A stretch of 64,000 nt of DNA, from positions 14,774-78,773 of the forward strand of contig CAWBKK010000006.1 in NCBI GenBank assembly GCA_963789355.1, given 5' to 3'. This document shows, piece by piece, positions 1-64,000 of the stretch. Source of the stretch: an uncultured Gaiellaceae bacterium. GTDB lineage: Bacteria; Actinomycetota; Thermoleophilia; Gaiellales; Gaiellaceae. A program made the position numbers and the translations under genes. The notes under the pieces are model-generated. The model did no database searches and was not told the DNA's origin. It worked only from the letters and a program-made list of their open reading frames with translations. Within the stretch, counting starts at the first letter, position 1, and every line of letters starts with the position of its first letter.

Positions 1-528
1 CAGATCCTGGCGGGTGCGCAGCGCGCCTTCGCCCGGCACGGCTACGAAGGCGCGACGGTGGCACGGCTCGAGGAGGAGACGGGCCTCTCCCGCGGCGCGA
101 TCTTCAACTACTACGAGAACAAGGAGGCGCTCTTCGTCGAGCTCGTGCGGCGCTCGTCCGACCGGTTCGTCGAGATCTGGCTCGAGCAGGGCTACCGGGC
201 GCTGCTCGAGGCGGTCATGCACGAGGACCCCGAATGGCTCTCCGTCCAGGTCGAGGCGGCGCGGCGCGTCCGTACAGACGCGCGTTTCCGCGAGCAGATC
301 GCGCGGCTCGAGGAAGACGTCCGGGAGCAGCGCGTGTCGAGGTTCGCGCGGCTACGGGGCGTGACCCGCGACGACGTCCCGATCGAGGTGATCGCCCAGT
401 TCCTCGGCACGCTCGCGAACGGCGTCGCCTTTGCGCGGGTGACGGACGACCCGATGCCGGATCTCGACCAGCTGATGACGCTGATCGAAACCGGTGTAGC
501 GCCTCGTTCAAGCGCGCAAAGTCCCTGA
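1..528 (+). CDS. TetR/AcrR-family transcriptional regulator (5' end outside window)
   Basis: Frame is open from base 1. HTH block GYEGATVARLEEETGLSRGAIFNYYENKEALF is typical of a TetR N-terminal domain. Stop TGA at 526-528. Confidence 0.8.
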   Translation, partial: QILAGAQRAFARHGYEGATVARLEEETGLSRGAIFNYYENKEALFVELVRRSSDRFVEIWLEQGYRALLEAVMHEDPEWLSVQVEAARRVRTDARFREQIARLEEDVREQRVSRFARLRGVTRDDVPIEVIAQFLGTLANGVAFARVTDDPMPDLDQLMTLIETGVAPRSSAQSP

Positions 529-553
529 CGGAGCCGCTTCGCGGACCCGGCGA

Positions 554-1102
554 TCAGTTGAGGCCGAGTTCCGAGCGGTACGCCCGGGCGTAGATCGCTT
601 TCAGCTCCCGCACCCGCTCGACGTAGTGCCGCGTCTCGTCGAACTGGATCCCGACGCCCTCCTCGCGCCAGCGGTCGACGTTCGCCTGGCCGGCGTTGTA
701 GGCGGCGAGCGCGAGCTCCTCGTCCTCGTACTTGTCGAGCAGGTGCCGCAGGTACCAGGAGCCATAGCGGACGTTCAGCTCCGGGTTGTGGAGGTCTTCG
801 GGCTTCCAGTTCTCGCCGCCGGTGCGGTCGGCGATTCCCTGGCCCGTGGACGGGAGGAGCTGCATCAGCCCGACAGCGCCGGAGGCGGAGACCGCGTCGG
901 CGTCGAACTTGGACTCCTGGTAGATCACCGCCGCGACCAGGTGCGGATCGAGCGAGTAGTTCTCGGCGTGGCCGACGACGATCTGCTCGTAGCGAAGCGG
1001 GTAGCGCAGCCGCTCGTACCAGCGCGGCTCCGTCTCGAGAACGTACAAAGCGAATGCGGCGAGGACGACGCCGAGCAGGCCGAACGTGCCGAGCAGCTTC
1101 AC
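554..1102 (-). CDS. Lytic transglycosylase (SLT domain) with N-terminal membrane anchor
   Basis: 182 aa. N-terminal hydrophobic segment, and SLT catalytic block VIYQESKFDADAVSASGAVGLMQLLPSTG. GTG start overlaps the coaE stop (GTGA). Confidence 0.8.
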   Translation of the reverse strand: MKLLGTFGLLGVVLAAFALYVLETEPRWYERLRYPLRYEQIVVGHAENYSLDPHLVAAVIYQESKFDADAVSASGAVGLMQLLPSTGQGIADRTGGENWKPEDLHNPELNVRYGSWYLRHLLDKYEDEELALAAYNAGQANVDRWREEGVGIQFDETRHYVERVRELKAIYARAYRSELGLN

Positions 1103-1686
1103 GCCTTGAGCTCCTTCATCACCCCGGCGACCCAGGCGTCGAGCTCCTCGAGGGTGCCCGTGTTCACGTACGCGAAGTCCGCCCGCTTCACCTTCTCCTT
1201 GTCCGGGAGCAGCCGCTCGTCACGGTCGTCGCGGGTGACCCGGCGCCGCTGCTCGCGGAGCTTCGCGGGTGCGGTGATCACGATCACCTTGTCGAAGCGC
1301 TCGTCGCCGCCGGTCTCGTAGAGGAGCGGCACCTCCGTGACGGAGACCTCGGGCGGCTCCGGCAACTCGGCGAGCTGCTCGCGCCAGCGCAGGTACTCCG
1401 CGGCGACGAGCGGGTGCAGAAGCTGCTCGAGAAAGTCGAGCTTGGCCCGGTCGCCGAAGACGATCTCCCCCACCCGCTTGCGGTCGATCACGCCGTCGTC
1501 GTCGAGGACGTCCTCGCCCAGCTCACAGACGATCGCCTGCTTCACGTCAGGGTCGGTGCGGAGCAGGTGGTGGACGATCTCGTCGCTCGAGACCGTTGCG
1601 GCGCCCGCCTTCTGGAACGCGAACAACGCCTCGCTCTTGCCGGCGCCGATCCCGCCGGTGATTGCAACCGCGACGGGGCGCGGCAA
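1099..1686 (-). CDS. coaE: Dephospho-CoA kinase
   Basis: P-loop VAVAITGGIGAGKSE near the N-terminus, about 195 aa. TTG start at 1686 lies directly after the TAG (1690-1688) that ends the alternative-frame rpsA tail. Conserved polA-rpsA-coaE order. Confidence 0.85.
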   Translation of the reverse strand: MPRPVAVAITGGIGAGKSEALFAFQKAGAATVSSDEIVHHLLRTDPDVKQAIVCELGEDVLDDDGVIDRKRVGEIVFGDRAKLDFLEQLLHPLVAAEYLRWREQLAELPEPPEVSVTEVPLLYETGGDERFDKVIVITAPAKLREQRRRVTRDDRDERLLPDKEKVKRADFAYVNTGTLEELDAWVAGVMKELKA

Positions 1687-1687
1687 G

Positions 1688-3168
<1,481 letters not shown>

Positions 3169-3212
3169 GCGAGACGCGGAGTATAGCCACGTTCAGCCGC
3201 CTCGAACTGAAA

Positions 3213-3247
3213 GGGAGGGCTGATGCGGCGCCCGCATCAGCCCTCCC
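3213..3247 (-). terminator. Intrinsic terminator candidate downstream of the 5'-nucleotidase gene
   Basis: Perfect 16-bp stem GGGAGGGCTGATGCGG / CCGCATCAGCCCTCCC with a 3-nt loop. On the minus strand it is followed by TTTCAGTT. Confidence 0.6.
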
Positions 3248-3260
3248 TGTTTCGGGCCTG

Positions 3261-4985
3261 CTAGCCCGTGCGCGTGATCCTGTTCATCGGGCCGGGCGCG
3301 ACGGTCGGGTTCGCCGCAAAGAACGACGAGAGCGCGTCGAGGTCGACCTCTCCTCCGAGCTGATTGGTGCCCTGGCGGAAGACGGTGAAGTTGTCCCCGC
3401 CGTCAGCCAGGAAGTTGTTCATCGTGACGCGGTAATTCGTCGTCGGGTTGACGACGACACCGTTGATCCTGATCGACGCCGCGTCGACGCGGCTGCCGGC
3501 TGGATTCGCCTGTCGGTAGGAGTACGTGAACCCGGCCGAGACGGCGAGGATCCGGCTGGCGCCCGGCGACGGGTTGTCGAACTGCTGCTCGAGCAGCGCC
3601 TTGATCTGCGCCCCGGTCAGCGTCTTCACGGTCAGCGTGTTGCCGAACGGCTGCACGGTGAACGCCTCGGCGTAGGTGACCTGGCCGGGCTGTTCGCCGC
3701 CGCTGATCTGGTTGAACGTCAGGTCGGCACGGATGCCGCCCGGGTTCTGGAACGCGACCACCGAATTGCCCTTCGCGGCCGCGCGCGTCGCGGCAAGCTG
3801 CGCATCGGCGATGACATCGCCGAGCGCCGACTCGCCCGCACTGTTCGCCGTGCGCGTGATGTCACCGCTGATGCGACCGATCACACGGTTCGCGAGCGGG
3901 GCGGAGAGCCGCTTGTACTTGTCGACCAGCGCGGTCTCGCCGGCGTGCTTCGGCACGTCGCGCGTGACGATGCGGTTGATTGCCGTCTTCGCGACCACGT
4001 CGCCGGTGACCGTGTCGATCGTCAGGTCGATGTCCGTGATCAAGCGGCCGAACGAGGACGCACTCGTGACGAGCTTGTTCGCGATCGTGCAGTTGTAGGC
4101 GTTGTGCGTGTGACCGCTGACGACGACGTCGATGGTCGGGCTCATCTGCTCCGCGATTTGAACGATCGGGCCGGAGATGCCCGTGCACCCGTTGAACGTG
4201 CCCGTATGCGCGCCGCCTTCGTGGATGAGGACGACGATGGTCTGGACGCCCTGCTTGCGCAGGTTCTGCGCCCAGTAGTTCGCCATGTACGCCTCGGGAT
4301 AGAAGCGAAGACCCGCAACCCCGGTGGGCGTGACGATCGACGGCGTGCCCTCGAGGGTCATGCCGATGAACCCGATCTTGACCCCGCCCACTTCCTTGAT
4401 CGTGAAGGGTTTCAGGAGCGGCTTCGCCCGAGCGGTCTTCTTCTGCTTTTTCGCGGCGGCCTTCTCGGCCGCCGTCGGCAGCGCGAAGACGTTCGCGGAC
4501 AGGTACTCGAACTGGGCCCCTGCGAAGACGCCCCCCTCGGGACAGCCGCCTTGGGGACAGCCGCCGTTCTGCTGGCGCAGGAGGTCGGCCTTGCCCTTGT
4601 CGAACTCGTGGTTGCCGACCGCGCTCACTTGCAGTCCGGCCGTGTTCATCGACTCGATCGAAGGCTGGTCGCGGAAGAGAGCCGAGACGAGCGGCGTTGC
4701 ACCGATCAGATCACCCGCAGCGACGACGACCGTGTTCGGGTTCGACGCCTTCAAATTCTGGATGTGGGTGGCGAAGTACTCGACACCCCCTGCTGGGACA
4801 CTGCCGATCAGGCCGCTCGAGCCCGACGGCGGCTCGAGGTTGCCGTGGTAGTCGTTGAAGCCAAGCAGCTGGACGTTGACGGTGGCCAGCGGCTGGCCTT
4901 CTGCATCACCGGAGGCGATCGCGCCGGCGAGCAGCGTCACCACCGTTGCAGCCGCGAGCATTCCCGCGAGAGCAAAGCGTTTCAT
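3261..4985 (-). CDS. Secreted bifunctional metallophosphatase / 5'-nucleotidase (UshA-like)
   Basis: Start at MKRFALAGMLAAATVVTLLAG (signal-like), preceded by a GGAGG RBS. Motifs GFNDYHGNL and VGNHEFDKG. The listed 905-aa ORF is an artefactual upstream extension overlapping polA. Confidence 0.8.
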   Translation of the reverse strand: MKRFALAGMLAAATVVTLLAGAIASGDAEGQPLATVNVQLLGFNDYHGNLEPPSGSSGLIGSVPAGGVEYFATHIQNLKASNPNTVVVAAGDLIGATPLVSALFRDQPSIESMNTAGLQVSAVGNHEFDKGKADLLRQQNGGCPQGGCPEGGVFAGAQFEYLSANVFALPTAAEKAAAKKQKKTARAKPLLKPFTIKEVGGVKIGFIGMTLEGTPSIVTPTGVAGLRFYPEAYMANYWAQNLRKQGVQTIVVLIHEGGAHTGTFNGCTGISGPIVQIAEQMSPTIDVVVSGHTHNAYNCTIANKLVTSASSFGRLITDIDLTIDTVTGDVVAKTAINRIVTRDVPKHAGETALVDKYKRLSAPLANRVIGRISGDITRTANSAGESALGDVIADAQLAATRAAAKGNSVVAFQNPGGIRADLTFNQISGGEQPGQVTYAEAFTVQPFGNTLTVKTLTGAQIKALLEQQFDNPSPGASRILAVSAGFTYSYRQANPAGSRVDAASIRINGVVVNPTTNYRVTMNNFLADGGDNFTVFRQGTNQLGGEVDLDALSSFFAANPTVAPGPMNRITRTG

Positions 4986-5074
4986 CGAACCGTTCCCCCT
5001 CCTCGTTGACGAGCGACGGCGGCGAGAGTAGCGCGCCGCGTAAGGAACCGCTGAGGAGGGTCGAGGAGCCGAGG

Positions 5075-7663
5075 CTACGACTTGGCTTCGTTCCAATCGT
5101 CGCCGACGCCGACGTCGACGGCCAGCGGGGGATCGAGCGGGTAGGCGGCGCACATTTCCTGCCGCACGAGCTCCTTGATCGCGCTCGTCTCCGTCTCGGG
5201 CGCCTCGAGCAGGAGCTCGTCGTGCACCTGGAGCACGAGCCGCGCGCCTCTCCCCTCCTCGCGCAGCCGGTCGTGGATGCGGATCATCGCCACCTTGATC
5301 ACGTCGGCGGCCGTGCCCTGCATGACCGAGTTGACCGCCAGCCGCTCCCCGAGCGCGCGCGTCTGCCGGTTCCGCGTGCGGATCTCTGGAACCGGGCGGC
5401 GCCGGCCGAGCAGCGTCGTCACGTAGCCGTCGCGCTCTGCCTGCTCGATCGTCCGCTGGATGAAGTCCTGCACCAGCGGGAAGCGCGCGAGATAGGTGTC
5501 GATGTACTCCTGCGCCTGTTCGCGCGGGATCTCGAGGTTCTCCGAGAGCCCGAACGCCGAGATCCCGTAGATGATCCCGAAGTTGACCATCTTGGCGACG
5601 TTGCGCTCGTCCTTGGTCAGGGTGGCGGGATCCTTCCCGAGCACCTCCGCGGCGGTCGCGGTGTGGATGTCCTCGTTCCGCGCGAACGCCTCGCGCAGGC
5701 GCGGCTCGCCCGAGACGTGGGCGAGGATCCGCAGCTCGACCTGGCTGTAGTCGGCCGAGATCAGGCGGAACCCCTGCTCGGCGACGAAGGCGGAGCGGAT
5801 CTCGCGGCCGAGCTCGGTCCGGATCGGGATCGCCTGCAGATTGGGATTCGTCGTCGAGAGCCGGCCGGTCGAGGCGGCCGCCTGGTTGAAGGTCGTGTGC
5901 AGGCGCCCGTCCGCTTCCGAGATCAGGAGCGGCAACGGGCCGAGGTATGTGTTGATCAGCTTCGAGAGCTCGCGCCACTCCTCGATCACCCCGACGATCT
6001 CGTGCTCGCCGCGGATCGAGCGAAGGACTCTCGTGTCCGTCGAGTAGCCGGTCTTGCCCTTGCGGCCGGGCGTCAGGCCGAGAACCTCGAAGAGGATGCG
6101 CGCGACCTGCTGGGTCGAGCCGACCATGAACTCCTCGCCGGCGAGCTCGTAGGCCTTCGCCTCGAGCTCCTCGACGCGGTCGGCGAGCCGTGCCGTGATC
6201 TCGCCCATCCGGTAGGTGTCGATCTTGACGCCCGCATCCTCCATCGCAGCGAGGACGGCGGTCAGCGGCAGCTCGATCTCGTCGTAGAGGCGCTCGGAGC
6301 CGCGCTCGACGACGCGCTCGCGCATCGGGCCGGAGAGGCGGCGGGCTGCCTCGGCGCGCGTGATCAGCGCAGCCGTCTCCTCCTCCGTCGCCGGCTCGGG
6401 GATCACTTCGAGCCCGTACTCGCGCTGGAGATCGTCGATTGCGTACTCGGAGCGGCCGGGCTCGATCAGGTACGCCGCGATCAGCGTGTCGTCGGAGGGC
6501 CGCATCGTCAGCCGCGGCAGCGACTTGAAGTCGTGCGCGACGAGGTCGGCATCGCGGAGTCGCGCGGGCGAGTCCTCGTCCCAGGCGCCGACCGTGACGC
6601 CGTCGTCCTGCGCGAGCGCGAAGCGCCCGTCGGCCACGGCGAGACCGGCGCGGCCGCGCACCTGCGGTAGCTCACCTTCCCTCCAGGGCACGACGGTCCC
6701 GGCGACCGCGACGGGCACGGCCGCGGGGATCGCGTCCTCGAGGTCGTCGATCCGGTTCAGCAGCGCCCGGAACTCGTAGCGCCGGAACATCTCACGGAGC
6801 TGCGAGCGGTCGGGCGGCTCGAGCACGATCTGCGACGGATCGAAGTCGAGGTCGAGGTCGCGCCGCATCGTCGCGAGCTCCTTCGACATGCGCGCCTGGT
6901 CGGCGAACTCGGTGATGTTCTTCCGCCGCGCCGGCGAGAGCTCGTCCGCGTGCGCGATCACCTCCTCGAGCGAGCCGTACTGGGCGATCAGCTGGCCCGC
7001 GGTCTTGTCGCCGATCCCTGGGACGCCGGGGATGTTGTCGGACGTGTCGCCCTTCAGGCCGATGAAATCCGGCACCTGATCGGGCCGGATCCCATAGCGA
7101 AGCTCGACGCGTTCGGGCGTGTAGACGTTGACGTCCGCAACACCGCGCGGCGTCATCATCAAGACGACGTTCGCGGAGCAGAGCTGGAAGGCGTCGCGGT
7201 CGGTCGAGACGACCGTCGTCTTCACTCCGGCCTCGTCCGCGCGGGTCGCGAGCGTCGCGATCACGTCGTCCGCCTCCCAGCCCTCGAACTCGAGGTTCCG
7301 GTAGCCAAACGCCTCGACGATCGGGCGAAAGTGCGGGAACTGCTCGCGCAGGAGGTCGGGCATCGGCCGACGCCCTTCCTTGTAGACGACGTCGCCCGCC
7401 TCGGCGACCGCTGCCCGGTGCGTCGGCCGCGAGTCCCAGGCGACGGCGACGCCCTTCGGACGGTAGTCGGAGAGCAGCTTGAAGAGCATGTTCGCGAACC
7501 CGAGCAGCGCGTTGGTCGGGAAGCCGTCGCTCGTCGCCAGCTCTTCCGGCAGCGCGAAGAAGGCCCGGTAGGCGAGGTTGTTCCCGTCGACCAGGAAGAG
7601 CTCGGAGTCCCGCGCAGGCCCGTCGTCGAGCTGCAGCTCCTGGCCGGTGAGCGTCTTCGGCAC
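5075..7663 (-). CDS. polA: DNA polymerase I
   Basis: 862 aa. 5'-nuclease N-terminus (LVDGNNLAYRAFFAL), and polymerase motifs RRPAKMVNFGIIYG-like and QVHDELLLEAP. GTG start. Confidence 0.95.
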   Translation of the reverse strand: MPKTLTGQELQLDDGPARDSELFLVDGNNLAYRAFFALPEELATSDGFPTNALLGFANMLFKLLSDYRPKGVAVAWDSRPTHRAAVAEAGDVVYKEGRRPMPDLLREQFPHFRPIVEAFGYRNLEFEGWEADDVIATLATRADEAGVKTTVVSTDRDAFQLCSANVVLMMTPRGVADVNVYTPERVELRYGIRPDQVPDFIGLKGDTSDNIPGVPGIGDKTAGQLIAQYGSLEEVIAHADELSPARRKNITEFADQARMSKELATMRRDLDLDFDPSQIVLEPPDRSQLREMFRRYEFRALLNRIDDLEDAIPAAVPVAVAGTVVPWREGELPQVRGRAGLAVADGRFALAQDDGVTVGAWDEDSPARLRDADLVAHDFKSLPRLTMRPSDDTLIAAYLIEPGRSEYAIDDLQREYGLEVIPEPATEEETAALITRAEAARRLSGPMRERVVERGSERLYDEIELPLTAVLAAMEDAGVKIDTYRMGEITARLADRVEELEAKAYELAGEEFMVGSTQQVARILFEVLGLTPGRKGKTGYSTDTRVLRSIRGEHEIVGVIEEWRELSKLINTYLGPLPLLISEADGRLHTTFNQAAASTGRLSTTNPNLQAIPIRTELGREIRSAFVAEQGFRLISADYSQVELRILAHVSGEPRLREAFARNEDIHTATAAEVLGKDPATLTKDERNVAKMVNFGIIYGISAFGLSENLEIPREQAQEYIDTYLARFPLVQDFIQRTIEQAERDGYVTTLLGRRRPVPEIRTRNRQTRALGERLAVNSVMQGTAADVIKVAMIRIHDRLREEGRGARLVLQVHDELLLEAPETETSAIKELVRQEMCAAYPLDPPLAVDVGVGDDWNEAKS

Positions 7664-7688
7664 GGGGTCAAGCTATCGTGCCGCCGCG

Positions 7689-8648
7689 ATGGCACGCCTC
7701 GAGATTCGTCCATTTTCCGACGAGTTCGTCCCGGCGGCGGCCGAGCTGCTGGCGGCCCGCCACCGGTCTCAGCGCGCAGCCGAGCCGTTGCTCTCCGCGC
7801 GCTACGAGGAGCCTGCAGCCGCCGCGGACCTCGTGTCCGAGCTGGCTGCGGCCGACGGCGCCAGCGGCGCGGTCGCGCTTCGCGGGGAGCGCGTCGTCGG
7901 CTACCTCGTCGGCGCCCCCAGGAGCGAGGAGCTGTGGGGCGCGAACGTGTGGGTCGATCACGCCGGACACGCAGTCGAGGAACCCGAGGACCTGCGTGAC
8001 CTCTACGCCGCGGCGGCCCATGTCTGGGTCGACGAGCACGGGCGGCCGCGTCACTACCCGCGCGTGCCCGCCACCGATGCGGCGCTGCTCGACGCCTGGT
8101 ACCGCCTCGGCTTCGGCCAGCAGCACGCATATGGCATCCGGGCCGTGCCGGACACGGAGTGGCCCGGCGACGTCCGGCTCGGGACCCCGGACGACGTCGA
8201 GGCGATCCTCGACCTCGACCCGCTTCTCACCGACCACCAGCAGGGATCGCCGGTGTTCCTGCGCGGGGGGGAGCGCCAGAGCCGCGCCGAGTTGCGCGCC
8301 GAGGTGCTCGAGGACCTGGCGAACGAGGGCGTCGCCGACCTGGTCGTCGAGCGCGACGGGCGCATCGTCGGCCTGTTCCACGTCGTCCCCGTCGAGCTCT
8401 CGAGCGCGCACGCCGGCGTCGCGCGGCCCGATGGCGCGGCGCTCCTGAGCTGGGCCGCAACCGATCCCGCCGTACGCGGCTCGGGTGCGGGGCTGGCGCT
8501 GACGCAGGCGGCCTTTGCGTGGGCGCGCGAGCGCGGACACGAGACGATGGTCGTCGACTGGCGCGTGACGAACCTGCTCGCGTCGCGCTTCTGGCCGCGG
8601 CGCGGCTTCCGAACGACGTTCCTCCGGCTGTACCGGCACATTCCGTAG
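7689..8648 (+). CDS. GNAT-family N-acetyltransferase (two GNAT-like halves)
   Basis: ATG at 7689 (MARLEIRPFSDEF). C-terminal half has GSGAGLALTQAAFAWARERGHETMVVDWRVTN...RRGF, typical of an acetyl-CoA binding fold. About 319 aa. Confidence 0.7.
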   Translation: MARLEIRPFSDEFVPAAAELLAARHRSQRAAEPLLSARYEEPAAAADLVSELAAADGASGAVALRGERVVGYLVGAPRSEELWGANVWVDHAGHAVEEPEDLRDLYAAAAHVWVDEHGRPRHYPRVPATDAALLDAWYRLGFGQQHAYGIRAVPDTEWPGDVRLGTPDDVEAILDLDPLLTDHQQGSPVFLRGGERQSRAELRAEVLEDLANEGVADLVVERDGRIVGLFHVVPVELSSAHAGVARPDGAALLSWAATDPAVRGSGAGLALTQAAFAWARERGHETMVVDWRVTNLLASRFWPRRGFRTTFLRLYRHIP

Positions 8649-10144
8649 TGACTCGGATTCCGATGCCCTCGGGCTCGCGAATCGCCGTCGTCAACACGCG
8701 CGACGGCGTCGTGCTCCGCCCACCGCGGCCCTCCGCCGGGGTCGTCGACGTCGCCGCGGCGGTGCGCGATGCGCTCCGCTTCCCGCTCTCGGGCTCGCCC
8801 CTCGAGGCGCTCGTCACCCGCGGTGGCGACGCCACGCTCGTCGTCCAGCCGCCGGAGCTGCCCCTGCCCGGCGTGCTCGACGACCCGCGGCGCCAGGCGC
8901 TGGCGACCGCGATCGACGAGCTCGAGCGGCTGGGCGTCCCGTCCAGGCGGCAGACGATCCTCGTCGCGGGCGGGCTCAATCGCCGAGCGGGGAACCGCGA
9001 GCTCGAGGCCCTGCTCGCGCCGAGCTTCGCCCGCCGCTTCCGGGGCCGCGTCGAGGTGCACGACGTCGAATCACCCGACCTCGTCCACGTCGGCGACGCA
9101 GGGCGGACGCCCCTGCGCGTTAACCCGCTCCTGCTGGAGACCGACCTTGTCCTCTGCGTCACAGCCGCCGAAACGGTGCTCCACGGCGGCCCCGGTGCGC
9201 TGATCGGCGCGTGCGGGTCCGAGACCCTGCGCGCCGCAACCGCCTACTCGCTGCTCGAGACCGCCGCCGCCCGCGGCTGGCAGCTCGGAGTCGCGCTCGA
9301 GCGGACGCTGACGAGCCAGGTGCCCGTGCTCGGCACGTCGCTGGTGCTGAACCCGCCACGGCTCTCTGGCCGCTTTCGCGACTACCCCTACGAGGACGAC
9401 GCGCTCGACCAGCTCGCCCGCTCGCCGCTGCGGCGGTTCTCGCTGCTGCCGTCCGGGATCCGCCGTCGCGTGCTCCAGGATCTCGGCCGCGAGCTGACCG
9501 CCGTCGCCGCCTTCGCGGGCCCACCCTCTGTCGCGCACGCCGAAGCGCTCTTGCGCGGGATCGCCCGGCGCTCGACGCCGCTCGAACAGCCGCTCGACGC
9601 GATCGTGATCGGGATGCCCTGGAAGCACCACCACGCTCCGCGCGAGCGCCTGAATCCGATCACGGTGGCGACCGTCGCGCTCGGCCTCGCCCTGCGGCTC
9701 TGGCGCGATGCGTTCCCGGTCAAGGACGACGGCACCGCGATCGTCCTCCACCGCCTCTCGCGCCACTTCGCGCACGGAACGCAGGATCCGTACCGCGCGC
9801 TCTTTCACTCGCTCCGCGACGGCCGCACCGCCGATGACCTGGCTGCGGGCGAGAGTGACGCCGCGGCAGACGAGCACGCACTCGAGGCCTACCGCACCGG
9901 CCGCGCCTGTCACCCGCTCCTCCCCTACGTCGACTGGGACAGCTGCCAGCCGGCGCTCGACCGGCTCGGCGCGGTCGTCGTCGCGGGCTCCCGGGACCAC
10001 CAGGCCGCGCGGACGCTCGGCTTCGTGCCGACGCACGGGATCTCCGGCGCGCTCGAGATGGCGCACGGCCGTGCCGGCGGCGAGGCGCGGATCGGCTACC
10101 TGGTCGGGCCGCCCTACTTCCCGCTCGAGGTCGGCGGAACGTAG
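8648..10144 (+). CDS. LarA-like / DUF2088-like protein (lactate-racemase N-terminal-domain family, divergent)
   Basis: GTG at 8648 overlaps the GNAT stop (TAGTG); alternative ATG at 8663. Pattern TILVAGGLNRRAGNRELEAL ... VEVHDVESPDLVHVGD..RTPLRVN...TDLVLCVTAAETVLHGGPGAL resembles the LarA N-domain layout as recalled from memory. Confidence 0.5.
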   Translation: MTRIPMPSGSRIAVVNTRDGVVLRPPRPSAGVVDVAAAVRDALRFPLSGSPLEALVTRGGDATLVVQPPELPLPGVLDDPRRQALATAIDELERLGVPSRRQTILVAGGLNRRAGNRELEALLAPSFARRFRGRVEVHDVESPDLVHVGDAGRTPLRVNPLLLETDLVLCVTAAETVLHGGPGALIGACGSETLRAATAYSLLETAAARGWQLGVALERTLTSQVPVLGTSLVLNPPRLSGRFRDYPYEDDALDQLARSPLRRFSLLPSGIRRRVLQDLGRELTAVAAFAGPPSVAHAEALLRGIARRSTPLEQPLDAIVIGMPWKHHHAPRERLNPITVATVALGLALRLWRDAFPVKDDGTAIVLHRLSRHFAHGTQDPYRALFHSLRDGRTADDLAAGESDAAADEHALEAYRTGRACHPLLPYVDWDSCQPALDRLGAVVVAGSRDHQAARTLGFVPTHGISGALEMAHGRAGGEARIGYLVGPPYFPLEVGGT

Positions 10145-10145
10145 A

Positions 10146-10168
10146 GCTTGTGTTGAACCAACACAAGC
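10146..10168. repeat. 23-nt palindrome copy 1 (GCTTGTGTTG-AAC-CAACACAAGC)
   Basis: 10-bp perfect inverted arms, read directly. Lies 2 nt after the LarA-like stop. Confidence 0.85.
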
Positions 10169-10205
10169 GCCGTTCAACCCACGGAGCCGTGCGACAGCCC
10201 CGCCA

Positions 10206-10228
10206 GCTTGTGTTGAATCAACACAAGC
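10206..10228. repeat. 23-nt palindrome copy 2 (GCTTGTGTTGA-A-TCAACACAAGC)
   Basis: 11-bp perfect inverted arms. Differs from copy 1 at one base. Start-to-start distance is exactly 60 bp. Confidence 0.85.
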
Positions 10229-10265
10229 CAGCGTCCGCGGGCCCGGCGCCCGGCCAGGGACGTCG

Positions 10266-11000
10266 CTAGTCGATGCCGAGGTAGGCCTTGCGGACGCGCT
10301 CGTTCTCGCGCAACTCCTTCGCCGGGCCTTCGAGCGCGATCACGCCCGTCTCCATCACGTAGCCACGGCTGGCCGCGTCGAGCGCCATCAGCGCGTTCTG
10401 CTCGACGAGCAGGATCGGCGTTCCCTGGGAGTTGATCTCCCGCACGATCTCGAAGATCCGCTCGACGAAGATCGGCGCCAGGCCCATCGACGGCTCGTCG
10501 AGCAGGAGCAGCTTCGGGCGAGCCATCAGCGCCCGACCCATGGCCACCATCTGCTGCTCGCCGCCCGACATCGTCCCGGCCTGCTGCTGCTTCCGCTCGG
10601 CGAGGCGCGGGAAGAGGTCGAAGACGCGATCCATGTCCTCGGGGAAGTTCGCCTTGTCGGTGCGCTGGAAAGCGCCCATCTCGAGGTTCTCGAGCACGCT
10701 CATCCGCGGGAAGAGCCGCCGGCCCTCGGGTGACTGCGCGATCCCCATCTTCACGATCGCGTGCGGCGGGGCGTTCGTGATGTCCCTGCCCTGGAAGGTG
10801 ATCCTGCCTTCGCGGGGATGGTTGACCCCGTTGATCGAGCGCAGCGTCGTCGACTTGCCTGCTCCGTTGGCGCCGATCAGGGTCACGACCTCACCCTCGT
10901 GCACCTTCAACGAGATTCCCTTGAGCGCGTGGATGGCGCCGTAATAGGTGTGGACGCCGTCGAGCTCGAGGACGATCCCGGCGCCGTTCGGCTCAGCCAT
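10266..11000 (-). CDS. livF: Branched-chain amino acid ABC transporter ATP-binding protein
   Basis: 244 aa. Walker A GANGAGKST, signature MSGGEQQMVAMGRAL, Walker B LLLLDEPS. Confidence 0.9.
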   Translation of the reverse strand: MAEPNGAGIVLELDGVHTYYGAIHALKGISLKVHEGEVVTLIGANGAGKSTTLRSINGVNHPREGRITFQGRDITNAPPHAIVKMGIAQSPEGRRLFPRMSVLENLEMGAFQRTDKANFPEDMDRVFDLFPRLAERKQQQAGTMSGGEQQMVAMGRALMARPKLLLLDEPSMGLAPIFVERIFEIVREINSQGTPILLVEQNALMALDAASRGYVMETGVIALEGPAKELRENERVRKAYLGID

Positions 11001-11772
11001 GGGACGTGGCGCCTTTCCCGAGATACGCCTCGATGACGCGCTCGTCCTTCTGGACCTCCTGCGGGGTTCCCTCCGCGATCTTCTGGCCGTAGTCGAGCAC
11101 GGTGACGCGGTCGGAGATGCCCATCACGACCTTCATGTCGTGCTCGATCATCAGCACGGTCAGCTTCCGCTCCTCGCGGAGGACGCGCACGAAGGCGGTG
11201 AAGTCGGCGGTCTCCTGCGGGTTCATCCCGGCGGTCGGCTCGTCCAGGAGGAGGAGCTTCGGCTCCGTCGCCAGCGCCCTGGCGACCTCGAGCCGGCGCT
11301 GGTCGCCGTAGGGGAGGTTGCGCGCCATCTCGTTGTTCCGGCCGCGCAGGCCCGAGAAGCGGAGCAGCTCGCGCGCGCGCTCGTGCGCGTTCTTCTCCTC
11401 CCGCCGCACGCGCGGCGTCCGGACGATCGAGCCGATGATCCCGCCCTTGAGCCGGCAGTGCATCCCGACGAGCACGTTCTCGAGTGCGGTCATGTGCTGG
11501 AAGAGCCGGATGTTCTGGAACGTGCGCCCGACCCCGAGCTCGGTGATCGCGTGCGGCGGCTTGTCGCTGACGTCGGTGCCGTCGAAGAGGATCTTGCCGG
11601 CGGTCGGCTTGTAGACGCCGGTGAGCATGTTGAAGAACGTCGTCTTCCCGGCCCCGTTCGGTCCGATCAGGGAGACGATCGAGCCCTGGGGGATCGTGAA
11701 GTCGATGTCGTTGGTAGCGATGAGGCCGCCGAACTCCTTGCGCACCTGCTCGGCGACGAGGAGGTCAGTCAT
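10993..11772 (-). CDS. livG: Branched-chain amino acid ABC transporter ATP-binding protein
   Basis: 259 aa. GPNGAGKTT, LPYGDQRRLEVARAL, LLLLDEPTAGM. Overlaps livF by 8 nt. Confidence 0.9.
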   Translation of the reverse strand: MTDLLVAEQVRKEFGGLIATNDIDFTIPQGSIVSLIGPNGAGKTTFFNMLTGVYKPTAGKILFDGTDVSDKPPHAITELGVGRTFQNIRLFQHMTALENVLVGMHCRLKGGIIGSIVRTPRVRREEKNAHERARELLRFSGLRGRNNEMARNLPYGDQRRLEVARALATEPKLLLLDEPTAGMNPQETADFTAFVRVLREERKLTVLMIEHDMKVVMGISDRVTVLDYGQKIAEGTPQEVQKDERVIEAYLGKGATSHG

Positions 11773-12973
11773 TCTTGGGCTCTCGGTCCGTGTCGGAGCC
11801 CTCCTGGGTCACGTCGTACAGCGGCGTGTCGGCCACGCCGAGCTCCATCTCCCGCTTGACCCGCCGTTCGGGTATCAGCCCTTCGGGCCGGAACAGCATC
11901 ATCACCACGATGATCACGCCGTAGAAGCCGAACTGGTACTTGGTCGGGTCGAAGTCGACGCCGGCCTCCTGCAGCTTGGAACCGAACGTGGCCAGCCCGG
12001 CGACGTTGAGGTAGCCGAGGATCATCCCGCCAAGGATCACGCCCCAGATCGAGCCGAGGCCGCCGAGGATGACCATGCAGAGCAGGAAGACCGAGAAGTT
12101 GAAGTAGAAGTCCGCAGGGAACGCACCACTCCTGAAGCTCGCGTAGAAGGCACCGGCAACGCCGCCGAAGAAGGCGCCGATCGCGTACGACCAGGTCTTC
12201 GTCCGCATCAGCGGCACGCCCATCGCGGCCGCTGCAGTCTCGTCCTCGCGGATCGCGATCCACGCGCGCCCGAGCCGGGAGTCGCGCAGCCGGACCGAGC
12301 AGAAGACGGTGAGCAGGAGCAGCGCGAGCGTCGTCCAGTAGAACCACTGCTCGCGCTCGAACGACTGCTGGTAGCTCAGTGGCAAGCCAAGCGACTCGCC
12401 GACGCTGCCGAAGCCGGGCGAGTCGATCGGGCTGATCCCGAACGTGCCGTGGGTGAGGTCGAAGCCGAAGACGTTGTCGCCGTTCCGCACCACCTGCGGG
12501 ACGATCTCGCCGAACCCGAGCGTCACGATCGCGAGGTAATCGCCGCGCAGACGCAGCGTCGGCAAGCCGATCAGGATGCCCGCGAGCCCGGTGAAGACAC
12601 CGGCGATCACGAGCACGAGCCAGATCGAAAGGTGGATCCCGGGCAGCTCCTTCGAGATGCCGACGGAGCCGAAGTGGAACGTCCACTGGTCGAACTGCTG
12701 CGACGCGAACCAGGCAGCGGTGTAGGCCCCGGCCGCGTAGAAGGCGACGTAGCCGAGGTCGAGCAGGCCGGCGTAGCCGACGACGATGTTGAGCCCGACC
12801 GCCATCATCGTGACGATGATCATGATCACCATCGAGGAAAGCCCCGGGATGAAGTCGCCGATCAGCGGGAAGTCCTCGAGCGTCCCGACGTACTGCGGAT
12901 AGAGGAACGCGAGGACCACCAGCACGAGCGAGATCGCGACCGCGCGACCAGAGCTCCGCAGCCGATCCTGCAT
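11765..12973 (-). CDS. livM: Branched-chain amino acid ABC transporter permease
   Basis: Start MQDRLRSSGRAVAISLVLVVL at 12973. Multi-TM with GYAGLLDLGYVAFYAAGAY. The longer listed ORF is an out-of-context upstream extension. Confidence 0.85.
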   Translation of the reverse strand: MQDRLRSSGRAVAISLVLVVLAFLYPQYVGTLEDFPLIGDFIPGLSSMVIMIIVTMMAVGLNIVVGYAGLLDLGYVAFYAAGAYTAAWFASQQFDQWTFHFGSVGISKELPGIHLSIWLVLVIAGVFTGLAGILIGLPTLRLRGDYLAIVTLGFGEIVPQVVRNGDNVFGFDLTHGTFGISPIDSPGFGSVGESLGLPLSYQQSFEREQWFYWTTLALLLLTVFCSVRLRDSRLGRAWIAIREDETAAAAMGVPLMRTKTWSYAIGAFFGGVAGAFYASFRSGAFPADFYFNFSVFLLCMVILGGLGSIWGVILGGMILGYLNVAGLATFGSKLQEAGVDFDPTKYQFGFYGVIIVVMMLFRPEGLIPERRVKREMELGVADTPLYDVTQEGSDTDREPKND

Positions 12974-12978
12974 CGTCG

Positions 12979-14025
12979 TCACGCGCCCTCCGGCGTACGC
13001 TCGCCGAGCAGCCCCTCGGGCCGGAAGACGAGGATCACGATCAGGATCCCGAACACGATCGAGCGCGTCCAGTCCGAGCCCGGGGTAAACCAGGTCAGGC
13101 CCTCGTTGAACGCCTGGATGAGTCCGATCACGATCGCGCCGAGGACGGCGCCCGAGAGGTTCCCGATCCCGCCGAGCACGGCCGCCGTGAAGGCGATCAG
13201 GCCGAGCTCGAAGCCGGTGTCGTAGCGCATGTTGAACTGGAGCAGGTAGACGATCGCCGCTGAGCCGGCGAGCGCGCCTGCGATCGCGAACGTGACCGAG
13301 ATCGTCCGGTTCACGTTGATCCCCATCATCGCCGACGCCTCGGTGTCCTGCGCGACTGCGCGCATTGCCTTGCCTTGCTTCGTCGAGCGCACGAACCAGG
13401 TGAGCAGGACCAGCACGGGCACGGTGATCAGCAGCACGGCGAGCTTGTTCCACGAGTAGGTGATGTCACCGATGCCGATCGCCTCGGTGCGCGGGATGAA
13501 CGATGGCACCGAGCGGAAGTTCACGTCGTAGATCACGAGCGAGATGTTCTGGACGATGAACGACATCCCGACGGCGGTGATCAGGACCGCCAGCCGTGGC
13601 TGGCGCCGCAGGCGGCGGTAGGCGACGAACTCGATCGTCACGTTGACGATCGCGAAGGCCACCATGATCACGAGCAGCGTCGCGAGCATCCCGCCGAGGA
13701 TCGCGAGCACCGACGCGTCCCTCTCGAGCCCGAGCACGGAAACGATCATCGTGCTGGCGACGAGCCCCGCCAGCGCGAAGACGTCGCCGTGCGCGAAGTT
13801 GATCAACTGCAGGATCCCGTAGACGAGCGTGTAGCCGAGCGCGACGAGGCCGTAGATGGCGCCGTTCGTCAGGCCGATCAGGCCGACGTTGATGAACTCG
13901 GTCGGGTCCTGGACGAAGTTGCCGATCACCCAGATCCCGACGAGACCCAGCAAGCCGAAGCCGATCAGGTTGATCAAACCCGACTTCCGGAGCTGGTCGA
14001 GCCTCGTCGCCGCCGCGAACGCCAT
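12979..14025 (-). CDS. livH: Branched-chain amino acid ABC transporter permease
   Basis: 348 aa, multi-TM. LINFAHGDVFALAG motif typical of LivH-type permeases. Confidence 0.9.
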   Translation of the reverse strand: MAFAAATRLDQLRKSGLINLIGFGLLGLVGIWVIGNFVQDPTEFINVGLIGLTNGAIYGLVALGYTLVYGILQLINFAHGDVFALAGLVASTMIVSVLGLERDASVLAILGGMLATLLVIMVAFAIVNVTIEFVAYRRLRRQPRLAVLITAVGMSFIVQNISLVIYDVNFRSVPSFIPRTEAIGIGDITYSWNKLAVLLITVPVLVLLTWFVRSTKQGKAMRAVAQDTEASAMMGINVNRTISVTFAIAGALAGSAAIVYLLQFNMRYDTGFELGLIAFTAAVLGGIGNLSGAVLGAIVIGLIQAFNEGLTWFTPGSDWTRSIVFGILIVILVFRPEGLLGERTPEGA

Positions 14026-14044
14026 GAGGGGAAGAACCTAAAGG

Positions 14045-14079
14045 AAAGTCGGGGAAGGGCCAAGCCCTTCCCCGACTTT
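14045..14079 (-). terminator. Intercistronic hairpin between the binding-protein gene and livH (partial terminator/attenuator candidate)
   Basis: Perfect 16-bp stem AAAGTCGGGGAAGGGC / GCCCTTCCCCGACTTT with loop CAA. On the minus strand it is followed by a TTTCCTTT-like run. Confidence 0.5.
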
Positions 14080-14093
14080 GTGCCGCAGTGTTT

Positions 14094-15488
14094 CTAGCCT
14101 CTTGCGGCTTCGACGTTCTCCGGCTTCGGAGAAATCGTCTTCTCCGTCTCGAGCTTGTCCGTGGCCCTGTAGATCGTGAAGCCCACGACAGCGCCCTCGG
14201 CGCCGCTCGGATCGCCGTTCTCGTTGATCTCGAAGCTACCGAGATAGCCGTCGGTGACCTTGGTCTCGAACAGCTTCGCGAGCACGTCGGCACGCGAGCC
14301 GTCCGATGCCGCGATCGCGTCGAGCATGGCCTGAGCGGCCTGCGCGCCGTAGATCGCGTACGGGTCGATGTCCTTCCCGCCGAGCCGTGGCTTGAGCGCC
14401 GCGGCGAATTCGGCGCCCGGACCCTCGAACTGGTCGATCGGCACGCCGGCGACGCTCATGTACATGCCGGCCGCTGCCTCCGGGGCCTCGTCGATCGTCT
14501 GCTGCGTCGTGAACCCGTCCGGTGCGAACAGCTTCACGTCGCCGTCGTTCGGACCGAGCACGGCCACCTTGTCCTTGATCACCTGGGCGCCGTTCTCGTC
14601 GATCAGGCCGCCGAGGAAGACCGCGTCGGCGTCGGTGCCGCCGATCTTCCGGAAGAGAGCCTCGTAGCTCGCGGCCTTCGGATCCCAGGCTGCGAAGCCG
14701 GCGATCTTGATCCCCAGCGACTCCGCTGCGTTTCTGAAGTTCGTCGCGACTCCGAGGCCGTACGCCTCCCTGTCGTTGAGCACGTAGACGCTCTTCACGC
14801 CTTGCTCCACTGCGAACTCGGCAACCGCCGCGCCCTGGTAGGCGTCATGGGCGACGACACGGGCGTAGTTGCGAGTGCCGGACGGGTAGTACTTGTCCGG
14901 CTCGGTGCCGTCGCAACCGGGGCCACCCTCGGTCAGGCAGACGTACGTGTTCGCCGGGGAAATCATCGCGACGCCACCACCCGGAGCCTGGTTCAGCACC
15001 GGGATCTCGATCGCGGCGCAACCCGAGTTGAAGGTGCCGATCACGCCGACGACCTTCTCGTTGCCGGCATAGGCCTGGGCGTTCGTCGAGCACTTGCCCG
15101 AGTCCCACTTGCCGGCCTGAGCCGTTGCGTCGTCACAGGACTGGAAGGCGACGTTGTGATCGCCCGCCTTGAAGTTCGCCTCCTCGAGGAGGTACCGAAT
15201 CGCCTCGACGATCTGGATCGTCTGCGTGCGCGACGAGCCCTGGAGCGGGAAGTCGGACGCGATCAAGACGTCGGGCTCACCCTCGCCCTCGTACTCGACT
15301 GCGGTGCACGAGCTCGAAGGCAGCGCCTCGACGCCTGCGCCTCCGCCACCCGAGGCCTCGGTCGTCGTGCCATCGGTCCCACCGTCACCGCTGCTCTCGT
15401 CGTCGCCTCCGCAGCCCGCCGCAAGCAATGCGAGCACGACGACGAGCAGGGCCAGAACGCTCCACCAACCACGCTTTCTGGAAATCAC
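14094..15488 (-). CDS. Branched-chain amino acid ABC transporter substrate-binding lipoprotein
   Basis: GTG start preceded by GGAGGAGGAG. Lipobox LLAAGCGG. Type-1 periplasmic binding fold pattern (VVGVIGTFNSGCA, ISPANT). Confidence 0.85.
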   Translation of the reverse strand: MISRKRGWWSVLALLVVVLALLAAGCGGDDESSGDGGTDGTTTEASGGGGAGVEALPSSSCTAVEYEGEGEPDVLIASDFPLQGSSRTQTIQIVEAIRYLLEEANFKAGDHNVAFQSCDDATAQAGKWDSGKCSTNAQAYAGNEKVVGVIGTFNSGCAAIEIPVLNQAPGGGVAMISPANTYVCLTEGGPGCDGTEPDKYYPSGTRNYARVVAHDAYQGAAVAEFAVEQGVKSVYVLNDREAYGLGVATNFRNAAESLGIKIAGFAAWDPKAASYEALFRKIGGTDADAVFLGGLIDENGAQVIKDKVAVLGPNDGDVKLFAPDGFTTQQTIDEAPEAAAGMYMSVAGVPIDQFEGPGAEFAAALKPRLGGKDIDPYAIYGAQAAQAMLDAIAASDGSRADVLAKLFETKVTDGYLGSFEINENGDPSGAEGAVVGFTIYRATDKLETEKTISPKPENVEAARG

Positions 15489-15649
15489 CAGCTGTCTCCT
15501 CCTCCGTCACCTAATGGACCGTGCCCGCGAGGATTCTGCGCGCGTTCGCACAGCCCTCGTTCCGGGCGAAGGGGGCAGTATTGCGGTCGCGGGGGACAGA
15601 GTTCAACTTTGAGCCCTCCAACTACACTGGCTTAACAGGCACCAGGCCG

Positions 15650-15733
15650 GCCGAAGTGGCGGAATTGGCAGACGCGCCGGACTCAAAATCCGGTTCCCCT
15701 CGGGGAGTGTGGGTTCGATTCCCACCTTCGGCA
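15650..15733 (+). tRNA. tRNA-Leu (anticodon CAA)
   Basis: 84 nt folded by hand. Acceptor GCCGAAG/CTTCGGC, anticodon stem CCGGA/TCCGG with loop CTCAAAA, long variable arm, T-arm GTGGG-TTCGATT-CCCAC, discriminator A. Confidence 0.9.
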
Positions 15734-15856
15734 CCTGCATGTTCAAGCGGTCCTGGCGGTCACGCCTTCGCGCGCAATTTTTCCGCAGTGAGCGACTTTT
15801 CGGAGCCGCCCAACTTGGTTTCTTCGAGAGCGGTGTTAGCGTCGGGGGGCATCGGG

Positions 15857-16651
15857 ATGGTTCCGCCCGTTCGAACAATTCTGGTCGTCCTCGCCGGTGC
15901 GGCGCTCCTCGTCCCGGCGATCGGAGTTGCTGCGGCGCGGGAAGACCCGCCCGTCACGACGCCGGTGGAAGCGATCCCGCTGCCGCCGGAGCCCGTGCTT
16001 CCCGTGGACCCGGTCGTCGTTCTCGACCCGCCGCAGCCGGTGACGATCGAGATCGAGGTTCCCACGCTTCCCGACCCCGTGTTGGCGGAGCCCACGCACA
16101 AGCCCCCGAAGCTCGCGCAGCCGCCTGCGCCCGCTCCTCGGATCGCGCCCACAGCGGCGAGGCATGTCACGGAGCGCGAGACGCAGCATCGGGCAGACGC
16201 CGCGCCCGTGGCGACGAAGAAGCCGACACCGATAGCGAAACCGCAGCAGAGGCTGAAACAGAAGAGGCTGAAGCAGGAAAGGCTGAAGCAGGCACAGCGC
16301 AAGGTACTCGCATCGGTCTCAGCGCCTCAGCGTCTGATTCGAAAACACACGCCCGCGCACGGCGTCCTCGCGGCGCAGCACTCCGGCCAGGACGCCGCAT
16401 TTCCCAGCACCTTGCCCGCCACCATGCATAGGGCGGTGCTTTACCTGCCGCTGGCAGCTGCGGCGGTACTCGGCATCCTGCTCGGCCTCGTTGGTGCGGC
16501 GCCCGTCTTGGCGGGCCGCTGGCCGCAGGTCTTCGACCCGATCATCGACGCGAGTGAGCGGATCGTGCTCGCCGGGGTATGCCTCATGGGCGTGGTGCTG
16601 ACCATGGCGATCACTTGGGCGCTCACCGGGCCTGGCGCCTGGAGTCCGTAG
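15857..16651 (+). CDS. Hypothetical proline-rich membrane protein with KQ-rich basic repeat
   Basis: ATG 15857. N-terminal signal/TM MVPPVRTILVVLAGAALLVPAIGVAAA, then P-rich spacer, QQRLKQKRLKQERLKQAQRK, and two C-terminal TM segments. The listed ORF start (15521) reads through the tRNA and is rejected. Confidence 0.45.
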   Translation: MVPPVRTILVVLAGAALLVPAIGVAAAREDPPVTTPVEAIPLPPEPVLPVDPVVVLDPPQPVTIEIEVPTLPDPVLAEPTHKPPKLAQPPAPAPRIAPTAARHVTERETQHRADAAPVATKKPTPIAKPQQRLKQKRLKQERLKQAQRKVLASVSAPQRLIRKHTPAHGVLAAQHSGQDAAFPSTLPATMHRAVLYLPLAAAAVLGILLGLVGAAPVLAGRWPQVFDPIIDASERIVLAGVCLMGVVLTMAITWALTGPGAWSP

Positions 16652-16680
16652 GGCAACGCGGCGAACCGGCTTTGGGTCGT

Positions 16681-16711
16681 CGGGGAGTGTGGGCTCGATT
16701 CCCACCTTCGG
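16681..16711 (+). repeat. Direct repeat of the tRNA-Leu 3' end (att-like remnant)
   Basis: 31 nt equal to tRNA positions 15701-15731 with one mismatch (T to C in the T-loop). No matching 5' acceptor strand upstream, so it is not a second tRNA. Confidence 0.85.
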
Positions 16712-16769
16712 AATCGGTCGCCGAGCTGCGGGGGCCGTGGTCGAACCGGCCCCCACAGCGCCCCCGCGG

Positions 16770-17768
16770 CTACGTCGGGCGGAAGACGTTCCGCCTCGCC
16801 GCGAAACCGGCCGCGACGATCAGCAAGGCAGCCCCACCGACAGCGCCGCCCGCGATCGCCGCGTCCCGCGCGTCGATCGTGGGCATCTCGAAGCCGGTGC
16901 TGTCCCCGCCTGGTGTCGGCTGCTGCTCGATCCCACGGCTCGTGAGCGAGGCCTCGTCGTGCACTGCGGCGGCCTGCCCCACGATGCCCCGGTCGACCAG
17001 CGTCGTCTCGTCGTGCACGCTCGGAAGCGGCTGCGGATCGATCCCACGAGCCGCCAGCGTCGTCTCGTCGTGGGTGCCCGCCGGGGTGATCCCCCGAGCT
17101 GCGAGCGACGTTTCGTCGTGCACGCTCGCGACCGGCTGCGGATCGATCCCCCGATCCAACAGCGTCGCCTCGTCATGCGTACCCGACGGAACGATCCCCC
17201 GTGCCGCGGGCGCCGCCTCGTCGTGCACGCTCGCGACCGGCTGCGGATCGATCCCACGAGCCGCCAGCGTCGTCTCGTCGTGCGTCCCCGCCGGGGTGAT
17301 CCCCCGGGCGGTGAGCCCCGCCTCATCGTGTCCGCCGCTGCTGACGAGCCCCTGCTTCGCAGACCCGCCGAGGCCGGGGTCGGGTGCTGCCGCGGCCGTC
17401 GACACCGACGACGCGGCAGTAGCCGCCGTGGCGGCGGCGACCGTCAGCACGAGCGCCCGCTCACGGAGACCGTGAGCCTCGACGTCCTCATTGATGGCCT
17501 GCTCCAGACGATCCCGCTGGAACATCAGCGTGATCTCGGAGCCGTCGGCGTCCCCGAGCAGCCGTTCGAGATCACCGCGATCCCAGGCGACGCTCACCTC
17601 CAGGTGTTCGTCTCCGTTGCGCAGCAGCTCGAGGAACAGCTCCGGCGGCTCCGGCGAGGCCAATGCCTCCTCGACCTCGGCGCGAGCGACCGTGGTCGTG
17701 ATGGCGTCGAGCTCGACCGCGAACTCGCTGGCTGGGACGAACGACGCCGTCGTGGTCATCGTCTCCAT
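16770..17768 (-). CDS. Hypothetical membrane protein with eight tandem HDE..L..RGI.P repeats
   Basis: ATG 17768 preceded by AAGGAAAGGAG. 332 aa with an Ala-rich hydrophobic segment near residue 110, alternating 16/19-aa repeats, and a C-terminal TM AAIAGGAVGGAALLIVAAGFAA. Confidence 0.6.
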   Translation of the reverse strand: METMTTTASFVPASEFAVELDAITTTVARAEVEEALASPEPPELFLELLRNGDEHLEVSVAWDRGDLERLLGDADGSEITLMFQRDRLEQAINEDVEAHGLRERALVLTVAAATAATAASSVSTAAAAPDPGLGGSAKQGLVSSGGHDEAGLTARGITPAGTHDETTLAARGIDPQPVASVHDEAAPAARGIVPSGTHDEATLLDRGIDPQPVASVHDETSLAARGITPAGTHDETTLAARGIDPQPLPSVHDETTLVDRGIVGQAAAVHDEASLTSRGIEQQPTPGGDSTGFEMPTIDARDAAIAGGAVGGAALLIVAAGFAARRNVFRPT

Positions 17769-17903
17769 CCGAACTCCTTTCCTTCGGCGCCCAAGCAGGC
17801 GCATCCACCACAAGACGCGAGAGCGGAGACCAATCTTCCCCGCGGGGCTTCTCGATTCGCATCGATCGTGTCACTCGCTACCGACTCTTGCAACACTGGC
17901 GGC

Positions 17904-18950
17904 GTGGCGCGAGTCGGGATCCTCACGGGCGGCGGTGACTGCCCCGGGCTCAACGCGGTCATCCGCGCGGTGACGCGGCGCTCGCTCGAGCTCGGCTGGG
18001 ACGTGGCGGCGGTCCGCGAGGGCTGGCGCGGACTCGTCGAAGGGCTCGTCGAGCCGCTCGAGCGCCGCGACGTCTCCGGGATCCTGCCCCGAGGCGGCAC
18101 GATCCTCGGCACCTCGCGCACGAACCCCTACAAGCTCGACGGCGGGGTCGACAGGCTGCGCGAGACGTTCGACCGCGAAGGGTTGAAGGCGCTCGTCGCG
18201 ATCGGCGGCGAGGACACGCTCGGCGTCGCGGCGCGTCTCCACGCGGAGCACGGCTTCCCGGTCGTGGGCGTCCCGAAGACGATCGACAACGACCTCAACG
18301 GGACCGATTACACGTTCGGCTTCGACACCGCGGTGACGATCGCGACCGAGGCGATCGATCGCCTGCACACGACGGCCGAGTCGCACAACCGGGTCATGGT
18401 CGTCGAAGTGATGGGTCGCCACGCAGGCTGGATCGCGCTCCACTCCGGCATCGCCGGCGGCGCCGACGTGATCCTGATCCCCGAGCAGCCGGTCACCGTC
18501 GAGGAGGCGTGCACCCTGCTGAAGAAGCGGCACGGCGGCGGCAAGGACTTCTCGATCGTCGTCGTCAGCGAGGGCTACGAGCTCACGTATGCCTCCGGCG
18601 ACCGCCAGCTCGTCGCCGGACAGGCGCGCGCGACCGACCAGTTCGGCCACGTCGTCCTCGGAGGTGTCGGCGGCGAGCTCGCCCGGGAGATCGAGCAGCG
18701 AACCGGGTTCGAGACGCGCGTCACCGTGCTCGGTCACGTCCAGCGCGGTGGCACGCCGACGCCGCGCGACCGCGTGCTCGCGACGCGCTACGGGCTCAAG
18801 GCGGCCGACCTCATCGAGGCGGGCACGTTCGGCCGGATGGCCGCGCTGCACGGGGACGAGATCGTCGACGTCTCGCTCGAGGAGGCGACGAAGGAGCTGA
18901 AGACCGTCACGCCAGCGTGGTACGCCGTGGCCCAGGCACTCGCCGGCTGA
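17904..18950 (+). CDS. pfkA: 6-phosphofructokinase
   Basis: GTG start. RVGILTGGGDCPGLNAVIR, GGEDTLG, PKTIDNDL, MGRHAGW motifs. Confidence 0.9.
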   Translation: MARVGILTGGGDCPGLNAVIRAVTRRSLELGWDVAAVREGWRGLVEGLVEPLERRDVSGILPRGGTILGTSRTNPYKLDGGVDRLRETFDREGLKALVAIGGEDTLGVAARLHAEHGFPVVGVPKTIDNDLNGTDYTFGFDTAVTIATEAIDRLHTTAESHNRVMVVEVMGRHAGWIALHSGIAGGADVILIPEQPVTVEEACTLLKKRHGGGKDFSIVVVSEGYELTYASGDRQLVAGQARATDQFGHVVLGGVGGELAREIEQRTGFETRVTVLGHVQRGGTPTPRDRVLATRYGLKAADLIEAGTFGRMAALHGDEIVDVSLEEATKELKTVTPAWYAVAQALAG

Positions 18951-19162
18951 CCGGGGCCCGGAAAGACGAGTGACAACTTCTGGAGAAAAAGGTTCCCTTC
19001 CAGGCCATTCAGCGCTAGAGTTGACGGGCTACCACGGCGCAGCGCAGGCCGTGACGCGTGTACCGCGGGACCCCAGCAGCCGGCCCGCCCGGATCCGCCC
19101 TCAGCAACCGGACGGAGCGTCGTCCGACGAGGCCGACGAAGCACCGTAACTGGGAGGATCCC

Positions 19163-19591
19163 ATGCCGCACGTCGAGACGCAGTCACTCAACGGCCGCAT
19201 CCCGAACGCGCCTCGAGTGCTCGTCGTCGACGACGACGAAGCGATCCGGCTGGTCTGCGTGACGACCCTGCACCACGACGGTTGCGAGGTGCTCGAGGCG
19301 GCGAACGGCCAGGAGGCGCTCGAGCTCGCGCTCCAGTGGGAGCCCGATCTCGTCCTGCTCGACATCAGCATGCCCGTGCTGGACGGATTCGGGCTTGCGG
19401 CGGCGCTTCGCGCGGACGAGCGCACTCGTCGCGTCCCTCTCGTCTTCCTCACCGGCGAGACCGACCCCTTGACCGAGGCCAGGGCTCACGCGGCCGGCGC
19501 GGCTCATCTCTTCACGAAGCCGTTCGATCCCGGCGCCGTGAGCTCGTTCATCAAGAACGCGCTCACGCCTCGCCAACCCGTTGCGGGTTAG
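19163..19591 (+). CDS. Stand-alone response regulator receiver protein (CheY-like)
   Basis: ATG 19163 with GGGAGGA RBS. VLVVDDDEAIR, DLVLLDISMP, LTG, KPF. No output domain. Confidence 0.85.
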   Translation: MPHVETQSLNGRIPNAPRVLVVDDDEAIRLVCVTTLHHDGCEVLEAANGQEALELALQWEPDLVLLDISMPVLDGFGLAAALRADERTRRVPLVFLTGETDPLTEARAHAAGAAHLFTKPFDPGAVSSFIKNALTPRQPVAG

Positions 19592-21216
19592 CCGTAGAGG
19601 AGCAGCAGCGCGTCGGTCGGAGCGTAGTCGTCCGTGAGCACGGGCACGTCCTCCGTCGGCACCGGCGCGTCGACGCGCCCCTTGATCGCCACGGTCAGGT
19701 CGGGCGCGCCCGGTGACTGCTTCCGCAGCTCCGCCCAGCGCTCCTGCAGGAACTCCTTCGACGGTGCGGCGCCCTCGCCGGCGACGAGGATCACGTTCCT
19801 GATCCCGGTCAGGTCGAGCTCGCCCTCGCCCCGGACCGGATGGATCGCGACCGTGGGGAAGACGGTGCGATAGGTCCGCAGCATCGAGCGGAAGAGCCGT
19901 GAGTCGGCGCCGCGAACGGCCCCGATGATGTTCGTCGAGACGACGCCACCGGGAGCCAGCCGCGCCCGCGCGAGCTGGAGGAACTCCCTGGTCGCGAGGT
20001 GGAAGGGGATCGAGTCCGAGTAGAACGCATCGATCACGATCGCATCCCATGGACCCTCGTTGGCCGCGAGGAAGCGGCGGCCGTCGTCGACCTCGACACG
20101 CAGGCGCGGGTCGCGCGGCAACGCGAAGTACTCGTACGCGACATCGACCACCTCGGGGTCGAGCTCCACCGCATCGATCCGCGTCGCCGGGAAGTCGCGC
20201 CACGTCCGCTTCGGCGCGGAGCCGCCGCCGAGGCCGATGTAGAGGATCCGCCGCGTTCCCGGCTTGTAGGCGAGCGGCAGCTGCAGGTAGTCGGAGTACT
20301 CGAAGCGCGTCCGGAACGGATCGTCCTTGAACATCCCGCTCTGGAACGAGCTGTCGAAGCGCAGGTAGCGGCTGTCGTCGTCCTCCACCACCGCGATCCG
20401 GTGGTACTGAGAGTCCTTCGTGTGGAGGATGGTGTAGCCGGACTGCGTGTCCTCGAGCGAGCCGACGCGGTCGTCGTCGCGCTGCTGGCGGTAGACGGGC
20501 GACCAGTTCCGCAGCTGCGAGGCGGCGACCGTGCCGCCCTTGTCCGGCGCCAGCGAGACGACGGCGCCGAGACTCGCGCCGGCCAGCGCGAGCGCGACCG
20601 CACCGGCCAGCACGAGCCGCTCGACCAGCGCGACGGCCGCGGCCGCGAGCATCAGCGCGACCGCTGCCGAGGCGAGCACCTGGTCGGTTCCGAGCTCGGG
20701 GATCAGCCAGAACGACGTCGCGAAGGTGCCGGCAATGGAGCCGGCGGTCGAGATCGCGAAGAGCCGCCCGGCGGTGCGTCCGAGCTCGTCGAGCGAGTGC
20801 GCCTTCAGCCGCACCGCAATCGGCGAGACCGTGCCGAGGATGACGCTCTGGGCGCCGAAGAGGAAGATCGTCGCGAGCAGAGGGTTCAGCCGCGGGCCTG
20901 GATCCCAGTCGACGAGCCGGTCGAGCACCCAGCCGTCTGCAAACGGGATCGCGAGCACGAGCACCGAGGCGACGCCGAGCATCGCGACGAGCAGCCGCGG
21001 CGTCGGCCAGCGATCGGCGATCGCGCCGCCGACCCAGTAGCCGGTCGAAAGGCCCGCGAGGACGATCCCGATCAACGCCCCCCAGACGTAGAGCGAGTTG
21101 CCGAAGTAAGGGGCCAAGACCCGGCTCGCGGCGATCTCGAGCCCGAGCAGCGCGCCTCCGGCGAGAAAGACCGCGACCGCGATTGCGATCGAGCTGCGTC
21201 CGGGGGCGGTTCGCAC
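19588..21216 (-). CDS. Membrane-anchored spermidine-synthase-like (polyamine aminopropyltransferase family) protein
   Basis: 542 aa. About 220-aa multi-TM N-terminus, then ILYIGLGGGS and IDAVELDPEVV methyltransferase-fold motifs. GTG start overlaps the upstream stop (TAGTG). Confidence 0.75.
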   Translation of the reverse strand: MRTAPGRSSIAIAVAVFLAGGALLGLEIAASRVLAPYFGNSLYVWGALIGIVLAGLSTGYWVGGAIADRWPTPRLLVAMLGVASVLVLAIPFADGWVLDRLVDWDPGPRLNPLLATIFLFGAQSVILGTVSPIAVRLKAHSLDELGRTAGRLFAISTAGSIAGTFATSFWLIPELGTDQVLASAAVALMLAAAAVALVERLVLAGAVALALAGASLGAVVSLAPDKGGTVAASQLRNWSPVYRQQRDDDRVGSLEDTQSGYTILHTKDSQYHRIAVVEDDDSRYLRFDSSFQSGMFKDDPFRTRFEYSDYLQLPLAYKPGTRRILYIGLGGGSAPKRTWRDFPATRIDAVELDPEVVDVAYEYFALPRDPRLRVEVDDGRRFLAANEGPWDAIVIDAFYSDSIPFHLATREFLQLARARLAPGGVVSTNIIGAVRGADSRLFRSMLRTYRTVFPTVAIHPVRGEGELDLTGIRNVILVAGEGAAPSKEFLQERWAELRKQSPGAPDLTVAIKGRVDAPVPTEDVPVLTDDYAPTDALLLLYG

Positions 21217-21707
21217 TACGGCAGCTCGCGCACGAGCACGGCGTCGATCCCAGCCCGCTCGAGCTCGTCGATCTGCGGCTGGGTCGCCTCGCGCAGGTCA
21301 GCGATCGCGAGCTTGCCCGCGGGCAGGTCGGAGAGCAGGTCGAGCACGTGCTCGAGCCGGTCACCGTCGTCCGGCGCAGCGAGCACGAAGAGCTCGGGGT
21401 CGAAGCGCTCGAGCGCCTCGTCGAGCTCGGTTTCCCGCTCGACCTGCACGACGAGCTCGACGCCCTCTCCGAGCTCGACGTCCTCGTCGCCCGGACAGAC
21501 GATGCGTGCGTCGCCCGCCGATCCCGCCGAGGTGACGATCGGGAGCGCCGTCGACGCGCGGATCGCGTCGAGCGCGTCCTCTGCGAGGAGCGCCTCCGCC
21601 CCGCCCGCCTCGGCGCGCCGGGCCTCGTCGGCGTCGCGGACGGCGACGATCAGCGAGATCCCGTCGCCCTCGGAGATGGCCTGACTCAGACGTCTGGGGC
21701 CGGTCAC
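21216..21707 (-). CDS. Short degenerate indole-3-glycerol-phosphate-synthase-like protein
   Basis: GTG 21707, 163 aa. Blocks GISLIVAV, GGAEALL, LDAIRASTALPIV, ELVVQVERETELDEAL and AGIDAVLV follow TrpC order, but about 100 aa and the KRASPS-type block are missing. Confidence 0.4.
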   Translation of the reverse strand: MTGPRRLSQAISEGDGISLIVAVRDADEARRAEAGGAEALLAEDALDAIRASTALPIVTSAGSAGDARIVCPGDEDVELGEGVELVVQVERETELDEALERFDPELFVLAAPDDGDRLEHVLDLLSDLPAGKLAIADLREATQPQIDELERAGIDAVLVRELP

Positions 21708-21734
21708 TCGGCTGAATGTACCCGAGCCGCTACG

Positions 21735-23216
21735 GTGCGGATCGTGCGGGGGCGCATCGCGATCGTCTTTCTCCTTGTGGCGTTGCCGGCCGTCGCGTTC
21801 GCCGCGGCGCGCCCCGCGATCGTCGGAACGCAGCGCGCCGACGTGCTGCTTGGCCGCGACGGCTCCGACCGGGTCGAAGCGCGCGCGGGCAACGACCGGA
21901 TTGCGGTCGAGTACGACAGCGGGCTCGACGACGTCTCCTGCGGTGCCGGCCGGGACATCGTCACTGCAGATCTCCGCGACCGTATCCGCGCGGGCTGCGA
22001 GGTCGTCGGCCGCCGCATCCACCGCGACCGCCACACCAACCCGGAGAGCCAGCACGAGTCCGAGGTCGAGCCGGACTCGCAGACGGTCGGCGCGACCACC
22101 GTTGCCCTCTTCCAGGTCGGACGGAACCGGTCGGGCGGCGCCGCGAGCATCGGCTTCTCGACCTCGAAGGACAGCGGCCGCACGTGGCGTGAAGGGATTC
22201 TCCCGGGGCTGACGACGGCCTCACGGCCGGCAGGCACGTCGGCTCGCGCCAGCGACCCAGTGCTGGCGTTCGACGCGGTGCACGGCGTCTGGCTCGCGAA
22301 CACGCTCGCGCTCGCGCCGGGCGTGACCAGGCTGACGATCCAGCGCTCGACGGACGGGCTGACGTGGACGGGCCCGATCGATGCGGCCGTCGCGCAGACG
22401 GCCGATCTCGCCTACGACAAGAACTGGCTGGCGTGCGACAACGGCGCGGCGAGCCCGTTTCGCGGCCGCTGTTACCTCGCATACACCTTGATCGGCGACC
22501 GGGGCGACGACCTCGCCGTCCAACGCTCCGACGACGGCGGCCGGACCTGGTCGGCTCCCGTCACGCGCCGGCTCCCGGTCACGGGCGTGATCCCCGTCGT
22601 CCAGCCCGACGGCAGGCTCGTGCTCGCGTTCTGGTCGGGGCGCACCGGGATGGTCTCCGTCACGTCCAGGGACGGAGGCGTCACGCTCGACGAGCCCGTC
22701 CTGATCTCGACCCTGTCCGCCCGCAACGCGAGGCCGTTCCGGGCGCCACCCTTGATCGCAGCCGAGCTGGAGCGGAGCGGCACCGTGCTGGCGACGTGGC
22801 AGGACTGCCGCTTCCAGAGCAACTGCGCGGCGAACGACGTCGTCATCTCGCGCTCGGCGGACGGGACGACGTGGACGACGCCGGTGCGGGTGACGTCGGG
22901 CCGCAACGTCGTCCTGCCGACGATCGGCGTCGAGCCCGGGAGCGGCAGGCTCGCGATCGCCTACTACGTGATCCAGCGCAACGGGATCGACGCCGAGCTG
23001 ATCACGTCCGCGGACGGGACCCGTTGGAGCGCGCCGCAGCGCCTGAACGCCCGCCGGATGCCGGTCGAATGGATGCCGCAGACGACGCTCGGCCGGATGC
23101 TGGCCGACTACATCGGCGTCAGCTGGGTCCGGGGGCGTCCGCTCGTCGTGCTCGCGCTCGCCTCGCCGCCGGTGAGCGGCCGGCTGCATCAGGCGATCTA
23201 CGCCGTCCGCGGCTAG
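21735..23216 (+). CDS. Secreted BNR/Asp-box beta-propeller (sialidase-like) protein with N-terminal RTX-like repeats
   Basis: GTG 21735 (or 21744). Signal IAIVFLLVALPAVAFAAA. GTQRADVLLGRDGSDRVEARAGNDRI. Asp-boxes SKDSGRTW, STDGLTW, SDDGGRTW, SADGTTW, SADGTRW. Confidence 0.7.
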   Translation: MRIVRGRIAIVFLLVALPAVAFAAARPAIVGTQRADVLLGRDGSDRVEARAGNDRIAVEYDSGLDDVSCGAGRDIVTADLRDRIRAGCEVVGRRIHRDRHTNPESQHESEVEPDSQTVGATTVALFQVGRNRSGGAASIGFSTSKDSGRTWREGILPGLTTASRPAGTSARASDPVLAFDAVHGVWLANTLALAPGVTRLTIQRSTDGLTWTGPIDAAVAQTADLAYDKNWLACDNGAASPFRGRCYLAYTLIGDRGDDLAVQRSDDGGRTWSAPVTRRLPVTGVIPVVQPDGRLVLAFWSGRTGMVSVTSRDGGVTLDEPVLISTLSARNARPFRAPPLIAAELERSGTVLATWQDCRFQSNCAANDVVISRSADGTTWTTPVRVTSGRNVVLPTIGVEPGSGRLAIAYYVIQRNGIDAELITSADGTRWSAPQRLNARRMPVEWMPQTTLGRMLADYIGVSWVRGRPLVVLALASPPVSGRLHQAIYAVRG

Positions 23217-24175
23217 CCGGCCGCCGCCGCGAGCTGCGCCGCGAGGGCGCGAACGCTCTGCCGCAACTCGTTCGGCCGGCGGATCGTGAAGCCACAGCCG
23301 AGTCCGGCGAGGACGGTCGCCATCCAGTCGAGCGAGCCGACGCGCATGCGCAGCAGCGTTCCCTCGGACTCCTCGACGAGCTCGGCAAGCGTGGCGGGTA
23401 TCCGACGCGCCGCCTCGTCCACCGGGAGGTCGAGCAGCACCTCCACCTCCCACCTCCAGGGCACGCTTGCGAGCGACCGGGTCACGTGCGCGACCGCGTC
23501 GAAACCGTCGGGCGGCGGGAGCGCGGCTGCTTCCGTGAGCGTCGTCCGCCACATCCGGTCGACCCGGAACGTGCGCAGGTCGTCCCTCGTGTGATCGTGC
23601 GCGGCCAGATACCAGCGGCCCGAGTGGACGACCAGGCCGTGCGGGCTCAGCTCGCGCTCGGACTCGTCCCCCGCGAACGTCCGATACGCCGTCCGCAACC
23701 GGCGCCGGCGGCGGATCGAGTCGGCGAGCAGGAGCACCGTGGCCGCGTCCGCGGGAGCGCCGCCCCTGGTCGCAGTGAAGCCGAGCGTTTCCTCGAGCGC
23801 CTCGACCTGCCGGCGCAGTGTCGCGGGCAAGACGCGATTGATCTTCGCGAGTGCACCGTCGACGGCCGCGGCGGACCCGTCACTACCCGAGCCGCGAGTC
23901 GCGAGCAGGCCGAGCACGACCACCACCGCCTCCTCGTCGCCCAGCATCAGCGGGGGCAGCCGGTACCCCGGCCGAATCCGGTAGCCACCGCCGACGCCGC
24001 GCTGCCCCTCGACCGGAATCCCGAGCTCCTGCAGGACGCCGACGTACCGGCGGGCCGTGCGCGCATCGATCCCGAGCCGCTCGGCGATCTCGCGGCCGGT
24101 CGTCAGCGGCCGGGTCTGCAGCAGCTCGAGCAGCTCGAGCAGGCGCGAGGTGGGTGAGCCCATGCGCGCAGTCAA
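23213..24175 (-). CDS. YafY-family transcriptional regulator (HTH + WYL domain)
   Basis: N-terminal HTH TGREIAERLGIDARTARRYVGVLQELGIPV. WYL block HGLVVHSGRWYLAAHDH...LRTFRVDRM. TTG at 24175 or ATG at 24163. Confidence 0.85.
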   Translation of the reverse strand: MTARMGSPTSRLLELLELLQTRPLTTGREIAERLGIDARTARRYVGVLQELGIPVEGQRGVGGGYRIRPGYRLPPLMLGDEEAVVVVLGLLATRGSGSDGSAAAVDGALAKINRVLPATLRRQVEALEETLGFTATRGGAPADAATVLLLADSIRRRRRLRTAYRTFAGDESERELSPHGLVVHSGRWYLAAHDHTRDDLRTFRVDRMWRTTLTEAAALPPPDGFDAVAHVTRSLASVPWRWEVEVLLDLPVDEAARRIPATLAELVEESEGTLLRMRVGSLDWMATVLAGLGCGFTIRRPNELRQSVRALAAQLAAAAG

Positions 24176-24247
24176 GCACGGATAGCGGGCGGAAACCGCC
24201 CTATTTGCCCTCTAGGCTGGTCTGGAACCCGAGAGAGGAGCAGAGCG

Positions 24248-24724
24248 ATGAGCGACGTCGGCGATTTCGACTTCTGGATGGGCGAGTGGACCGTCCACAA
24301 CCGGCGGCTGCGAGATCGGCTCGCGGGCTCGGACGAGTGGGACGAGTTCGAGGCGACGAGCGAGGCGTGGCCGATCCTCGGCGGCCTCGGCAACGAGGAC
24401 GTCTTCCGCACCGACCACGACGGCGGCTTCGTCGGCATGTCGTTCCGCTTCTTCGACCCGACCACGCGCCAGTGGTCGATCTACTGGGCGGACAGCCGCC
24501 GCCCCGGGCTGCTCGACCCGCCGGTGATCGGCTCGTTCACGGGCGACACCGGCGTCTTCGAGGGCGACGACACGTTCAAGGGCAAGCCGATCCGCGTCCG
24601 CTTCACCTGGTCGCGGGTGACGACACCGAGCCCGCGCTGGGAGCAGGCGTTCTCGGCCGACGGCGGCGAGACCTGGGAGACGAACTGGGTCAACGACTTC
24701 ACTCGCGTGGGAGGAGGCGAATGA
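24248..24724 (+). CDS. Hypothetical protein (possibly DUF1579/lipocalin-like)
   Basis: 158 aa with GAGAGGAG RBS. DFDFWMGEWTVHN ... RWEQAFSADGGETWETNW. Family assignment is from memory only. Confidence 0.55.
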   Translation: MSDVGDFDFWMGEWTVHNRRLRDRLAGSDEWDEFEATSEAWPILGGLGNEDVFRTDHDGGFVGMSFRFFDPTTRQWSIYWADSRRPGLLDPPVIGSFTGDTGVFEGDDTFKGKPIRVRFTWSRVTTPSPRWEQAFSADGGETWETNWVNDFTRVGGGE

Positions 24725-25206
24725 GCGTCGTCGAGGCCGGCTACACGCACGCGACGAAGGCGATCACGCCCGCGCGGCCGATCACGCTTCGCGAGAGCGT
24801 GCTCAAGTGGTACGACCTCGCCCCGGCGGAGGAGCCGGTGCCGCCGGACCTGCACGTGCAGGCGCGCGGCACCCTGCTTGCGGCGGCCGATTACGGCCTG
24901 CTCGACCTGGAGGACGACCTCGGCTTCGTCATCCTCCACCGCTGCGGCGAGAGCTTCTACTTCCTGATCGTCTCGACCTGGCGGAACGACAACGAGCTCT
25001 GGGAGACCGTCTGGGCCAAGAACGGCGAGGCGGACGTCGCGTTCCACCCGTGGCCGCTCACGGGAACGCACCGTCCCACGTACTGCGTCTGGGAGCTCGG
25101 CGCGGTCTGGCACGAGCAGCAGGCGTGGAGCCGTTTCCTCCGCTCAGAACGGGGAGCCGCCGAGCGGGAGGCCTACCTGCGCGACACGTTCGCAGGCGCG
25201 GTCTGA
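24721..25206 (+). CDS. Hypothetical protein
   Basis: 161 aa. ATG overlaps the upstream stop (ATGA). High-GC3 frame. No motif recognised. Confidence 0.5.
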   Translation: MSVVEAGYTHATKAITPARPITLRESVLKWYDLAPAEEPVPPDLHVQARGTLLAAADYGLLDLEDDLGFVILHRCGESFYFLIVSTWRNDNELWETVWAKNGEADVAFHPWPLTGTHRPTYCVWELGAVWHEQQAWSRFLRSERGAAEREAYLRDTFAGAV

Positions 25207-25207
25207 G

Positions 25208-25450
25208 CTAGGCGGGTTTGCCGGCCGCGATCCAGCGTTCGAAGGTGTCGACTCGCTCCTGCGGCCACGCGGCATCGCAGGGCATGGTGCCCTCCTCCAG
25301 CCGGTCGAGGATGGCGTCGGCGTTCTGGCTGACCTCCTCGTGCGACCAGAGATCGAAGGCGAAGGTCATCGCGACCCGGTCTTGATCGCGGAAGAGCGGC
25401 TTGATGTGCTCCTCGAAGCTGGGTGGTTCGTCACTGGTCGGTGTGGCCAC
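25208..25450 (-). CDS. Hypothetical small protein
   Basis: 80 aa. GTG start with GAGGAGG RBS 6 nt upstream. No motif recognised. Confidence 0.5.
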   Translation of the reverse strand: MATPTSDEPPSFEEHIKPLFRDQDRVAMTFAFDLWSHEEVSQNADAILDRLEEGTMPCDAAWPQERVDTFERWIAAGKPA

Positions 25451-25499
25451 GGAAGCCTCCTCGCGTTGTCGGGCGAAGGCGGAAACGGGGAACCTCGTG

Positions 25500-26297
25500 C
25501 TACTGGCCGATCGGGTGCCAGACCGTCTTCAGCTCGAGGAACTTCGAGATCGTCCACGGGCTCTGCTCGTCCGGCGTGCCGTGAACGACCCGCTTGACGT
25601 TGTCGGCCGCGAGCCGCTCGAGGTCGGCGGACGTTCCATTCGCGCCGGTCAGGTCGATCGCGTTCACGTCCATGTGCCCGGCGAGGATCGGCGCGAGCTC
25701 GTCCTGGAGCCCGGTGAGGATGTTGACGACGCCGCCCGGGAGGTCCGAGGTTGCGATCGCCTCGGCCAGCTCGAGGGCCGCGAGCGGGTGCGACTCCGAC
25801 GCGACCACGACGGCCGCGTTGCCGCCGACGATCACGGGTGCGATCCGCGAGACGAGGCCCGCCAGCGCCGGCTCTTCCGGTGCGAGCACGGCGACGACAC
25901 CTGTCGGCTCCGGGATCGAGAAGTTGAAGTACGGGCCTGAGACGGGGTTTGAGGAGCCGAGCACCTGCGCCAGCTTGTCCGCCCAGCCGGCGTACCAGAC
26001 GACGCGGTCGATCGCCGCCTCGACCTCCTTCTTGCCGGAACAGACCGCTGCGAGGTCGGCGGTGCGCGTCTCCATCATCTCCGCGAGCCGGTAGAGCACC
26101 TGGCCGCGGTTGTACGCCGTCGCGGCCGCCCAGCCCGGCAACGCCTTCCGTGCCGCGACGACGGCCTCACGCGCGTCTTTGCGCGAGGCGCGCGAGACGT
26201 TCTGACCCTCCGCCTCGTACGTGCGGCCCGACTCGGAGCGCGGGAAGGCGCCGCCGATGAAGAGCTTGTACGTCTTGCGGACGGGCAACCGGGTCAA
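25500..26297 (-). CDS. Aldehyde-dehydrogenase-family protein, truncated (no catalytic-Cys region)
   Basis: 265 aa. ALDH N-terminal and NAD-binding pattern (YKLFIGGAF, GVVAVLAPEE, LPGGVVNILTG), jumping directly to an ALDH-like C-terminal end (LELKTVW). TTG start. Confidence 0.65.
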   Translation of the reverse strand: MTRLPVRKTYKLFIGGAFPRSESGRTYEAEGQNVSRASRKDAREAVVAARKALPGWAAATAYNRGQVLYRLAEMMETRTADLAAVCSGKKEVEAAIDRVVWYAGWADKLAQVLGSSNPVSGPYFNFSIPEPTGVVAVLAPEEPALAGLVSRIAPVIVGGNAAVVVASESHPLAALELAEAIATSDLPGGVVNILTGLQDELAPILAGHMDVNAIDLTGANGTSADLERLAADNVKRVVHGTPDEQSPWTISKFLELKTVWHPIGQ

Positions 26298-26380
26298 CGA
26301 GAGCTCCCGAAGCGGCGGTCGCCGAGCACGAGCGCGACAACGCCGGCGAGCAACAACAGCGGCACGCGGAAGCGCTTCAC
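26294..26380 (-). CDS. Candidate 28-codon hydrophobic mini-ORF bridging the two ALDH genes
   Basis: VKRFRVPLLLLAGVVALVLGDRRFGSSR. GTG overlaps the ALDH stop (GTGA), and its TGA overlaps the TTG start of the truncated ALDH (TTGA). 25 of 28 codons end in G or C. Confidence 0.3.
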   Translation of the reverse strand: MKRFRVPLLLLAGVVALVLGDRRFGSSR

Positions 26381-27864
26381 GCCGCGTCCTCGAAGGTGAG
26401 ATACGGCTCGAGCCCGTGCCGGCCGCCCTCGCGGCCGAAGCCCGACTCCTTGTAGCCCCCGAACGGCGACGCGGGGTCGAAGCGGTTGAACGTGTTCGCC
26501 CAGACGACGCCCGCCTTCAGCTTGTCCGCCATCCAGAGGATCCGCGAGCCCTTCTCCGTCCAGACTCCGGCGGAGAGCCCGTACGCGGTGTTGTTCGCCT
26601 TCTCGACCGCCTCCTCAGGGGTGCGGAAGGTGAGCACCGAGAGGACCGGGCCGAAGATCTCCTCCTGCGCGATCCGGTAGCTCTGGGCGACGTTCGTGAA
26701 CACGGTCGGCGCGAACCAGTAGCCCTTCTCAGGCAGGCGGCAGGCCGGCTGGAAGATCTCCGCGCCCTCGTCCTTGCCCGACTGGACGAGCTCCGTGATC
26801 CGGTCGAGCTGCATCTGCGAGTTGATCGCGCCGATGTCCGTGTTCTTGTCCAGCGGATCGCCGAGCCGGAGCGTCTCGAGCCGCTGCTTCAGCTTCGCGA
26901 TCGTCGACTCGTAGATCGACTCCTGCACGAGCAGGCGGGAGCCGGCGCAGCAGACGTGGCCCTGGTTGAAGTAGATCCCGTTGACGATCCCCTCGACCGC
27001 CTGATCGAGCGCGGCGTCGTCGAAGATGATGTTCGCTGCCTTGCCGCCGAGCTCGAGCGTCAGCTTCGTGCCCGTGCCGGCGAGCTCGCGCTGAATCGCC
27101 TTGCCGACCTCGGTCGAGCCGGTGAAGGCGATCTTGTCGACGTCCTCGTGCTTGACGAGCGCGGCGCCGGCGCGGCCGTCGCCGGTGACGATGTTGACGA
27201 CGCCCGGCGGCAACTCGGCCTGGCGGCAGATGTCGGCGAAGAAGAGCGCCGTCAGCGGCGTCGTCTCGGCCGGCTTCAGCACGACCGTGTTCCCGGCCGC
27301 GAGCGCGGGCGCGATCTTCCACGCGAGCATCAGGAGCGGAAAGTTCCAGGGGATGATCTGGCCGGCGACCCCGACGGGCTTCGGCTTCCGCGCCGGGAAC
27401 GCGTACTCGAGCTTGTCCGCCCAGCCCGCGTAGTAGAAGAAGTGCGCCGCTGCGAGGGGCAGGTCGACGTCGCGGCTCTCGCGGATCGGCTTGCCGCCGT
27501 CGAGGCTCTCGAGCACGGCCAGCTCCCGCGAGCGCTCCTGGAGGAGGCGCGCGATCCGGAAGAGGTACTTCGAGCGCTCCGAGGCGACGAGCTTCGACCA
27601 GCCGTCCTCATAGGCCGCCCGCGCCGCCTTGACGGCGAGATTGACGTCCTGCTCGTTCGCCTGCGCCACCTCGGCGAGCTTGTCCTCGCTCGAGGGCGAC
27701 ACCGACGGGAACCACTCGGCCGACTTCGGCTTCACGAACTTGCCTCCGATGAAGAGGCCGTAGCGCTTCTCGAGCTGGACGATCTCGCGCGCCTCGGGCG
27801 CAGGCGCGTACTCCCACTCGGTCAGGGCCGGAACGGGCGCGTGGCGCTTCGCGAGCTCGCTCAT
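26377..27864 (-). CDS. NAD(P)-dependent aldehyde dehydrogenase
   Basis: Start MSELAKRH at 27864 (ATGA overlap with the deoC stop). IIPWNFPLLM, FTGSTEVG, ELGGKA, NQGHVCCAGSRL (catalytic Cys), EEIFGPV. Confidence 0.9.
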   Translation of the reverse strand: MSELAKRHAPVPALTEWEYAPAPEAREIVQLEKRYGLFIGGKFVKPKSAEWFPSVSPSSEDKLAEVAQANEQDVNLAVKAARAAYEDGWSKLVASERSKYLFRIARLLQERSRELAVLESLDGGKPIRESRDVDLPLAAAHFFYYAGWADKLEYAFPARKPKPVGVAGQIIPWNFPLLMLAWKIAPALAAGNTVVLKPAETTPLTALFFADICRQAELPPGVVNIVTGDGRAGAALVKHEDVDKIAFTGSTEVGKAIQRELAGTGTKLTLELGGKAANIIFDDAALDQAVEGIVNGIYFNQGHVCCAGSRLLVQESIYESTIAKLKQRLETLRLGDPLDKNTDIGAINSQMQLDRITELVQSGKDEGAEIFQPACRLPEKGYWFAPTVFTNVAQSYRIAQEEIFGPVLSVLTFRTPEEAVEKANNTAYGLSAGVWTEKGSRILWMADKLKAGVVWANTFNRFDPASPFGGYKESGFGREGGRHGLEPYLTFEDAA

Positions 27865-28817
27865 CAGTCGAGGGTGAAGTAGTCGGGGGACTGATACTGG
27901 CCGGTCTTCTGCTTGCGGATCTGCATCAGCACGTCGTTCAGAAGCGAGGAGGCGCCGAAGCGGAAGAGGTCGGGCGTCATCCACTGCAGTCCGAGCGTCT
28001 CGTGCAGGACGACCAGGTACTGAATCGCCTGCTTCGCCGTCCGGATCCCGCCCGCCGGCTTCATCCCGACGACACGTCCGGTCTCCTCGTGGACGTCGCG
28101 GATCGCCTCGAGCATGCAGAGCGTCACCGGCAGCGTCGCGGCCGGATTGATCTTGCCGGTCGAAGTCTTGATGAAGTCACCGCCGGCGGCCATCGCGAGC
28201 AGCGAGGCACGGCGAACGTTGTCGTAGGTGCCGAGCTCGCCGGTCTCGAGGATCACCTTCAGGTGGGCGCTGCCGCAGGCCTCTTTCACCTTGACGATCT
28301 CGTCGTACACCTTCGCGTAGCGGCCCGAGAGGAAGGCGCCGCGGTCGATCACCATGTCGATCTCGTCGGCGCCGAGCTCGACCGCCTCGCGAACGTCGGC
28401 GAGCTTGACCGAGAGCGGCGACTGGCCGGACGGGAACGCGGTCGCGACCGAGGCGACCTTCACGCCCGAGCCCTCGAGCCGCGCCTTCGCGGTCGGGACG
28501 AGGTTCGGGTAGACGCAAACGGCGGCGACCGGCGGGATCGACGGATCCACCGGGTCCGGGCGCATCGCCTTCGAGCAGAGCGCCGCAACCTTGCCTGGCG
28601 TGTCGGCGCCTTCCAGCGTCGTCAGGTCCATCATCCGGACGGCGAGATCGTAGGCCTGCAGCTTCGAGTCCTTCTTGATCGAGCGCTTCGCGAGCGTCGC
28701 GGCGCGCTCCTCGAGCGCGACGGCGTCGACGGAGCCGATCCGGGGAAGCCTCGGCTCGAGCGGGAGCTCGAACCCGCGCGCCAGAGTCGGCTGGGCTTGT
28801 GCGGGAGCCTGCGCCAT
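27864..28817 (-). CDS. deoC: Deoxyribose-phosphate aldolase
   Basis: Start MAQAPAQ at 28817. VCVYP, DMVIDRG, FIKTSTGK (Schiff-base Lys region), GMKPAGGIRT. Confidence 0.9.
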   Translation of the reverse strand: MAQAPAQAQPTLARGFELPLEPRLPRIGSVDAVALEERAATLAKRSIKKDSKLQAYDLAVRMMDLTTLEGADTPGKVAALCSKAMRPDPVDPSIPPVAAVCVYPNLVPTAKARLEGSGVKVASVATAFPSGQSPLSVKLADVREAVELGADEIDMVIDRGAFLSGRYAKVYDEIVKVKEACGSAHLKVILETGELGTYDNVRRASLLAMAAGGDFIKTSTGKINPAATLPVTLCMLEAIRDVHEETGRVVGMKPAGGIRTAKQAIQYLVVLHETLGLQWMTPDLFRFGASSLLNDVLMQIRKQKTGQYQSPDYFTLD

Positions 28818-28869
28818 CAGCTCAGTGTAGTGGCGCTTAGAACCGCGCCGACGGGGAATCACGGTCCGC

Positions 28870-29763
28870 ATGAAGTGGCGCGGACGCGGTGGCGGAGGAC
28901 GGATCGAGGACCGGCGCGGTGCCGGCGGCGGCCTCGGCGGCGGCGGAATTCCGCTGCCGATGGGCAAGGCCGGCGGCGGGCTCAGCGTGATCGTCCTGAT
29001 CGTGATCTACCTGATCTTCGGCGGGCTGCCGGGCGGCGGCGGTGGCGGGTTCGCGGTCGATCCGGGCACCGGCCAGCTCGACCAGGCACCGGCGCCGAGC
29101 GAGGCCGAGCTCGAGCAGGCGCCGGCGGACGACGCCGGCAAGTTCGTCGACTTCGTCGCCGGCGACGTCGACGCGACCTGGCAGAAGCTCTTCGCCGCCA
29201 GCGACAAGGTCTACGAGCCGCCGATCATCGTCCTCTACGACAACCAGGTCAGCACGGCGTGCGGCAACGCCCCCTCGACGGTGGGCCCGTTCTACTGCCC
29301 GGCCGACCGCAAGGTGTATCTCGACCTGCCGTTCATGGAGGAGCTGCAGCAGCGGCTCGGCGCGAACGGCGACTTCGCGCAGGCGTACATCATCGCCCAC
29401 GAGATCGGCCACCACGTCCAGAACCTGCTCGGCGTCATGGATGACGTCAACCTGGAGCAGCAGGAGAATCCGGACGACGCCAACGACCTCTCGGTCCGGC
29501 TCGAGCTGCAGGCCGACTGCCTCGCCGGAATCTGGGCGCACTCGGCAGTCCGCCAGGAGGAGCTGCTCGAGACGGGAGACCTGGAAGAGGCGCTGACCGC
29601 CGCCGCGGCGGTCGGCGACGACCGGATCCAGAAGCAGGCCGGCGGCGACGTCAACCCGGACACGTTCACGCACGGCAGCGGCGAGCAGCGGGTGAAGTGG
29701 TTCAAGGCCGGCTTCGAGCTGGGCGACCCGACCGCCTGCGACACGTTCAAGGGCGACGTCTAG
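28870..29763 (+). CDS. YpfJ-family neutral zinc metallopeptidase (membrane anchored)
   Basis: 297 aa. Gly-rich N-terminus plus TM. GPFYCPADRKVYLD, HExxH as AHEIGHH, LELQADCLAG. Confidence 0.8.
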   Translation: MKWRGRGGGGRIEDRRGAGGGLGGGGIPLPMGKAGGGLSVIVLIVIYLIFGGLPGGGGGGFAVDPGTGQLDQAPAPSEAELEQAPADDAGKFVDFVAGDVDATWQKLFAASDKVYEPPIIVLYDNQVSTACGNAPSTVGPFYCPADRKVYLDLPFMEELQQRLGANGDFAQAYIIAHEIGHHVQNLLGVMDDVNLEQQENPDDANDLSVRLELQADCLAGIWAHSAVRQEELLETGDLEEALTAAAAVGDDRIQKQAGGDVNPDTFTHGSGEQRVKWFKAGFELGDPTACDTFKGDV

Positions 29764-29855
29764 CGACGCGGCTCGCAGATCGTTGCTGATTCGCTCCGAT
29801 CACGGCACACACGCATGACGATTTCCTCGATAGCGTTTCTGTAGGGACACCGGGG

Positions 29856-30299
29856 GTGCCCCTGGGGCACGTTGGAGGTGAGGTCGTGGTCGAGAGGATC
29901 GAGTACCCCGTTCGCTCGGCAATCGGTGTTCTCGCGCCTCTGCTCGCTGCTGGGGCGCTCGCCACCTTTGTCGTCTGGGAGCGCTCGTTCGAAGCGGACT
30001 GGGCCGCGCCCGTCAGCCTCGTCGGCACGGGCGTCGCCTTCGTCACGTCCGCCTGGGCGATCCTCGTCGCCCCCTCGCGCGCGCTGCAGATAGTCGGTGC
30101 GGCGGCGCTGATCGTCTCCGTTCTCACCGCCGTGCTCTGGTGGTCCGCGATCAGCGGAATTCTGGAGACGACGCTGAGCCTCACGGCTGCGACGCCGGTT
30201 GTGCCGCGGGCTGCGGCGTCCCGCTCGAGTGGATCAGATTGCGCATCTCGCGCACCGCGACCGAGAGCCGCGCGAGATCGAGCGTGCCTCCGGTCCTGA
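29856..30299 (+). CDS. Hypothetical small membrane protein (uncertain)
   Basis: About three predicted TM segments. GGAGGTGAGG lies upstream of an internal GTG. The 3' 119 nt overlap the convergent gdh end, so the true extent is unclear. Confidence 0.3.
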   Translation: MPLGHVGGEVVVERIEYPVRSAIGVLAPLLAAGALATFVVWERSFEADWAAPVSLVGTGVAFVTSAWAILVAPSRALQIVGAAALIVSVLTAVLWWSAISGILETTLSLTAATPVVPRAAASRSSGSDCASRAPRPRAARDRACLRS

Positions 30300-33200
30300 T
30301 GTCGGCCAGCACCTGCAGCGAGCGCTCGACGGCGGCGGCGTTCTCGCGCAGCCAACGCTCCGCCCCCACGCCGGCGCGCAGAACCTCCGCGGTCAGCCCG
30401 GCCTGCTCGGAGTAGACGTCGTCGCGCAGCGCGGCGCGCGCCATCGCCTCCCAGCGCGTCTCCCTCGGCAGGTCGACGATCCGGTCGCGGAGCCAGTGCA
30501 GCTCGAGCCGCGCGCCGAGCGCGAAGTAGATCTCCGCCGCCGCCGCGACCTCGAGCTCGGATGCCGCGGCGATCTCGACGAGCTCGAAGGTCGGCACCAG
30601 CGCCTCGAGGTGCGAGACGCGCTGGGCGAGCCCGGCAGGGACGCCGGCGTCCGCGAGCTTCGCAGCCTTTGCGCGCGCGGCGTCGAGCTCGGAGTGTCCG
30701 AGCAGGGCTGGCAACGCCTCGGCGAGCGCCGCCGCGCCGGGGGCGTAGCGAGCGACCGTTGCCGCGATGTCGAGCGGCCGGCGCCGGTTGCGCAGCAGCC
30801 ACCTCGTCGCCCGCTCGAGCAGGATGCGCGCCCGGAGCAGCATCGCGATCTGCGTCTCAGCGGGCACCTGCCCGTCGAGCGACTCGATCTCACCCCACAG
30901 GTCGCGCAGGTCGAACGCCTCGCGCGCAGCCGTGTAGGCACGCGCGATGTCGTCGGCGCCGGCGCCCGTCTCGTCGGCGAGCCGGAAGGAGAAGGTGGTG
31001 CCGGCGCGGTTGACGAGGTCGTTGACGACGCGTGAGGCGATGATCTCCCGGCGCAGCGGGTGACGCTGCAGCTGCGCTCCGAACTCCTCGCGCAGCCGAG
31101 TCGGGAAGTAGCGCTCGAGCTCGCTCGACAGATACGGATCCTCCGGTAGGTCGGAGGCGAGCAGCTCCTGCGCGAGCGCGATCTTCGTGTGCGAGAGCAG
31201 CGTCGCGAACTCGGGCGCGGTCAGCCCGCCGCCCGCCGCCTCGCGCTCGTCGAAGCCTTCGACGGTCGGGAGGCATTCGAGCTCGCGGTTGAGCGTCCCC
31301 GCCTGCTCGAGGCTGCGGACGTACCGCTCGTGCACCTCGACCATCGACCCAGCCTGCGCCGCCGAGGTCGAGATCGCCTGCGTTTGCTCGTAGTTGTCGC
31401 GGAGGACGAGCGCGGCCACCTCGTCTCCCATCTCGGCCAGGATCGCGTTCCTCTGCTTCCCGGTCAGATCGCCGTCGCCGACGATGATGTCGAGCAGGAT
31501 CTTGATGTTGACCTCGTGGTCGGAGCAGTCGACGCCGGCCGAGTTGTCGATCGCATCCATGTAGATCTTCCCGCCGGCCCGCGCGAACGCAACGCGTGCA
31601 CGCTGGGTGAAGCCGAGGTTCCCGCCCTCGCCGACGACACGGCAGCGCAGCTCCTCCGCGTCCGCACGGACGGCGTCGTTCGCGCGGTCGCCGACCTCGG
31701 CGTGCCGTTCCTCCCGCGCCTTGACGTAGGTGCCGATCCCGCCGTTCCAGAGCAGGTCGACCGGAGCGGTGAGCAGCGCGTGGATCAGCTCGTTCGGCGT
31801 CAGCGCCTCGGCGTCGACGGCGAGCGCCGCCCGCACCTCGGTGGAGAGCGGGATCGACTTCGACGTGCGTGGGAAGACGCCACCGCCAGGCGAGATCAGC
31901 GCCTCGTCGTAGTCCGCCCACGACGAGCTCGGCAGCCCGAAGAGCCGCTCGCGCTCGGCGAAGCTCTTGGCCGCGTCCGGGTTCGGATCGAGGAAGACGT
32001 GCCGGTGGTCGAACGCGCCGAGCAGCCGGATGTGCCGGGAGAGGAGCACGCCGTTGCCGAAGACGTCACCGGACATGTCGCCGATCCCGGCGACGGTGAC
32101 GTCGGTCGTCTCGATGTCCGTTCCCAGCTCCCGGAAGTGCCGCTTGACCGATTCCCACGCCCCCCGCGCAGTGATCCCCATCTGCTTGTGGTCGTAGCCG
32201 GCCGACCCGCCCGAGGCGAAGGCGTCGCCGAGCCAATAGTCGTACTCGACCGAGACCGCGTTCGCGATGTCCGAGAAGGTTGCGGTGCCCTTGTCGGCGG
32301 CCACGACGAGGTAGGGATCGTCCTCGTCGTGGCGCACGACGTCGGCCGGAGGCACCACCCGGCCGGCGGCGATCGAGTCGGTCACGTCGAGCAGCCCGCG
32401 CATGAACGTCCGGTAGCACTCGACGACCTCCTCGAGTAGCGCGACGCGGTCGCCCGCTGCCGGGGGCCGCTTGACGACGAAGCCGCCCTTGGCGCCGACC
32501 GGGACGATGACCGCGTTCTTGACCGTCTGCGCCTTCATCAGCCCGAGCACCTCGGTCCGGAAGTCCTCGCGGCGGTCGGACCAGCGGATCCCGCCGCGGG
32601 CGACCTTGCCGCCGCGAAGATGAACGGCCTCGACGCGGGGCGAGTAGACGAAGACCTCGAACATCGGCCGCGGCTCGGGCAGGTCGGGGACGAGGTCCGG
32701 ATCGAGCTTCAGCGAGAGATAGGCCTTCGCCTGCCCGCCGGCGTCGGTCTGGAAGTAGTTCGTCCGCAACACCGCCCGCACGACGCGGAGGAACCCGCGC
32801 AGGATCCGGTCCTCATCGAGGCTCTCGACGGCGTCGATCGCGCTCTCGAGCTCACGCTCGAGCGTTCGCGCGTTCGACTCTGCACGATCGCTTGAGGCCG
32901 CGTCGTGGCCGCGAAGGCGGCCGCCTTCAGGGATCTTCGCAGGGTCGGAATCCGCTTCCGCGGATTCCGACCCTGCGCCAACAAGAACCGGGTCGAGGCG
33001 GAGCCGGAACAGCTCCACGATCCCCCGCGCGATCTCGGAGTGGGCGAAGAGCGCGTCCTCCATGTAGGTCTGGCTGAACGTGCTCCCGGCCTGGCGGAGG
33101 TACTTCGCGATCGCCCGCAGGATCGTGATCTCGCGCGCGGTCAGCCTGGCGGAGAGAACGAGCCGGTTGAAACCGTCGTTCTCGGCCTCCCCGCGCCAGG

Positions 33201-35175
33201 TGCGCGCGAACGCATCCTGGAACGTCTCGCGGACATCATCGGCGTGGAGCTCCGCGGCCCCGTCGTGGCGGAGCCCGAAGTCGTAGATCCAGACCGAGGG
33301 GCCGCCGGGAGGCTTGACCTCGTACGGCCGCTCGTCGCTGACCCGGACTCCCATGTTCTCGAGCAGCGGCAGGACGTCGGAGAGCAGGATCGGCCTGCCC
33401 GAGCGGACGAGCTTGAAGGCGAGGTGGTCCAGCGTCGACTCGAGCGGGACGTACAGGCTCATCCCGAGGTCGCCGTCCGTGTCGAGCCGCTCGATCCGCT
33501 CGATGTCGTGCACGGCCTGGCGGGCGGTGAAGTCCTCGCGGTAGGCACCGGGGAACGCCTCGCCGAAGCGCTCGAAGAGCGGGCCCGCACGCGCCTCGCC
33601 GAGCTGCTCCGAGAGTGCGTCGCGAAGATCGTCCGTCCACGCCCGCGTCGCCGCGGCGAGCCGGGCCTCGATCTCGGCGATGTCGAAATCGGGTGCGGCG
33701 CCCTGCTCGGTGTAGACGACGACGTGGAGCCGCGCGAGCACCGAGTCGGACACTCGCGTCGTGTAGTCGATGCTCGTGCCGGAGAGCGCCCGCTGGAGGA
33801 TCTCTTGGATGCGCTGCCTGTTCCGCGTGTCGAAGCGCTCGCGGGGCAGATAGACGAGGCACGAGAGGAAACGGCCGAAGGCGTCCCGGCGGACGAAGAG
33901 CCGCACGCGTCGGCGCTCGCCCAGATGGAGGATCCCGAGCGCCGTCTCGACCAGCTCGTCCTCCGAGATCTGGAAGAGCTCGTCGCGCGGGTACGTCTCG
34001 AGGATCTCCACGAGCGCCTTGTGGTCGTGGCTGCCCAGCGGCAGCCCCGAGCGCTCGACGACGCGCTGGGCCTTGCGGCGCAGGACGGGGATCTCCGACG
34101 GGCTGGCGCTGTACGCGGTGTGGGTGTAGAGGCCGAGGAAGCGCCACTCGCCCACGACCTCGCCGTCGGCGTCGAAGCGCTTGACGCCGACGTAGTCCAG
34201 GTACGCGGGCCGGTGCACCGTCGCCCGCGAGTTCGCCTTCGTCAAGGTGAGCAGGCTCTTCTCGCGCGCGAGCCGACGCACTTCCGGCGGGAGCTGCGCG
34301 AAGCTGACGGAGATCGTCCGTTCGTCTCCGGCCCGGAGGATTCCCAGCCCCGAGCCGGGCGCCGCCCGCAGAACCTCCTCCCCGTCCTCCGTGAGGATGT
34401 CGTACTCCCGGTAGCCGAGGAACGTGAAGTGGTCGTCGTGCATCCACGCCAGCAGGTCGCGAGCCTCTGCGAGCTCGTCCGGCTCGACCGCGGGCGGTGA
34501 CTCGGCGAGCGCGGCGAGCACGCCGTGAACGCGCTCGCGCATCGTCGGCCAGTCTTCGACGGCGGCGCGCACGTCGCCGAGCACACGGGCGAGGCCGGCC
34601 CGCAGCTGCTCCAGCTCCTCGTCACCCGCCTGACGGTCGATCTCCACGTGGATCAGCGACTCCGGCAACCCGTCCTCGGCACCGACGTCGAGCAGCCGTC
34701 CCGCCTCGTCGCGGCGGATGCGCATGATCGGCCGGATCACGAGATGGATCGCGCTCCCGTTCCGCGTCACCTCCATCGAGACCGAGTCGACGAGGAAGGG
34801 CATGTCGTCGACGACCGTCTCGACGACGGTGTGCGGCGACTCCCACCCGTGCTCTTCGACACTCGGCGTGTAGACGTGCACCTTCGACTCACCCGGTTGC
34901 CGCACGCGCGCGAGGTTCCAGTGGGCAACCGCGGCTCCGTAGAGGTCGAGGTCGCTCCGGTCGTTCAGGTCGTCGGGGGCGACGTGCGCGTAGTACGCGC
35001 GCACGAACCGCTCGACGGCGCCGGCCTCGGAGGGCTCGACGCGCTCTTGGACGCGCGCGACCGTCGCCTCGAGCAGCGCCGCCTTCCTCTGATCCGGGCT
35101 CGTTGCCAGTCGCAGACCTCGTCTCGCGTTGCAACTCCGAGTATGGACTAGCGGCGGCGGGCACCAAGGTTTCAC
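30181..35175 (-). CDS. gdh: Large NAD-specific glutamate dehydrogenase (about 180 kDa class)
   Basis: About 1660 aa. Blocks FEVFVYSPRVEAVHLRGGKVARGGIRWSDRREDFRTEVLGLMKAQTVKNAVIVPVGAKGGF and GIGDMSGDVFGNG. Start is uncertain: GTG 35175 is preferred, because the listed TTG 35262 would overlap the divergent lipoprotein start. Confidence 0.9.
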   Translation of the reverse strand: MKPWCPPPLVHTRSCNARRGLRLATSPDQRKAALLEATVARVQERVEPSEAGAVERFVRAYYAHVAPDDLNDRSDLDLYGAAVAHWNLARVRQPGESKVHVYTPSVEEHGWESPHTVVETVVDDMPFLVDSVSMEVTRNGSAIHLVIRPIMRIRRDEAGRLLDVGAEDGLPESLIHVEIDRQAGDEELEQLRAGLARVLGDVRAAVEDWPTMRERVHGVLAALAESPPAVEPDELAEARDLLAWMHDDHFTFLGYREYDILTEDGEEVLRAAPGSGLGILRAGDERTISVSFAQLPPEVRRLAREKSLLTLTKANSRATVHRPAYLDYVGVKRFDADGEVVGEWRFLGLYTHTAYSASPSEIPVLRRKAQRVVERSGLPLGSHDHKALVEILETYPRDELFQISEDELVETALGILHLGERRRVRLFVRRDAFGRFLSCLVYLPRERFDTRNRQRIQEILQRALSGTSIDYTTRVSDSVLARLHVVVYTEQGAAPDFDIAEIEARLAAATRAWTDDLRDALSEQLGEARAGPLFERFGEAFPGAYREDFTARQAVHDIERIERLDTDGDLGMSLYVPLESTLDHLAFKLVRSGRPILLSDVLPLLENMGVRVSDERPYEVKPPGGPSVWIYDFGLRHDGAAELHADDVRETFQDAFARTWRGEAENDGFNRLVLSARLTAREITILRAIAKYLRQAGSTFSQTYMEDALFAHSEIARGIVELFRLRLDPVLVGAGSESAEADSDPAKIPEGGRLRGHDAASSDRAESNARTLERELESAIDAVESLDEDRILRGFLRVVRAVLRTNYFQTDAGGQAKAYLSLKLDPDLVPDLPEPRPMFEVFVYSPRVEAVHLRGGKVARGGIRWSDRREDFRTEVLGLMKAQTVKNAVIVPVGAKGGFVVKRPPAAGDRVALLEEVVECYRTFMRGLLDVTDSIAAGRVVPPADVVRHDEDDPYLVVAADKGTATFSDIANAVSVEYDYWLGDAFASGGSAGYDHKQMGITARGAWESVKRHFRELGTDIETTDVTVAGIGDMSGDVFGNGVLLSRHIRLLGAFDHRHVFLDPNPDAAKSFAERERLFGLPSSSWADYDEALISPGGGVFPRTSKSIPLSTEVRAALAVDAEALTPNELIHALLTAPVDLLWNGGIGTYVKAREERHAEVGDRANDAVRADAEELRCRVVGEGGNLGFTQRARVAFARAGGKIYMDAIDNSAGVDCSDHEVNIKILLDIIVGDGDLTGKQRNAILAEMGDEVAALVLRDNYEQTQAISTSAAQAGSMVEVHERYVRSLEQAGTLNRELECLPTVEGFDEREAAGGGLTAPEFATLLSHTKIALAQELLASDLPEDPYLSSELERYFPTRLREEFGAQLQRHPLRREIIASRVVNDLVNRAGTTFSFRLADETGAGADDIARAYTAAREAFDLRDLWGEIESLDGQVPAETQIAMLLRARILLERATRWLLRNRRRPLDIAATVARYAPGAAALAEALPALLGHSELDAARAKAAKLADAGVPAGLAQRVSHLEALVPTFELVEIAAASELEVAAAAEIYFALGARLELHWLRDRIVDLPRETRWEAMARAALRDDVYSEQAGLTAEVLRAGVGAERWLRENAAAVERSLQVLADIRTGGTLDLARLSVAVREMRNLIHSSGTPQPAAQPASQP

Positions 35176-35255
35176 CGGACTCTCATCTGTCCGCCGTACA
35201 ACTCCGGCGGAGACGGGCGACCGAGCCCGCAAATCGACCTTTGGAGGAGCCTCAC

Positions 35256-36038
35256 GTGGCAATCGGCAGGAACCGGATCGCCGCCGCCCTCGGCGTGCTC
35301 GGCGCGGCGTTCGCCTTCGCGGCCTGCGGCGGCAGCGACAGTGCCGGCGAGACGAACGCCGACGCCGATGCGGCGACGAGCACGCTTCCGCAGGGGAGCG
35401 AGCCTGTCGAGCTCGACCCGAAGGACTTCTCGATCGAGATCGACAACCCCTACTGGCCGATGAAGCCAGGGAACACGTGGGTCTTCCGCGCGACCGACCC
35501 CAGAGGCGGTCTGGAGAGGATCGTCGTCGAGGTCACCGACGAGACGAAGATGATCGCCAACGGGATCGAGGCGCGGGTGATCCGCGACACGGTCAGCGAG
35601 GACGGCGTGCCCGTCGAGATCACCGACGACTGGTACGCGCAGGACGCGAGCGGGAACATCTGGTACCTGGGCGAGTACGTCACGAACTACGAGGACGGGA
35701 AGGTCGCCGACCACAAAGGCTCCTTCGAGGCCGGCGTCGACGGCGCCCTCGCCGGCGTCGCGATGCCCGCGAACCCCGTGCCGGGGCTGACCTATCGCCA
35801 GGAGTACTTCAAAGGCGAGGCAGAGGACAAGGCTGGAGTGATCACGGTCGGCCAGGAGCACGTTCAGGTCCCGTTCGGCTATTTCAAGGACGACGTCCTG
35901 ATGACGCGCGACCTGGTCCCGACCGAGCCTCAGGTGCAAGAGCTGAAGTTCTACGCTCCCGGTGTCGGGCCGGTGCTCAGCATCCACACCGACCTGGACG
36001 GCGGCAGAGCCGAGCTCGTCAGCTTCACGTCCGGCTAG
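35256..36038 (+). CDS. Hypothetical lipoprotein
   Basis: GTG 35256 with GGAGGAG RBS. Lipobox AFAACGG. No recognised domain. Confidence 0.6.
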   Translation: MAIGRNRIAAALGVLGAAFAFAACGGSDSAGETNADADAATSTLPQGSEPVELDPKDFSIEIDNPYWPMKPGNTWVFRATDPRGGLERIVVEVTDETKMIANGIEARVIRDTVSEDGVPVEITDDWYAQDASGNIWYLGEYVTNYEDGKVADHKGSFEAGVDGALAGVAMPANPVPGLTYRQEYFKGEAEDKAGVITVGQEHVQVPFGYFKDDVLMTRDLVPTEPQVQELKFYAPGVGPVLSIHTDLDGGRAELVSFTSG

Positions 36039-36895
36039 AGCCCGAGCCGGTCGAGCTGGCTCTCGTCGCGGCGCCAGCGAGCACGCACCTTCACCTTCAG
36101 CTCGAGAAAGATCCGGTGGCCGAGCAGCTTCTCGATCTCCGGTCGCGCCCGTGTGCCGATCTCGCGGATCATCGAGCCCTTCTTGCCGACCAGGATCTGC
36201 TTCTGCGACTCGGTCTCGACGAGCAGGAACGCGCGCAGGAGCTTGTCGTCGAGCTCGTCGATCTCGACCGAGATCGAATGCGGAACCTCGTCGCGGGTCA
36301 GCTGCAGCGCCTTCTCCCGGATCAGCTCCGAGATCCGCTCCTCGCTCGTCTGGTCGGTCGCCGATGCGCGCTCGAAGAACGGCTGGCCCTCCGGGAGCAG
36401 GTGGAGCAGGTCGCCGCGGAGCTCGTCGATCCCGTCCTTCGTCACCGCGCTGACCGGATGGAGCGCGTGGAAGTCGCCGAGCGCCGCCGCCGCCTTCATC
36501 CCGGTGATGATGTGGCCCGGCGTCAGGTTGTCGACCTTGTTCAGCGCCACGATCACGGGAATCCCGAGCGAGTAGACGCGCCGGGCGATGAAGCGGTCGC
36601 CGGCGCCGATCCGGTCGCGCGCGGACAGGACGAAGAGGACGACGTCGATGTCCTCGAACGAGCTGTCGACCGTCGCCTGCATCCGCTTCGTCAACTTGTC
36701 CATCGGCCGCTGGAAACCGGGGAGATCGGCGAGCACGAGCTGGTAGTCCTCGCCGTTGGCGACGCCGTAGATCCGCCGCCTCGTGGTGTTCGGCACCGGA
36801 GAGGTGATCGCGATCTTCTCGCCGACGAGGGCGTTGACGAGCGTCGACTTGCCGACGTTCGGCCGCCCTGCGACCGCGACGAAGCCCGCCTTCAC
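36035..36895 (-). CDS. era: GTPase Era
   Basis: GTG start VKAGFVAVAGRPNVGKSTL (G1), DLPG (G3), NKVD (G4), and a C-terminal KH domain. The longer listed ORF is an out-of-frame extension through cdd. Confidence 0.95.
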   Translation of the reverse strand: MKAGFVAVAGRPNVGKSTLVNALVGEKIAITSPVPNTTRRRIYGVANGEDYQLVLADLPGFQRPMDKLTKRMQATVDSSFEDIDVVLFVLSARDRIGAGDRFIARRVYSLGIPVIVALNKVDNLTPGHIITGMKAAAALGDFHALHPVSAVTKDGIDELRGDLLHLLPEGQPFFERASATDQTSEERISELIREKALQLTRDEVPHSISVEIDELDDKLLRAFLLVETESQKQILVGKKGSMIREIGTRARPEIEKLLGHRIFLELKVKVRARWRRDESQLDRLGL

Positions 36896-37260
36896 GAGTC
36901 GGGGAAGTCCCAGGTCTCCGGCAGGAGCTCGCTCGCCGCGTATGTCGCGACCGTGCCGTCCGCGCGGAGGAAGCTGACCTCCGGGACCCGGAACTCGGCG
37001 AGCCACTGCCGGCAGCCCCCGCACGGCGATGCGTTGATCCCGATCGCGGCGATCCGCCCCGGCCCGTAGCCGGCGACAACCGCGGCGACCAGCGCGCTCT
37101 TCTCCGCGCAGACCCCGAGCGGATAGGCGGCGTTCTCGACGTTGACGCCCTCGAACTCGCGGCCGTCGTCCGTCCGCACGACGGCGCCGACGTTGTAGTT
37201 CGAGTACGGGGCGTATGCCCGCGGGGCGATCGCCTCCGCCTTCTCCACGAGGTCGCTCAC
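36892..37260 (-). CDS. cdd: Cytidine deaminase
   Basis: 122 aa. CAEKSA and PCGGCRQ zinc-ligand motifs. GTGA overlaps on both sides. Confidence 0.9.
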   Translation of the reverse strand: MSDLVEKAEAIAPRAYAPYSNYNVGAVVRTDDGREFEGVNVENAAYPLGVCAEKSALVAAVVAGYGPGRIAAIGINASPCGGCRQWLAEFRVPEVSFLRADGTVATYAASELLPETWDFPDS

Positions 37261-37976
37261 TGGGCCACCTGAAAGACCGCGAGTGCGACGAGCGCGCCGA
37301 GGAGGCCGCCGTAGAGGACCTCGGAGGAGGAGTGGACGCCGGATTCGACACGGGTCTGCGCCACGAGCAAGGCCATGATGAAGGTCAGCGACGAGATCAG
37401 GAAGCGGTGGTCGACGTCGTCGAGGATCAGTGTCACGGCCATCCAGCCCGCGAAGGCAACGGCGGCGTGGCCGGAGGGAAGGCCGCCCCGGAGCGGCGTA
37501 CCGCTGCCCGTGAGCGCTTTCGTCGCGATCACGACGATCGTCGTCAGCACCAGTGCGATCAGCGTCAGCTCGGCGGGGACGGTGGAGAGCCGGTCGAGCA
37601 GCCGCGAGCTGCGGTCGGCGACGGAGCCGGAGAAGACGAGGTAGCCGACGGCGACGGCGACCGCCGTCGCGATCAGAACCGCCCCGGCGGCGATGTCCTT
37701 TGCGAGCTTCGCCATCGGGTCGAAGGACGTCGTGGCGACGTCGATCGCCGCCTCGACCGCCGTGTTCAGCATCTCGGCGATCAGGACGAAGGCGATCGCG
37801 AGCAGGAGCGCGATCAGCTCGAGCTTGTCGACTCCGGACACGAGGGCGGCAATCAGGACGAGGACGGCGACGCCGAAGTGGATCCGCATGTTCCGTTGCG
37901 TCCGGAGCACGTGGATGATCCCTTCGAAGGCGAAGTTGAACGACTCGATGATCGAAGGGGGCCTTCTCGCCTTCAC
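37257..37976 (-). CDS. dgkA: Fusion of DgkA-type lipid kinase and PAP2-family phosphatase
   Basis: N-half has EMLNTAVEAAIDV and AKDIAAGAVL (DgkA). C-half has PSGH and TRVESGVHSSSEV (PAP2 motifs C2/C3). GTG start at 37976. Confidence 0.8.
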   Translation of the reverse strand: MKARRPPSIIESFNFAFEGIIHVLRTQRNMRIHFGVAVLVLIAALVSGVDKLELIALLLAIAFVLIAEMLNTAVEAAIDVATTSFDPMAKLAKDIAAGAVLIATAVAVAVGYLVFSGSVADRSSRLLDRLSTVPAELTLIALVLTTIVVIATKALTGSGTPLRGGLPSGHAAVAFAGWMAVTLILDDVDHRFLISSLTFIMALLVAQTRVESGVHSSSEVLYGGLLGALVALAVFQVAQ

Positions 37977-38353
37977 AGCAGCTCGGCCTCGCGAGCTTCC
38001 ATCTCGTCGCCGTGGTCGTAGCCGAGCAGGTGGAGGAGCCCGTGCACGAGCGGCCGGCGCCACTCCTCGCCGACGACCTGGGGGCAGAGGACGAGGTCGC
38101 CGAGTGCGCGCGGGAGACCCGCCGGCAGCTCCTCGCGGCCGTCGAGCGGGAACGAGAGCACGTCCGTGGGCTCGTCGATCCCGAGGTGCTCCTGCTTCAG
38201 CGCCCGGCTCTCCTCCGGGGGCACGAACGCAAGCCCGAGCTCGCCCTCCTCGATCCCCTCGGCGGCGAGGACGCGCTGCGCCAGCGCGACCGCGGCGGCC
38301 TCGTCCACCTCCGCCCCGCTCCTGTTCTCGACCTCGACCGCGACCACCGGCAC
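37973..38353 (-). CDS. ybeY: rRNA maturation endoribonuclease YbeY
   Basis: About 126 aa. HGLLHLLGYDH zinc motif. GTG overlaps the phoH stop (TAGTG). Confidence 0.9.
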   Translation of the reverse strand: MPVVAVEVENRSGAEVDEAAAVALAQRVLAAEGIEEGELGLAFVPPEESRALKQEHLGIDEPTDVLSFPLDGREELPAGLPRALGDLVLCPQVVGEEWRRPLVHGLLHLLGYDHGDEMEAREAELL

Positions 38354-39313
38354 TACCGCTTGCGGGCGGTGCCCGTCTCTTCGGCGTGGAGCTTGTACGC
38401 CTCGACGATCCGCTGCACGAGCTTGTGCCGGACGACGTCCTCGTGCGAGAACTCGACGAAGCCGATCCCGTCGATCGAGCTGAGGATGTCGCGCACCTGG
38501 ATCAGGCCGGACGCCTGGTCTCGCGGGAGGTCGATCTGCGTCACGTCGCCGGTGACGACGACCTTCGAGCCGAAGCCGAGCCGCGTCAGGAACATCTGCA
38601 TCTGCTCGGGCGAGGTGTTCTGCGCCTCGTCGAGGATGATGAAGGAGTCGTTGAGGGTGCGGCCGCGCATGAAGGCGAGCGGCGCGACCTCGATCGTGCC
38701 GCGCTCCATGTAGGCGGCGAGGCGATCGGGATCCATCATGTCGTAGAGGGCGTCGAAGAGCGGCCGCATGTACGGGTCGACCTTCGCGAGCATGTCGCCG
38801 GGCAGGAAGCCGAGCCGCTCGCCGGCCTCGATCGCCGGGTCGGGTGAGGATGATCCGGCCGACCTGCTTCTCGGTCAGGGCCGCGACGGCGAGCGCGATC
38901 GCGAGGTACGTCTTGCCGGTGCCGGCGGGACCGATGCCGAAGGTGACCGTGCTGTCGCGGATCGAGTCGACATAGCGCTTCTGCGTCACCGTCTTGGGCG
39001 CGATCTTCTTGCCCCGGTGGCGCCAGACGACGTCCTCGAAGACCTCGCGGAGGTCCTCGGCCTGGTCGAGCGCCGCCACCACGGCGCCGACCGTCTCCGG
39101 GCCGATCTCGTGGCCGCCCTCGACCAGCTCGACGAGCTCGTCGACGACCGCGCGCGCAGCGGCGACGCTGTCGTCCTCGCCCTCGATCGTCAGCTCGTTC
39201 CCGCGCAGGCGGAGCGTGCAGCTGAGCCGCGCGCGGAGTGCGTCGAGGACGCCGTCGCCGACGCCTGCGAGCTCGGCGGCGACCTCGTTCGGGACGGAGA
39301 GCGTTTCCTGCAC
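38353..39313 (-). pseudogene. phoH: PhoH-like ATPase, single frame disruption near 38835-38837
   Basis: The N-part (GIGPAGTGKTYLAIALAVAAL...IILTRP) and C-part ([30 protein letters not shown]...ILDEAQNT) lie in different frames. One extra G/C in ACCCGACCCGGCGATCGAG explains the break. Confidence 0.85.
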
Positions 39314-39345
39314 GCGGCTCAGTGTAGGAGCAGAATCCACCCAGG

Positions 39346-42300
39346 TGCGACGGCGAAAGCGGAGTCCCATCCAGGACGGTGATCGAGCTCGGGCAGGAGC
39401 TCGCCTCGACGTACTCGTGGGTCGACGCCGACGAGCTCCCGGTCGACGACGAGTGTTCGCCCGGCTCGTCGAGCTGCTCACCGATCCCGAGAGCATCGAC
39501 GACGAGACGTTCGCGGAGGTCGCGCTGAGGGGCGCGAAGTTCCTTCGTGCCGGGGCCCTGGCCGCAATCGCCGCCGGCCGCACGCCGCCGCCCGGCTGGA
39601 TCGAGACCGTGCGAAGAATCGGTTCGAGCGCAGCGAGTGGGGCGAGCGGCAGCTGCTCCTGCGTGCGCTCGCGGGGAGCGACGGGAAGGTGATTCCGGCC
39701 GTGCTCGCGGCGGCCGAGGAGGACTGGTCCGGCAGCCCGCTCGCGCGCGAGGTCTCCCGCTTCCTCGAGGCGCGTGTCGCAGCCGGGGAGGTCGTGACGG
39801 CGGCCGAGCTGGACGAGCTCGACGCCGGCCTGCAGCCGCTCGTCCGCGAGCTGTTCGACGGGACCGACGTCGCGACGAGGGCCGCGCTTCAGCCCGCACT
39901 CGAGCAGTGGCAGACGACGACGATCGACATCGACTTCTTCCGCGAGCTCGGGCGCGTCGTCGTCCCCGGTCGAGCGGCCCCCGGCGACGCTCGTCGGCGG
40001 CCGGGTCGCGGCGGTCGACGCGCTCGTCGGCGCGCTCTCGGCGTCGCAGGCCGCGGTCGGTCCTGCTCGTCGGCGAGCCGGGAGTCGGCAAGACGACGCT
40101 GATCGTCGAGGCGCTCCGGCGACTCGGCGAGCGATCGGTTCGCGTTCCAGGCGGGCGCGGCCGACGTGAACGCGGGCCAAGCGTTCGTCGGGATGCTCGA
40201 GGCCAGGGTGCAGGAGATCGTCGACCGCGTCTCGCGGCGACCGATCGTCTGGGTGTTCCCGAGCTTCGAGGAGGCGCTCTGGTCCGGGCAGCACATGCAG
40301 AGCCCGCGGGGCGTGCTCGACGCGCTCCTCCCTCACGTCGAGGCCGGCGACGCCGTCGTGGTCGGCGAGATCGACCCGCGGGCCTACGAGCTCGTGCTCC
40401 AGCACCGTCCCCGGGTGGCGAGGCTGTTCGAGGTGGTCCGGCTCGCGCCGCCGGCAGGACGCGAACGCGATCGAGATCGCGCGGGACTGGGCGACGCAGA
40501 ACGACCTGGACGTCGACGACGAAACGCTTGCGGAGGCTCTCGATCTCGCTACGCACTATCTGCCCGCGGCGGCAGCTCCGGGGAACGTCCTGCGCGTGCT
40601 CGAGCTCGTTCGCGACCGCATCGCCCGCGGTGCCGCGACCGACGATCGACCCGGAGACGGTGATCGCCACGCTCAGCGACGCGACCGGGCTGCCGCTCCA
40701 CGTGCTCGACCCGAGGACGCCGCTCAGCCTCGAACGGGTGCGCGCGTACTTCGGCGCCCGCGTGCTCGGGCAGCCGGAGGCGGTCGAGTGCCTCGTCGAC
40801 CGAATCGCACTCGTGAAGGCCGGGTCTCACCGATCCGACCCGCCCGCTCGGCGTCTTCCTCTTCGTCGGCCCGACCGGAACCGGCAAGACGGAGATCGCG
40901 AAGGCCTTCAGCGCCTTCGTCTTCGGCTCGGAAGACCGGCTCGTCCGGCTCGACATGAGCGAGTACCAGACGCCGGAGAGCCTCGACCGCCTCCTCGGCG
41001 ACGCGACCACGCCCCAGCAGCAGGCGGCGCCGTTGATCGCCCAGGTCCGCAAGCAGCCGTTCTCCGTCCTGCTGCTCGACGAGTTCGAGAAGGCGCACCC
41101 GCAGATCTGGGACATCTTCCTCCAGGTCTTCGACGACGGGCGGCTGACCGACCGCGAGCGGGCGCACCGTCGACTTGCGTCACTGCGTGATCATCCTCAC
41201 CTCCAACCTCGGGTCCGCGATCCCGTCGCGGCCCCGGCGTCGGGCTTCGTCGGCAGTTCGGGCGAGTTCGACGCCGCGTCCGTGCTCAAGTCCGTCGAGC
41301 GCTCGTTCCGGCCGGAGTTCCTGAACCGCCTCGACCGTGTCGTCGTCTTCCGCCCGCTCGGCCGCGACGTCATGCGCGGCCTGCTCGAGAAGGAGCTCAA
41401 CGACGTGCTCGAGCGCCGCGGCTTCCGGATGCAGCCCTGGGCGGTCGAGTGGGACGAGGCCGCGGTCGACTTCCTGATCGAGCAGGGCTTCAGCGCCGAG
41501 CTCGGCGCGCGCCCGCTCAAGCGTGCGGTCGAGCGGCACCTGCTGACGCGGATCGCGACCGCGATCGTCGAGCGGCAGTTCCCCGAGGGGGATCAGTTCC
41601 TGTTCATCACCGCCCGCGACGGGACCGGCCTCGACGTCGTCTTCGTCGATCCGGACGCGGGCGAGCCGGAACCCGTCCCGGCGGCCAGGCCCACCTCCCG
41701 GACCGACCTGACCCTCGGGCGGCTCGCGCTCGAACCGGAGGGAACCGAGGCCGAGGCCGCCTTTCTCCGGAGCGCGCTCACACCGCTCGTCGAGCGCGTC
41801 CGCTCCTGGGACGAGCCGAAGCAGGACGCGCTGGCGGCGGCGCGCAACCCGGCCTTCTGGCAGTCGGAGGAGCGGCACCAGGTGCTGGGCCTGATCGAGT
41901 ACCTCGACCGGCTTGGTGCCGCGACGGCCACTGCCGAGCGGCTCGCTGCCCGCCTCTCCTCCGGGCGCGAGGCGCACTCACGTGAGCTGCTCCAGCTGCT
42001 GGCGACCCGCCTCCACGTGCTCGCCGCTGCTCTCGCCGGCCTCGACGCGCGCGAGGCGAGCGACGCGACGATCACGGTCCGGGCGGGCAAGGCAGAGGAC
42101 ACGGACGCCTGCGGGAGGTTCGTGGAGGAGCTCGCGACCATGTACATCGGCTGGGCGGACGGCCGGGGGATGCGCGTCCGCAGGAACGCCGACGACGGCG
42201 CGGTCGTGCTCGAGGTCGCGGGGCTCGGCGCCTACACGCTGCTGAAGCCGGAGGTCGGGATGCACGTGCTCGAGCTGCCGCACGCGGACGATCGCTCCTT

Positions 42301-42511
42301 CGACCGCGTCACCGTGGTCGTCGACGTCGAGCCGACCGGGCACGGCGGGAACGGGTCGCCGCCGGCCGAGCGGCGGGAACCGGCGATCGTGAGGCGGTAC
42401 CGGCACGAGCCGTCTCCCCTCGTTCGCGACGCCTCCGGGCTGCGCACCGGCAGGATCGACCGCGTCCTGGCGGGCGACTTCGACCTGCTCGCCGACGCGC
42501 CGCCCGACTAG
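39346..42511 (+). pseudogene. Clp/Hsp100-like double AAA+ ATPase fused to a GGQ-less RF2-like domain; about ten frame changes between 39450 and 41240
   Basis: Stitched from ORFs 38994-39692, 39689-40102, 39547-41190, 40166-40663, 40596-40958 and 40955-42511. Motifs: [77 protein letters not shown]. The C-terminal 250 aa are release-factor-like. Start is GTG 39346 or 39379. Confidence 0.7.
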
Positions 42512-42514
42512 CGG

Positions 42515-42958
42515 CTAGGCGAGCTTCTCGCGGACGATCTGGCTCACGGCCGAGCCGTCCGCGCGGCCTGCGACCTGCGGCATCACGTCCGCCATCACCC
42601 GGCCGATGTCGCGCATGCTCGTGGCCCCGACCTCGGCGATCACGTCGTCGACGATCGCCTCGAGGTCGTCCTCGGAGATCGGCTCGGGCATGAACTCCTC
42701 GAGCACGTCGAGCTCGTCCTCTTCCTTGTCGGCCTGCTCCTCGCGGCCGGCGTTGCGGAAGGCCTCGGCCGCCTCGAGCCGCTTCTTCCGCTCGCGCTGG
42801 AGCACCTGCAGCTCCTCGTCCTCGTGGAGCGGCCGCTGCAGCTCCTTCTCTGCGCCCTGGAGGCTGGAGAGGATCAGGCGCAGCGCGTCGCGGCGCGCGG
42901 TGTCCCCCTCGCGCATCGCGTCCTCGAGGTGCTTCTTGATCTCGGCAATGAGCGTCAT
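42515..42958 (-). CDS. yqeY: GatB/YqeY-domain protein
   Basis: 147 aa. Typical YqeY layout: IKKHLEDAMREGD, LRLILSSLQ, and a C-terminal MRDIGRVMADVMPQVAGRADG block. Confidence 0.85.
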   Translation of the reverse strand: MTLIAEIKKHLEDAMREGDTARRDALRLILSSLQGAEKELQRPLHEDEELQVLQRERKKRLEAAEAFRNAGREEQADKEEDELDVLEEFMPEPISEDDLEAIVDDVIAEVGATSMRDIGRVMADVMPQVAGRADGSAVSQIVREKLA

Positions 42959-43302
42959 CCGGGCATCACTGTGGCATCGGCACGGTGGATCTTCCCACCC
43001 AGGACGTGCCAGTGCAGGTGGAAGATGGTCTGGCCGCCGCCCGGGCCGACGTTGACGACGACGCGGTAGTCGGTCAGGCCGGCGTCCCGCGCCACCTCGG
43101 CGACGAACTCGAGCATCCGCTTCGCCTCGTCGGGCGGGAACGCGGAGACGTCGCGGAAGGTGTCGACGTGGCGCTCGGGGAGCACGAGCAGGTGCGTCTC
43201 GGCCTGCGGGTTGATGTCGCGGATCGCGACGAAGCCGTCGGTCTTGGCGACGTGGTCGCCCTCGCGGGCGAGCTTGCAGAAGAGGCAGTCGTCACGCGAC
43301 AT
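42955..43302 (-). CDS. HIT-family (histidine triad) protein
   Basis: Start MSRDDCLFCKL at 43302. Histidine triad HLHWHVLGG. Confidence 0.9.
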   Translation of the reverse strand: MSRDDCLFCKLAREGDHVAKTDGFVAIRDINPQAETHLLVLPERHVDTFRDVSAFPPDEAKRMLEFVAEVARDAGLTDYRVVVNVGPGGGQTIFHLHWHVLGGKIHRADATVMPG

Positions 43303-44488
43303 CCGCGAGCACCCCTTCCTCTGTGACGGCGCGCCCGCGGACGCGCACGAGCTCGCCCACCGGCGCCTCGACGAGCCAGGGGGAGTAGTCGGCGCCGTAG
43401 CCGCGGCCGGGGCGGTCGACGAGGACGACGTCATCGCGACCGATCTTCGCCGCCCAGCGGGCGCGGCAGGCCTCGTCGGAGAGCGCCCGCAGCCGGGCGC
43501 TCCGCTCCTTCTTCACCTCGGGCGGGACGGTGTCGTCGTCCGCCGTGCGCGTGCCCGGCCTGGGCGAATAGGGGAAGACGTGCACCTTCGTCAGCCGAGC
43601 GATCCGCACCGTCTCGAGCGTGCGTTCGAAGGCGGCGTCGTCCTCGGCCGGGAAGCCGACGATCACGTCGGCCGTGAGGTTGAAGCCGGCGAGCGGCTCG
43701 AGCTTGCGCAGGTAGGTCTCGACCGAGTAGCGGCGCGCCATCGCTCGGAGGACGCCGTCGTCGCCGGACTGGAGCGGCACGTGCAGGTGCGGGCCGACGA
43801 CCGGCGTCTCGAGCAGCGCGGCGACGAGCTCGTCGTCGACGTGATTGATCTCGATCGAGGAGAGTCGCAGCCGCTCGACGCCGTCGACCGCTCCGGCGGC
43901 GCGGATCAGCCCGGCGAGCGTCATGCCCGCGGCGCGGTCGCGGAAGCAGCCGAGGTTGACGCCGGTGAGGACGATCTCGCGGTGGCCCTGGGCGACGCGG
44001 CGGCGGATCTCGGTCAGGACCGCGTCGGCGCCGCGGCTCCGGGTGGCGCCGCGGACGAGCGGGATCACGCAGAACGCGCACGAGAACGAGCAGCCGTCCT
44101 GGATCTTCACGAACGCGCGGATGCGGTCGAGCCGCGCGTCGGCCTGGACGCAGCCGATCGCGCCGACGTCGCCGGCGACCGTCTCCACAGCCTCGTCGAT
44201 CTGGCCCGCGACGACGGTGACGTTCGCGGGCAACCCGGCGAACGCGGTCTCGGAGAGCCTGGCGCCGCAGCCGGTGACGTAGACGTGCCCGTGGGAGCGG
44301 GCTGCCCGGGCGGCCGCCCGGCGGGACTTCGCGAGGCCCTCGTTCGTGACGCAGCAGGTGTTGACGACCGCGACGTCGCCGCTGCAGGCGACTTCGTTGT
44401 GCCCGTCGCGAACGAGCCGCTCGCGCAGCGTCTGCGCGTCGGTCTGGGACACCTTGCAGCCGAGGAAGCGGACGGAGAAGCTCGCCAT
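43292..44488 (-). CDS. mtaB: tRNA methylthiotransferase, MiaB-like (MtaB)
   Basis: 398 aa. N-terminal Cys triad (GCKVSQ, NTCCVT, TGCG) and radical-SAM CSFSCAFC. Confidence 0.85.
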   Translation of the reverse strand: MASFSVRFLGCKVSQTDAQTLRERLVRDGHNEVACSGDVAVVNTCCVTNEGLAKSRRAAARAARSHGHVYVTGCGARLSETAFAGLPANVTVVAGQIDEAVETVAGDVGAIGCVQADARLDRIRAFVKIQDGCSFSCAFCVIPLVRGATRSRGADAVLTEIRRRVAQGHREIVLTGVNLGCFRDRAAGMTLAGLIRAAGAVDGVERLRLSSIEINHVDDELVAALLETPVVGPHLHVPLQSGDDGVLRAMARRYSVETYLRKLEPLAGFNLTADVIVGFPAEDDAAFERTLETVRIARLTKVHVFPYSPRPGTRTADDDTVPPEVKKERSARLRALSDEACRARWAAKIGRDDVVLVDRPGRGYGADYSPWLVEAPVGELVRVRGRAVTEEGVLADVA

Positions 44489-44500
44489 GAGGGCGAAAGG

Positions 44501-45259
44501 CTACTGACGCACGTGCAGGTCCGCAGCCCAGCCGCCCGACTGGACGCGGCGGTCGAGTCGATACCCCTCGAGCTCGGGCTCGTCCGAGACGAGATAGCCG
44601 GACGTGATCGCGCGGCCGGCGCGGAGCCTCGGCCCGAGCGCGACGACCGCCTCGGCGGCGATGTTCGCGAGTGCCAGCCGGGCGTCGGGCAGATCGTCCT
44701 CGCGCAGATCGGCCTGGGCCACCTCGACCATGACGCCGTTGTCGGCGGCGTTCCGCTCGGTCGCCTCGACGGCCTGCGGGTCGAAGTCGAACGCTCGCAC
44801 GGGCGCGAAGCCGAGCTTGGCCGCGGCGATCGAGAGCACGCCGGACCCGCAGCCGATGTCGAGGACGCTGCCCCGCGGCTCGCGCTCCAGCAGCTCGAGG
44901 CAGAGCTGCGTCGTCGGATGCCCGCCCGTGCCGAAGGCGCGGCCCGGGTCGATCACGACCGCGATCGCGCCCGGGTCGGGCGTCTCCCACGGCGGCCCGA
45001 TCCAGAGCGAGCCGACGCGGACCGGCTTGTGGAACTGGCGCCAGCGGTCCTGCCAGTCCTCCTCGACGTCGGACGACGCGGCGCCGCCGAACGCCTGCCA
45101 GATCCGCTCCTCCCCGGCCGCGTTCGTGTACGCCGCCAGCTCGATCGACCCATCGCCGCCGAGCTCCGCGAAAGCCGTCTCTTCGAAACCCTCGGGGAAG
45201 AGCTCCAGCATGACGGCGCGCGCCTCCTCCGCCCGGGCATCGGGGACGGTGATCGACAC
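44501..45259 (-). CDS. prmA: Ribosomal protein L11 methyltransferase
   Basis: GTG 45259 (VSITVPDARAEEA). PGRAFGTGGHPTT, DIGCGSGVLSIAA. The longer listed ORF overlaps dnaJ. Confidence 0.8.
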   Translation of the reverse strand: MSITVPDARAEEARAVMLELFPEGFEETAFAELGGDGSIELAAYTNAAGEERIWQAFGGAASSDVEEDWQDRWRQFHKPVRVGSLWIGPPWETPDPGAIAVVIDPGRAFGTGGHPTTQLCLELLEREPRGSVLDIGCGSGVLSIAAAKLGFAPVRAFDFDPQAVEATERNAADNGVMVEVAQADLREDDLPDARLALANIAAEAVVALGPRLRAGRAITSGYLVSDEPELEGYRLDRRVQSGGWAADLHVRQ

Positions 45260-45273
45260 GCGCCGGAGCAGCG

Positions 45274-46389
45274 TCAGCGGATCGCGTTCCTGAGCTTCTC
45301 GAAGAAGCCCTCGTCGCGCCGGTACGTGTCCTCGCCGGACAGCTCCTCGAAGCGCTCCAGGAGGTCGCGCTGCTCGTCGGTCAGTCGCCGCGGAACGCTG
45401 ACGTTGACGAGGACGCGATGGTCGCCGCGGCCGGAGCGCTCCAGTGACGGCATCCCCTTGCCGCGGAGGACGCGCACCGCGCCGGGCTGGGTGCCGGGCT
45501 CGAACTCGAGCTGGATCTCGCCCTCGAGCGTCGGGACGGACAGCTGTGCGCCGCGGGCGGCCTGGACGATCGTCAGGTCGACCTCGGAGAGGATGTCGTC
45601 GCCGTCCCGTTCGAAGCGCTGGTCGCGCGCAACGCGGACCTCGACGTAGGCGTCGCCGGGCGGGCCGCCGTTCGCGCCCGAGTGGCCGGCGCCGCGGATC
45701 CGGATCCGCTGGCCATCGTGGATCCCGGCTGGGATCTCGACCTCGAGCTCCTTCGTCTCGATCGTGCGGCCGTTGCCGTCGCAGGCGCTGCAGGGCGTCT
45801 CGACCACCGTGCCGGCGCCCAGGCAGGTCGGACACGGTTGGGTGCGAACGAACTCGCCGAAGACGCTGCGCGAGACCTGCTGCAGCTGGCCCCGGCCGGC
45901 GCACGTCTGGCAGGTGACGCGCTCCGTTCCGGGCTCGGCGCCTTCGCCGTCGCAGACCTCGCAGGTGGCGGCGACCTCGATCTCGACGGTCCGCTCGACC
46001 CCGGTGAAGGCATCGGCGAGCTCGATCGCGATCGCGGCGCCGACATCGCCGCCGCGCGCCCGTCCGCCGCGGTTGCGCCCGAAGAGATCGTCGCCGAAGA
46101 AGGCCGAGAAGATGTCGCTCAGGTTCGAGAAGGCGAAGTCGCTCGGTGCGTAGCCGCCGCGCTTCAGGCCGGCGTGTCCGTACTGGTCGTAGAGCTTGCG
46201 GCGCTCGGCGTCAGAGAGCACCTCGTACGCCTGGGCGACCGCGCGAAAGCGCTCCTGCGCGTCGGCTTCCCCGTTCACATCGGGGTGCAGCTCGCGGGCG
46301 AGCTTGCGAAACGCCTTCTTGATCTCGGCGTCGGTCGCTGTGCGCTCGACGCCGAGCAGCTCGTAGTAGTCACGTTCCGCCGTGGCCAT
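45274..46389 (-). CDS. dnaJ: Molecular chaperone DnaJ
   Basis: Start MATAERDYYELLGV. HPD motif. Four CxxCxGxG zinc-finger repeats. Confidence 0.95.
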   Translation of the reverse strand: MATAERDYYELLGVERTATDAEIKKAFRKLARELHPDVNGEADAQERFRAVAQAYEVLSDAERRKLYDQYGHAGLKRGGYAPSDFAFSNLSDIFSAFFGDDLFGRNRGGRARGGDVGAAIAIELADAFTGVERTVEIEVAATCEVCDGEGAEPGTERVTCQTCAGRGQLQQVSRSVFGEFVRTQPCPTCLGAGTVVETPCSACDGNGRTIETKELEVEIPAGIHDGQRIRIRGAGHSGANGGPPGDAYVEVRVARDQRFERDGDDILSEVDLTIVQAARGAQLSVPTLEGEIQLEFEPGTQPGAVRVLRGKGMPSLERSGRGDHRVLVNVSVPRRLTDEQRDLLERFEELSGEDTYRRDEGFFEKLRNAIR

Positions 46390-46411
46390 GCGCCGAAGCG
46401 TAGCGGGGCGG

Positions 46412-47437
46412 TCAGTCCTCCTCGTACGCCGTCTCGACGAGGCGCGAGAGCTCGAAGGCGGCGGCGCGAACGGTCCGGACGGCCTTGTCGTAATCCATTC
46501 GGACCGGGCCGAGGAGGCCGATCGAGCCGAGCGTCCGGGTCGGCAGCCCGTAGGTGACACCGACGAGGGAGACGTCGTGCAGGCCCGGGTGGTCGAGCCC
46601 AACGCGGACGTACGGGCGGCGGACGTCGAACGACTCCGTCATCAGCTCGAGCACCGCGGCGCGCTTCTCGAGCACCGAGAGCAGGCGGCGGCAGGCCTCG
46701 AGCTCGTCGGCGCGGACGTCATCGAGCAGTGAGGCGGCGCCGCCGACGTAGAGCGTCTGGGCCGTGGGGGCGGCGAGGTCGATCAACGCCGGGCGCAGCG
46801 CGTCGATGAACGCTCGCTCGCGCGCCGGAAGTCCCGGGTCGTCGATCCGCTTCCGCAGGACGTGCGTGCCGATCCCGACCCCGACGAGCCGCTCGTTCAG
46901 GTACTCGTTCGCCCAGGCCGCGAGGCCCTGGTCGACAGCGCGGTCGAAGGTGATCAGCTTCTTGGCGACGCCGCCGCTGGAGGTGATCGTCACGACCATC
47001 ACCACCGACGGCTGCAGCAGCAGCACCTCGACGTGGCGGACCGACGCGGTCTCGAGCCCCGGGGCGGACACGAGCGCGAGCAGGTGCGTCACCTGGCTCA
47101 GCATCTCGGTGGTCGACTGGAGCGCGTCCTCGACCTCGCTGCGCATGGACGTCAGGTCGAGCGGGAAGCGCGGCGGCCTCGTCTCCTGGCGCTCGAGGAC
47201 GCCCTCGGCGTAGAAGCGGTAGCCCGCGTCGGTCGGGATCCGGCCGGCCGAAGTGTGCGGGTGGGTGAGTAGGCCGAGCGACTCGAGCTCGGCGAGCTCG
47301 TTGCGCACCGTGCTCGAGGAGACGGGCAGGCCGGAGCGCTCGACGAGGGTCTTCGAGCCGACGGGCTCGCCGGTGGCGACGTACTCCTCCACCAGGCGGC
47401 GGAGGAGGTCTCGCTTGCGCTCACTGATCTCGCTCAT
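46412..47437 (-). CDS. hrcA: Heat-inducible transcription repressor HrcA
   Basis: Start MSEISERKRDLL at 47437. GEPVGSKTL, STVRNELAELE. Confidence 0.9.
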   Translation of the reverse strand: MSEISERKRDLLRRLVEEYVATGEPVGSKTLVERSGLPVSSSTVRNELAELESLGLLTHPHTSAGRIPTDAGYRFYAEGVLERQETRPPRFPLDLTSMRSEVEDALQSTTEMLSQVTHLLALVSAPGLETASVRHVEVLLLQPSVVMVVTITSSGGVAKKLITFDRAVDQGLAAWANEYLNERLVGVGIGTHVLRKRIDDPGLPARERAFIDALRPALIDLAAPTAQTLYVGGAASLLDDVRADELEACRRLLSVLEKRAAVLELMTESFDVRRPYVRVGLDHPGLHDVSLVGVTYGLPTRTLGSIGLLGPVRMDYDKAVRTVRAAAFELSRLVETAYEED

Positions 47438-47450
47438 TTGCAGGGAAATT

Positions 47451-48668
47451 CTAGCTATCGAGTAACAGCTCGGCAGTGACGCCGCCACCGAGGAAACGGC
47501 CCCGGCGAGTGAGCTCGAGCGTGTCGGCTGTTGGTTCGATCAGCCCGTGTCGCCGGAGCCTGGCGAGCGCGTCGCCGTCGACGACGGTCTCGAGGTCGTC
47601 CAGCCCGAGCGGCTCGTCGAGGCGAAGCCCGAGCATGACGCGCTCACGCGCGGCCGTCTCCGGCTCCAGGTGCTCGAGCTCACGGTGGGGGCGATCGCCG
47701 CGCCCGAGCGCGGCGAGATAGCGCGGCAGGCTCGGCGCGTTTCGCCAGCGCAGGCCACCCACGGTCGAGACGGCGCCGACGCCGACGCCGAGGTAGTCGC
47801 GACCGAGCCAGTAGCCGAGGTTGTGCCGGGCACGCAGGTCGCGGCCGTCGGCGGTGCGGCAGAAGTTCGCCGTCTCGTACCAGCGGTAGCCGGCCCCGGT
47901 GAGCGTCTCGACGACACGCTCGAAGTAGTCCTCCATCGCTTCTGCCTGCCGCTCGAGCTCGCCGCCGTGGGTGTGCGTGAAGCGCGTGCCGGGCTTCGCC
48001 TCGAGCTCGTAGCAGGAGAGGTGCTCCGGCTCGAGCGCGATCGCCTCGGCAAGATCGCGCCCGAGGTCGTCGACGCTCTGACCGGGGATCCCGTAGATCA
48101 GGTCGAGGGAGACGTTGGCGAAGCCGGCTGTGCGGAGCATGCCGACGGCGCCCCGAACGTCGTCGGGGCTCGCTCGTCGCTCGAGGGTCGCCAGCAGATG
48201 GGCCTGGAAGCTCTGCGCTCCAAGCGAGACACGATCGACGCCGTGCTCCTGGAGCAACGCAGCCAGGTCAGGCGTCACCGTCTCTGGATTCGCCTCGACC
48301 GTCGTCTCCGCTGCAGGCGGAAGCGCCGCGAGCAGGCGAGCGAGCGCGGCCGGTTCGGTGAACGTGGGCGTGCCTCCGCCGATGAAGACCGTCTCGACGT
48401 CCGCCGCGAGCAGGCCCCGCTCGAGCTCGAGCTCCGCCAGCAGCGCGTCCACGTAACCGCCGTGCTCGCCGTCGTGGCCTGTGACGGTGACGAAGTCGCA
48501 GTAGCCGCAACGGTGGGCGCAGAAGGGGAGGTGAACGTAGAGGTGGCGCGCGCCCGGTCCAGCCCCCGGGCTGGGGGCGCGATTGCCCCCTTCCGGAACG
48601 CTACGCGTCGATCCGTCACGGGTGTGTGACCCAGGTGTGCCGGTTGCGTGCCGGTTCACCGCGCTCAC
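47451..48668 (-). CDS. hemW: Radical-SAM heme chaperone HemW (HemN-like)
   Basis: [16 protein letters not shown] cluster motif. GTG 48668 overlaps the lepA stop (GTGA). Exact start is uncertain. Confidence 0.85.
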
Positions 48669-50452
48669 TTGCTCCGCTCGTCCAGATTGAGCACAGCGAG
48701 GAACGCCTCCTGCGGCACCTCGACACCGCCGACCTGCTTCATCCGCTTCTTGCCCTTCTTTTGCTTCTCGAGGAGCTTCCGCTTGCGGCTGATGTCGCCG
48801 CCGTAGCACTTGGCGAGCACGTCTTTGCGACGCGCCTTGACCGTCTCTCGCGCGATGATCCGCGCGCCGATCGCGGCCTGGATCGCGACGTCGAACATCT
48901 GGCGCGGGATCTCCTTGCGCAGCCGCTCGACGAGCAGCCTGCCTCGCTCGTAGGCGAAGTCGCGGTGGATGATCAACGAGAGCGCATCGACCTGCTCCCC
49001 GCCGACGAGGACGTCCACTCTGACGACGTTGCCGGGCCGGAACCCGGCGAGGTCGTAGTCGAAGCTCGCGTAGCCCCGCGTTCTCGACTTGAGCTGGTCG
49101 TAGAAGTCGAGCACGATCTCGCCCAATGGCAGCTCGTAGGTGAGGTGCACCCGCTCCTCGGAGAGGTACTCCATGTGGTCGAACTTGCCCCGGCGCTCGT
49201 TGTTGAGCTCCATCACGGCCCCGACGTACTCCTTCGGGACGATCACCGAAGCCTTGATGTACGGCTCCTCGGCCGCTTCGATCTCGACCGGCATGTCGGC
49301 GGGGTTGTGCACCTCGACCCAGTTGCCGTTCCGCTCCTGGACGCGGTAGGCGACGTTCGGCGCGGTCACGATCAGGTCGAGGTCGAACTCTCGCTCGAGC
49401 CGCTCGCGAACGATCTCCATGTGCAGCAGCCCGAGGAAACCGCAGCGGAAGCCGAAGCCGAGCGCCTGCGAGGTCTCCGGCTCGTAGAAAAGCGCGGCGT
49501 CGTTCAGCTTCAGCCGCTCGAGCGCGTCGCGAAGCTCTGGATACTCGTCCGAGTCGGTCGGGAACAGGCCGGAGAAGACCATCGGCTTGACTTCCTTGTA
49601 CCCGGGCAGCGGCTCGGCCGCAGGGCGCTTCTCGGCGGTGAGCGTGTCGCCAACTCGAAGCTTGGAGACGTCCTTGAGTCCGGTGATGACGTAGCCGACC
49701 TCGCCGGCGACGAGCGCCTTCACGGGGCGCCGCTCGGGCGAGAGGAAGCCGAGCTCCTCCGCTTCGAAGCGTGTCCCCTGCGCCATCGCACGGACCGCAT
49801 CACGAGTCTCGAAGCGGCCGTCGACGACGCGGACGAACGCGACGACGCCGCGGTACTGGTCGTAGGAGGAGTCGAAGATGAGCGCGCGAGCGGGCGCATC
49901 GGCGGCGCCGTCGGGAGCCGGGATTCGCTCGATGATCGCGTCGAGCACCTCCTCCACGCCCTGGCCGGTCTTGGCGGAGATGCGGAGAACGCGATCCGGA
50001 TCGTCGCCGATCAGGTCGGCGACCTCGGCGGCGGCACCGTCCGGATCGGCCTGGGGCAGGTCGATCTTGTTCACGACCGGGACGATCTCGAGGTTGTTCT
50101 CGATCGCCAGATACGCGTTCGCGAGTGTCTGCGCCTCGATCCCCTGCGCCGCGTCGACGACGAGCAGCGCTCCTTCGCACGCCTGGAGCGAGCGCGAGAC
50201 CTCGTACGTGAAGTCGACGTGGCCCGGCGTGTCGATCAGATTCAGCTGGTGGCCCTTCCAGAGCACGCGGACGGCCTGCGCCTTGATCGTGATTCCGCGC
50301 TCGCGCTCGAGCTCCATCGAGTCGAGCAGCTGCTCCTTCATGTCGCGGTCGGCGACGGTGTCGGTCGCCTGCAGGATCCGATCGGCCAGCGTCGACTTCC
50401 CATGGTCGATGTGGGCGATGATCGAGAAGTTGCGGATCTTGTCCTGGTCCAT
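48665..50452 (-). CDS. lepA: Translation elongation factor 4
   Basis: 595 aa. [29 protein letters not shown], and a C-terminal LepA-specific region. Confidence 0.95.
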
Positions 50453-50458
50453 GCGTGA

Positions 50459-52028
50459 TCAGCCTTGGCGCGAACGGCCTCGCAGGGAGAGTAGCGTCGC
50501 AAGCTCGGGCACCCGCAGCGCCCGGCACACGATCAGATAGGCGGCGCCGCCGACCAGCAGCGCCGTTCCGAGCGAGCCGAGCTGGCCGAGGAATGATCGC
50601 CCGAGCGCGTCGTCGAGGAGTCGCCAGACGCCGTAGGCAACGGCGGCGAGCAGCGCGGATGCAACGGTGACGAGTAGGAACGATCGGATCGTCGTCGCGT
50701 AGGTCGATGGGTCCCGCGCGACGCCGCAGCGCGGCGAAGAGGAGTGCGACCCCCGCGATGTTCGCGAGCGAGATCGCGAGCGGGATGCCCCAGACGCCGA
50801 CGCGGTAGAGGGCGGCGTAGAGCGCCGTGTTCAACGCGACGACCGCGAGGGCGACGAACGTCGGGACCCACGGCGCCTGGAGGCTGAAGAAGCCGCGATT
50901 CAGCATCAGCATCATCCCGTTGAAGGTCAGCCCGAGCGAGAACGCAGCGAGCGCACCGGCGACGACGCGCGTCTGATCGGGCTCGAACGCACCGCGCTCG
51001 TAGAGCAGCCGGATGATCGGCTCGGCCAGAACCGCGGAGACGACGCCGGCCGGGATCAGCAGGAAGTTGATCTGACGGAGGCCGGTCGAGACCGTGGCGC
51101 GGAAGCCGCCGAGGTCGCCCCGTGTCGCCAGGCGAGCCAGCGACGGATACAGGATCGTCGCGACTGCGACCGAGAACATCCCCTGGGGCAGCATGTAGAC
51201 GCGGAAGGCCTTGTCGATCGCGTTCGGTGCGATCGTCGGGTCGATCAGCTTGGAGGCGAAGACAGTGCCGATCACGGCGTTGACGTTGATCAGGCCGAGC
51301 CCGAGCATCACCGGCCCCATCAGCTTGAAGACCTGCTTGACAGCCGGATCGCGGACGTCGAGCGCCAGCCGGAGACGCCCGTCGAGTCCGCGCAGCCACG
51401 GCAGCGGCAACAGCAGCTGGATCACCGTGCCGGCGACGATCGAACCGGCGTAGACGTAGAGCTTGCCGCTGTCCGTGTCCGCCCGCGGCACGCCGACGAC
51501 GAGGCCGACGATGATCGCGACGTTCCAGAAGACGGGCGTCAGCGCGGGGATCGAGAACTGGTCGTAGCTGTTCAGGATCCCGGTGACGATCCCGAAGAGC
51601 CCGATCAAGACAACGATCGGAAAGAGGATCTGGGAGAGCGTCACGGCCAGGTCGTCGTAGGCGTCCGTGAGCGGCGGCATCAAGACCGGCGCGAGCAGGA
51701 CGAAGAGCGCGGTGATTCCCCCGACGATCAGGAGGAAGAGCCAGAAGACGGTCGACGCGACCCGCCAGGCTCGCGCTCGCTCCCCTTTCTCGAGCAGCTC
51801 GCTGAACACGGGGACGAACGCGGACGAGAGCGCCGCGTCGGCGACGAGCGCACGGACGAGGTTCGGGATCTGGAAGGCGATCGTGAACGCGTTGATCGGG
51901 CCGCGGGCGCCAAAGTAGTTGGCGGCGACGATCTCGCGCACGAGGCCGAGGACGCGCGAGAGCCCCGTCGCTGCCGAGAAGATCGCCGTCGACCACGCGA
52001 GCCTCCGTGCCTGGGCCCGCGTCTCCAC
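50459..52028 (-). pseudogene. murJ: Lipid II flippase MurJ, single frame disruption near 50700
   Basis: The main frame (GLSRVLGLVREIVAANYFGA ...) loses sense after ...LRRRAGPIDL. Another frame encodes a typical MurJ tail TTIRSFLLVTVASALLAAVAYGVW...LIVCRALRVPELATLLSLRGRSRQG and stops at 50461-50459, just before lepA. Confidence 0.8.
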
Positions 52029-52096
52029 GGCACCGAGTATAGGAGTGGGGTCTGCTACGATTTTGCGCGCCCGCCGAGTGCGGGCCTTTCTTCGAC

Positions 52097-52363
52097 ATGG
52101 CGAATATTCAGCAGCAGAAAAAGCGCGTTCGCATCTCCGAGCGCCAGCGCGAGGAGAACCTGCGCTACCGCTCGACGGTGAAGACGCTGACGAAGCGTCT
52201 CGAAGCCGCGGTCTCCGAGGGCGACAAGGACGCGGTCGCCACCGAGCATCTCGAGCTGACGCGGATGATCGACAAGGCCGCTTCGCACGGCGCGCTGCAC
52301 AAGAACACGGCCGGTCGCAAGAAGTCGCGGGCTGCCCGGCTCGTCGCCGGCGACGCCTCCTAG
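52097..52363 (+). CDS. rpsT: 30S ribosomal protein S20
   Basis: 88 aa, MANIQQQKKRVRISERQREENL. Confidence 0.9.
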   Translation: MANIQQQKKRVRISERQREENLRYRSTVKTLTKRLEAAVSEGDKDAVATEHLELTRMIDKAASHGALHKNTAGRKKSRAARLVAGDAS

Positions 52364-53361
52364 CTCTCGACTCTGAGGTCGATCAGCGCTCGCTGGAGCT
52401 CGAGATCGGGCGCGAGCTTGCTGCCGCCCTTGAGGGCATGGTCGAGCCCGGCAAGCCGAACGACCGCCGTTCGCAGCTCCTCCTCGCCGAAGTTGGCGGC
52501 CTGGCCGAACACCTTCTCGACGTAGAAGGGATGGCGCTTCAGGGTCGTAGCGGCGTCGCGGGCGCGAACGCCCTCGGCCGCGAGCCGCTGGCAGCGGCGC
52601 ATGAACGAGAGATGGTTGCCGAGCGCGCCCGCCAGCCGTGGCGCGGTGTCGCGGCGGGGCCTGCCTTCGCGCTCGAAGATCGTCTCCGTGGCAGCGAGCG
52701 TGCGGCCGAGGTCACGCTGCGCCCAGGCATCGGTGAGCTCGAAGGTCGGCGTCTCGGCGACGGCCGCGACGAGCTGTTCCACCTCGTGCTCCCCGATCGG
52801 CTCGTCCCCTGCCCAGAGAGCGAGCTTGTCAACTTCGTTGGCGAGCTGGTGGAAGTCCTCGCCGACCAGCTGGACGAGCGCCGCAACCGCCTCCGGCTCG
52901 GCGCGGACACCGGCTTGCTTGAACCGTTCGGCGACCCACGCGTCGGCCTTCTTCTTCACGACGGCGAACGTGAGCATGTCGCCCGCTTTCGCGCAGGCCT
53001 TGGCCAGCGGCGCGTCCTTCTTCAGCTCCTCGGCGACGAGCGCGAGGACCGTGTTCGGCGCGGGTGAGGCGAGATACTCCTCCACGGCTTTCACGTCGGC
53101 GGCCTTCCAGCCGTTCGCGAGCCTGCCCTCGGTGGTGCGACGGCCGTCGATACCCTCCACGAGGACGAGCCGTGCGTCGCCGAAGAGGCTGCCCGCGTTG
53201 CAGAGGGCGGCGGTCTCGGCACCCGACACCTCCTGGGCGCTGACGATCTCGGTCGCCTCGGGCTCGAAGTGACGGCGAAGCCGCGCGAGCGCGGTCTCGA
53301 TCTTGGGGCGGTCGCTGCCTGTGAGCAAGTAGACCGGTTTGAGCGCGGGCGACTCGGCCAT
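52360..53361 (-). CDS. holA: DNA polymerase III delta subunit
   Basis: 333 aa. N-terminal YLLTGSD pattern, and conserved position between rpsT and comEC. Confidence 0.8.
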   Translation of the reverse strand: MAESPALKPVYLLTGSDRPKIETALARLRRHFEPEATEIVSAQEVSGAETAALCNAGSLFGDARLVLVEGIDGRRTTEGRLANGWKAADVKAVEEYLASPAPNTVLALVAEELKKDAPLAKACAKAGDMLTFAVVKKKADAWVAERFKQAGVRAEPEAVAALVQLVGEDFHQLANEVDKLALWAGDEPIGEHEVEQLVAAVAETPTFELTDAWAQRDLGRTLAATETIFEREGRPRRDTAPRLAGALGNHLSFMRRCQRLAAEGVRARDAATTLKRHPFYVEKVFGQAANFGEEELRTAVVRLAGLDHALKGGSKLAPDLELQRALIDLRVES

Positions 53362-53374
53362 GGCGCCACCCTAC

Positions 53375-55567
53375 TCAACGGTCGGTCCGAACCGAGATCC
53401 GCCGTCCGTCCGACTCGAGGACGACTCGACCATCCTCGTCGGTGCGGTAGAGACGCAGGCCGGCGCTCTGGCGGAGGGCGGCGAGGGTCGACGCCGTCGG
53501 GTGGCCGTAGTCGTTGTTGCGCCCGCAGGAGATGACGGCGACGTCCGGCCGCAACTGGTGCAACTCGGCCGCGAGCCCGGGATCGGCGGAGCCGTGGTGG
53601 GCGACCTTGAGGATCTCGATCGGCGTCGAGAGCAGCCGCGCAGTCACCTCCGTCTCAGCATCTGCGGTCAGCAACGTGTCCACCTCGCCGTAGCTCGCCA
53701 GCATCACGATCGGCAGCAGGTTCGGATCGTCCGCGGTCGTTCCCGGCCTGTCGGGCCAGAGAACGCGAAGCCGGAGGCGCCCGAGCCGGAAACCCTCGCC
53801 GGCACGCGTCTCGACCACCGGCACGCCGCGGTCGGAGGCCATGGCCAGGGCCGCCCGTTCGTACGGACCGGAGACCGCGAGGAGTGGATCGAGGACGCGA
53901 TCGACGGCAACGCGTCGCAGAACCGTTTCCGCGCCGCCGATGTGATCCCGTTGCGGGTGGGTCAGAACGAGCGCCGCGAGCCGGCGGACACCGAGCCCCC
54001 GCAGCTGCCGCGCGACGTCCGCCTCGGGTGGGCCCTGGTCGACGAGGACGGCGCCCTCCGGTACCTGGAGCAGGATCGCGTCACCCTGGCCGACATCGAG
54101 GAAGCTGATTCTCAGCCCGGTCGGCGGGGGCAGGGGCGCCTCCGGCAGCAACTGCCAGACGAGGAGCGCCGGTGCGAGTGCCGCCATGCTCGCGACGGCA
54201 AGCGGGCGCCGCCAGCGCGGAAGGCGCTGCAGGGCGAGGAGCAGGACGGGCGTTCCCAGCAGTACGCAGACCGCCGTGCCGGAACCGACCTGGGCGAACG
54301 GGAGCCCGCCGATCAGGCCTGCGCACTCGGCGATGTACGCCGCGAGCCAGCCGTTCAGCCAGCCGAGCGCGAGCGCGGCGGTGGGCAGAACCGGCTCGAT
54401 CAAGGAGCCGACGAGGGCGAGCCCGAGCAGCGGCCCGATCGCCAGGGTCACGAGGGCGTTCGCCGGCAGCGAGTAGACCGGCACGCTGCCGAACTGGAGC
54501 CAGAGGATCGGAGCCGTGGCTGCACCGCAGGCGGTGGAGACCGCAACCGCTTCGCGCAGCCAGGTGCTGAGCGGGTAGCCCTCGAGCGCCAGCCGGAGCC
54601 GCGGCAGGAGCACGAAGATCGACGTGACCGCCGCGAACGAGAGCTGAAAACCTGGCTCGAGCAGGCTCGCCGGCGTCCATGCCAGCAGCACGGCGGCTCC
54701 GAGCGCGAGGAAGTGCCAGCGGTCGCGCGGGCGTGAGAGCAGCCAGGCAAGTGAGGCGAGGCCTCCTGCCACCCCGGCGCGCACGACCGACGGCTGCCAG
54801 CCCACCGCGAGGACGTATGCCGCGATCGCCGCGATCGCCGTTGCCTCGGCCGCGAGACGCGGGATCCCGAGCAGCCACGCCAGTCCGAGCACACCGAGGG
54901 CCAGGAAGGTGATGTTCTGGCCCGAGACGGCCAGGAGGTGATAGAGCCCTGAGGCCTTGAACTCGTCGCGGAGCTCGTCGGAGAGCCCTTCGTCCTCGCC
55001 GAGCACGATGCCTGCCAGGACGGCGCGCCGCTCGCCTCCGAGCCCAGGGGCGATTGCGCGCGCCACATGCGCGCGGAGGCGATCCGAGACACCGCCGATC
55101 CCACCCCGGCGGCCGCTGATCTCCCAGCTCCGCCCTTGCAGGAGCACGTGCACGCCGCGGCGGGCGAGCCAGCCGCGCTCGTCGAAGCCGTCCTCCGGCC
55201 CGCGTGGCGCGGACACGGTCGCTCGAAGCGCGAGGATGGCTCCCTGCGGCGGTGAGCGGCCGAGCGGCAACTCGAGCAGCACTCGCTCGCGCAGGGAGCG
55301 TCCGCCGAAGCGGCGCACCTCGGCAGGGATGCGGAGGGCGAAGGTCGATCTCCGCACCGGCCCGGTCACGACCGCCGTGACCGCAGCTGACCGGCCGACT
55401 TCGGGCAGGAGCACGCTCTCGTCGAGCGCATCGAGCCGCACGCTCCCCCACCACCAGCCGGCGAGGAGCAGAGCTCCCGCAAACGCCGCCAAGCGAGTTC
55501 CCGGGACACTCGCCGCCACAGCTGCGGCTGCCGCGACGGCTACGACGGCGAGCAGCGGCAGACGCAC
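53375..55567 (-). CDS. comEC: DNA internalization competence protein ComEC/Rec2 (with metallo-beta-lactamase domain)
   Basis: 730 aa, multi-TM core. C-terminal LDVGQGDA and HPQRDHIGG (HxHxDH-like). The start may lie upstream (see finding). Confidence 0.85.
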   Translation of the reverse strand: MRLPLLAVVAVAAAAAVAASVPGTRLAAFAGALLLAGWWWGSVRLDALDESVLLPEVGRSAAVTAVVTGPVRRSTFALRIPAEVRRFGGRSLRERVLLELPLGRSPPQGAILALRATVSAPRGPEDGFDERGWLARRGVHVLLQGRSWEISGRRGGIGGVSDRLRAHVARAIAPGLGGERRAVLAGIVLGEDEGLSDELRDEFKASGLYHLLAVSGQNITFLALGVLGLAWLLGIPRLAAEATAIAAIAAYVLAVGWQPSVVRAGVAGGLASLAWLLSRPRDRWHFLALGAAVLLAWTPASLLEPGFQLSFAAVTSIFVLLPRLRLALEGYPLSTWLREAVAVSTACGAATAPILWLQFGSVPVYSLPANALVTLAIGPLLGLALVGSLIEPVLPTAALALGWLNGWLAAYIAECAGLIGGLPFAQVGSGTAVCVLLGTPVLLLALQRLPRWRRPLAVASMAALAPALLVWQLLPEAPLPPPTGLRISFLDVGQGDAILLQVPEGAVLVDQGPPEADVARQLRGLGVRRLAALVLTHPQRDHIGGAETVLRRVAVDRVLDPLLAVSGPYERAALAMASDRGVPVVETRAGEGFRLGRLRLRVLWPDRPGTTADDPNLLPIVMLASYGEVDTLLTADAETEVTARLLSTPIEILKVAHHGSADPGLAAELHQLRPDVAVISCGRNNDYGHPTASTLAALRQSAGLRLYRTDEDGRVVLESDGRRISVRTDR

Positions 55568-55632
55568 GGCATTCGCGAGCGAGAGGCCGATGCAGGCGGA
55601 GAGAACGAGCAGGGTCGGCCAGGCGCGTGCGA

Positions 55633-56190
55633 TCAGGGCGACGCAACCTCTCGGAGCTGCTCGACGCGGGCCGGCCCGATTCCCGGGATCGCGTCGAGAT
55701 CGTCAACGGAGCGGAAGCCCCCGTGCTCGGCGCGATAGTCGAGGATCTTCTGGGCGGTGACGGGGCCGATCCCCGGCAGCGCGTCCAGCTCGGCCGCGGT
55801 CGCAGAGCTGAGACTGACGCGTCCGCCGACCGCCTTCCCGGGCGCACCCGGGACCCGCCGCGGCACGACCACCTGCATCCCGTCTGCGAGCGGCGCAGCG
55901 AGGTTGATCGCTGCGGTGTCGGCCGGCGCGGTCGCTCCGCCCGCACGGGCGACCGCGTCGGCGACGCGCTTGCCCTCGGCCAGCCGGTACAGCCCGGGTC
56001 GCCGGACGGCGCCGGCGACATGGACGACGAGCTTCGGTGCGGCCGCAGGCGCCTCGGCGACGAGTCGTTCGGCAGGTCGCTCCCTGGCGGCACCCGCGCC
56101 GGCCAGCGTGCGCCCGGCCACGGCCAGCAGCACGAGCGCGGCCGCAGCGAGGAGGAGCGCCCGCCGGCGCGACACGGGCATGGAGGGCAT
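55633..56190 (-). CDS. comEA: Competence protein ComEA (helix-hairpin-helix DNA-binding)
   Basis: 185 aa. N-terminal TM, SLBB-like middle region, and tandem HhH LDALPGIGPVTAQKI ... LDAIPGIGPARVEQL. Confidence 0.85.
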   Translation of the reverse strand: MPSMPVSRRRALLLAAAALVLLAVAGRTLAGAGAARERPAERLVAEAPAAAPKLVVHVAGAVRRPGLYRLAEGKRVADAVARAGGATAPADTAAINLAAPLADGMQVVVPRRVPGAPGKAVGGRVSLSSATAAELDALPGIGPVTAQKILDYRAEHGGFRSVDDLDAIPGIGPARVEQLREVASP

Positions 56191-56277
56191 GTCTCGAGCG
56201 TGCCGGGAAACCCGTCACAAGAGACAAACGCCTCTGCACCAACTTCGTGCCGGTTTCAGCGACACCCGACCCGGGCG

Positions 56278-58698
56278 TTAGATCACAAAGTTCACGAGCT
56301 TGCCCGGGACGACGATCGTCTTTCGCGGCTCGCCCCCGTTCAAGTGCGCCTGCACCTTCTCCGACGCACGCGCCAAGGCCACGAGCTCCTCGTCGGCGAT
56401 CGACGCCGGCACCTGCAGGCGGTCGCGCAGCTTGCCGTTCACCTGCAGGACGACTTCGACCGTCTCGCGCTCGAGCAGCGTGGGATCGGCCTCGGGCCAC
56501 GGCTGCTCCCACAGCCGCTCCCCACCCAAACGCTGCCACAGCTCCTCGGCGATGTGAGGCCCGTAGGGCTGGATCAGCGAGACCGCCGTCTCGGCTGCGA
56601 AGCGAGCAGCCGGGTCTTCGGGTGCGCGCGCGATCTCGTTCACCAGCTCCATCACGGCGGCGATCGGCGTGTTGAACGCAAAGCGCCGGTCGATGTCGTC
56701 CGTCACCTTCGCAATCGTCTCGTGCGCCTTCTGCGCGAGCGGGCTGGACGGCTGCGCCACACGCGGCCGCTCGGCCTGTTCGAGTACGACGCGCCAGAGC
56801 TTGTTGTAGAACCGCCACACACCCTCGATCCCGGAGTCGTGCCACTCCATGTCCTGATCCGCCGGGCCGAGGAAGAGCGTGAACGTCCGAACGGAGTCGG
56901 CGCCGTAGCGGTCGGCCAGCGCGAGCGGGTCGACGGTGTTGCCCTTCGACTTGGACATCTTCGCGCCGTCCTTGTGGATCATTCCCTGGTTGAACAGCCG
57001 CGCGAATGGTTCGCGAAAGCCGACGAGACCCATCTCCTGCATCACCTTGGTGAAGAAGCGCGCGTAGAGGAGGTGCAGGATCGCGTGCTCGACGCCGCCG
57101 ATGTACTGGTTGACGGGCAGCCAATAATCGGCGATCTCGCGTGCGAACGGCTCCGTGTCGTTCCTCGGGTCGGTGTAGCGGATGAAGTACCAGGACGAGT
57201 CGACGAAGGTGTCCATCGTGTCGGTCTCACGACTCGCCGGCCCGCCGCACTTCGGGCAGTCGACGTTGACCCAGTCTTCCGCCGTGGCCAGCGGAGAGCG
57301 GCCCTTCGGCAGAAACTCGTCGACCTCGGGCAGCACCACCGGCAGCTGGTCGTCGGGCACAGGGACCTCACCGCAGCGCTCGCAGTGGACGATCGGAATC
57401 GGGGCGCCCCAGTAGCGCTGGCGTGAGAGCAGCCAGTCGCGGAGGCGATAGCCGATCGTCGCCTCGGCCTGGCCGCGCTCGGCGAGCCACTCCACGATCG
57501 CTTGCTTCGCCTCCGGGCTCGGCATGCCCGTGAACTCGCCCGAGTTGGCGAGCACCTCGTCGTCGGTGTGCGCGACGAAGGCCGCGCCCTCCTCGACCTC
57601 CCCGTCCGCCGGCAGGACGACGGGCCGGATCTCGAGCCCATACTTCTCCGCGAAAGCGTGGTCGCGCTCGTCGTGGGCGGGGACGGCCATGATCGCACCC
57701 GAGCCGTACTCCATCAGCACGTAGTCGGCGACCCAGATCGGGATCTCTTCGCCGTTGACCGGATTGATCGCGTAGCGGCCGGTGAAGACGCCGTCCTTCT
57801 CCTTTTTCTCGCGCTCCACCGCCGAGCGCGCGCCGGCATGGCGAACGTACTCGCGCACCTCCTCGGAGTCCGTCAGCTGCGGGAGGAGTGGGTGCTCGGG
57901 CGCCAGCACGAAGAAGGTGGCGCCGAAGAGCGTGTCCGGTCGGGTCGTGAAGACCGGCAACTCCTCGCCGGAATCGGCGACGCGGAAGCGTACGCGCGCG
58001 CCTGCGGAGCGCCCGATCCAGTTGCGCTGCATCGTCAGGACGCGCTCCGGCCACTCCTCGAGCAGATCCATCTCGTCGAGCAGCGCGTCGGCGTAGTTGG
58101 TGATCTTGAAGTACCACTGGGTCAGGTTCTTGGCCTCGACCTCGGCGCCGCAGCGCTCGCAGTGGCCGTCGATCACCTGCTCGTTCGCGAGCACCGTCTG
58201 GTCGACCGGGCACCAGTTGACCAGTCCCTGCTTCCGATAGGCGAGGCCGCGCTCGTAGAAGCGGAGGAACAGCCATTGCGTCCAGCGGTAGTACTCGGGC
58301 TCGTGCGTCGAGATCTCGCGGTCCCAGTCCATCGCCCAGCCCATGCGGCGCATCTGATCCCGGATCGCGGCGATGTTGCGCTCGGTGCTGATGCGCGGAT
58401 GCACGCCGTCGCGGATAGCGGCGTTCTCCGCGGGGAGGCCGAACGCGTCGTAGCCCATCGGGCGCAGCACGCGGTAGCCGCGCCGTCGGCGCAGATGGGC
58501 GACGACGTCGCCGATCGTGTAGTTGAGGACATGCCCCATGTGCAGCTCGCCCGAGGGATACGGCAGCATCTCGACCACGTACGTCTTCGCGCCCTCCGCC
58601 TGGCCGGGCTCGGGGTTCGGCGTGTGGAAGGCTCGCGCGTCCTCCCACACGGCCTGCCACTTCCGCTCGATCTCTCTTGGCTCGTAGCGCTCGGTCAT
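56278..58698 (-). CDS. leuS: Leucine--tRNA ligase
   Basis: Start MTERYEPREIERKWQ at 58698. HMGH (HIGH-type) and KMSKS motifs present. Confidence 0.95.
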   Translation of the reverse strand: MTERYEPREIERKWQAVWEDARAFHTPNPEPGQAEGAKTYVVEMLPYPSGELHMGHVLNYTIGDVVAHLRRRRGYRVLRPMGYDAFGLPAENAAIRDGVHPRISTERNIAAIRDQMRRMGWAMDWDREISTHEPEYYRWTQWLFLRFYERGLAYRKQGLVNWCPVDQTVLANEQVIDGHCERCGAEVEAKNLTQWYFKITNYADALLDEMDLLEEWPERVLTMQRNWIGRSAGARVRFRVADSGEELPVFTTRPDTLFGATFFVLAPEHPLLPQLTDSEEVREYVRHAGARSAVEREKKEKDGVFTGRYAINPVNGEEIPIWVADYVLMEYGSGAIMAVPAHDERDHAFAEKYGLEIRPVVLPADGEVEEGAAFVAHTDDEVLANSGEFTGMPSPEAKQAIVEWLAERGQAEATIGYRLRDWLLSRQRYWGAPIPIVHCERCGEVPVPDDQLPVVLPEVDEFLPKGRSPLATAEDWVNVDCPKCGGPASRETDTMDTFVDSSWYFIRYTDPRNDTEPFAREIADYWLPVNQYIGGVEHAILHLLYARFFTKVMQEMGLVGFREPFARLFNQGMIHKDGAKMSKSKGNTVDPLALADRYGADSVRTFTLFLGPADQDMEWHDSGIEGVWRFYNKLWRVVLEQAERPRVAQPSSPLAQKAHETIAKVTDDIDRRFAFNTPIAAVMELVNEIARAPEDPAARFAAETAVSLIQPYGPHIAEELWQRLGGERLWEQPWPEADPTLLERETVEVVLQVNGKLRDRLQVPASIADEELVALARASEKVQAHLNGGEPRKTIVVPGKLVNFVI

Positions 58699-58715
58699 CG
58701 TGTGTCTCCGGGTAC

Positions 58716-58740
58716 AAAAAAGCCTCTCATGCGAGAGGCC
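58716..58740 (-). terminator. Terminator-like hairpin plus U-tract inside the leuS 5' leader
   Basis: Minus strand GGCCUCUC-GCAU-GAGAGGCU followed by UUUUUG. It ends about 17 nt before the leuS ATG, upstream of the GGAG RBS. Confidence 0.5.
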
Positions 58741-58812
58741 CATGGGAAGCTCGCGCGGCACCTCGCCGCGGTGGCTTCCTGCTCTAGGAAAGAAGCTGCT
58801 TCACTTGCGCCC

Positions 58813-60078
58813 ATGCTAGCACTGTTCCCCGGCGGGACCAGGATCGCGGCGGGCGTGCTGGAGCTCGACGGAGTGCCCGTCACCGACCTCGCGGAGCGGT
58901 TCGGGACGCCGTTGGTGGTCTATGCCGAGCAGGCGCTGCGCGAGCGAGCGCGGATGTTCCGGCGTGCCGTTCCCGACGCGCTCGTCGTCTACGGAACGAA
59001 GGCTTTTCCGAACGTCGCGCTGATGCGGCTGCTCGCCGAGGAGGGCCTCGGTGCGGACGTCTCGACGCTGGGAGAGCTCACCTTCGCGCAGCGCGCCGGG
59101 ATCGACGGCGAGCGCCTCCTCGTGCACGGGAACAACAAGTCGGACGAGGAGCTGCGCGCCGCCGCCGAGGCGGGCGCGCTCGTCGTCCTCGACGCGCTCG
59201 ACGAGCCGGCGCGCGCAGTCGAGGCGGGCGTCCGCCGCGTCCTCGTCCGCGTCACTCCCGGTGTCGAGGCCGAGACGCACGAGGCGATCCGCACCGGCCA
59301 TCGAGGCTCCAAGTTCGGCCTCGACGAGGACGACGCCGTCGAGGCGGTGCGCAGCTCGCTCGCTGCCGGTCTCGAGGTCGAAGGACTCCACGTCCACGTC
59401 GGCTCGCAGCTCGCCGATGTGCGCGCGCACCTGCTCTCGGTGGCGCTGCTCGCCCAGTTCGCCGACCGCTGCCGGGTCGAGCTCGAGTGGATGCCGCAGG
59501 TGATCGACATCGGCGGCGGCTTCGGGATCCGCCACGTCCAAGCGGAGCTGGAACCGCCGGTCGAGGAGCTCGTACGGACGGTGGCGGCCTCCGTCGCGCG
59601 GGACTGGCTGATGCGTGGGCTGCCGGCGCCGCGGCTGATCGTGGAGCCCGGGCGTGCGCTCGTCGGGCCGACGGCGTTCACGCTCTACCGCGTCGGCGCC
59701 GTCAAGCGGGCGGGCGACCGGCGGTACGTTGCGATCGACGGCGGCATGTCCGACAACCCGCGCCCGCAGCTCTACCAGGCGCGCTACACCGCGTTGCTCG
59801 CGAACCGCGCGGACGAGAAGCCGGACGATGTCTTCACGATCGCGGGCAAGCACTGCGAGTCGGGTGACGTGCTGATCGAGCGGGCCGAGCTACCGGAGCC
59901 CCGACGGGGCGACCTGATCGCCGTCCCGGCCACGGGGGCGTACACGCTCGGGATGGCGTCGAACTACAACGGCGTCCCGCGGCCGGCGGCCGTGCTCGCC
60001 GGCGGGGGCGGCGCGCGGCTGATCCGCCGCCGCGAGACGGTCGACGACCTGCTCGCGCTCGAGCCCGAAAACGACTAG
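58813..60078 (+). CDS. lysA: Diaminopimelate decarboxylase
   Basis: Start MLALFPGG at 58813. YGTKAF (PLP-Lys region), [25 protein letters not shown]. Confidence 0.9.
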
Positions 60079-60623
60079 TCGCGCATTCGGCTCCCCAGCT
60101 CGGCCTCGACCTGAGTCAGCTCGACCCCGCGCGCGGCGAGCAGCGCGTAGGCATGGAAGATCAGATCCGCGACCTCCTCCACCAGCCGCTCGTCCGACTC
60201 GCCTGCACCGGCGAGCGCCGCCTCGACTCCCTCCTCCCCCACCTTCCGGGCAGCGAGCGCCGGGTCGTCGAGCAGCGAGACGACGTACGAGCCCTCCGGC
60301 CGCTCGTGCTCGCGCTCCTTGATCCGGCGCCAGAGCCACGGCGCGAAACACGACTCGGCGCCGGTGTGGCAGGCCGGTCCAGCCGGCCGGACGCGGAGGA
60401 GAATCGCGTCACCGTCGCAATCGTCGCGCAGCTCTTCCACCGCCAGCGTGTTGCCGGAGGTCGCGCCCTTGTGCCACAGCTCCTGCCGCGATCGGCTCCA
60501 GAACCACGCCTCGCCGGTCTCGCGCGTTCGCCGCAGCGCCTCGTCGTCCATCCAGGCGAGCATCAGGACGCGGCCGCTGCCGGCGTCCTGCACGATCGCC
60601 GGCGTCAGATCCGGATGTCCCAT
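60075..60623 (-). CDS. hisI: Bifunctional phosphoribosyl-AMP cyclohydrolase / phosphoribosyl-ATP pyrophosphatase
   Basis: Start [13 protein letters not shown] at 60623. [32 protein letters not shown], and a C-terminal HisE-like helix bundle. Confidence 0.85.
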
Positions 60624-61347
60624 CCCGCCTCCCGCAGCTCGGCCTTCAACTCGGCGACCCGCTCCGGGCGCTCGTGCACGATCGAGGCGACGAGCGCCGC
60701 CTCGGCTCCCGCCGCGAAGGCGTCGGCGAGGTGCCGGGCCTCCCCCGCCCCGCCCGAGGCGATCACGGGCGTCTCGACCGACGCTGCGATCGCGCGGGTG
60801 AGCTCCACGTCGTACCCGGCCCGCGTTCCGTCCGCGTCGATCGAGGTCACGAGCAGCTCGCCCGCGCCTCGCGCGACCGCCTCGCCCGCCCACTCGATCG
60901 CATCGGCGTCGCGCTCCTGCCGGCCGCCGTGGGTGACGACACGGCCGCCCCGCGCGTCGACCGCGCAGACGACCGCCTGCGAGCCGAACTCGTCTGCGAG
61001 CGATCGTCAGCAGCGCTGGCTCCTCGAACGCGGCCCGGTTCACCGCCACCTTGTCGGCCCCCGCGCGCAGCAGCGCCCGCGCGTCCTCGAGGCCCGGAGA
61101 CGCCGCCGCCGACGGTGAAGGGAATCGAGAGCCGCTCGGCGGCTCGCTCGACGAGCCCGAGCAGCGGCCCGCGGCCCTCCACGCTCGCGGTGATGTCGAG
61201 GAAGACGAGCTCGTCCGCGCCTACCTCCGAGTAGCGCTCGGCCAGCTCCACCGGATCGCCGACGTCGCGCAACTCCTGGAAGCGGACGCCCTTGACGACG
61301 CGGCCGCCGGCGACGTCGAGGCAGGGGATCAGACGCTTCTTGACCAT
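60605..61347 (-). pseudogene. hisF: Imidazole glycerol phosphate synthase cyclase subunit HisF, two frame disruptions (about 61090 and 61000)
   Basis: Three frames carry consecutive HisF blocks: [20 protein letters not shown]...IPFTVGGGV, then [32 protein letters not shown], then [14 protein letters not shown]...[16 protein letters not shown]...IASGGAG. Confidence 0.85.
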
Positions 61348-61922
61348 CGCAGCGCGTTCTCGAGGATCGTGGCGCCGACGGCGCCGCTCCGCTCGGGGTG
61401 GAACTGCACGCCGGCCAGCGGGCCCGCTTCGACGGCCGCGACGATCGAGCCGCCGTGGTCGACGACGGCCGTCGTGACGCCGTTCTCGGGCTCGGCCGCG
61501 TAGCTGTGGGCGAAGTAGACATCGGCGCCGTCCACCCCTTCGAGCAGCGCGGCAGGCCGGCGCACCGCGAGCGTGTTCCAGCCCATGTGCGGCACCGTCC
61601 GCGCGCGCAGCCGACGCACCGGCCCGCGGAGCAGCCCCAGCCCGGCGCCGCCCTCCTCGCTCTCCTCGAAGAAGAGCTGCAGGCCGACGCAGATCCCGAG
61701 CACCGGTTTGCCCGCGGCGACTCGCTGGCGCAACGCATCGGCCAGCAATCCCAGGCCGGCGGCCGCGCTCGCCACGTGGCCGACGCCGGCGATGACGACG
61801 AGCGGCGCGTCGCGGACAGCCGCCGGGTCATCGCTCACCGAAGAGCTGGCCCCCGCTCGTTCGAGCGCGGACGCGACGCTGCGCAGGTTGCCGGCGCCAT
61901 AATCGGCGAGCACGACCTTCAC
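61329..61922 (-). CDS. hisH: Imidazole glycerol phosphate synthase glutaminase subunit HisH
   Basis: GTG 61922 ([16 protein letters not shown]) overlaps the hisB stop (GTGA). GICVGLQ catalytic Cys, FHPE. Confidence 0.9.
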
Positions 61923-63487
61923 GCCAGCCCCTTCGTCGAGCGGACGCCGTCGCCGGTCTTCGCGCACGCCTGTCCGAGCGCCCGGCCGACCGCCTTGAAG
62001 GCGGCCTCGGCGACATGATGGTCGTCCGCGCCTCCCGCCGTGACGTGCAGGGTCACCCCGGCCTGGATCGCGAACCGCTCCAGCGCGTGCGGCAGCAGCG
62101 AGGGAGCGAGGCCGCCGATCCGGTCGCCGCCGAACGAGAGCCGGATCTCGGCATGCGCACGCCTGACGAGATCGACCGTCGCCGTGGCCGACGCCTCGTC
62201 CATCGGAATCGTGGCCGTCCCGTAGCGCGCGACGCCCTCGCGCGACCCGAGCGCGTGCGCCAATCCGTCACCGAGGGCAGCGAGGACGTCCTCGACCGTG
62301 TGGTGCTCGTCGACGTCGAGGTCGCCGGCAGCGACGAGCTCGAGGTCGAAGCCGGCGTGGAACGCCCACAGCGTCAGGAGATGATCGAGGAAGCCGATCC
62401 CCGTCTGGACGCGGGCGCGGCCGTCGCCGTCGAGATCGAGCGAGAGCCGCAGCGCCGTCTCCGTGCTCGTGCGGACGACGAGAGCGTCGCGAGCCGGTGA
62501 GGCCGGCGTCGTCGCACCGAGCGCCATGAGGAGAACGTCGTTCTCGCGCGGCCGGCGGAGCGTGATCCGAATTCCCTCGGCAAAGCCGCGCACGACGAGG
62601 CCCTGCTCCTCCAGGCGCGAGGCGAGTGGCTCGTCGCTGCGGAGGAAGACGAAGTTGCCGTACCCCGGCCGGCAGTCGTGGCCGGCGGCAGCCAGCGCCT
62701 CCTGCACGCGCCCGCGCTCCGCGAGCGTCTGCTCGACGTCGATCCTCGGCTCCCGGAGCGCCGCGGCGGCGATTCGCGCGGAGGGAGCGCTGATGCTCCC
62801 CGGCGGCCGCCGCAGCTCCAGCTCTGCGGCGACGGCCGGCGTCGACACGGACCAGCCGACCCTGAGCGCGGCGAAGCCGAACGCCTTCGAGAGGGTCCGG
62901 AGCACGATCAGGTTCGGCTGCTCGGCGACCAGCGGCACGCACGTCCTGCCGGCGTACTCGAAGTAGGCCTCGTCGACGACGACCGCGGCATCCGGATGCG
63001 CGGCGGCGAGCGCGGCGATCTCAGCCGGGTCGCGCAGCTCCCCGGTCGGGTTGTTCGGGTTGCAGACCCAGATCAACGCCGCTCCGTCCGGGTCGCTCTG
63101 GATCTCGGCACCCTCGAGCTCGGTCACGATCCGGTAGACGCCATAGGTGGGCGGCTCGATCGCCGCTGCGCGTCCGGGCGCGAGATACGTGTCGGCGCAG
63201 ATCGCGATCAGCTCGTCCGCGCCCGCTCCGACGACGATCTGCTCCGGGTCGACGCCGCAGTACCCGGCTGCGGCCTCTCGGAGCTCCGCGTACGTGCCGT
63301 CCGGATACTCGTGCAGCCGCGCAAAGCTCTCGGAGAGCGGCACCTGCGGAACCCCGGGGACGGGCGGCGTGTTCTGGTCGAAGCGCAGGATCTGCTCCGG
63401 CCGGAGCCCGTGCCGCGCAGCCACCTCGGCGGATGACGGCGACCACGCGTACGCGCGGAAGCCCTCTGCGAGCGCGACCGGCCTCAT
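61919..63487 (-). CDS. hisC-hisB: Single ORF encoding histidinol-phosphate aminotransferase (HisC) followed by imidazoleglycerol-phosphate dehydratase (HisB)
   Basis: 522 aa. N-part has NPNNPTG and TLSKAFGFAALRVG (PLP Lys). C-part has RTSTETALRLSLDLDGDG, DEHHTVEDV and DDHHVAEAAFKA. No stop in between. Confidence 0.8.
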   Translation of the reverse strand: MRPVALAEGFRAYAWSPSSAEVAARHGLRPEQILRFDQNTPPVPGVPQVPLSESFARLHEYPDGTYAELREAAAGYCGVDPEQIVVGAGADELIAICADTYLAPGRAAAIEPPTYGVYRIVTELEGAEIQSDPDGAALIWVCNPNNPTGELRDPAEIAALAAAHPDAAVVVDEAYFEYAGRTCVPLVAEQPNLIVLRTLSKAFGFAALRVGWSVSTPAVAAELELRRPPGSISAPSARIAAAALREPRIDVEQTLAERGRVQEALAAAGHDCRPGYGNFVFLRSDEPLASRLEEQGLVVRGFAEGIRITLRRPRENDVLLMALGATTPASPARDALVVRTSTETALRLSLDLDGDGRARVQTGIGFLDHLLTLWAFHAGFDLELVAAGDLDVDEHHTVEDVLAALGDGLAHALGSREGVARYGTATIPMDEASATATVDLVRRAHAEIRLSFGGDRIGGLAPSLLPHALERFAIQAGVTLHVTAGGADDHHVAEAAFKAVGRALGQACAKTGDGVRSTKGLA

Positions 63488-64000
63488 CCCAGCTCCAGCG
63501 CCGCCGCGTGCAGTTCGAGCCCTTCCAGCCGGGCGAGCGGAAGAGCGATCTCACGGGCCCGGGCGAGCCCTGCGGCGCTCGCACGGACGATCTGCACCGG
63601 CTTCAGGAAGGTCTCGAGCCCGACGCCGCCCGAGCCGCGGGCGAGGCCCCCGGTTGGAAGGATGTGCGTCGCGCCCGCCGCGTAGTCGCCGACGACGGCC
63701 GAGGTGCGCACGAAGACCGTGCCGGCGTTCCGGACCCGAGCCGCGATCTCCTCCGCTCCGGCCAGCCAGAGCTCGAGGTGCTCGGGGGCGTACGCCTCGG
63801 CGAGTGCGAGTGCTTCCTCGAGCGATCCCGGCTCGCGGATCGAGACGTTGTCGTGGCCCGCGACGAGCCGCCCGACGGCGTCGCTCAGTGCTCGATCGAG
63901 GCTGAACAGGATCGCCTCGCTGTCGGGGCCGTGCTCGGCCTGGGCGAGCAGGTCGGCCGCGCAACGGCCGGGATCCGCCGATCCGTCGGCGATCACGACG
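63484..64000 (-). CDS. hisD: Histidinol dehydrogenase (C-terminal part; gene continues beyond window)
   Basis: QAEHGPDS, YAPEHLEL, GDYAAGATHILPTGG motifs. Frame is open to the window edge. Confidence 0.9.
   Translation of the reverse strand, partial: VVIADGSADPGRCAADLLAQAEHGPDSEAILFSLDRALSDAVGRLVAGHDNVSIREPGSLEEALALAEAYAPEHLELWLAGAEEIAARVRNAGTVFVRTSAVVGDYAAGATHILPTGGLARGSGGVGLETFLKPVQIVRASAAGLARAREIALPLARLEGLELHAAALELG

Follow-up and report, generated by a model that had tools for sequence, protein, structure and literature searches.

The window, meaning the whole stretch of 64,000 nucleotides that was analysed, comes from an uncultured Gaiellaceae bacterium. It carries a plus-strand gene for a Clp-type double AAA+ ATPase whose C-terminal tail resembles release factor 2 (RF2) without its GGQ domain. 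The earlier note on this DNA had placed the gene antisense within a conserved translation-gene block, and Pfam assignments of the neighbours agree: the gene is flanked by minus-strand genes, yqeY-HIT-mtaB-prmA-dnaJ...lepA to one side of it and phoH-ybeY-dgkA-cdd-era to the other. Genes for ribosome biogenesis and quality control (ybeY, era, prmA and lepA) surround the gene in this lineage, and the same placement is found in a relative whose tail is just 39% identical. Beyond the Gaiellales-like lineage, neighbours differ and are unrelated, so that the ribosome-gene neighbourhood may be coincidental; neither clpP nor any other conserved partner gene adjoins the family gene at any locus examined. 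The plus-strand open reading frame fragments had been joined into one protein of about 1040 aa starting at 39346. They do form one protein: once 12 insertions relative to the related locus L001 are taken out, a frame of 1050 codons opens, but it runs from a GTG at 39345 to the stop codon at 42509-42511 and encodes 1050 aa. The features are as follows.

39345..42511, plus strand: whole gene, 1050-aa Clp-type double AAA+ ATPase with GGQ-less RF2-like tail
38840..41244: cluster of 13 frame-shifting insertions, 12 in the gene and one in phoH (38840)
39377, 39455, 39610, 39967, 40048, 40131: first six insertions in the gene, relative to L001
40459, 40644, 40821, 41158, 41228, 41244: last six insertions in the gene, relative to L001
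39345..40016, plus strand: N-terminal all-alpha domain, ARM/HEAT-type solenoid-like (aa 1-~222)
40017..40644, plus strand: D1 AAA+ module (aa ~223-430), no M-domain
40072-40098, plus strand: D1 Walker A (P-loop GEPGVGKTT)
40172-40195, plus strand: D1 aromatic pore loop AGQAFVG
40247-40273, plus strand: D1 degenerate Walker B VWVFPSFEE
40645..41338, plus strand: D2 large AAA+ module (aa 431-660)
40868-40894, plus strand: D2 Walker A
40991-41035, plus strand: D2 pore-loop region without GYVG
41069-41095, plus strand: D2 Walker B
41193-41213, plus strand: D2 sensor-1
within 41236-41254, plus strand: D2 VGF tripeptide
41306-41335, plus strand: D2 Arg finger
41339..41614, plus strand: D2-small domain (aa 661-752)
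41504-41533, plus strand: sensor-2 GARPLKR, in D2-small
41615..41743, plus strand: flexible Ala/Pro/Gly/Glu-rich tether from the ATPase to the RF-like module (aa 753-795)
41744..42061, plus strand: RF2-like domain 1, helical bundle (aa 796-901)
41846-41872, plus strand: conserved FW motif in domain 1
42062..42334, plus strand: RF2-like domain 2 (aa 902-992)
42134-42172, plus strand: MY..WA..RGM, in domain 2
42248-42283, plus strand: GMHVLE and non-conserved SPF-equivalent loop, in domain 2
42335..42382, plus strand: 16-aa Gly/Pro linker TGHGGNGSPPAERREP replacing RF2 domain 3 (GGQ) (aa 993-1008)
42383..42511, plus strand: RF2-like domain 4 (AIVRRYRHEPSPLVRDASGLRTGRIDRVLAGDFDLL...) and stop codon (aa 1009-1050)

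As assembled, the gene carries 12 uncompensated insertions of 1-2 nt each, called from the gaps in a blastn alignment of the window with L001 (89% identical); over the other ~15.6 kb of flank that align, the same analysis finds no uncompensated indel. The damage probably stems from local errors of assembly in a gene that is itself functional. Assembly error is favoured over decay because all 12 events in the gene are insertions, the segments between them contain no in-frame stops, and the protein identity of these segments to L001 (82-100%) is no worse than that of the flanks. It is doubtful that the window copy and the copy in a second metagenome-assembled genome (MAG), L005, represent a real pseudogene inactivated in those strains. 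Decay would account for the crowding of frameshifts in the gene and their absence from the aligned flanks, as well as for L005, where the gene has 13 indels and the flanks have few; however, 11 of these 13 are again insertions, one insertion of the window lies outside the gene, in phoH, and intact copies are present in five closely related MAGs and one Illumina MAG. A search of related genomes for intact orthologues, as had been proposed, found them at eight loci (L001, L002, L003, L004, L007, L008, L010 and L016), with lengths of 1044-1131 aa (1044 aa at L008:7745-10879), and one of them shares the gene neighbourhood of the window.

The gene product is a stand-alone member of an uncharacterised, widespread Clp/Hsp100 subfamily. 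The family comprises 390 clusters at E ≤ 1e-30, with proteins of 1049-1292 aa in which the tail module is always C-terminal. Motifs of the RF2-like domains 4 and 2 are invariant across Actinomycetota, Planctomycetota, Acidobacteriota, Gemmatimonadota and Pseudomonadota at 34-45% identity; the counts of motif conservation given below refer to 75 full-length members. The earlier note knew of no described family that joins a double AAA+ Clp ATPase to an RF2-like module, and the searches are in line with this: public databases give generic names only ("AAA family ATPase", "ClpC" and "PCRF domain-containing"), full-text literature searches turned up no paper describing a family of Clp ATPases with a GGQ-less RF2, and a 2019 survey of release-factor relatives does not mention it (PMC6514570).

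Like ClpA and ClpC, the family has two AAA+ modules and a D2-small domain and lacks a full M-domain of the ClpB type, and residues 231-762 match ClpA residues 203-746 collinearly. Unlike them, it has an ARM/HEAT-like N-domain in place of Clp_N, has lost the D1 Walker B and the D2 GYVG, and adds the RF2-like module at the C-terminus and, in most members, a transmembrane helix at the N-terminus. The N-domain, which has no match in Pfam, is a novel alpha-solenoid as modelled: the AlphaFold2 model of residues 1-232 of the orthologous protein P0217 consists of helices throughout (pLDDT 83.8), and Foldseek against the PDB gives only armadillo/HEAT-repeat matches, all weak (E ≥ 0.1). A Clp_N double repeat is ruled out by this model and by the lack of a Clp_N match. 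The transmembrane anchor is found in most of the ~390 clusters and is missing from the Gaiellaceae branch, including the window protein. In D1, the Walker A that had been read from the sequence is present and its GxxGxGK[TS] P-loop is retained in the 75 members, while the Walker B that had appeared degenerate is lost family-wide, its Asp position being Pro in 61/75 with no DE pair among the full-length members. The D1 pore loop begins with Tyr in 52 or Phe in 14 members, followed by Ile, Val or Leu and then by Gly in 74. D1 is thus predicted to be a ring that binds ATP, is unable to hydrolyse it and keeps an aromatic pore loop.

Of the profiles that had been put forward as a check, the two that match the second ring both score above their cut-offs, AAA_2 with E=2e-41 in the intact orthologue L008, and ClpB_D2-small with E=5e-15 in the intact orthologue and E=1.4e-14 in the window open reading frame. 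D2 had been called canonical Clp type, and this stands for its catalytic motifs, namely Walker A and B, sensor-1, the Arg finger and sensor-2, which are retained in 73-75 of the 75 members (Walker B DE in 73-74, sensor-2 GARPL[KR]R in all 75). It does not stand for the pore loop, where GYVG is absent and the segment is variable and rich in Ser, Gly, Ala, Asp and Glu, with an aromatic residue in only 10/75, nor for the region after sensor-1, where a ClpA-type [LIV]GF loop is found. As judged by these motifs, the D2 ring has its full catalytic equipment and a ClpA/ClpC-type [LIV]-G-F loop, but no GYVG tyrosine. This pore-loop tyrosine powers unfolding in ClpA and ClpB, and we know of no D2 ring without a pore-loop aromatic that serves as a processive ClpP-feeding motor. 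Because the active D2 ring has lost it, a strong "unfoldase" is doubtful. In ClpA, substrate engagement begins at the D1 pore loops, and those of D2 are most important when stable domains are unfolded (PMC8666677).

In the [LIV]-G-F tripeptide the Gly is kept in 73/75 and the Phe in 74/75 members, between variable flanks. A tripeptide of the type [LIV]-G-[FL] sets the ClpP-binding ClpA, ClpC, ClpE and ClpX apart from ClpB/Hsp104. The family IGF aligns with the ClpA IGL, the ClpP-docking loop, in 5ofo_C, a ClpB-ClpA chimera that binds ClpP; this hydrophobic-Gly-Phe/Leu likeness points to a protease partner, which the first reading of the sequence had not considered. The best overall match of D2 and D2-small is ClpB/Hsp104 (1qvr_A, E=2e-74), and the D2 of ClpB/ClpC is ~50% similar to that of the family. 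ClpB differs in having a coiled-coil M-domain (residues 404-512) that has no counterpart in the family and in lacking the ClpP-type loop, whereas the family lacks the D2 pore tyrosine and its D1 is predicted to be unable to hydrolyse ATP. With no M-domain, and with 127 bits against TIGR03346 where the cut-off is 1232, a ClpB disaggregase is ruled out.

Behind D2-small follows the tether (family median 32 aa, range 27-83); here, in its first 30 residues, the tail model has a pLDDT of 57-68. The C-terminal ~250 aa, which had been recognised as following RF2 domains 1, 2 and 4, are RF-like well beyond chance. First, Pfam PCRF, for which the curated cut-off is 24 bits, reaches 32 bits, with 26-32 bits in three orthologues, and is above the cut-off in 24/24 diverse family members. 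Second, the family profile matches RF2 in the PDB at E=1.9e-15 and covers RF2 residues 8-225 and 319-356. Profile positions 125-~228 align with RF2 residues 8-~110 (domain 1), and positions 351-388 align with residues 319-356 of domain 4 (IRSY..P..VKDHRT....V..VMDGDID). Third, the structure prediction that had been suggested gave, for this region, a confident AlphaFold2 model (pLDDT 87.7, pTM 0.81) whose best 50 Foldseek matches in the PDB are all class-I release factors, RF2 or RF1; the domain 2/4 core superposes at 3.2-3.5 Å over ~105 columns (6gwt_v, 5u4j_v). The domain 1 bundle (helices 45-63, 66-77, 87-115 and 123-144 of the model) has a pLDDT >90. The tail thus shares with RF2 (PrfB) the domain 1 bundle, the domain 2/4 beta-sandwich and the IRSY..VKD.RT..VLDG.LD motif. 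In domain 2, the invariant residues of the family are M, Y, W, G, H, E and R; domain 4, with the motif VRRYR..PSPLVRD..RTGR.DRVL.GDFD, is the most conserved stretch of all, its R, Y, D, G, F and D being invariant in 75/75.

What is missing from the tail is equally well delimited. The replacement of the GGQ domain by a short linker is borne out by the profile, which skips RF2 residues 226-318. The segment found instead measures ~15-38 aa, compared with 93 aa in RF2, contains no GGQ tripeptide in 68 members, and has a pLDDT of ~60 in the model; Pfam RF-1/GGQ has no match at E ≤ 1, and none of the 24 diverse members matches it at E ≤ 0.01. The positions that contact the stop codon in RF2 are unconserved, namely the alpha5 tip (GGTE; GxxE), the His/Thr of RHTS and the SPF loop, the last of which had been noted as not conserved in the window protein and proves variable across the family. 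Whereas RF2 stands alone, the RF-like module of the family is fused behind an ATPase. A true RF2/PrfB is ruled out, since RF-1/GGQ is absent, SPF is unconserved and the score against TIGR00020 (prfB) is 21-25 bits where the cut-off is 370.

The interpretation that we tentatively favour, with a probability of roughly 0.45, is that a tail that neither reads codons nor has catalytic activity docks in the A site and thereby brings a ClpP-coupled AAA+ machine to ribosomes. The protein would form a ClpA-like hexamer with D2 as the sole motor, which would dock on ClpP through its [LIV]GF loops, and the tail would act as a docking module and not as an enzyme. What it keeps of RF2 is the part placed in the 30S decoding centre (domains 2/4) and the part opposite the L11 stalk (domain 1), and nothing appears to remain of what reads stop codons or extends to the peptidyl-transferase centre. 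Since the family does not conserve the elements with which RF2 reads codons, binding to an A site would have to be independent of the codon; the most plausible target would be the vacant A site of a stalled or idle ribosome, where a tail without GGQ could not release peptides. Next, the ATPase on its tether would use its N-domain and D1 pore loops to take hold of an unstructured polypeptide associated with the ribosome, be it a nascent chain or a bound factor, and would pass this polypeptide on to ClpP. The loss of the D2 tyrosine would suit a substrate that has to be engaged but need not be unfolded by force. The earlier proposal, a ribosome A-site-targeted unfoldase or rescue factor, is plausible, with the qualifications set by the missing D2 tyrosine, the [LIV]GF loop and the unconserved codon-reading elements.

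The sequence pattern of the rings, with the D1 Walker B lost, the D2 motifs intact and GYVG absent, suggests a division of labour that supports A-site docking of a ClpP-coupled machine, and the invariance of its motifs across five phyla suggests that the tail is under selection, which supports it too; so do the [LIV]GF loop, for the ClpP coupling, and, in this lineage, the placement among genes for ribosome biogenesis and quality control. Several points speak against it. The tail would hang from D2-small on the ClpP-proximal side, while substrate would enter at D1, on the far side, a geometry that could be reconciled only by the flexible tether; with no D2 pore-loop aromatic, the protein may not translocate polypeptides at all; clpP adjoins the gene at none of the loci examined; and as the stop-codon-contact elements are unconserved, the ligand of the module could have changed. 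The first of these also bears on a less probable alternative, in which the RF2-derived tail has lost ribosome binding and been exapted to serve a specialised Clp ATPase in protein-protein interaction, regulation or oligomerisation. Such a tail might bind a substrate or adaptor or gate the ATPase, with substrates unrelated to translation, and its ClpP-proximal position, awkward for handing over a ribosome-bound substrate, would pose no problem. The codon-reading and catalytic elements of RF2 are all gone or unconserved, conservation is highest at residues that elaborate the domain 4 motif in a family-specific way, and translation-related neighbours are not conserved beyond one lineage. However, domain 1 and the domain 2/4 superdomain, both ribosome-facing, are kept with RF2-like topology, which is hard to square with a generic binding surface, and of the domains only domain 3, which extends to the peptidyl-transferase centre, has been removed, and precisely. 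To our knowledge, RF domains 1/2/4 have no non-ribosomal ligand, which also counts against exaptation.

A bacterial counterpart of Dom34/Pelota with ABCE1 that remodels ribosomes without proteolysis is unlikely. Here the dead RF module would enter the A site when a ribosome is stalled or hibernating, and ATP hydrolysis by D2 would split the subunits or evict a factor or tRNA without threading into ClpP. This would suit an active ring without a gripping pore loop, which argues against processive translocation, and the proximity of ybeY, era and lepA in this lineage, but it leaves the invariant [LIV]-G-F at the ClpP-docking position without explanation, and the canonical aromatic pore loop of D1 suggests that a polypeptide is engaged. 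We know of no Clp/Hsp100 protein that splits ribosomes, a further point against remodelling. In its favour, a GGQ-less, codon-blind RF relative resembles Dom34, a catalytically inactive protein with an ATPase partner (PMC6514570). A conflict or defence effector, in which an invader would be detected by the N-domain and ATPase, and translation stopped by an RF-like decoy that blocks A sites, is highly improbable in spite of the patchy distribution across phyla, the varying neighbourhoods outside Gaiellales and PADLOC matches to DolB and PDC-M37B, because these matches span only the generic AAA_2 core (residues ~460-690), the neighbourhoods are not defence islands at the loci examined, no plasmid copy was found, and the gene keeps its position in a housekeeping block in Gaiellales-like genomes even at 39% tail identity.

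The proposed docking on ribosomes has parallels in known systems. ArfB/ICT1 and PrfH are truncated class I release factor derivatives that are recruited to stalled ribosomes (PMC6514570); they keep GGQ and lose codon-reading or other domains, the opposite of the family, in which domains 1/2/4 are kept and GGQ is lost. Dom34 and Vms1 are release-factor relatives that do not read stop codons and have an ATPase partner on stalled ribosomes, the partner of Vms1, Cdc48, being a double-ring AAA+ protein (PMC6514570). Dom34/Pelota-ABCE1 and Vms1-Cdc48 have their logic in common with the family, not their ancestry: the eRF1 fold there is unrelated to the bacterial RF fold; moreover, their partners are separate proteins whereas the family has a single polypeptide, and Vms1, unlike the family tail, is catalytically active. 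Like the majority of the family, FtsH has an N-terminal transmembrane anchor that places a cytoplasmic AAA+ ring at the membrane, but this is a single ring fused to its own metalloprotease, with no RF module. In most lineages of the family, the N-terminal helix would similarly hold the machine at the membrane, whereas the form in the Gaiellaceae branch of the window, which unlike FtsH has no anchor, would be soluble.

The ATPase gene at 39345-42511 is a real gene, and its 1050-aa product clearly derives from both the Clp/Hsp100 and the RF2 lineages. The protein consists of an N-terminal region, a body of two AAA+ rings (D1 and D2) in which some catalytic and pore motifs are kept and others are lost, a flexible tether, and a C-terminal tail of ~250 aa that is homologous to RF2 and from which domain 3, the GGQ-bearing peptidyl-tRNA hydrolysis domain, has been precisely lost. 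Its surroundings in the window, with flanking genes assigned by Pfam, are as follows.

39345-42511 (+): the ATPase gene, sole plus-strand gene of the block
One flank, all (-): comEC, holA, lepA, dnaJ, prmA, mtaB, HIT and yqeY
Other flank, all (-): phoH, ybeY, dgkA/PAP2, cdd and era
30184-35262 (-): NAD-specific glutamate dehydrogenase of the Bac_GDH type (1693 aa, with ACT and helical-motif domains), just past era
15650-15733 (+): tRNA gene, the sole Rfam match in the 64-kb window at the gathering threshold

A relative with only 39% tail identity has the same placement, and the phoH/yqeY position is kept in the Gaiellales-like lineage alone. Among the neighbourhoods of eight other loci carrying homologues (L010, L011, L013, L015, L016, L017, L019, and L020), no recurrent partner gene was found, and clpP, smpB, and ribosomal genes were absent; the neighbours there are unrelated and include WD40/PD40, AraC-GyrI, lipase, M48 peptidase, oxidoreductase, kinase, and subtilase genes. 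Therefore, the protein is regarded as a self-contained unit, and the translation-gene neighbourhood is lineage-specific and weak as functional evidence.

The region of the gene has ~72% G+C with long ORFs in every frame, and in a three-frame translation of the window the conserved protein shifts about nine times among the plus-strand frames. Nucleotide alignment with the closest public locus, L001 (89% identical), which belongs to a Microflora Danica MAG of an uncultured Gaiellaceae bacterium, traces these jumps to insertions in the window: the gene holds 12 uncompensated insertions of 1-2 nt and phoH, next to it, a further one, all of them within 38840-41244, and none was found in the remaining ~15.6 kb of the window aligned to L001. 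Deletion of the 12 insertions restores an unbroken frame of 1050 codons from a GTG at 39345, preceded by AGGAG, to a stop at 42509-42511, and the segments between the shifts are stop-free with 82-100% protein identity to L001. Intact frames are found in five related nanopore MAGs and in Illumina-based MAGs, one of which (L008) carries an intact 1044-aa orthologue with the same divergent phoH neighbour. The breaks are most likely local consensus errors; a pseudogene in the window is the less likely reading. Programmed frameshifting of the prfB type was rejected, because the 12 events are scattered, lie at other positions in a second broken copy (L005), and are matched by intact frames in close relatives.

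An exhaustive HMM search with a tail profile against 1.84 billion representative proteins, from which the full-length members were taken, yielded 390 clusters (50% identity) at E<=1e-30 and 749 at E<=1e-10. Among the best 150 matches, 74 are full length (1049-1292 aa, mode ~1110-1135), and the module is C-terminal in all. The family is spread over soil and groundwater bacteria from at least five phyla; its named carriers, all uncultured, are Gaiellaceae, other Actinomycetes, Thermoleophilia, Planctomycetota, Pyrinomonadaceae, Gemmatimonadaceae, Xanthobacteraceae/Pseudomonadota, and Desulfobacterales. In databases the members are called "AAA family ATPase", "ATP-dependent Clp protease ATP-binding subunit ClpC" (automatically), "PCRF domain-containing protein", or "hypothetical protein". 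Word-indexed protein searches retrieved only fragments of up to 755 aa and no member from a cultured organism, and none of 72,556 plasmids gave a tblastn match to the tail.

The intact L008 orthologue matches AAA_2 (E=2e-41) and ClpB_D2-small (E=5e-15); its D2 half aligns with Thermus ClpB at E=2e-74, and the entire D1-D2 body is collinear with ClpA. Motifs were read from the residue-level alignment and counted in an alignment of 74 full-length family representatives and the L008 protein (n=75). In D1, the P-loop GxxGxGK[TS] is retained across the family and the pore loop is a canonical aromatic-hydrophobic-Gly (Tyr in 52/75, Phe in 14/75, Gly in 74/75), but the Walker B Asp position is occupied by Pro in 61/75 and no acidic pair follows, so that D1 should bind ATP rather than hydrolyse it. 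A counterpart of the ClpB M-domain (residues 404-512) is missing from the family. The earlier note had called D2 canonical Clp type. This holds for its catalytic motifs, as Walker A, Walker B (DE), the sensor-1 Asn, the Arg finger, and sensor-2 GARPL[KR]R are conserved in 73-75/75, but two departures had been missed. First, in all 75 a variable segment takes the place of the GYVG pore-1 loop; it is rich in Ser, Gly, Ala, Asp, and Glu and contains an aromatic residue, at no fixed position, in only 10. Second, an invariant [LIV]-Gly-Phe with variable flanking residues stands immediately past sensor-1. Tripeptides of the [LIV]-G-[FL] type separate the ClpP-docking Clp ATPases from ClpB/Hsp104. 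The best PDB match of an 87-residue D2 stretch is 5ofo_C, an engineered ClpB with the ClpP-binding loop of ClpA, in which the family IGF falls opposite the ClpA IGL.

The description of the tail in the earlier note, as RF2 domains 1, 2, and 4 without the GGQ domain, proved right in every particular tested. Over its C-terminal 253 aa, the window ORF matches Pfam PCRF with 32 bits (cut-off 24) and NCBIfam prfB with E=1e-5, and gives no match to the RF-1/GGQ domain even at E<=1; PCRF is likewise above its cut-off in L008, in a Planctomycetota orthologue, and in 24/24 diverse members, none of which has RF-1 (0/24). A profile of 20 tails matches RF2 chains in the PDB at E=1.9e-15 and RF1 at 1e-9, and aligns to RF2 residues 8-225 (domains 1 and 2) and then, separately, to 319-356 (domain 4); the 93 residues of domain 3 stand opposite just ~20 positions of the profile. 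Measured between fixed motifs, the replacement of domain 3 is ~15 aa long in Gaiellaceae and ~29 aa in the family median, and GGQ occurs in none. In an AlphaFold2 model of window 41615-42508 (pLDDT 87.7, pTM 0.81), a helical bundle comes before a part with the beta-alpha-beta topology of RF domain 2/4, and confidence is low at the tether and the domain-3 replacement. All of its top 50 Foldseek matches in the PDB are RF2 or RF1 (E down to 2e-10), and the domain 2/4 core superposes on RF at 3.2-3.5 A across ~105 columns. A global TM-score of only 0.3-0.5 reflects the absence of domain 3 and a different interdomain angle. Nearly invariant in the family are the motifs MY..W...R.M, G.GAY..L..E.G.H..E, and VRRYR..PSPLVRD..RTGR.DRVL.GDFD, and the variable positions are those aligned to the stop-codon readers of RF2, namely GGTE at the alpha5 tip, SPF, and the His/Thr of RHTS. 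The tether between the ATPase and the tail is flexible, rich in Ala, Pro, Gly, and Glu, and 32 aa long in the median. In most members the ~29-aa replacement contains a helix-like A-L-x-Q-A-x-x-A-L (for example, 'EALRKQASDALEG' in the family protein P0101 and 'HKTALEQAQAAF' in P0105), which may be a remnant of RF helix alpha7, the last in domain 3; in Gaiellaceae this site is taken up by a Gly/Pro linker of only ~15 aa.

The first ~222 residues match no Pfam family, Clp_N included. The AlphaFold2 model of the orthologous N-terminal segment is all helical (pLDDT 83.8), and its fold has no significant match in the PDB, with only a weak resemblance to armadillo/HEAT-type solenoids (E>=0.1); taken together, these point to a predicted helical-repeat domain that is family-specific and distinct from Clp_N. 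In 58-64 of the 74 full-length representatives the protein starts with a strongly hydrophobic 19-mer followed by Arg/Lys (P0083, P0099, P0101, P0128, P0198, and others, and L015 at ~7590), the signature of a predicted N-terminal membrane anchor with a cytoplasmic body. The typical family member would therefore be membrane-anchored. The Gaiellaceae branch, including the window, is without this anchor, which was either lost or never present there.

The protein fits none of the parent families. It cannot be placed in ClpB, which has the M-domain and GYVG, nor among canonical ClpA/ClpC, as it has no Clp_N, a dead D1, and no D2 tyrosine, nor in RF2, as it is without the GGQ domain and SPF and scores 21-25 bits against a cut-off of 370 bits. 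ArfB and PrfH, rescue derivatives of release factors, keep GGQ and shed other domains, whereas this family did the reverse. A 2019 survey of proteins related to release factors tracks the hydrolase domain, which the family lacks, and makes no mention of a Clp fusion (PMC6514570). In the full-text literature, the coverage of which is incomplete, no publication on a Clp ATPase with a GGQ-less RF2 module was found. The protein is a Clp/Hsp100 ATPase that carries a putative targeting domain without precedent and whose two rings share out their work in an unusual way.

Stalled bacterial ribosomes are rescued by tmRNA, by GGQ-bearing RF derivatives (ArfA with RF2, ArfB, and PrfH), and by splitting factors (MutS2, HflX, and HrpA), and the nascent chain in these pathways reaches a Clp protease via a tag such as ssrA. 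At a probability of about three in ten, the protein is an undescribed bacterial ribosome-quality-control machine: a hexameric ClpP-coupled AAA+ ATPase, membrane-anchored in most lineages, in which a codon-blind RF2 module plugs stalled A sites and which extracts and degrades the nascent chain or a trapped factor, or splits the ribosome. In the favoured mechanism, the D1 ring of the hexamer would be static and ATP-bound, with tyrosines able to hold a polypeptide, D2 would be the sole motor, and the [LIV]GF loops would dock it on ClpP; the tail would occupy the A site independently of the codon and without peptidyl-tRNA hydrolysis. In ClpA, the D1 pore loops start substrate engagement and those of D2 contribute most to unfolding stable domains (PMC8666677). 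A machine with such loops in D1 only would be suited to clients that are unstructured, for example nascent chains. From the membrane anchor comes a hint that ribosomes jammed at the translocon may be under surveillance.

Several points weaken this model, and three rival readings compete with it. All codon-contacting residues have drifted, and the tail hangs off the ClpP-proximal face, distant from the D1 entry pore; as a first rival, the tail would be an exapted binding domain for a non-ribosomal partner. We also know of no ClpP-feeding motor without a D2 aromatic; a second rival takes the protein for a non-proteolytic, Dom34-like splitter. The third, a defence effector, is considered unlikely; PADLOC on two full-length orthologues matched the generic AAA_2 core alone, and the protein was therefore not classed as a defence gene.

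The nearest functional analogies of the proposed quality-control machine come from archaeo-eukaryotic systems, in which Dom34 is paired with ABCE1 and Vms1 with Cdc48, an AAA+ ATPase of two rings, and the machine, if real, would be a one-polypeptide bacterial counterpart of either pair. There is a substantial chance that by its function the protein opens a new class of ribosome quality control in bacteria. A catalysis-less RF body wired directly to a Clp motor would differ from the known solutions in that an ATPase/protease is physically recruited to the A site. To our knowledge it would then be the first example both of a class I release factor pared down to a domain for targeting alone and of a Clp/Hsp100 protein that carries its own ribosome adaptor, as well as a natural experiment in splitting work between rings, where an inactive D1 grips and an active D2 does not. 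The hypothesis is directly testable with recombinant protein, and the family is sizeable and carries only generic annotation.

Insertions cluster in the same gene in two independent nanopore MAGs, at 38840-41244 of the window and 7721-10178 of L005. Each cluster has 13 events of 1-2 nt, nearly all insertions and mostly outside homopolymers; the aligned flanks contain none in the window and about five in L005. Both clusters set in at or just upstream of the 5′ end of the gene and stop 0.7-1.3 kb short of its 3′ end. A possible cause, as a guess, is faulty consensus at a locus that varies between strains. The phoH gene of the window (38356-39320, minus strand) is also split, with the C-terminal part of PhoH in an ORF at 38353-38793 and the N-terminal part in a different frame, because of one inserted base at 38840 that belongs to the same cluster. 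In two of four MAG pairs (L007-L001 and L002-L004), nucleotide identity is 78% and 85% in the gene (~7745-10897, locus coordinates) versus 88-92% in the flanks, an indication that the locus may evolve faster or exchange alleles. In L015, from a Planctomycetota groundwater MAG, the gene is in two ORFs (6986-8941 and 9050-10951), between which ~35 residues of the D1-small/D2 junction are absent; its close relative L010 has a single intact frame of ~1114 aa, and the split is therefore probably another assembly frameshift.
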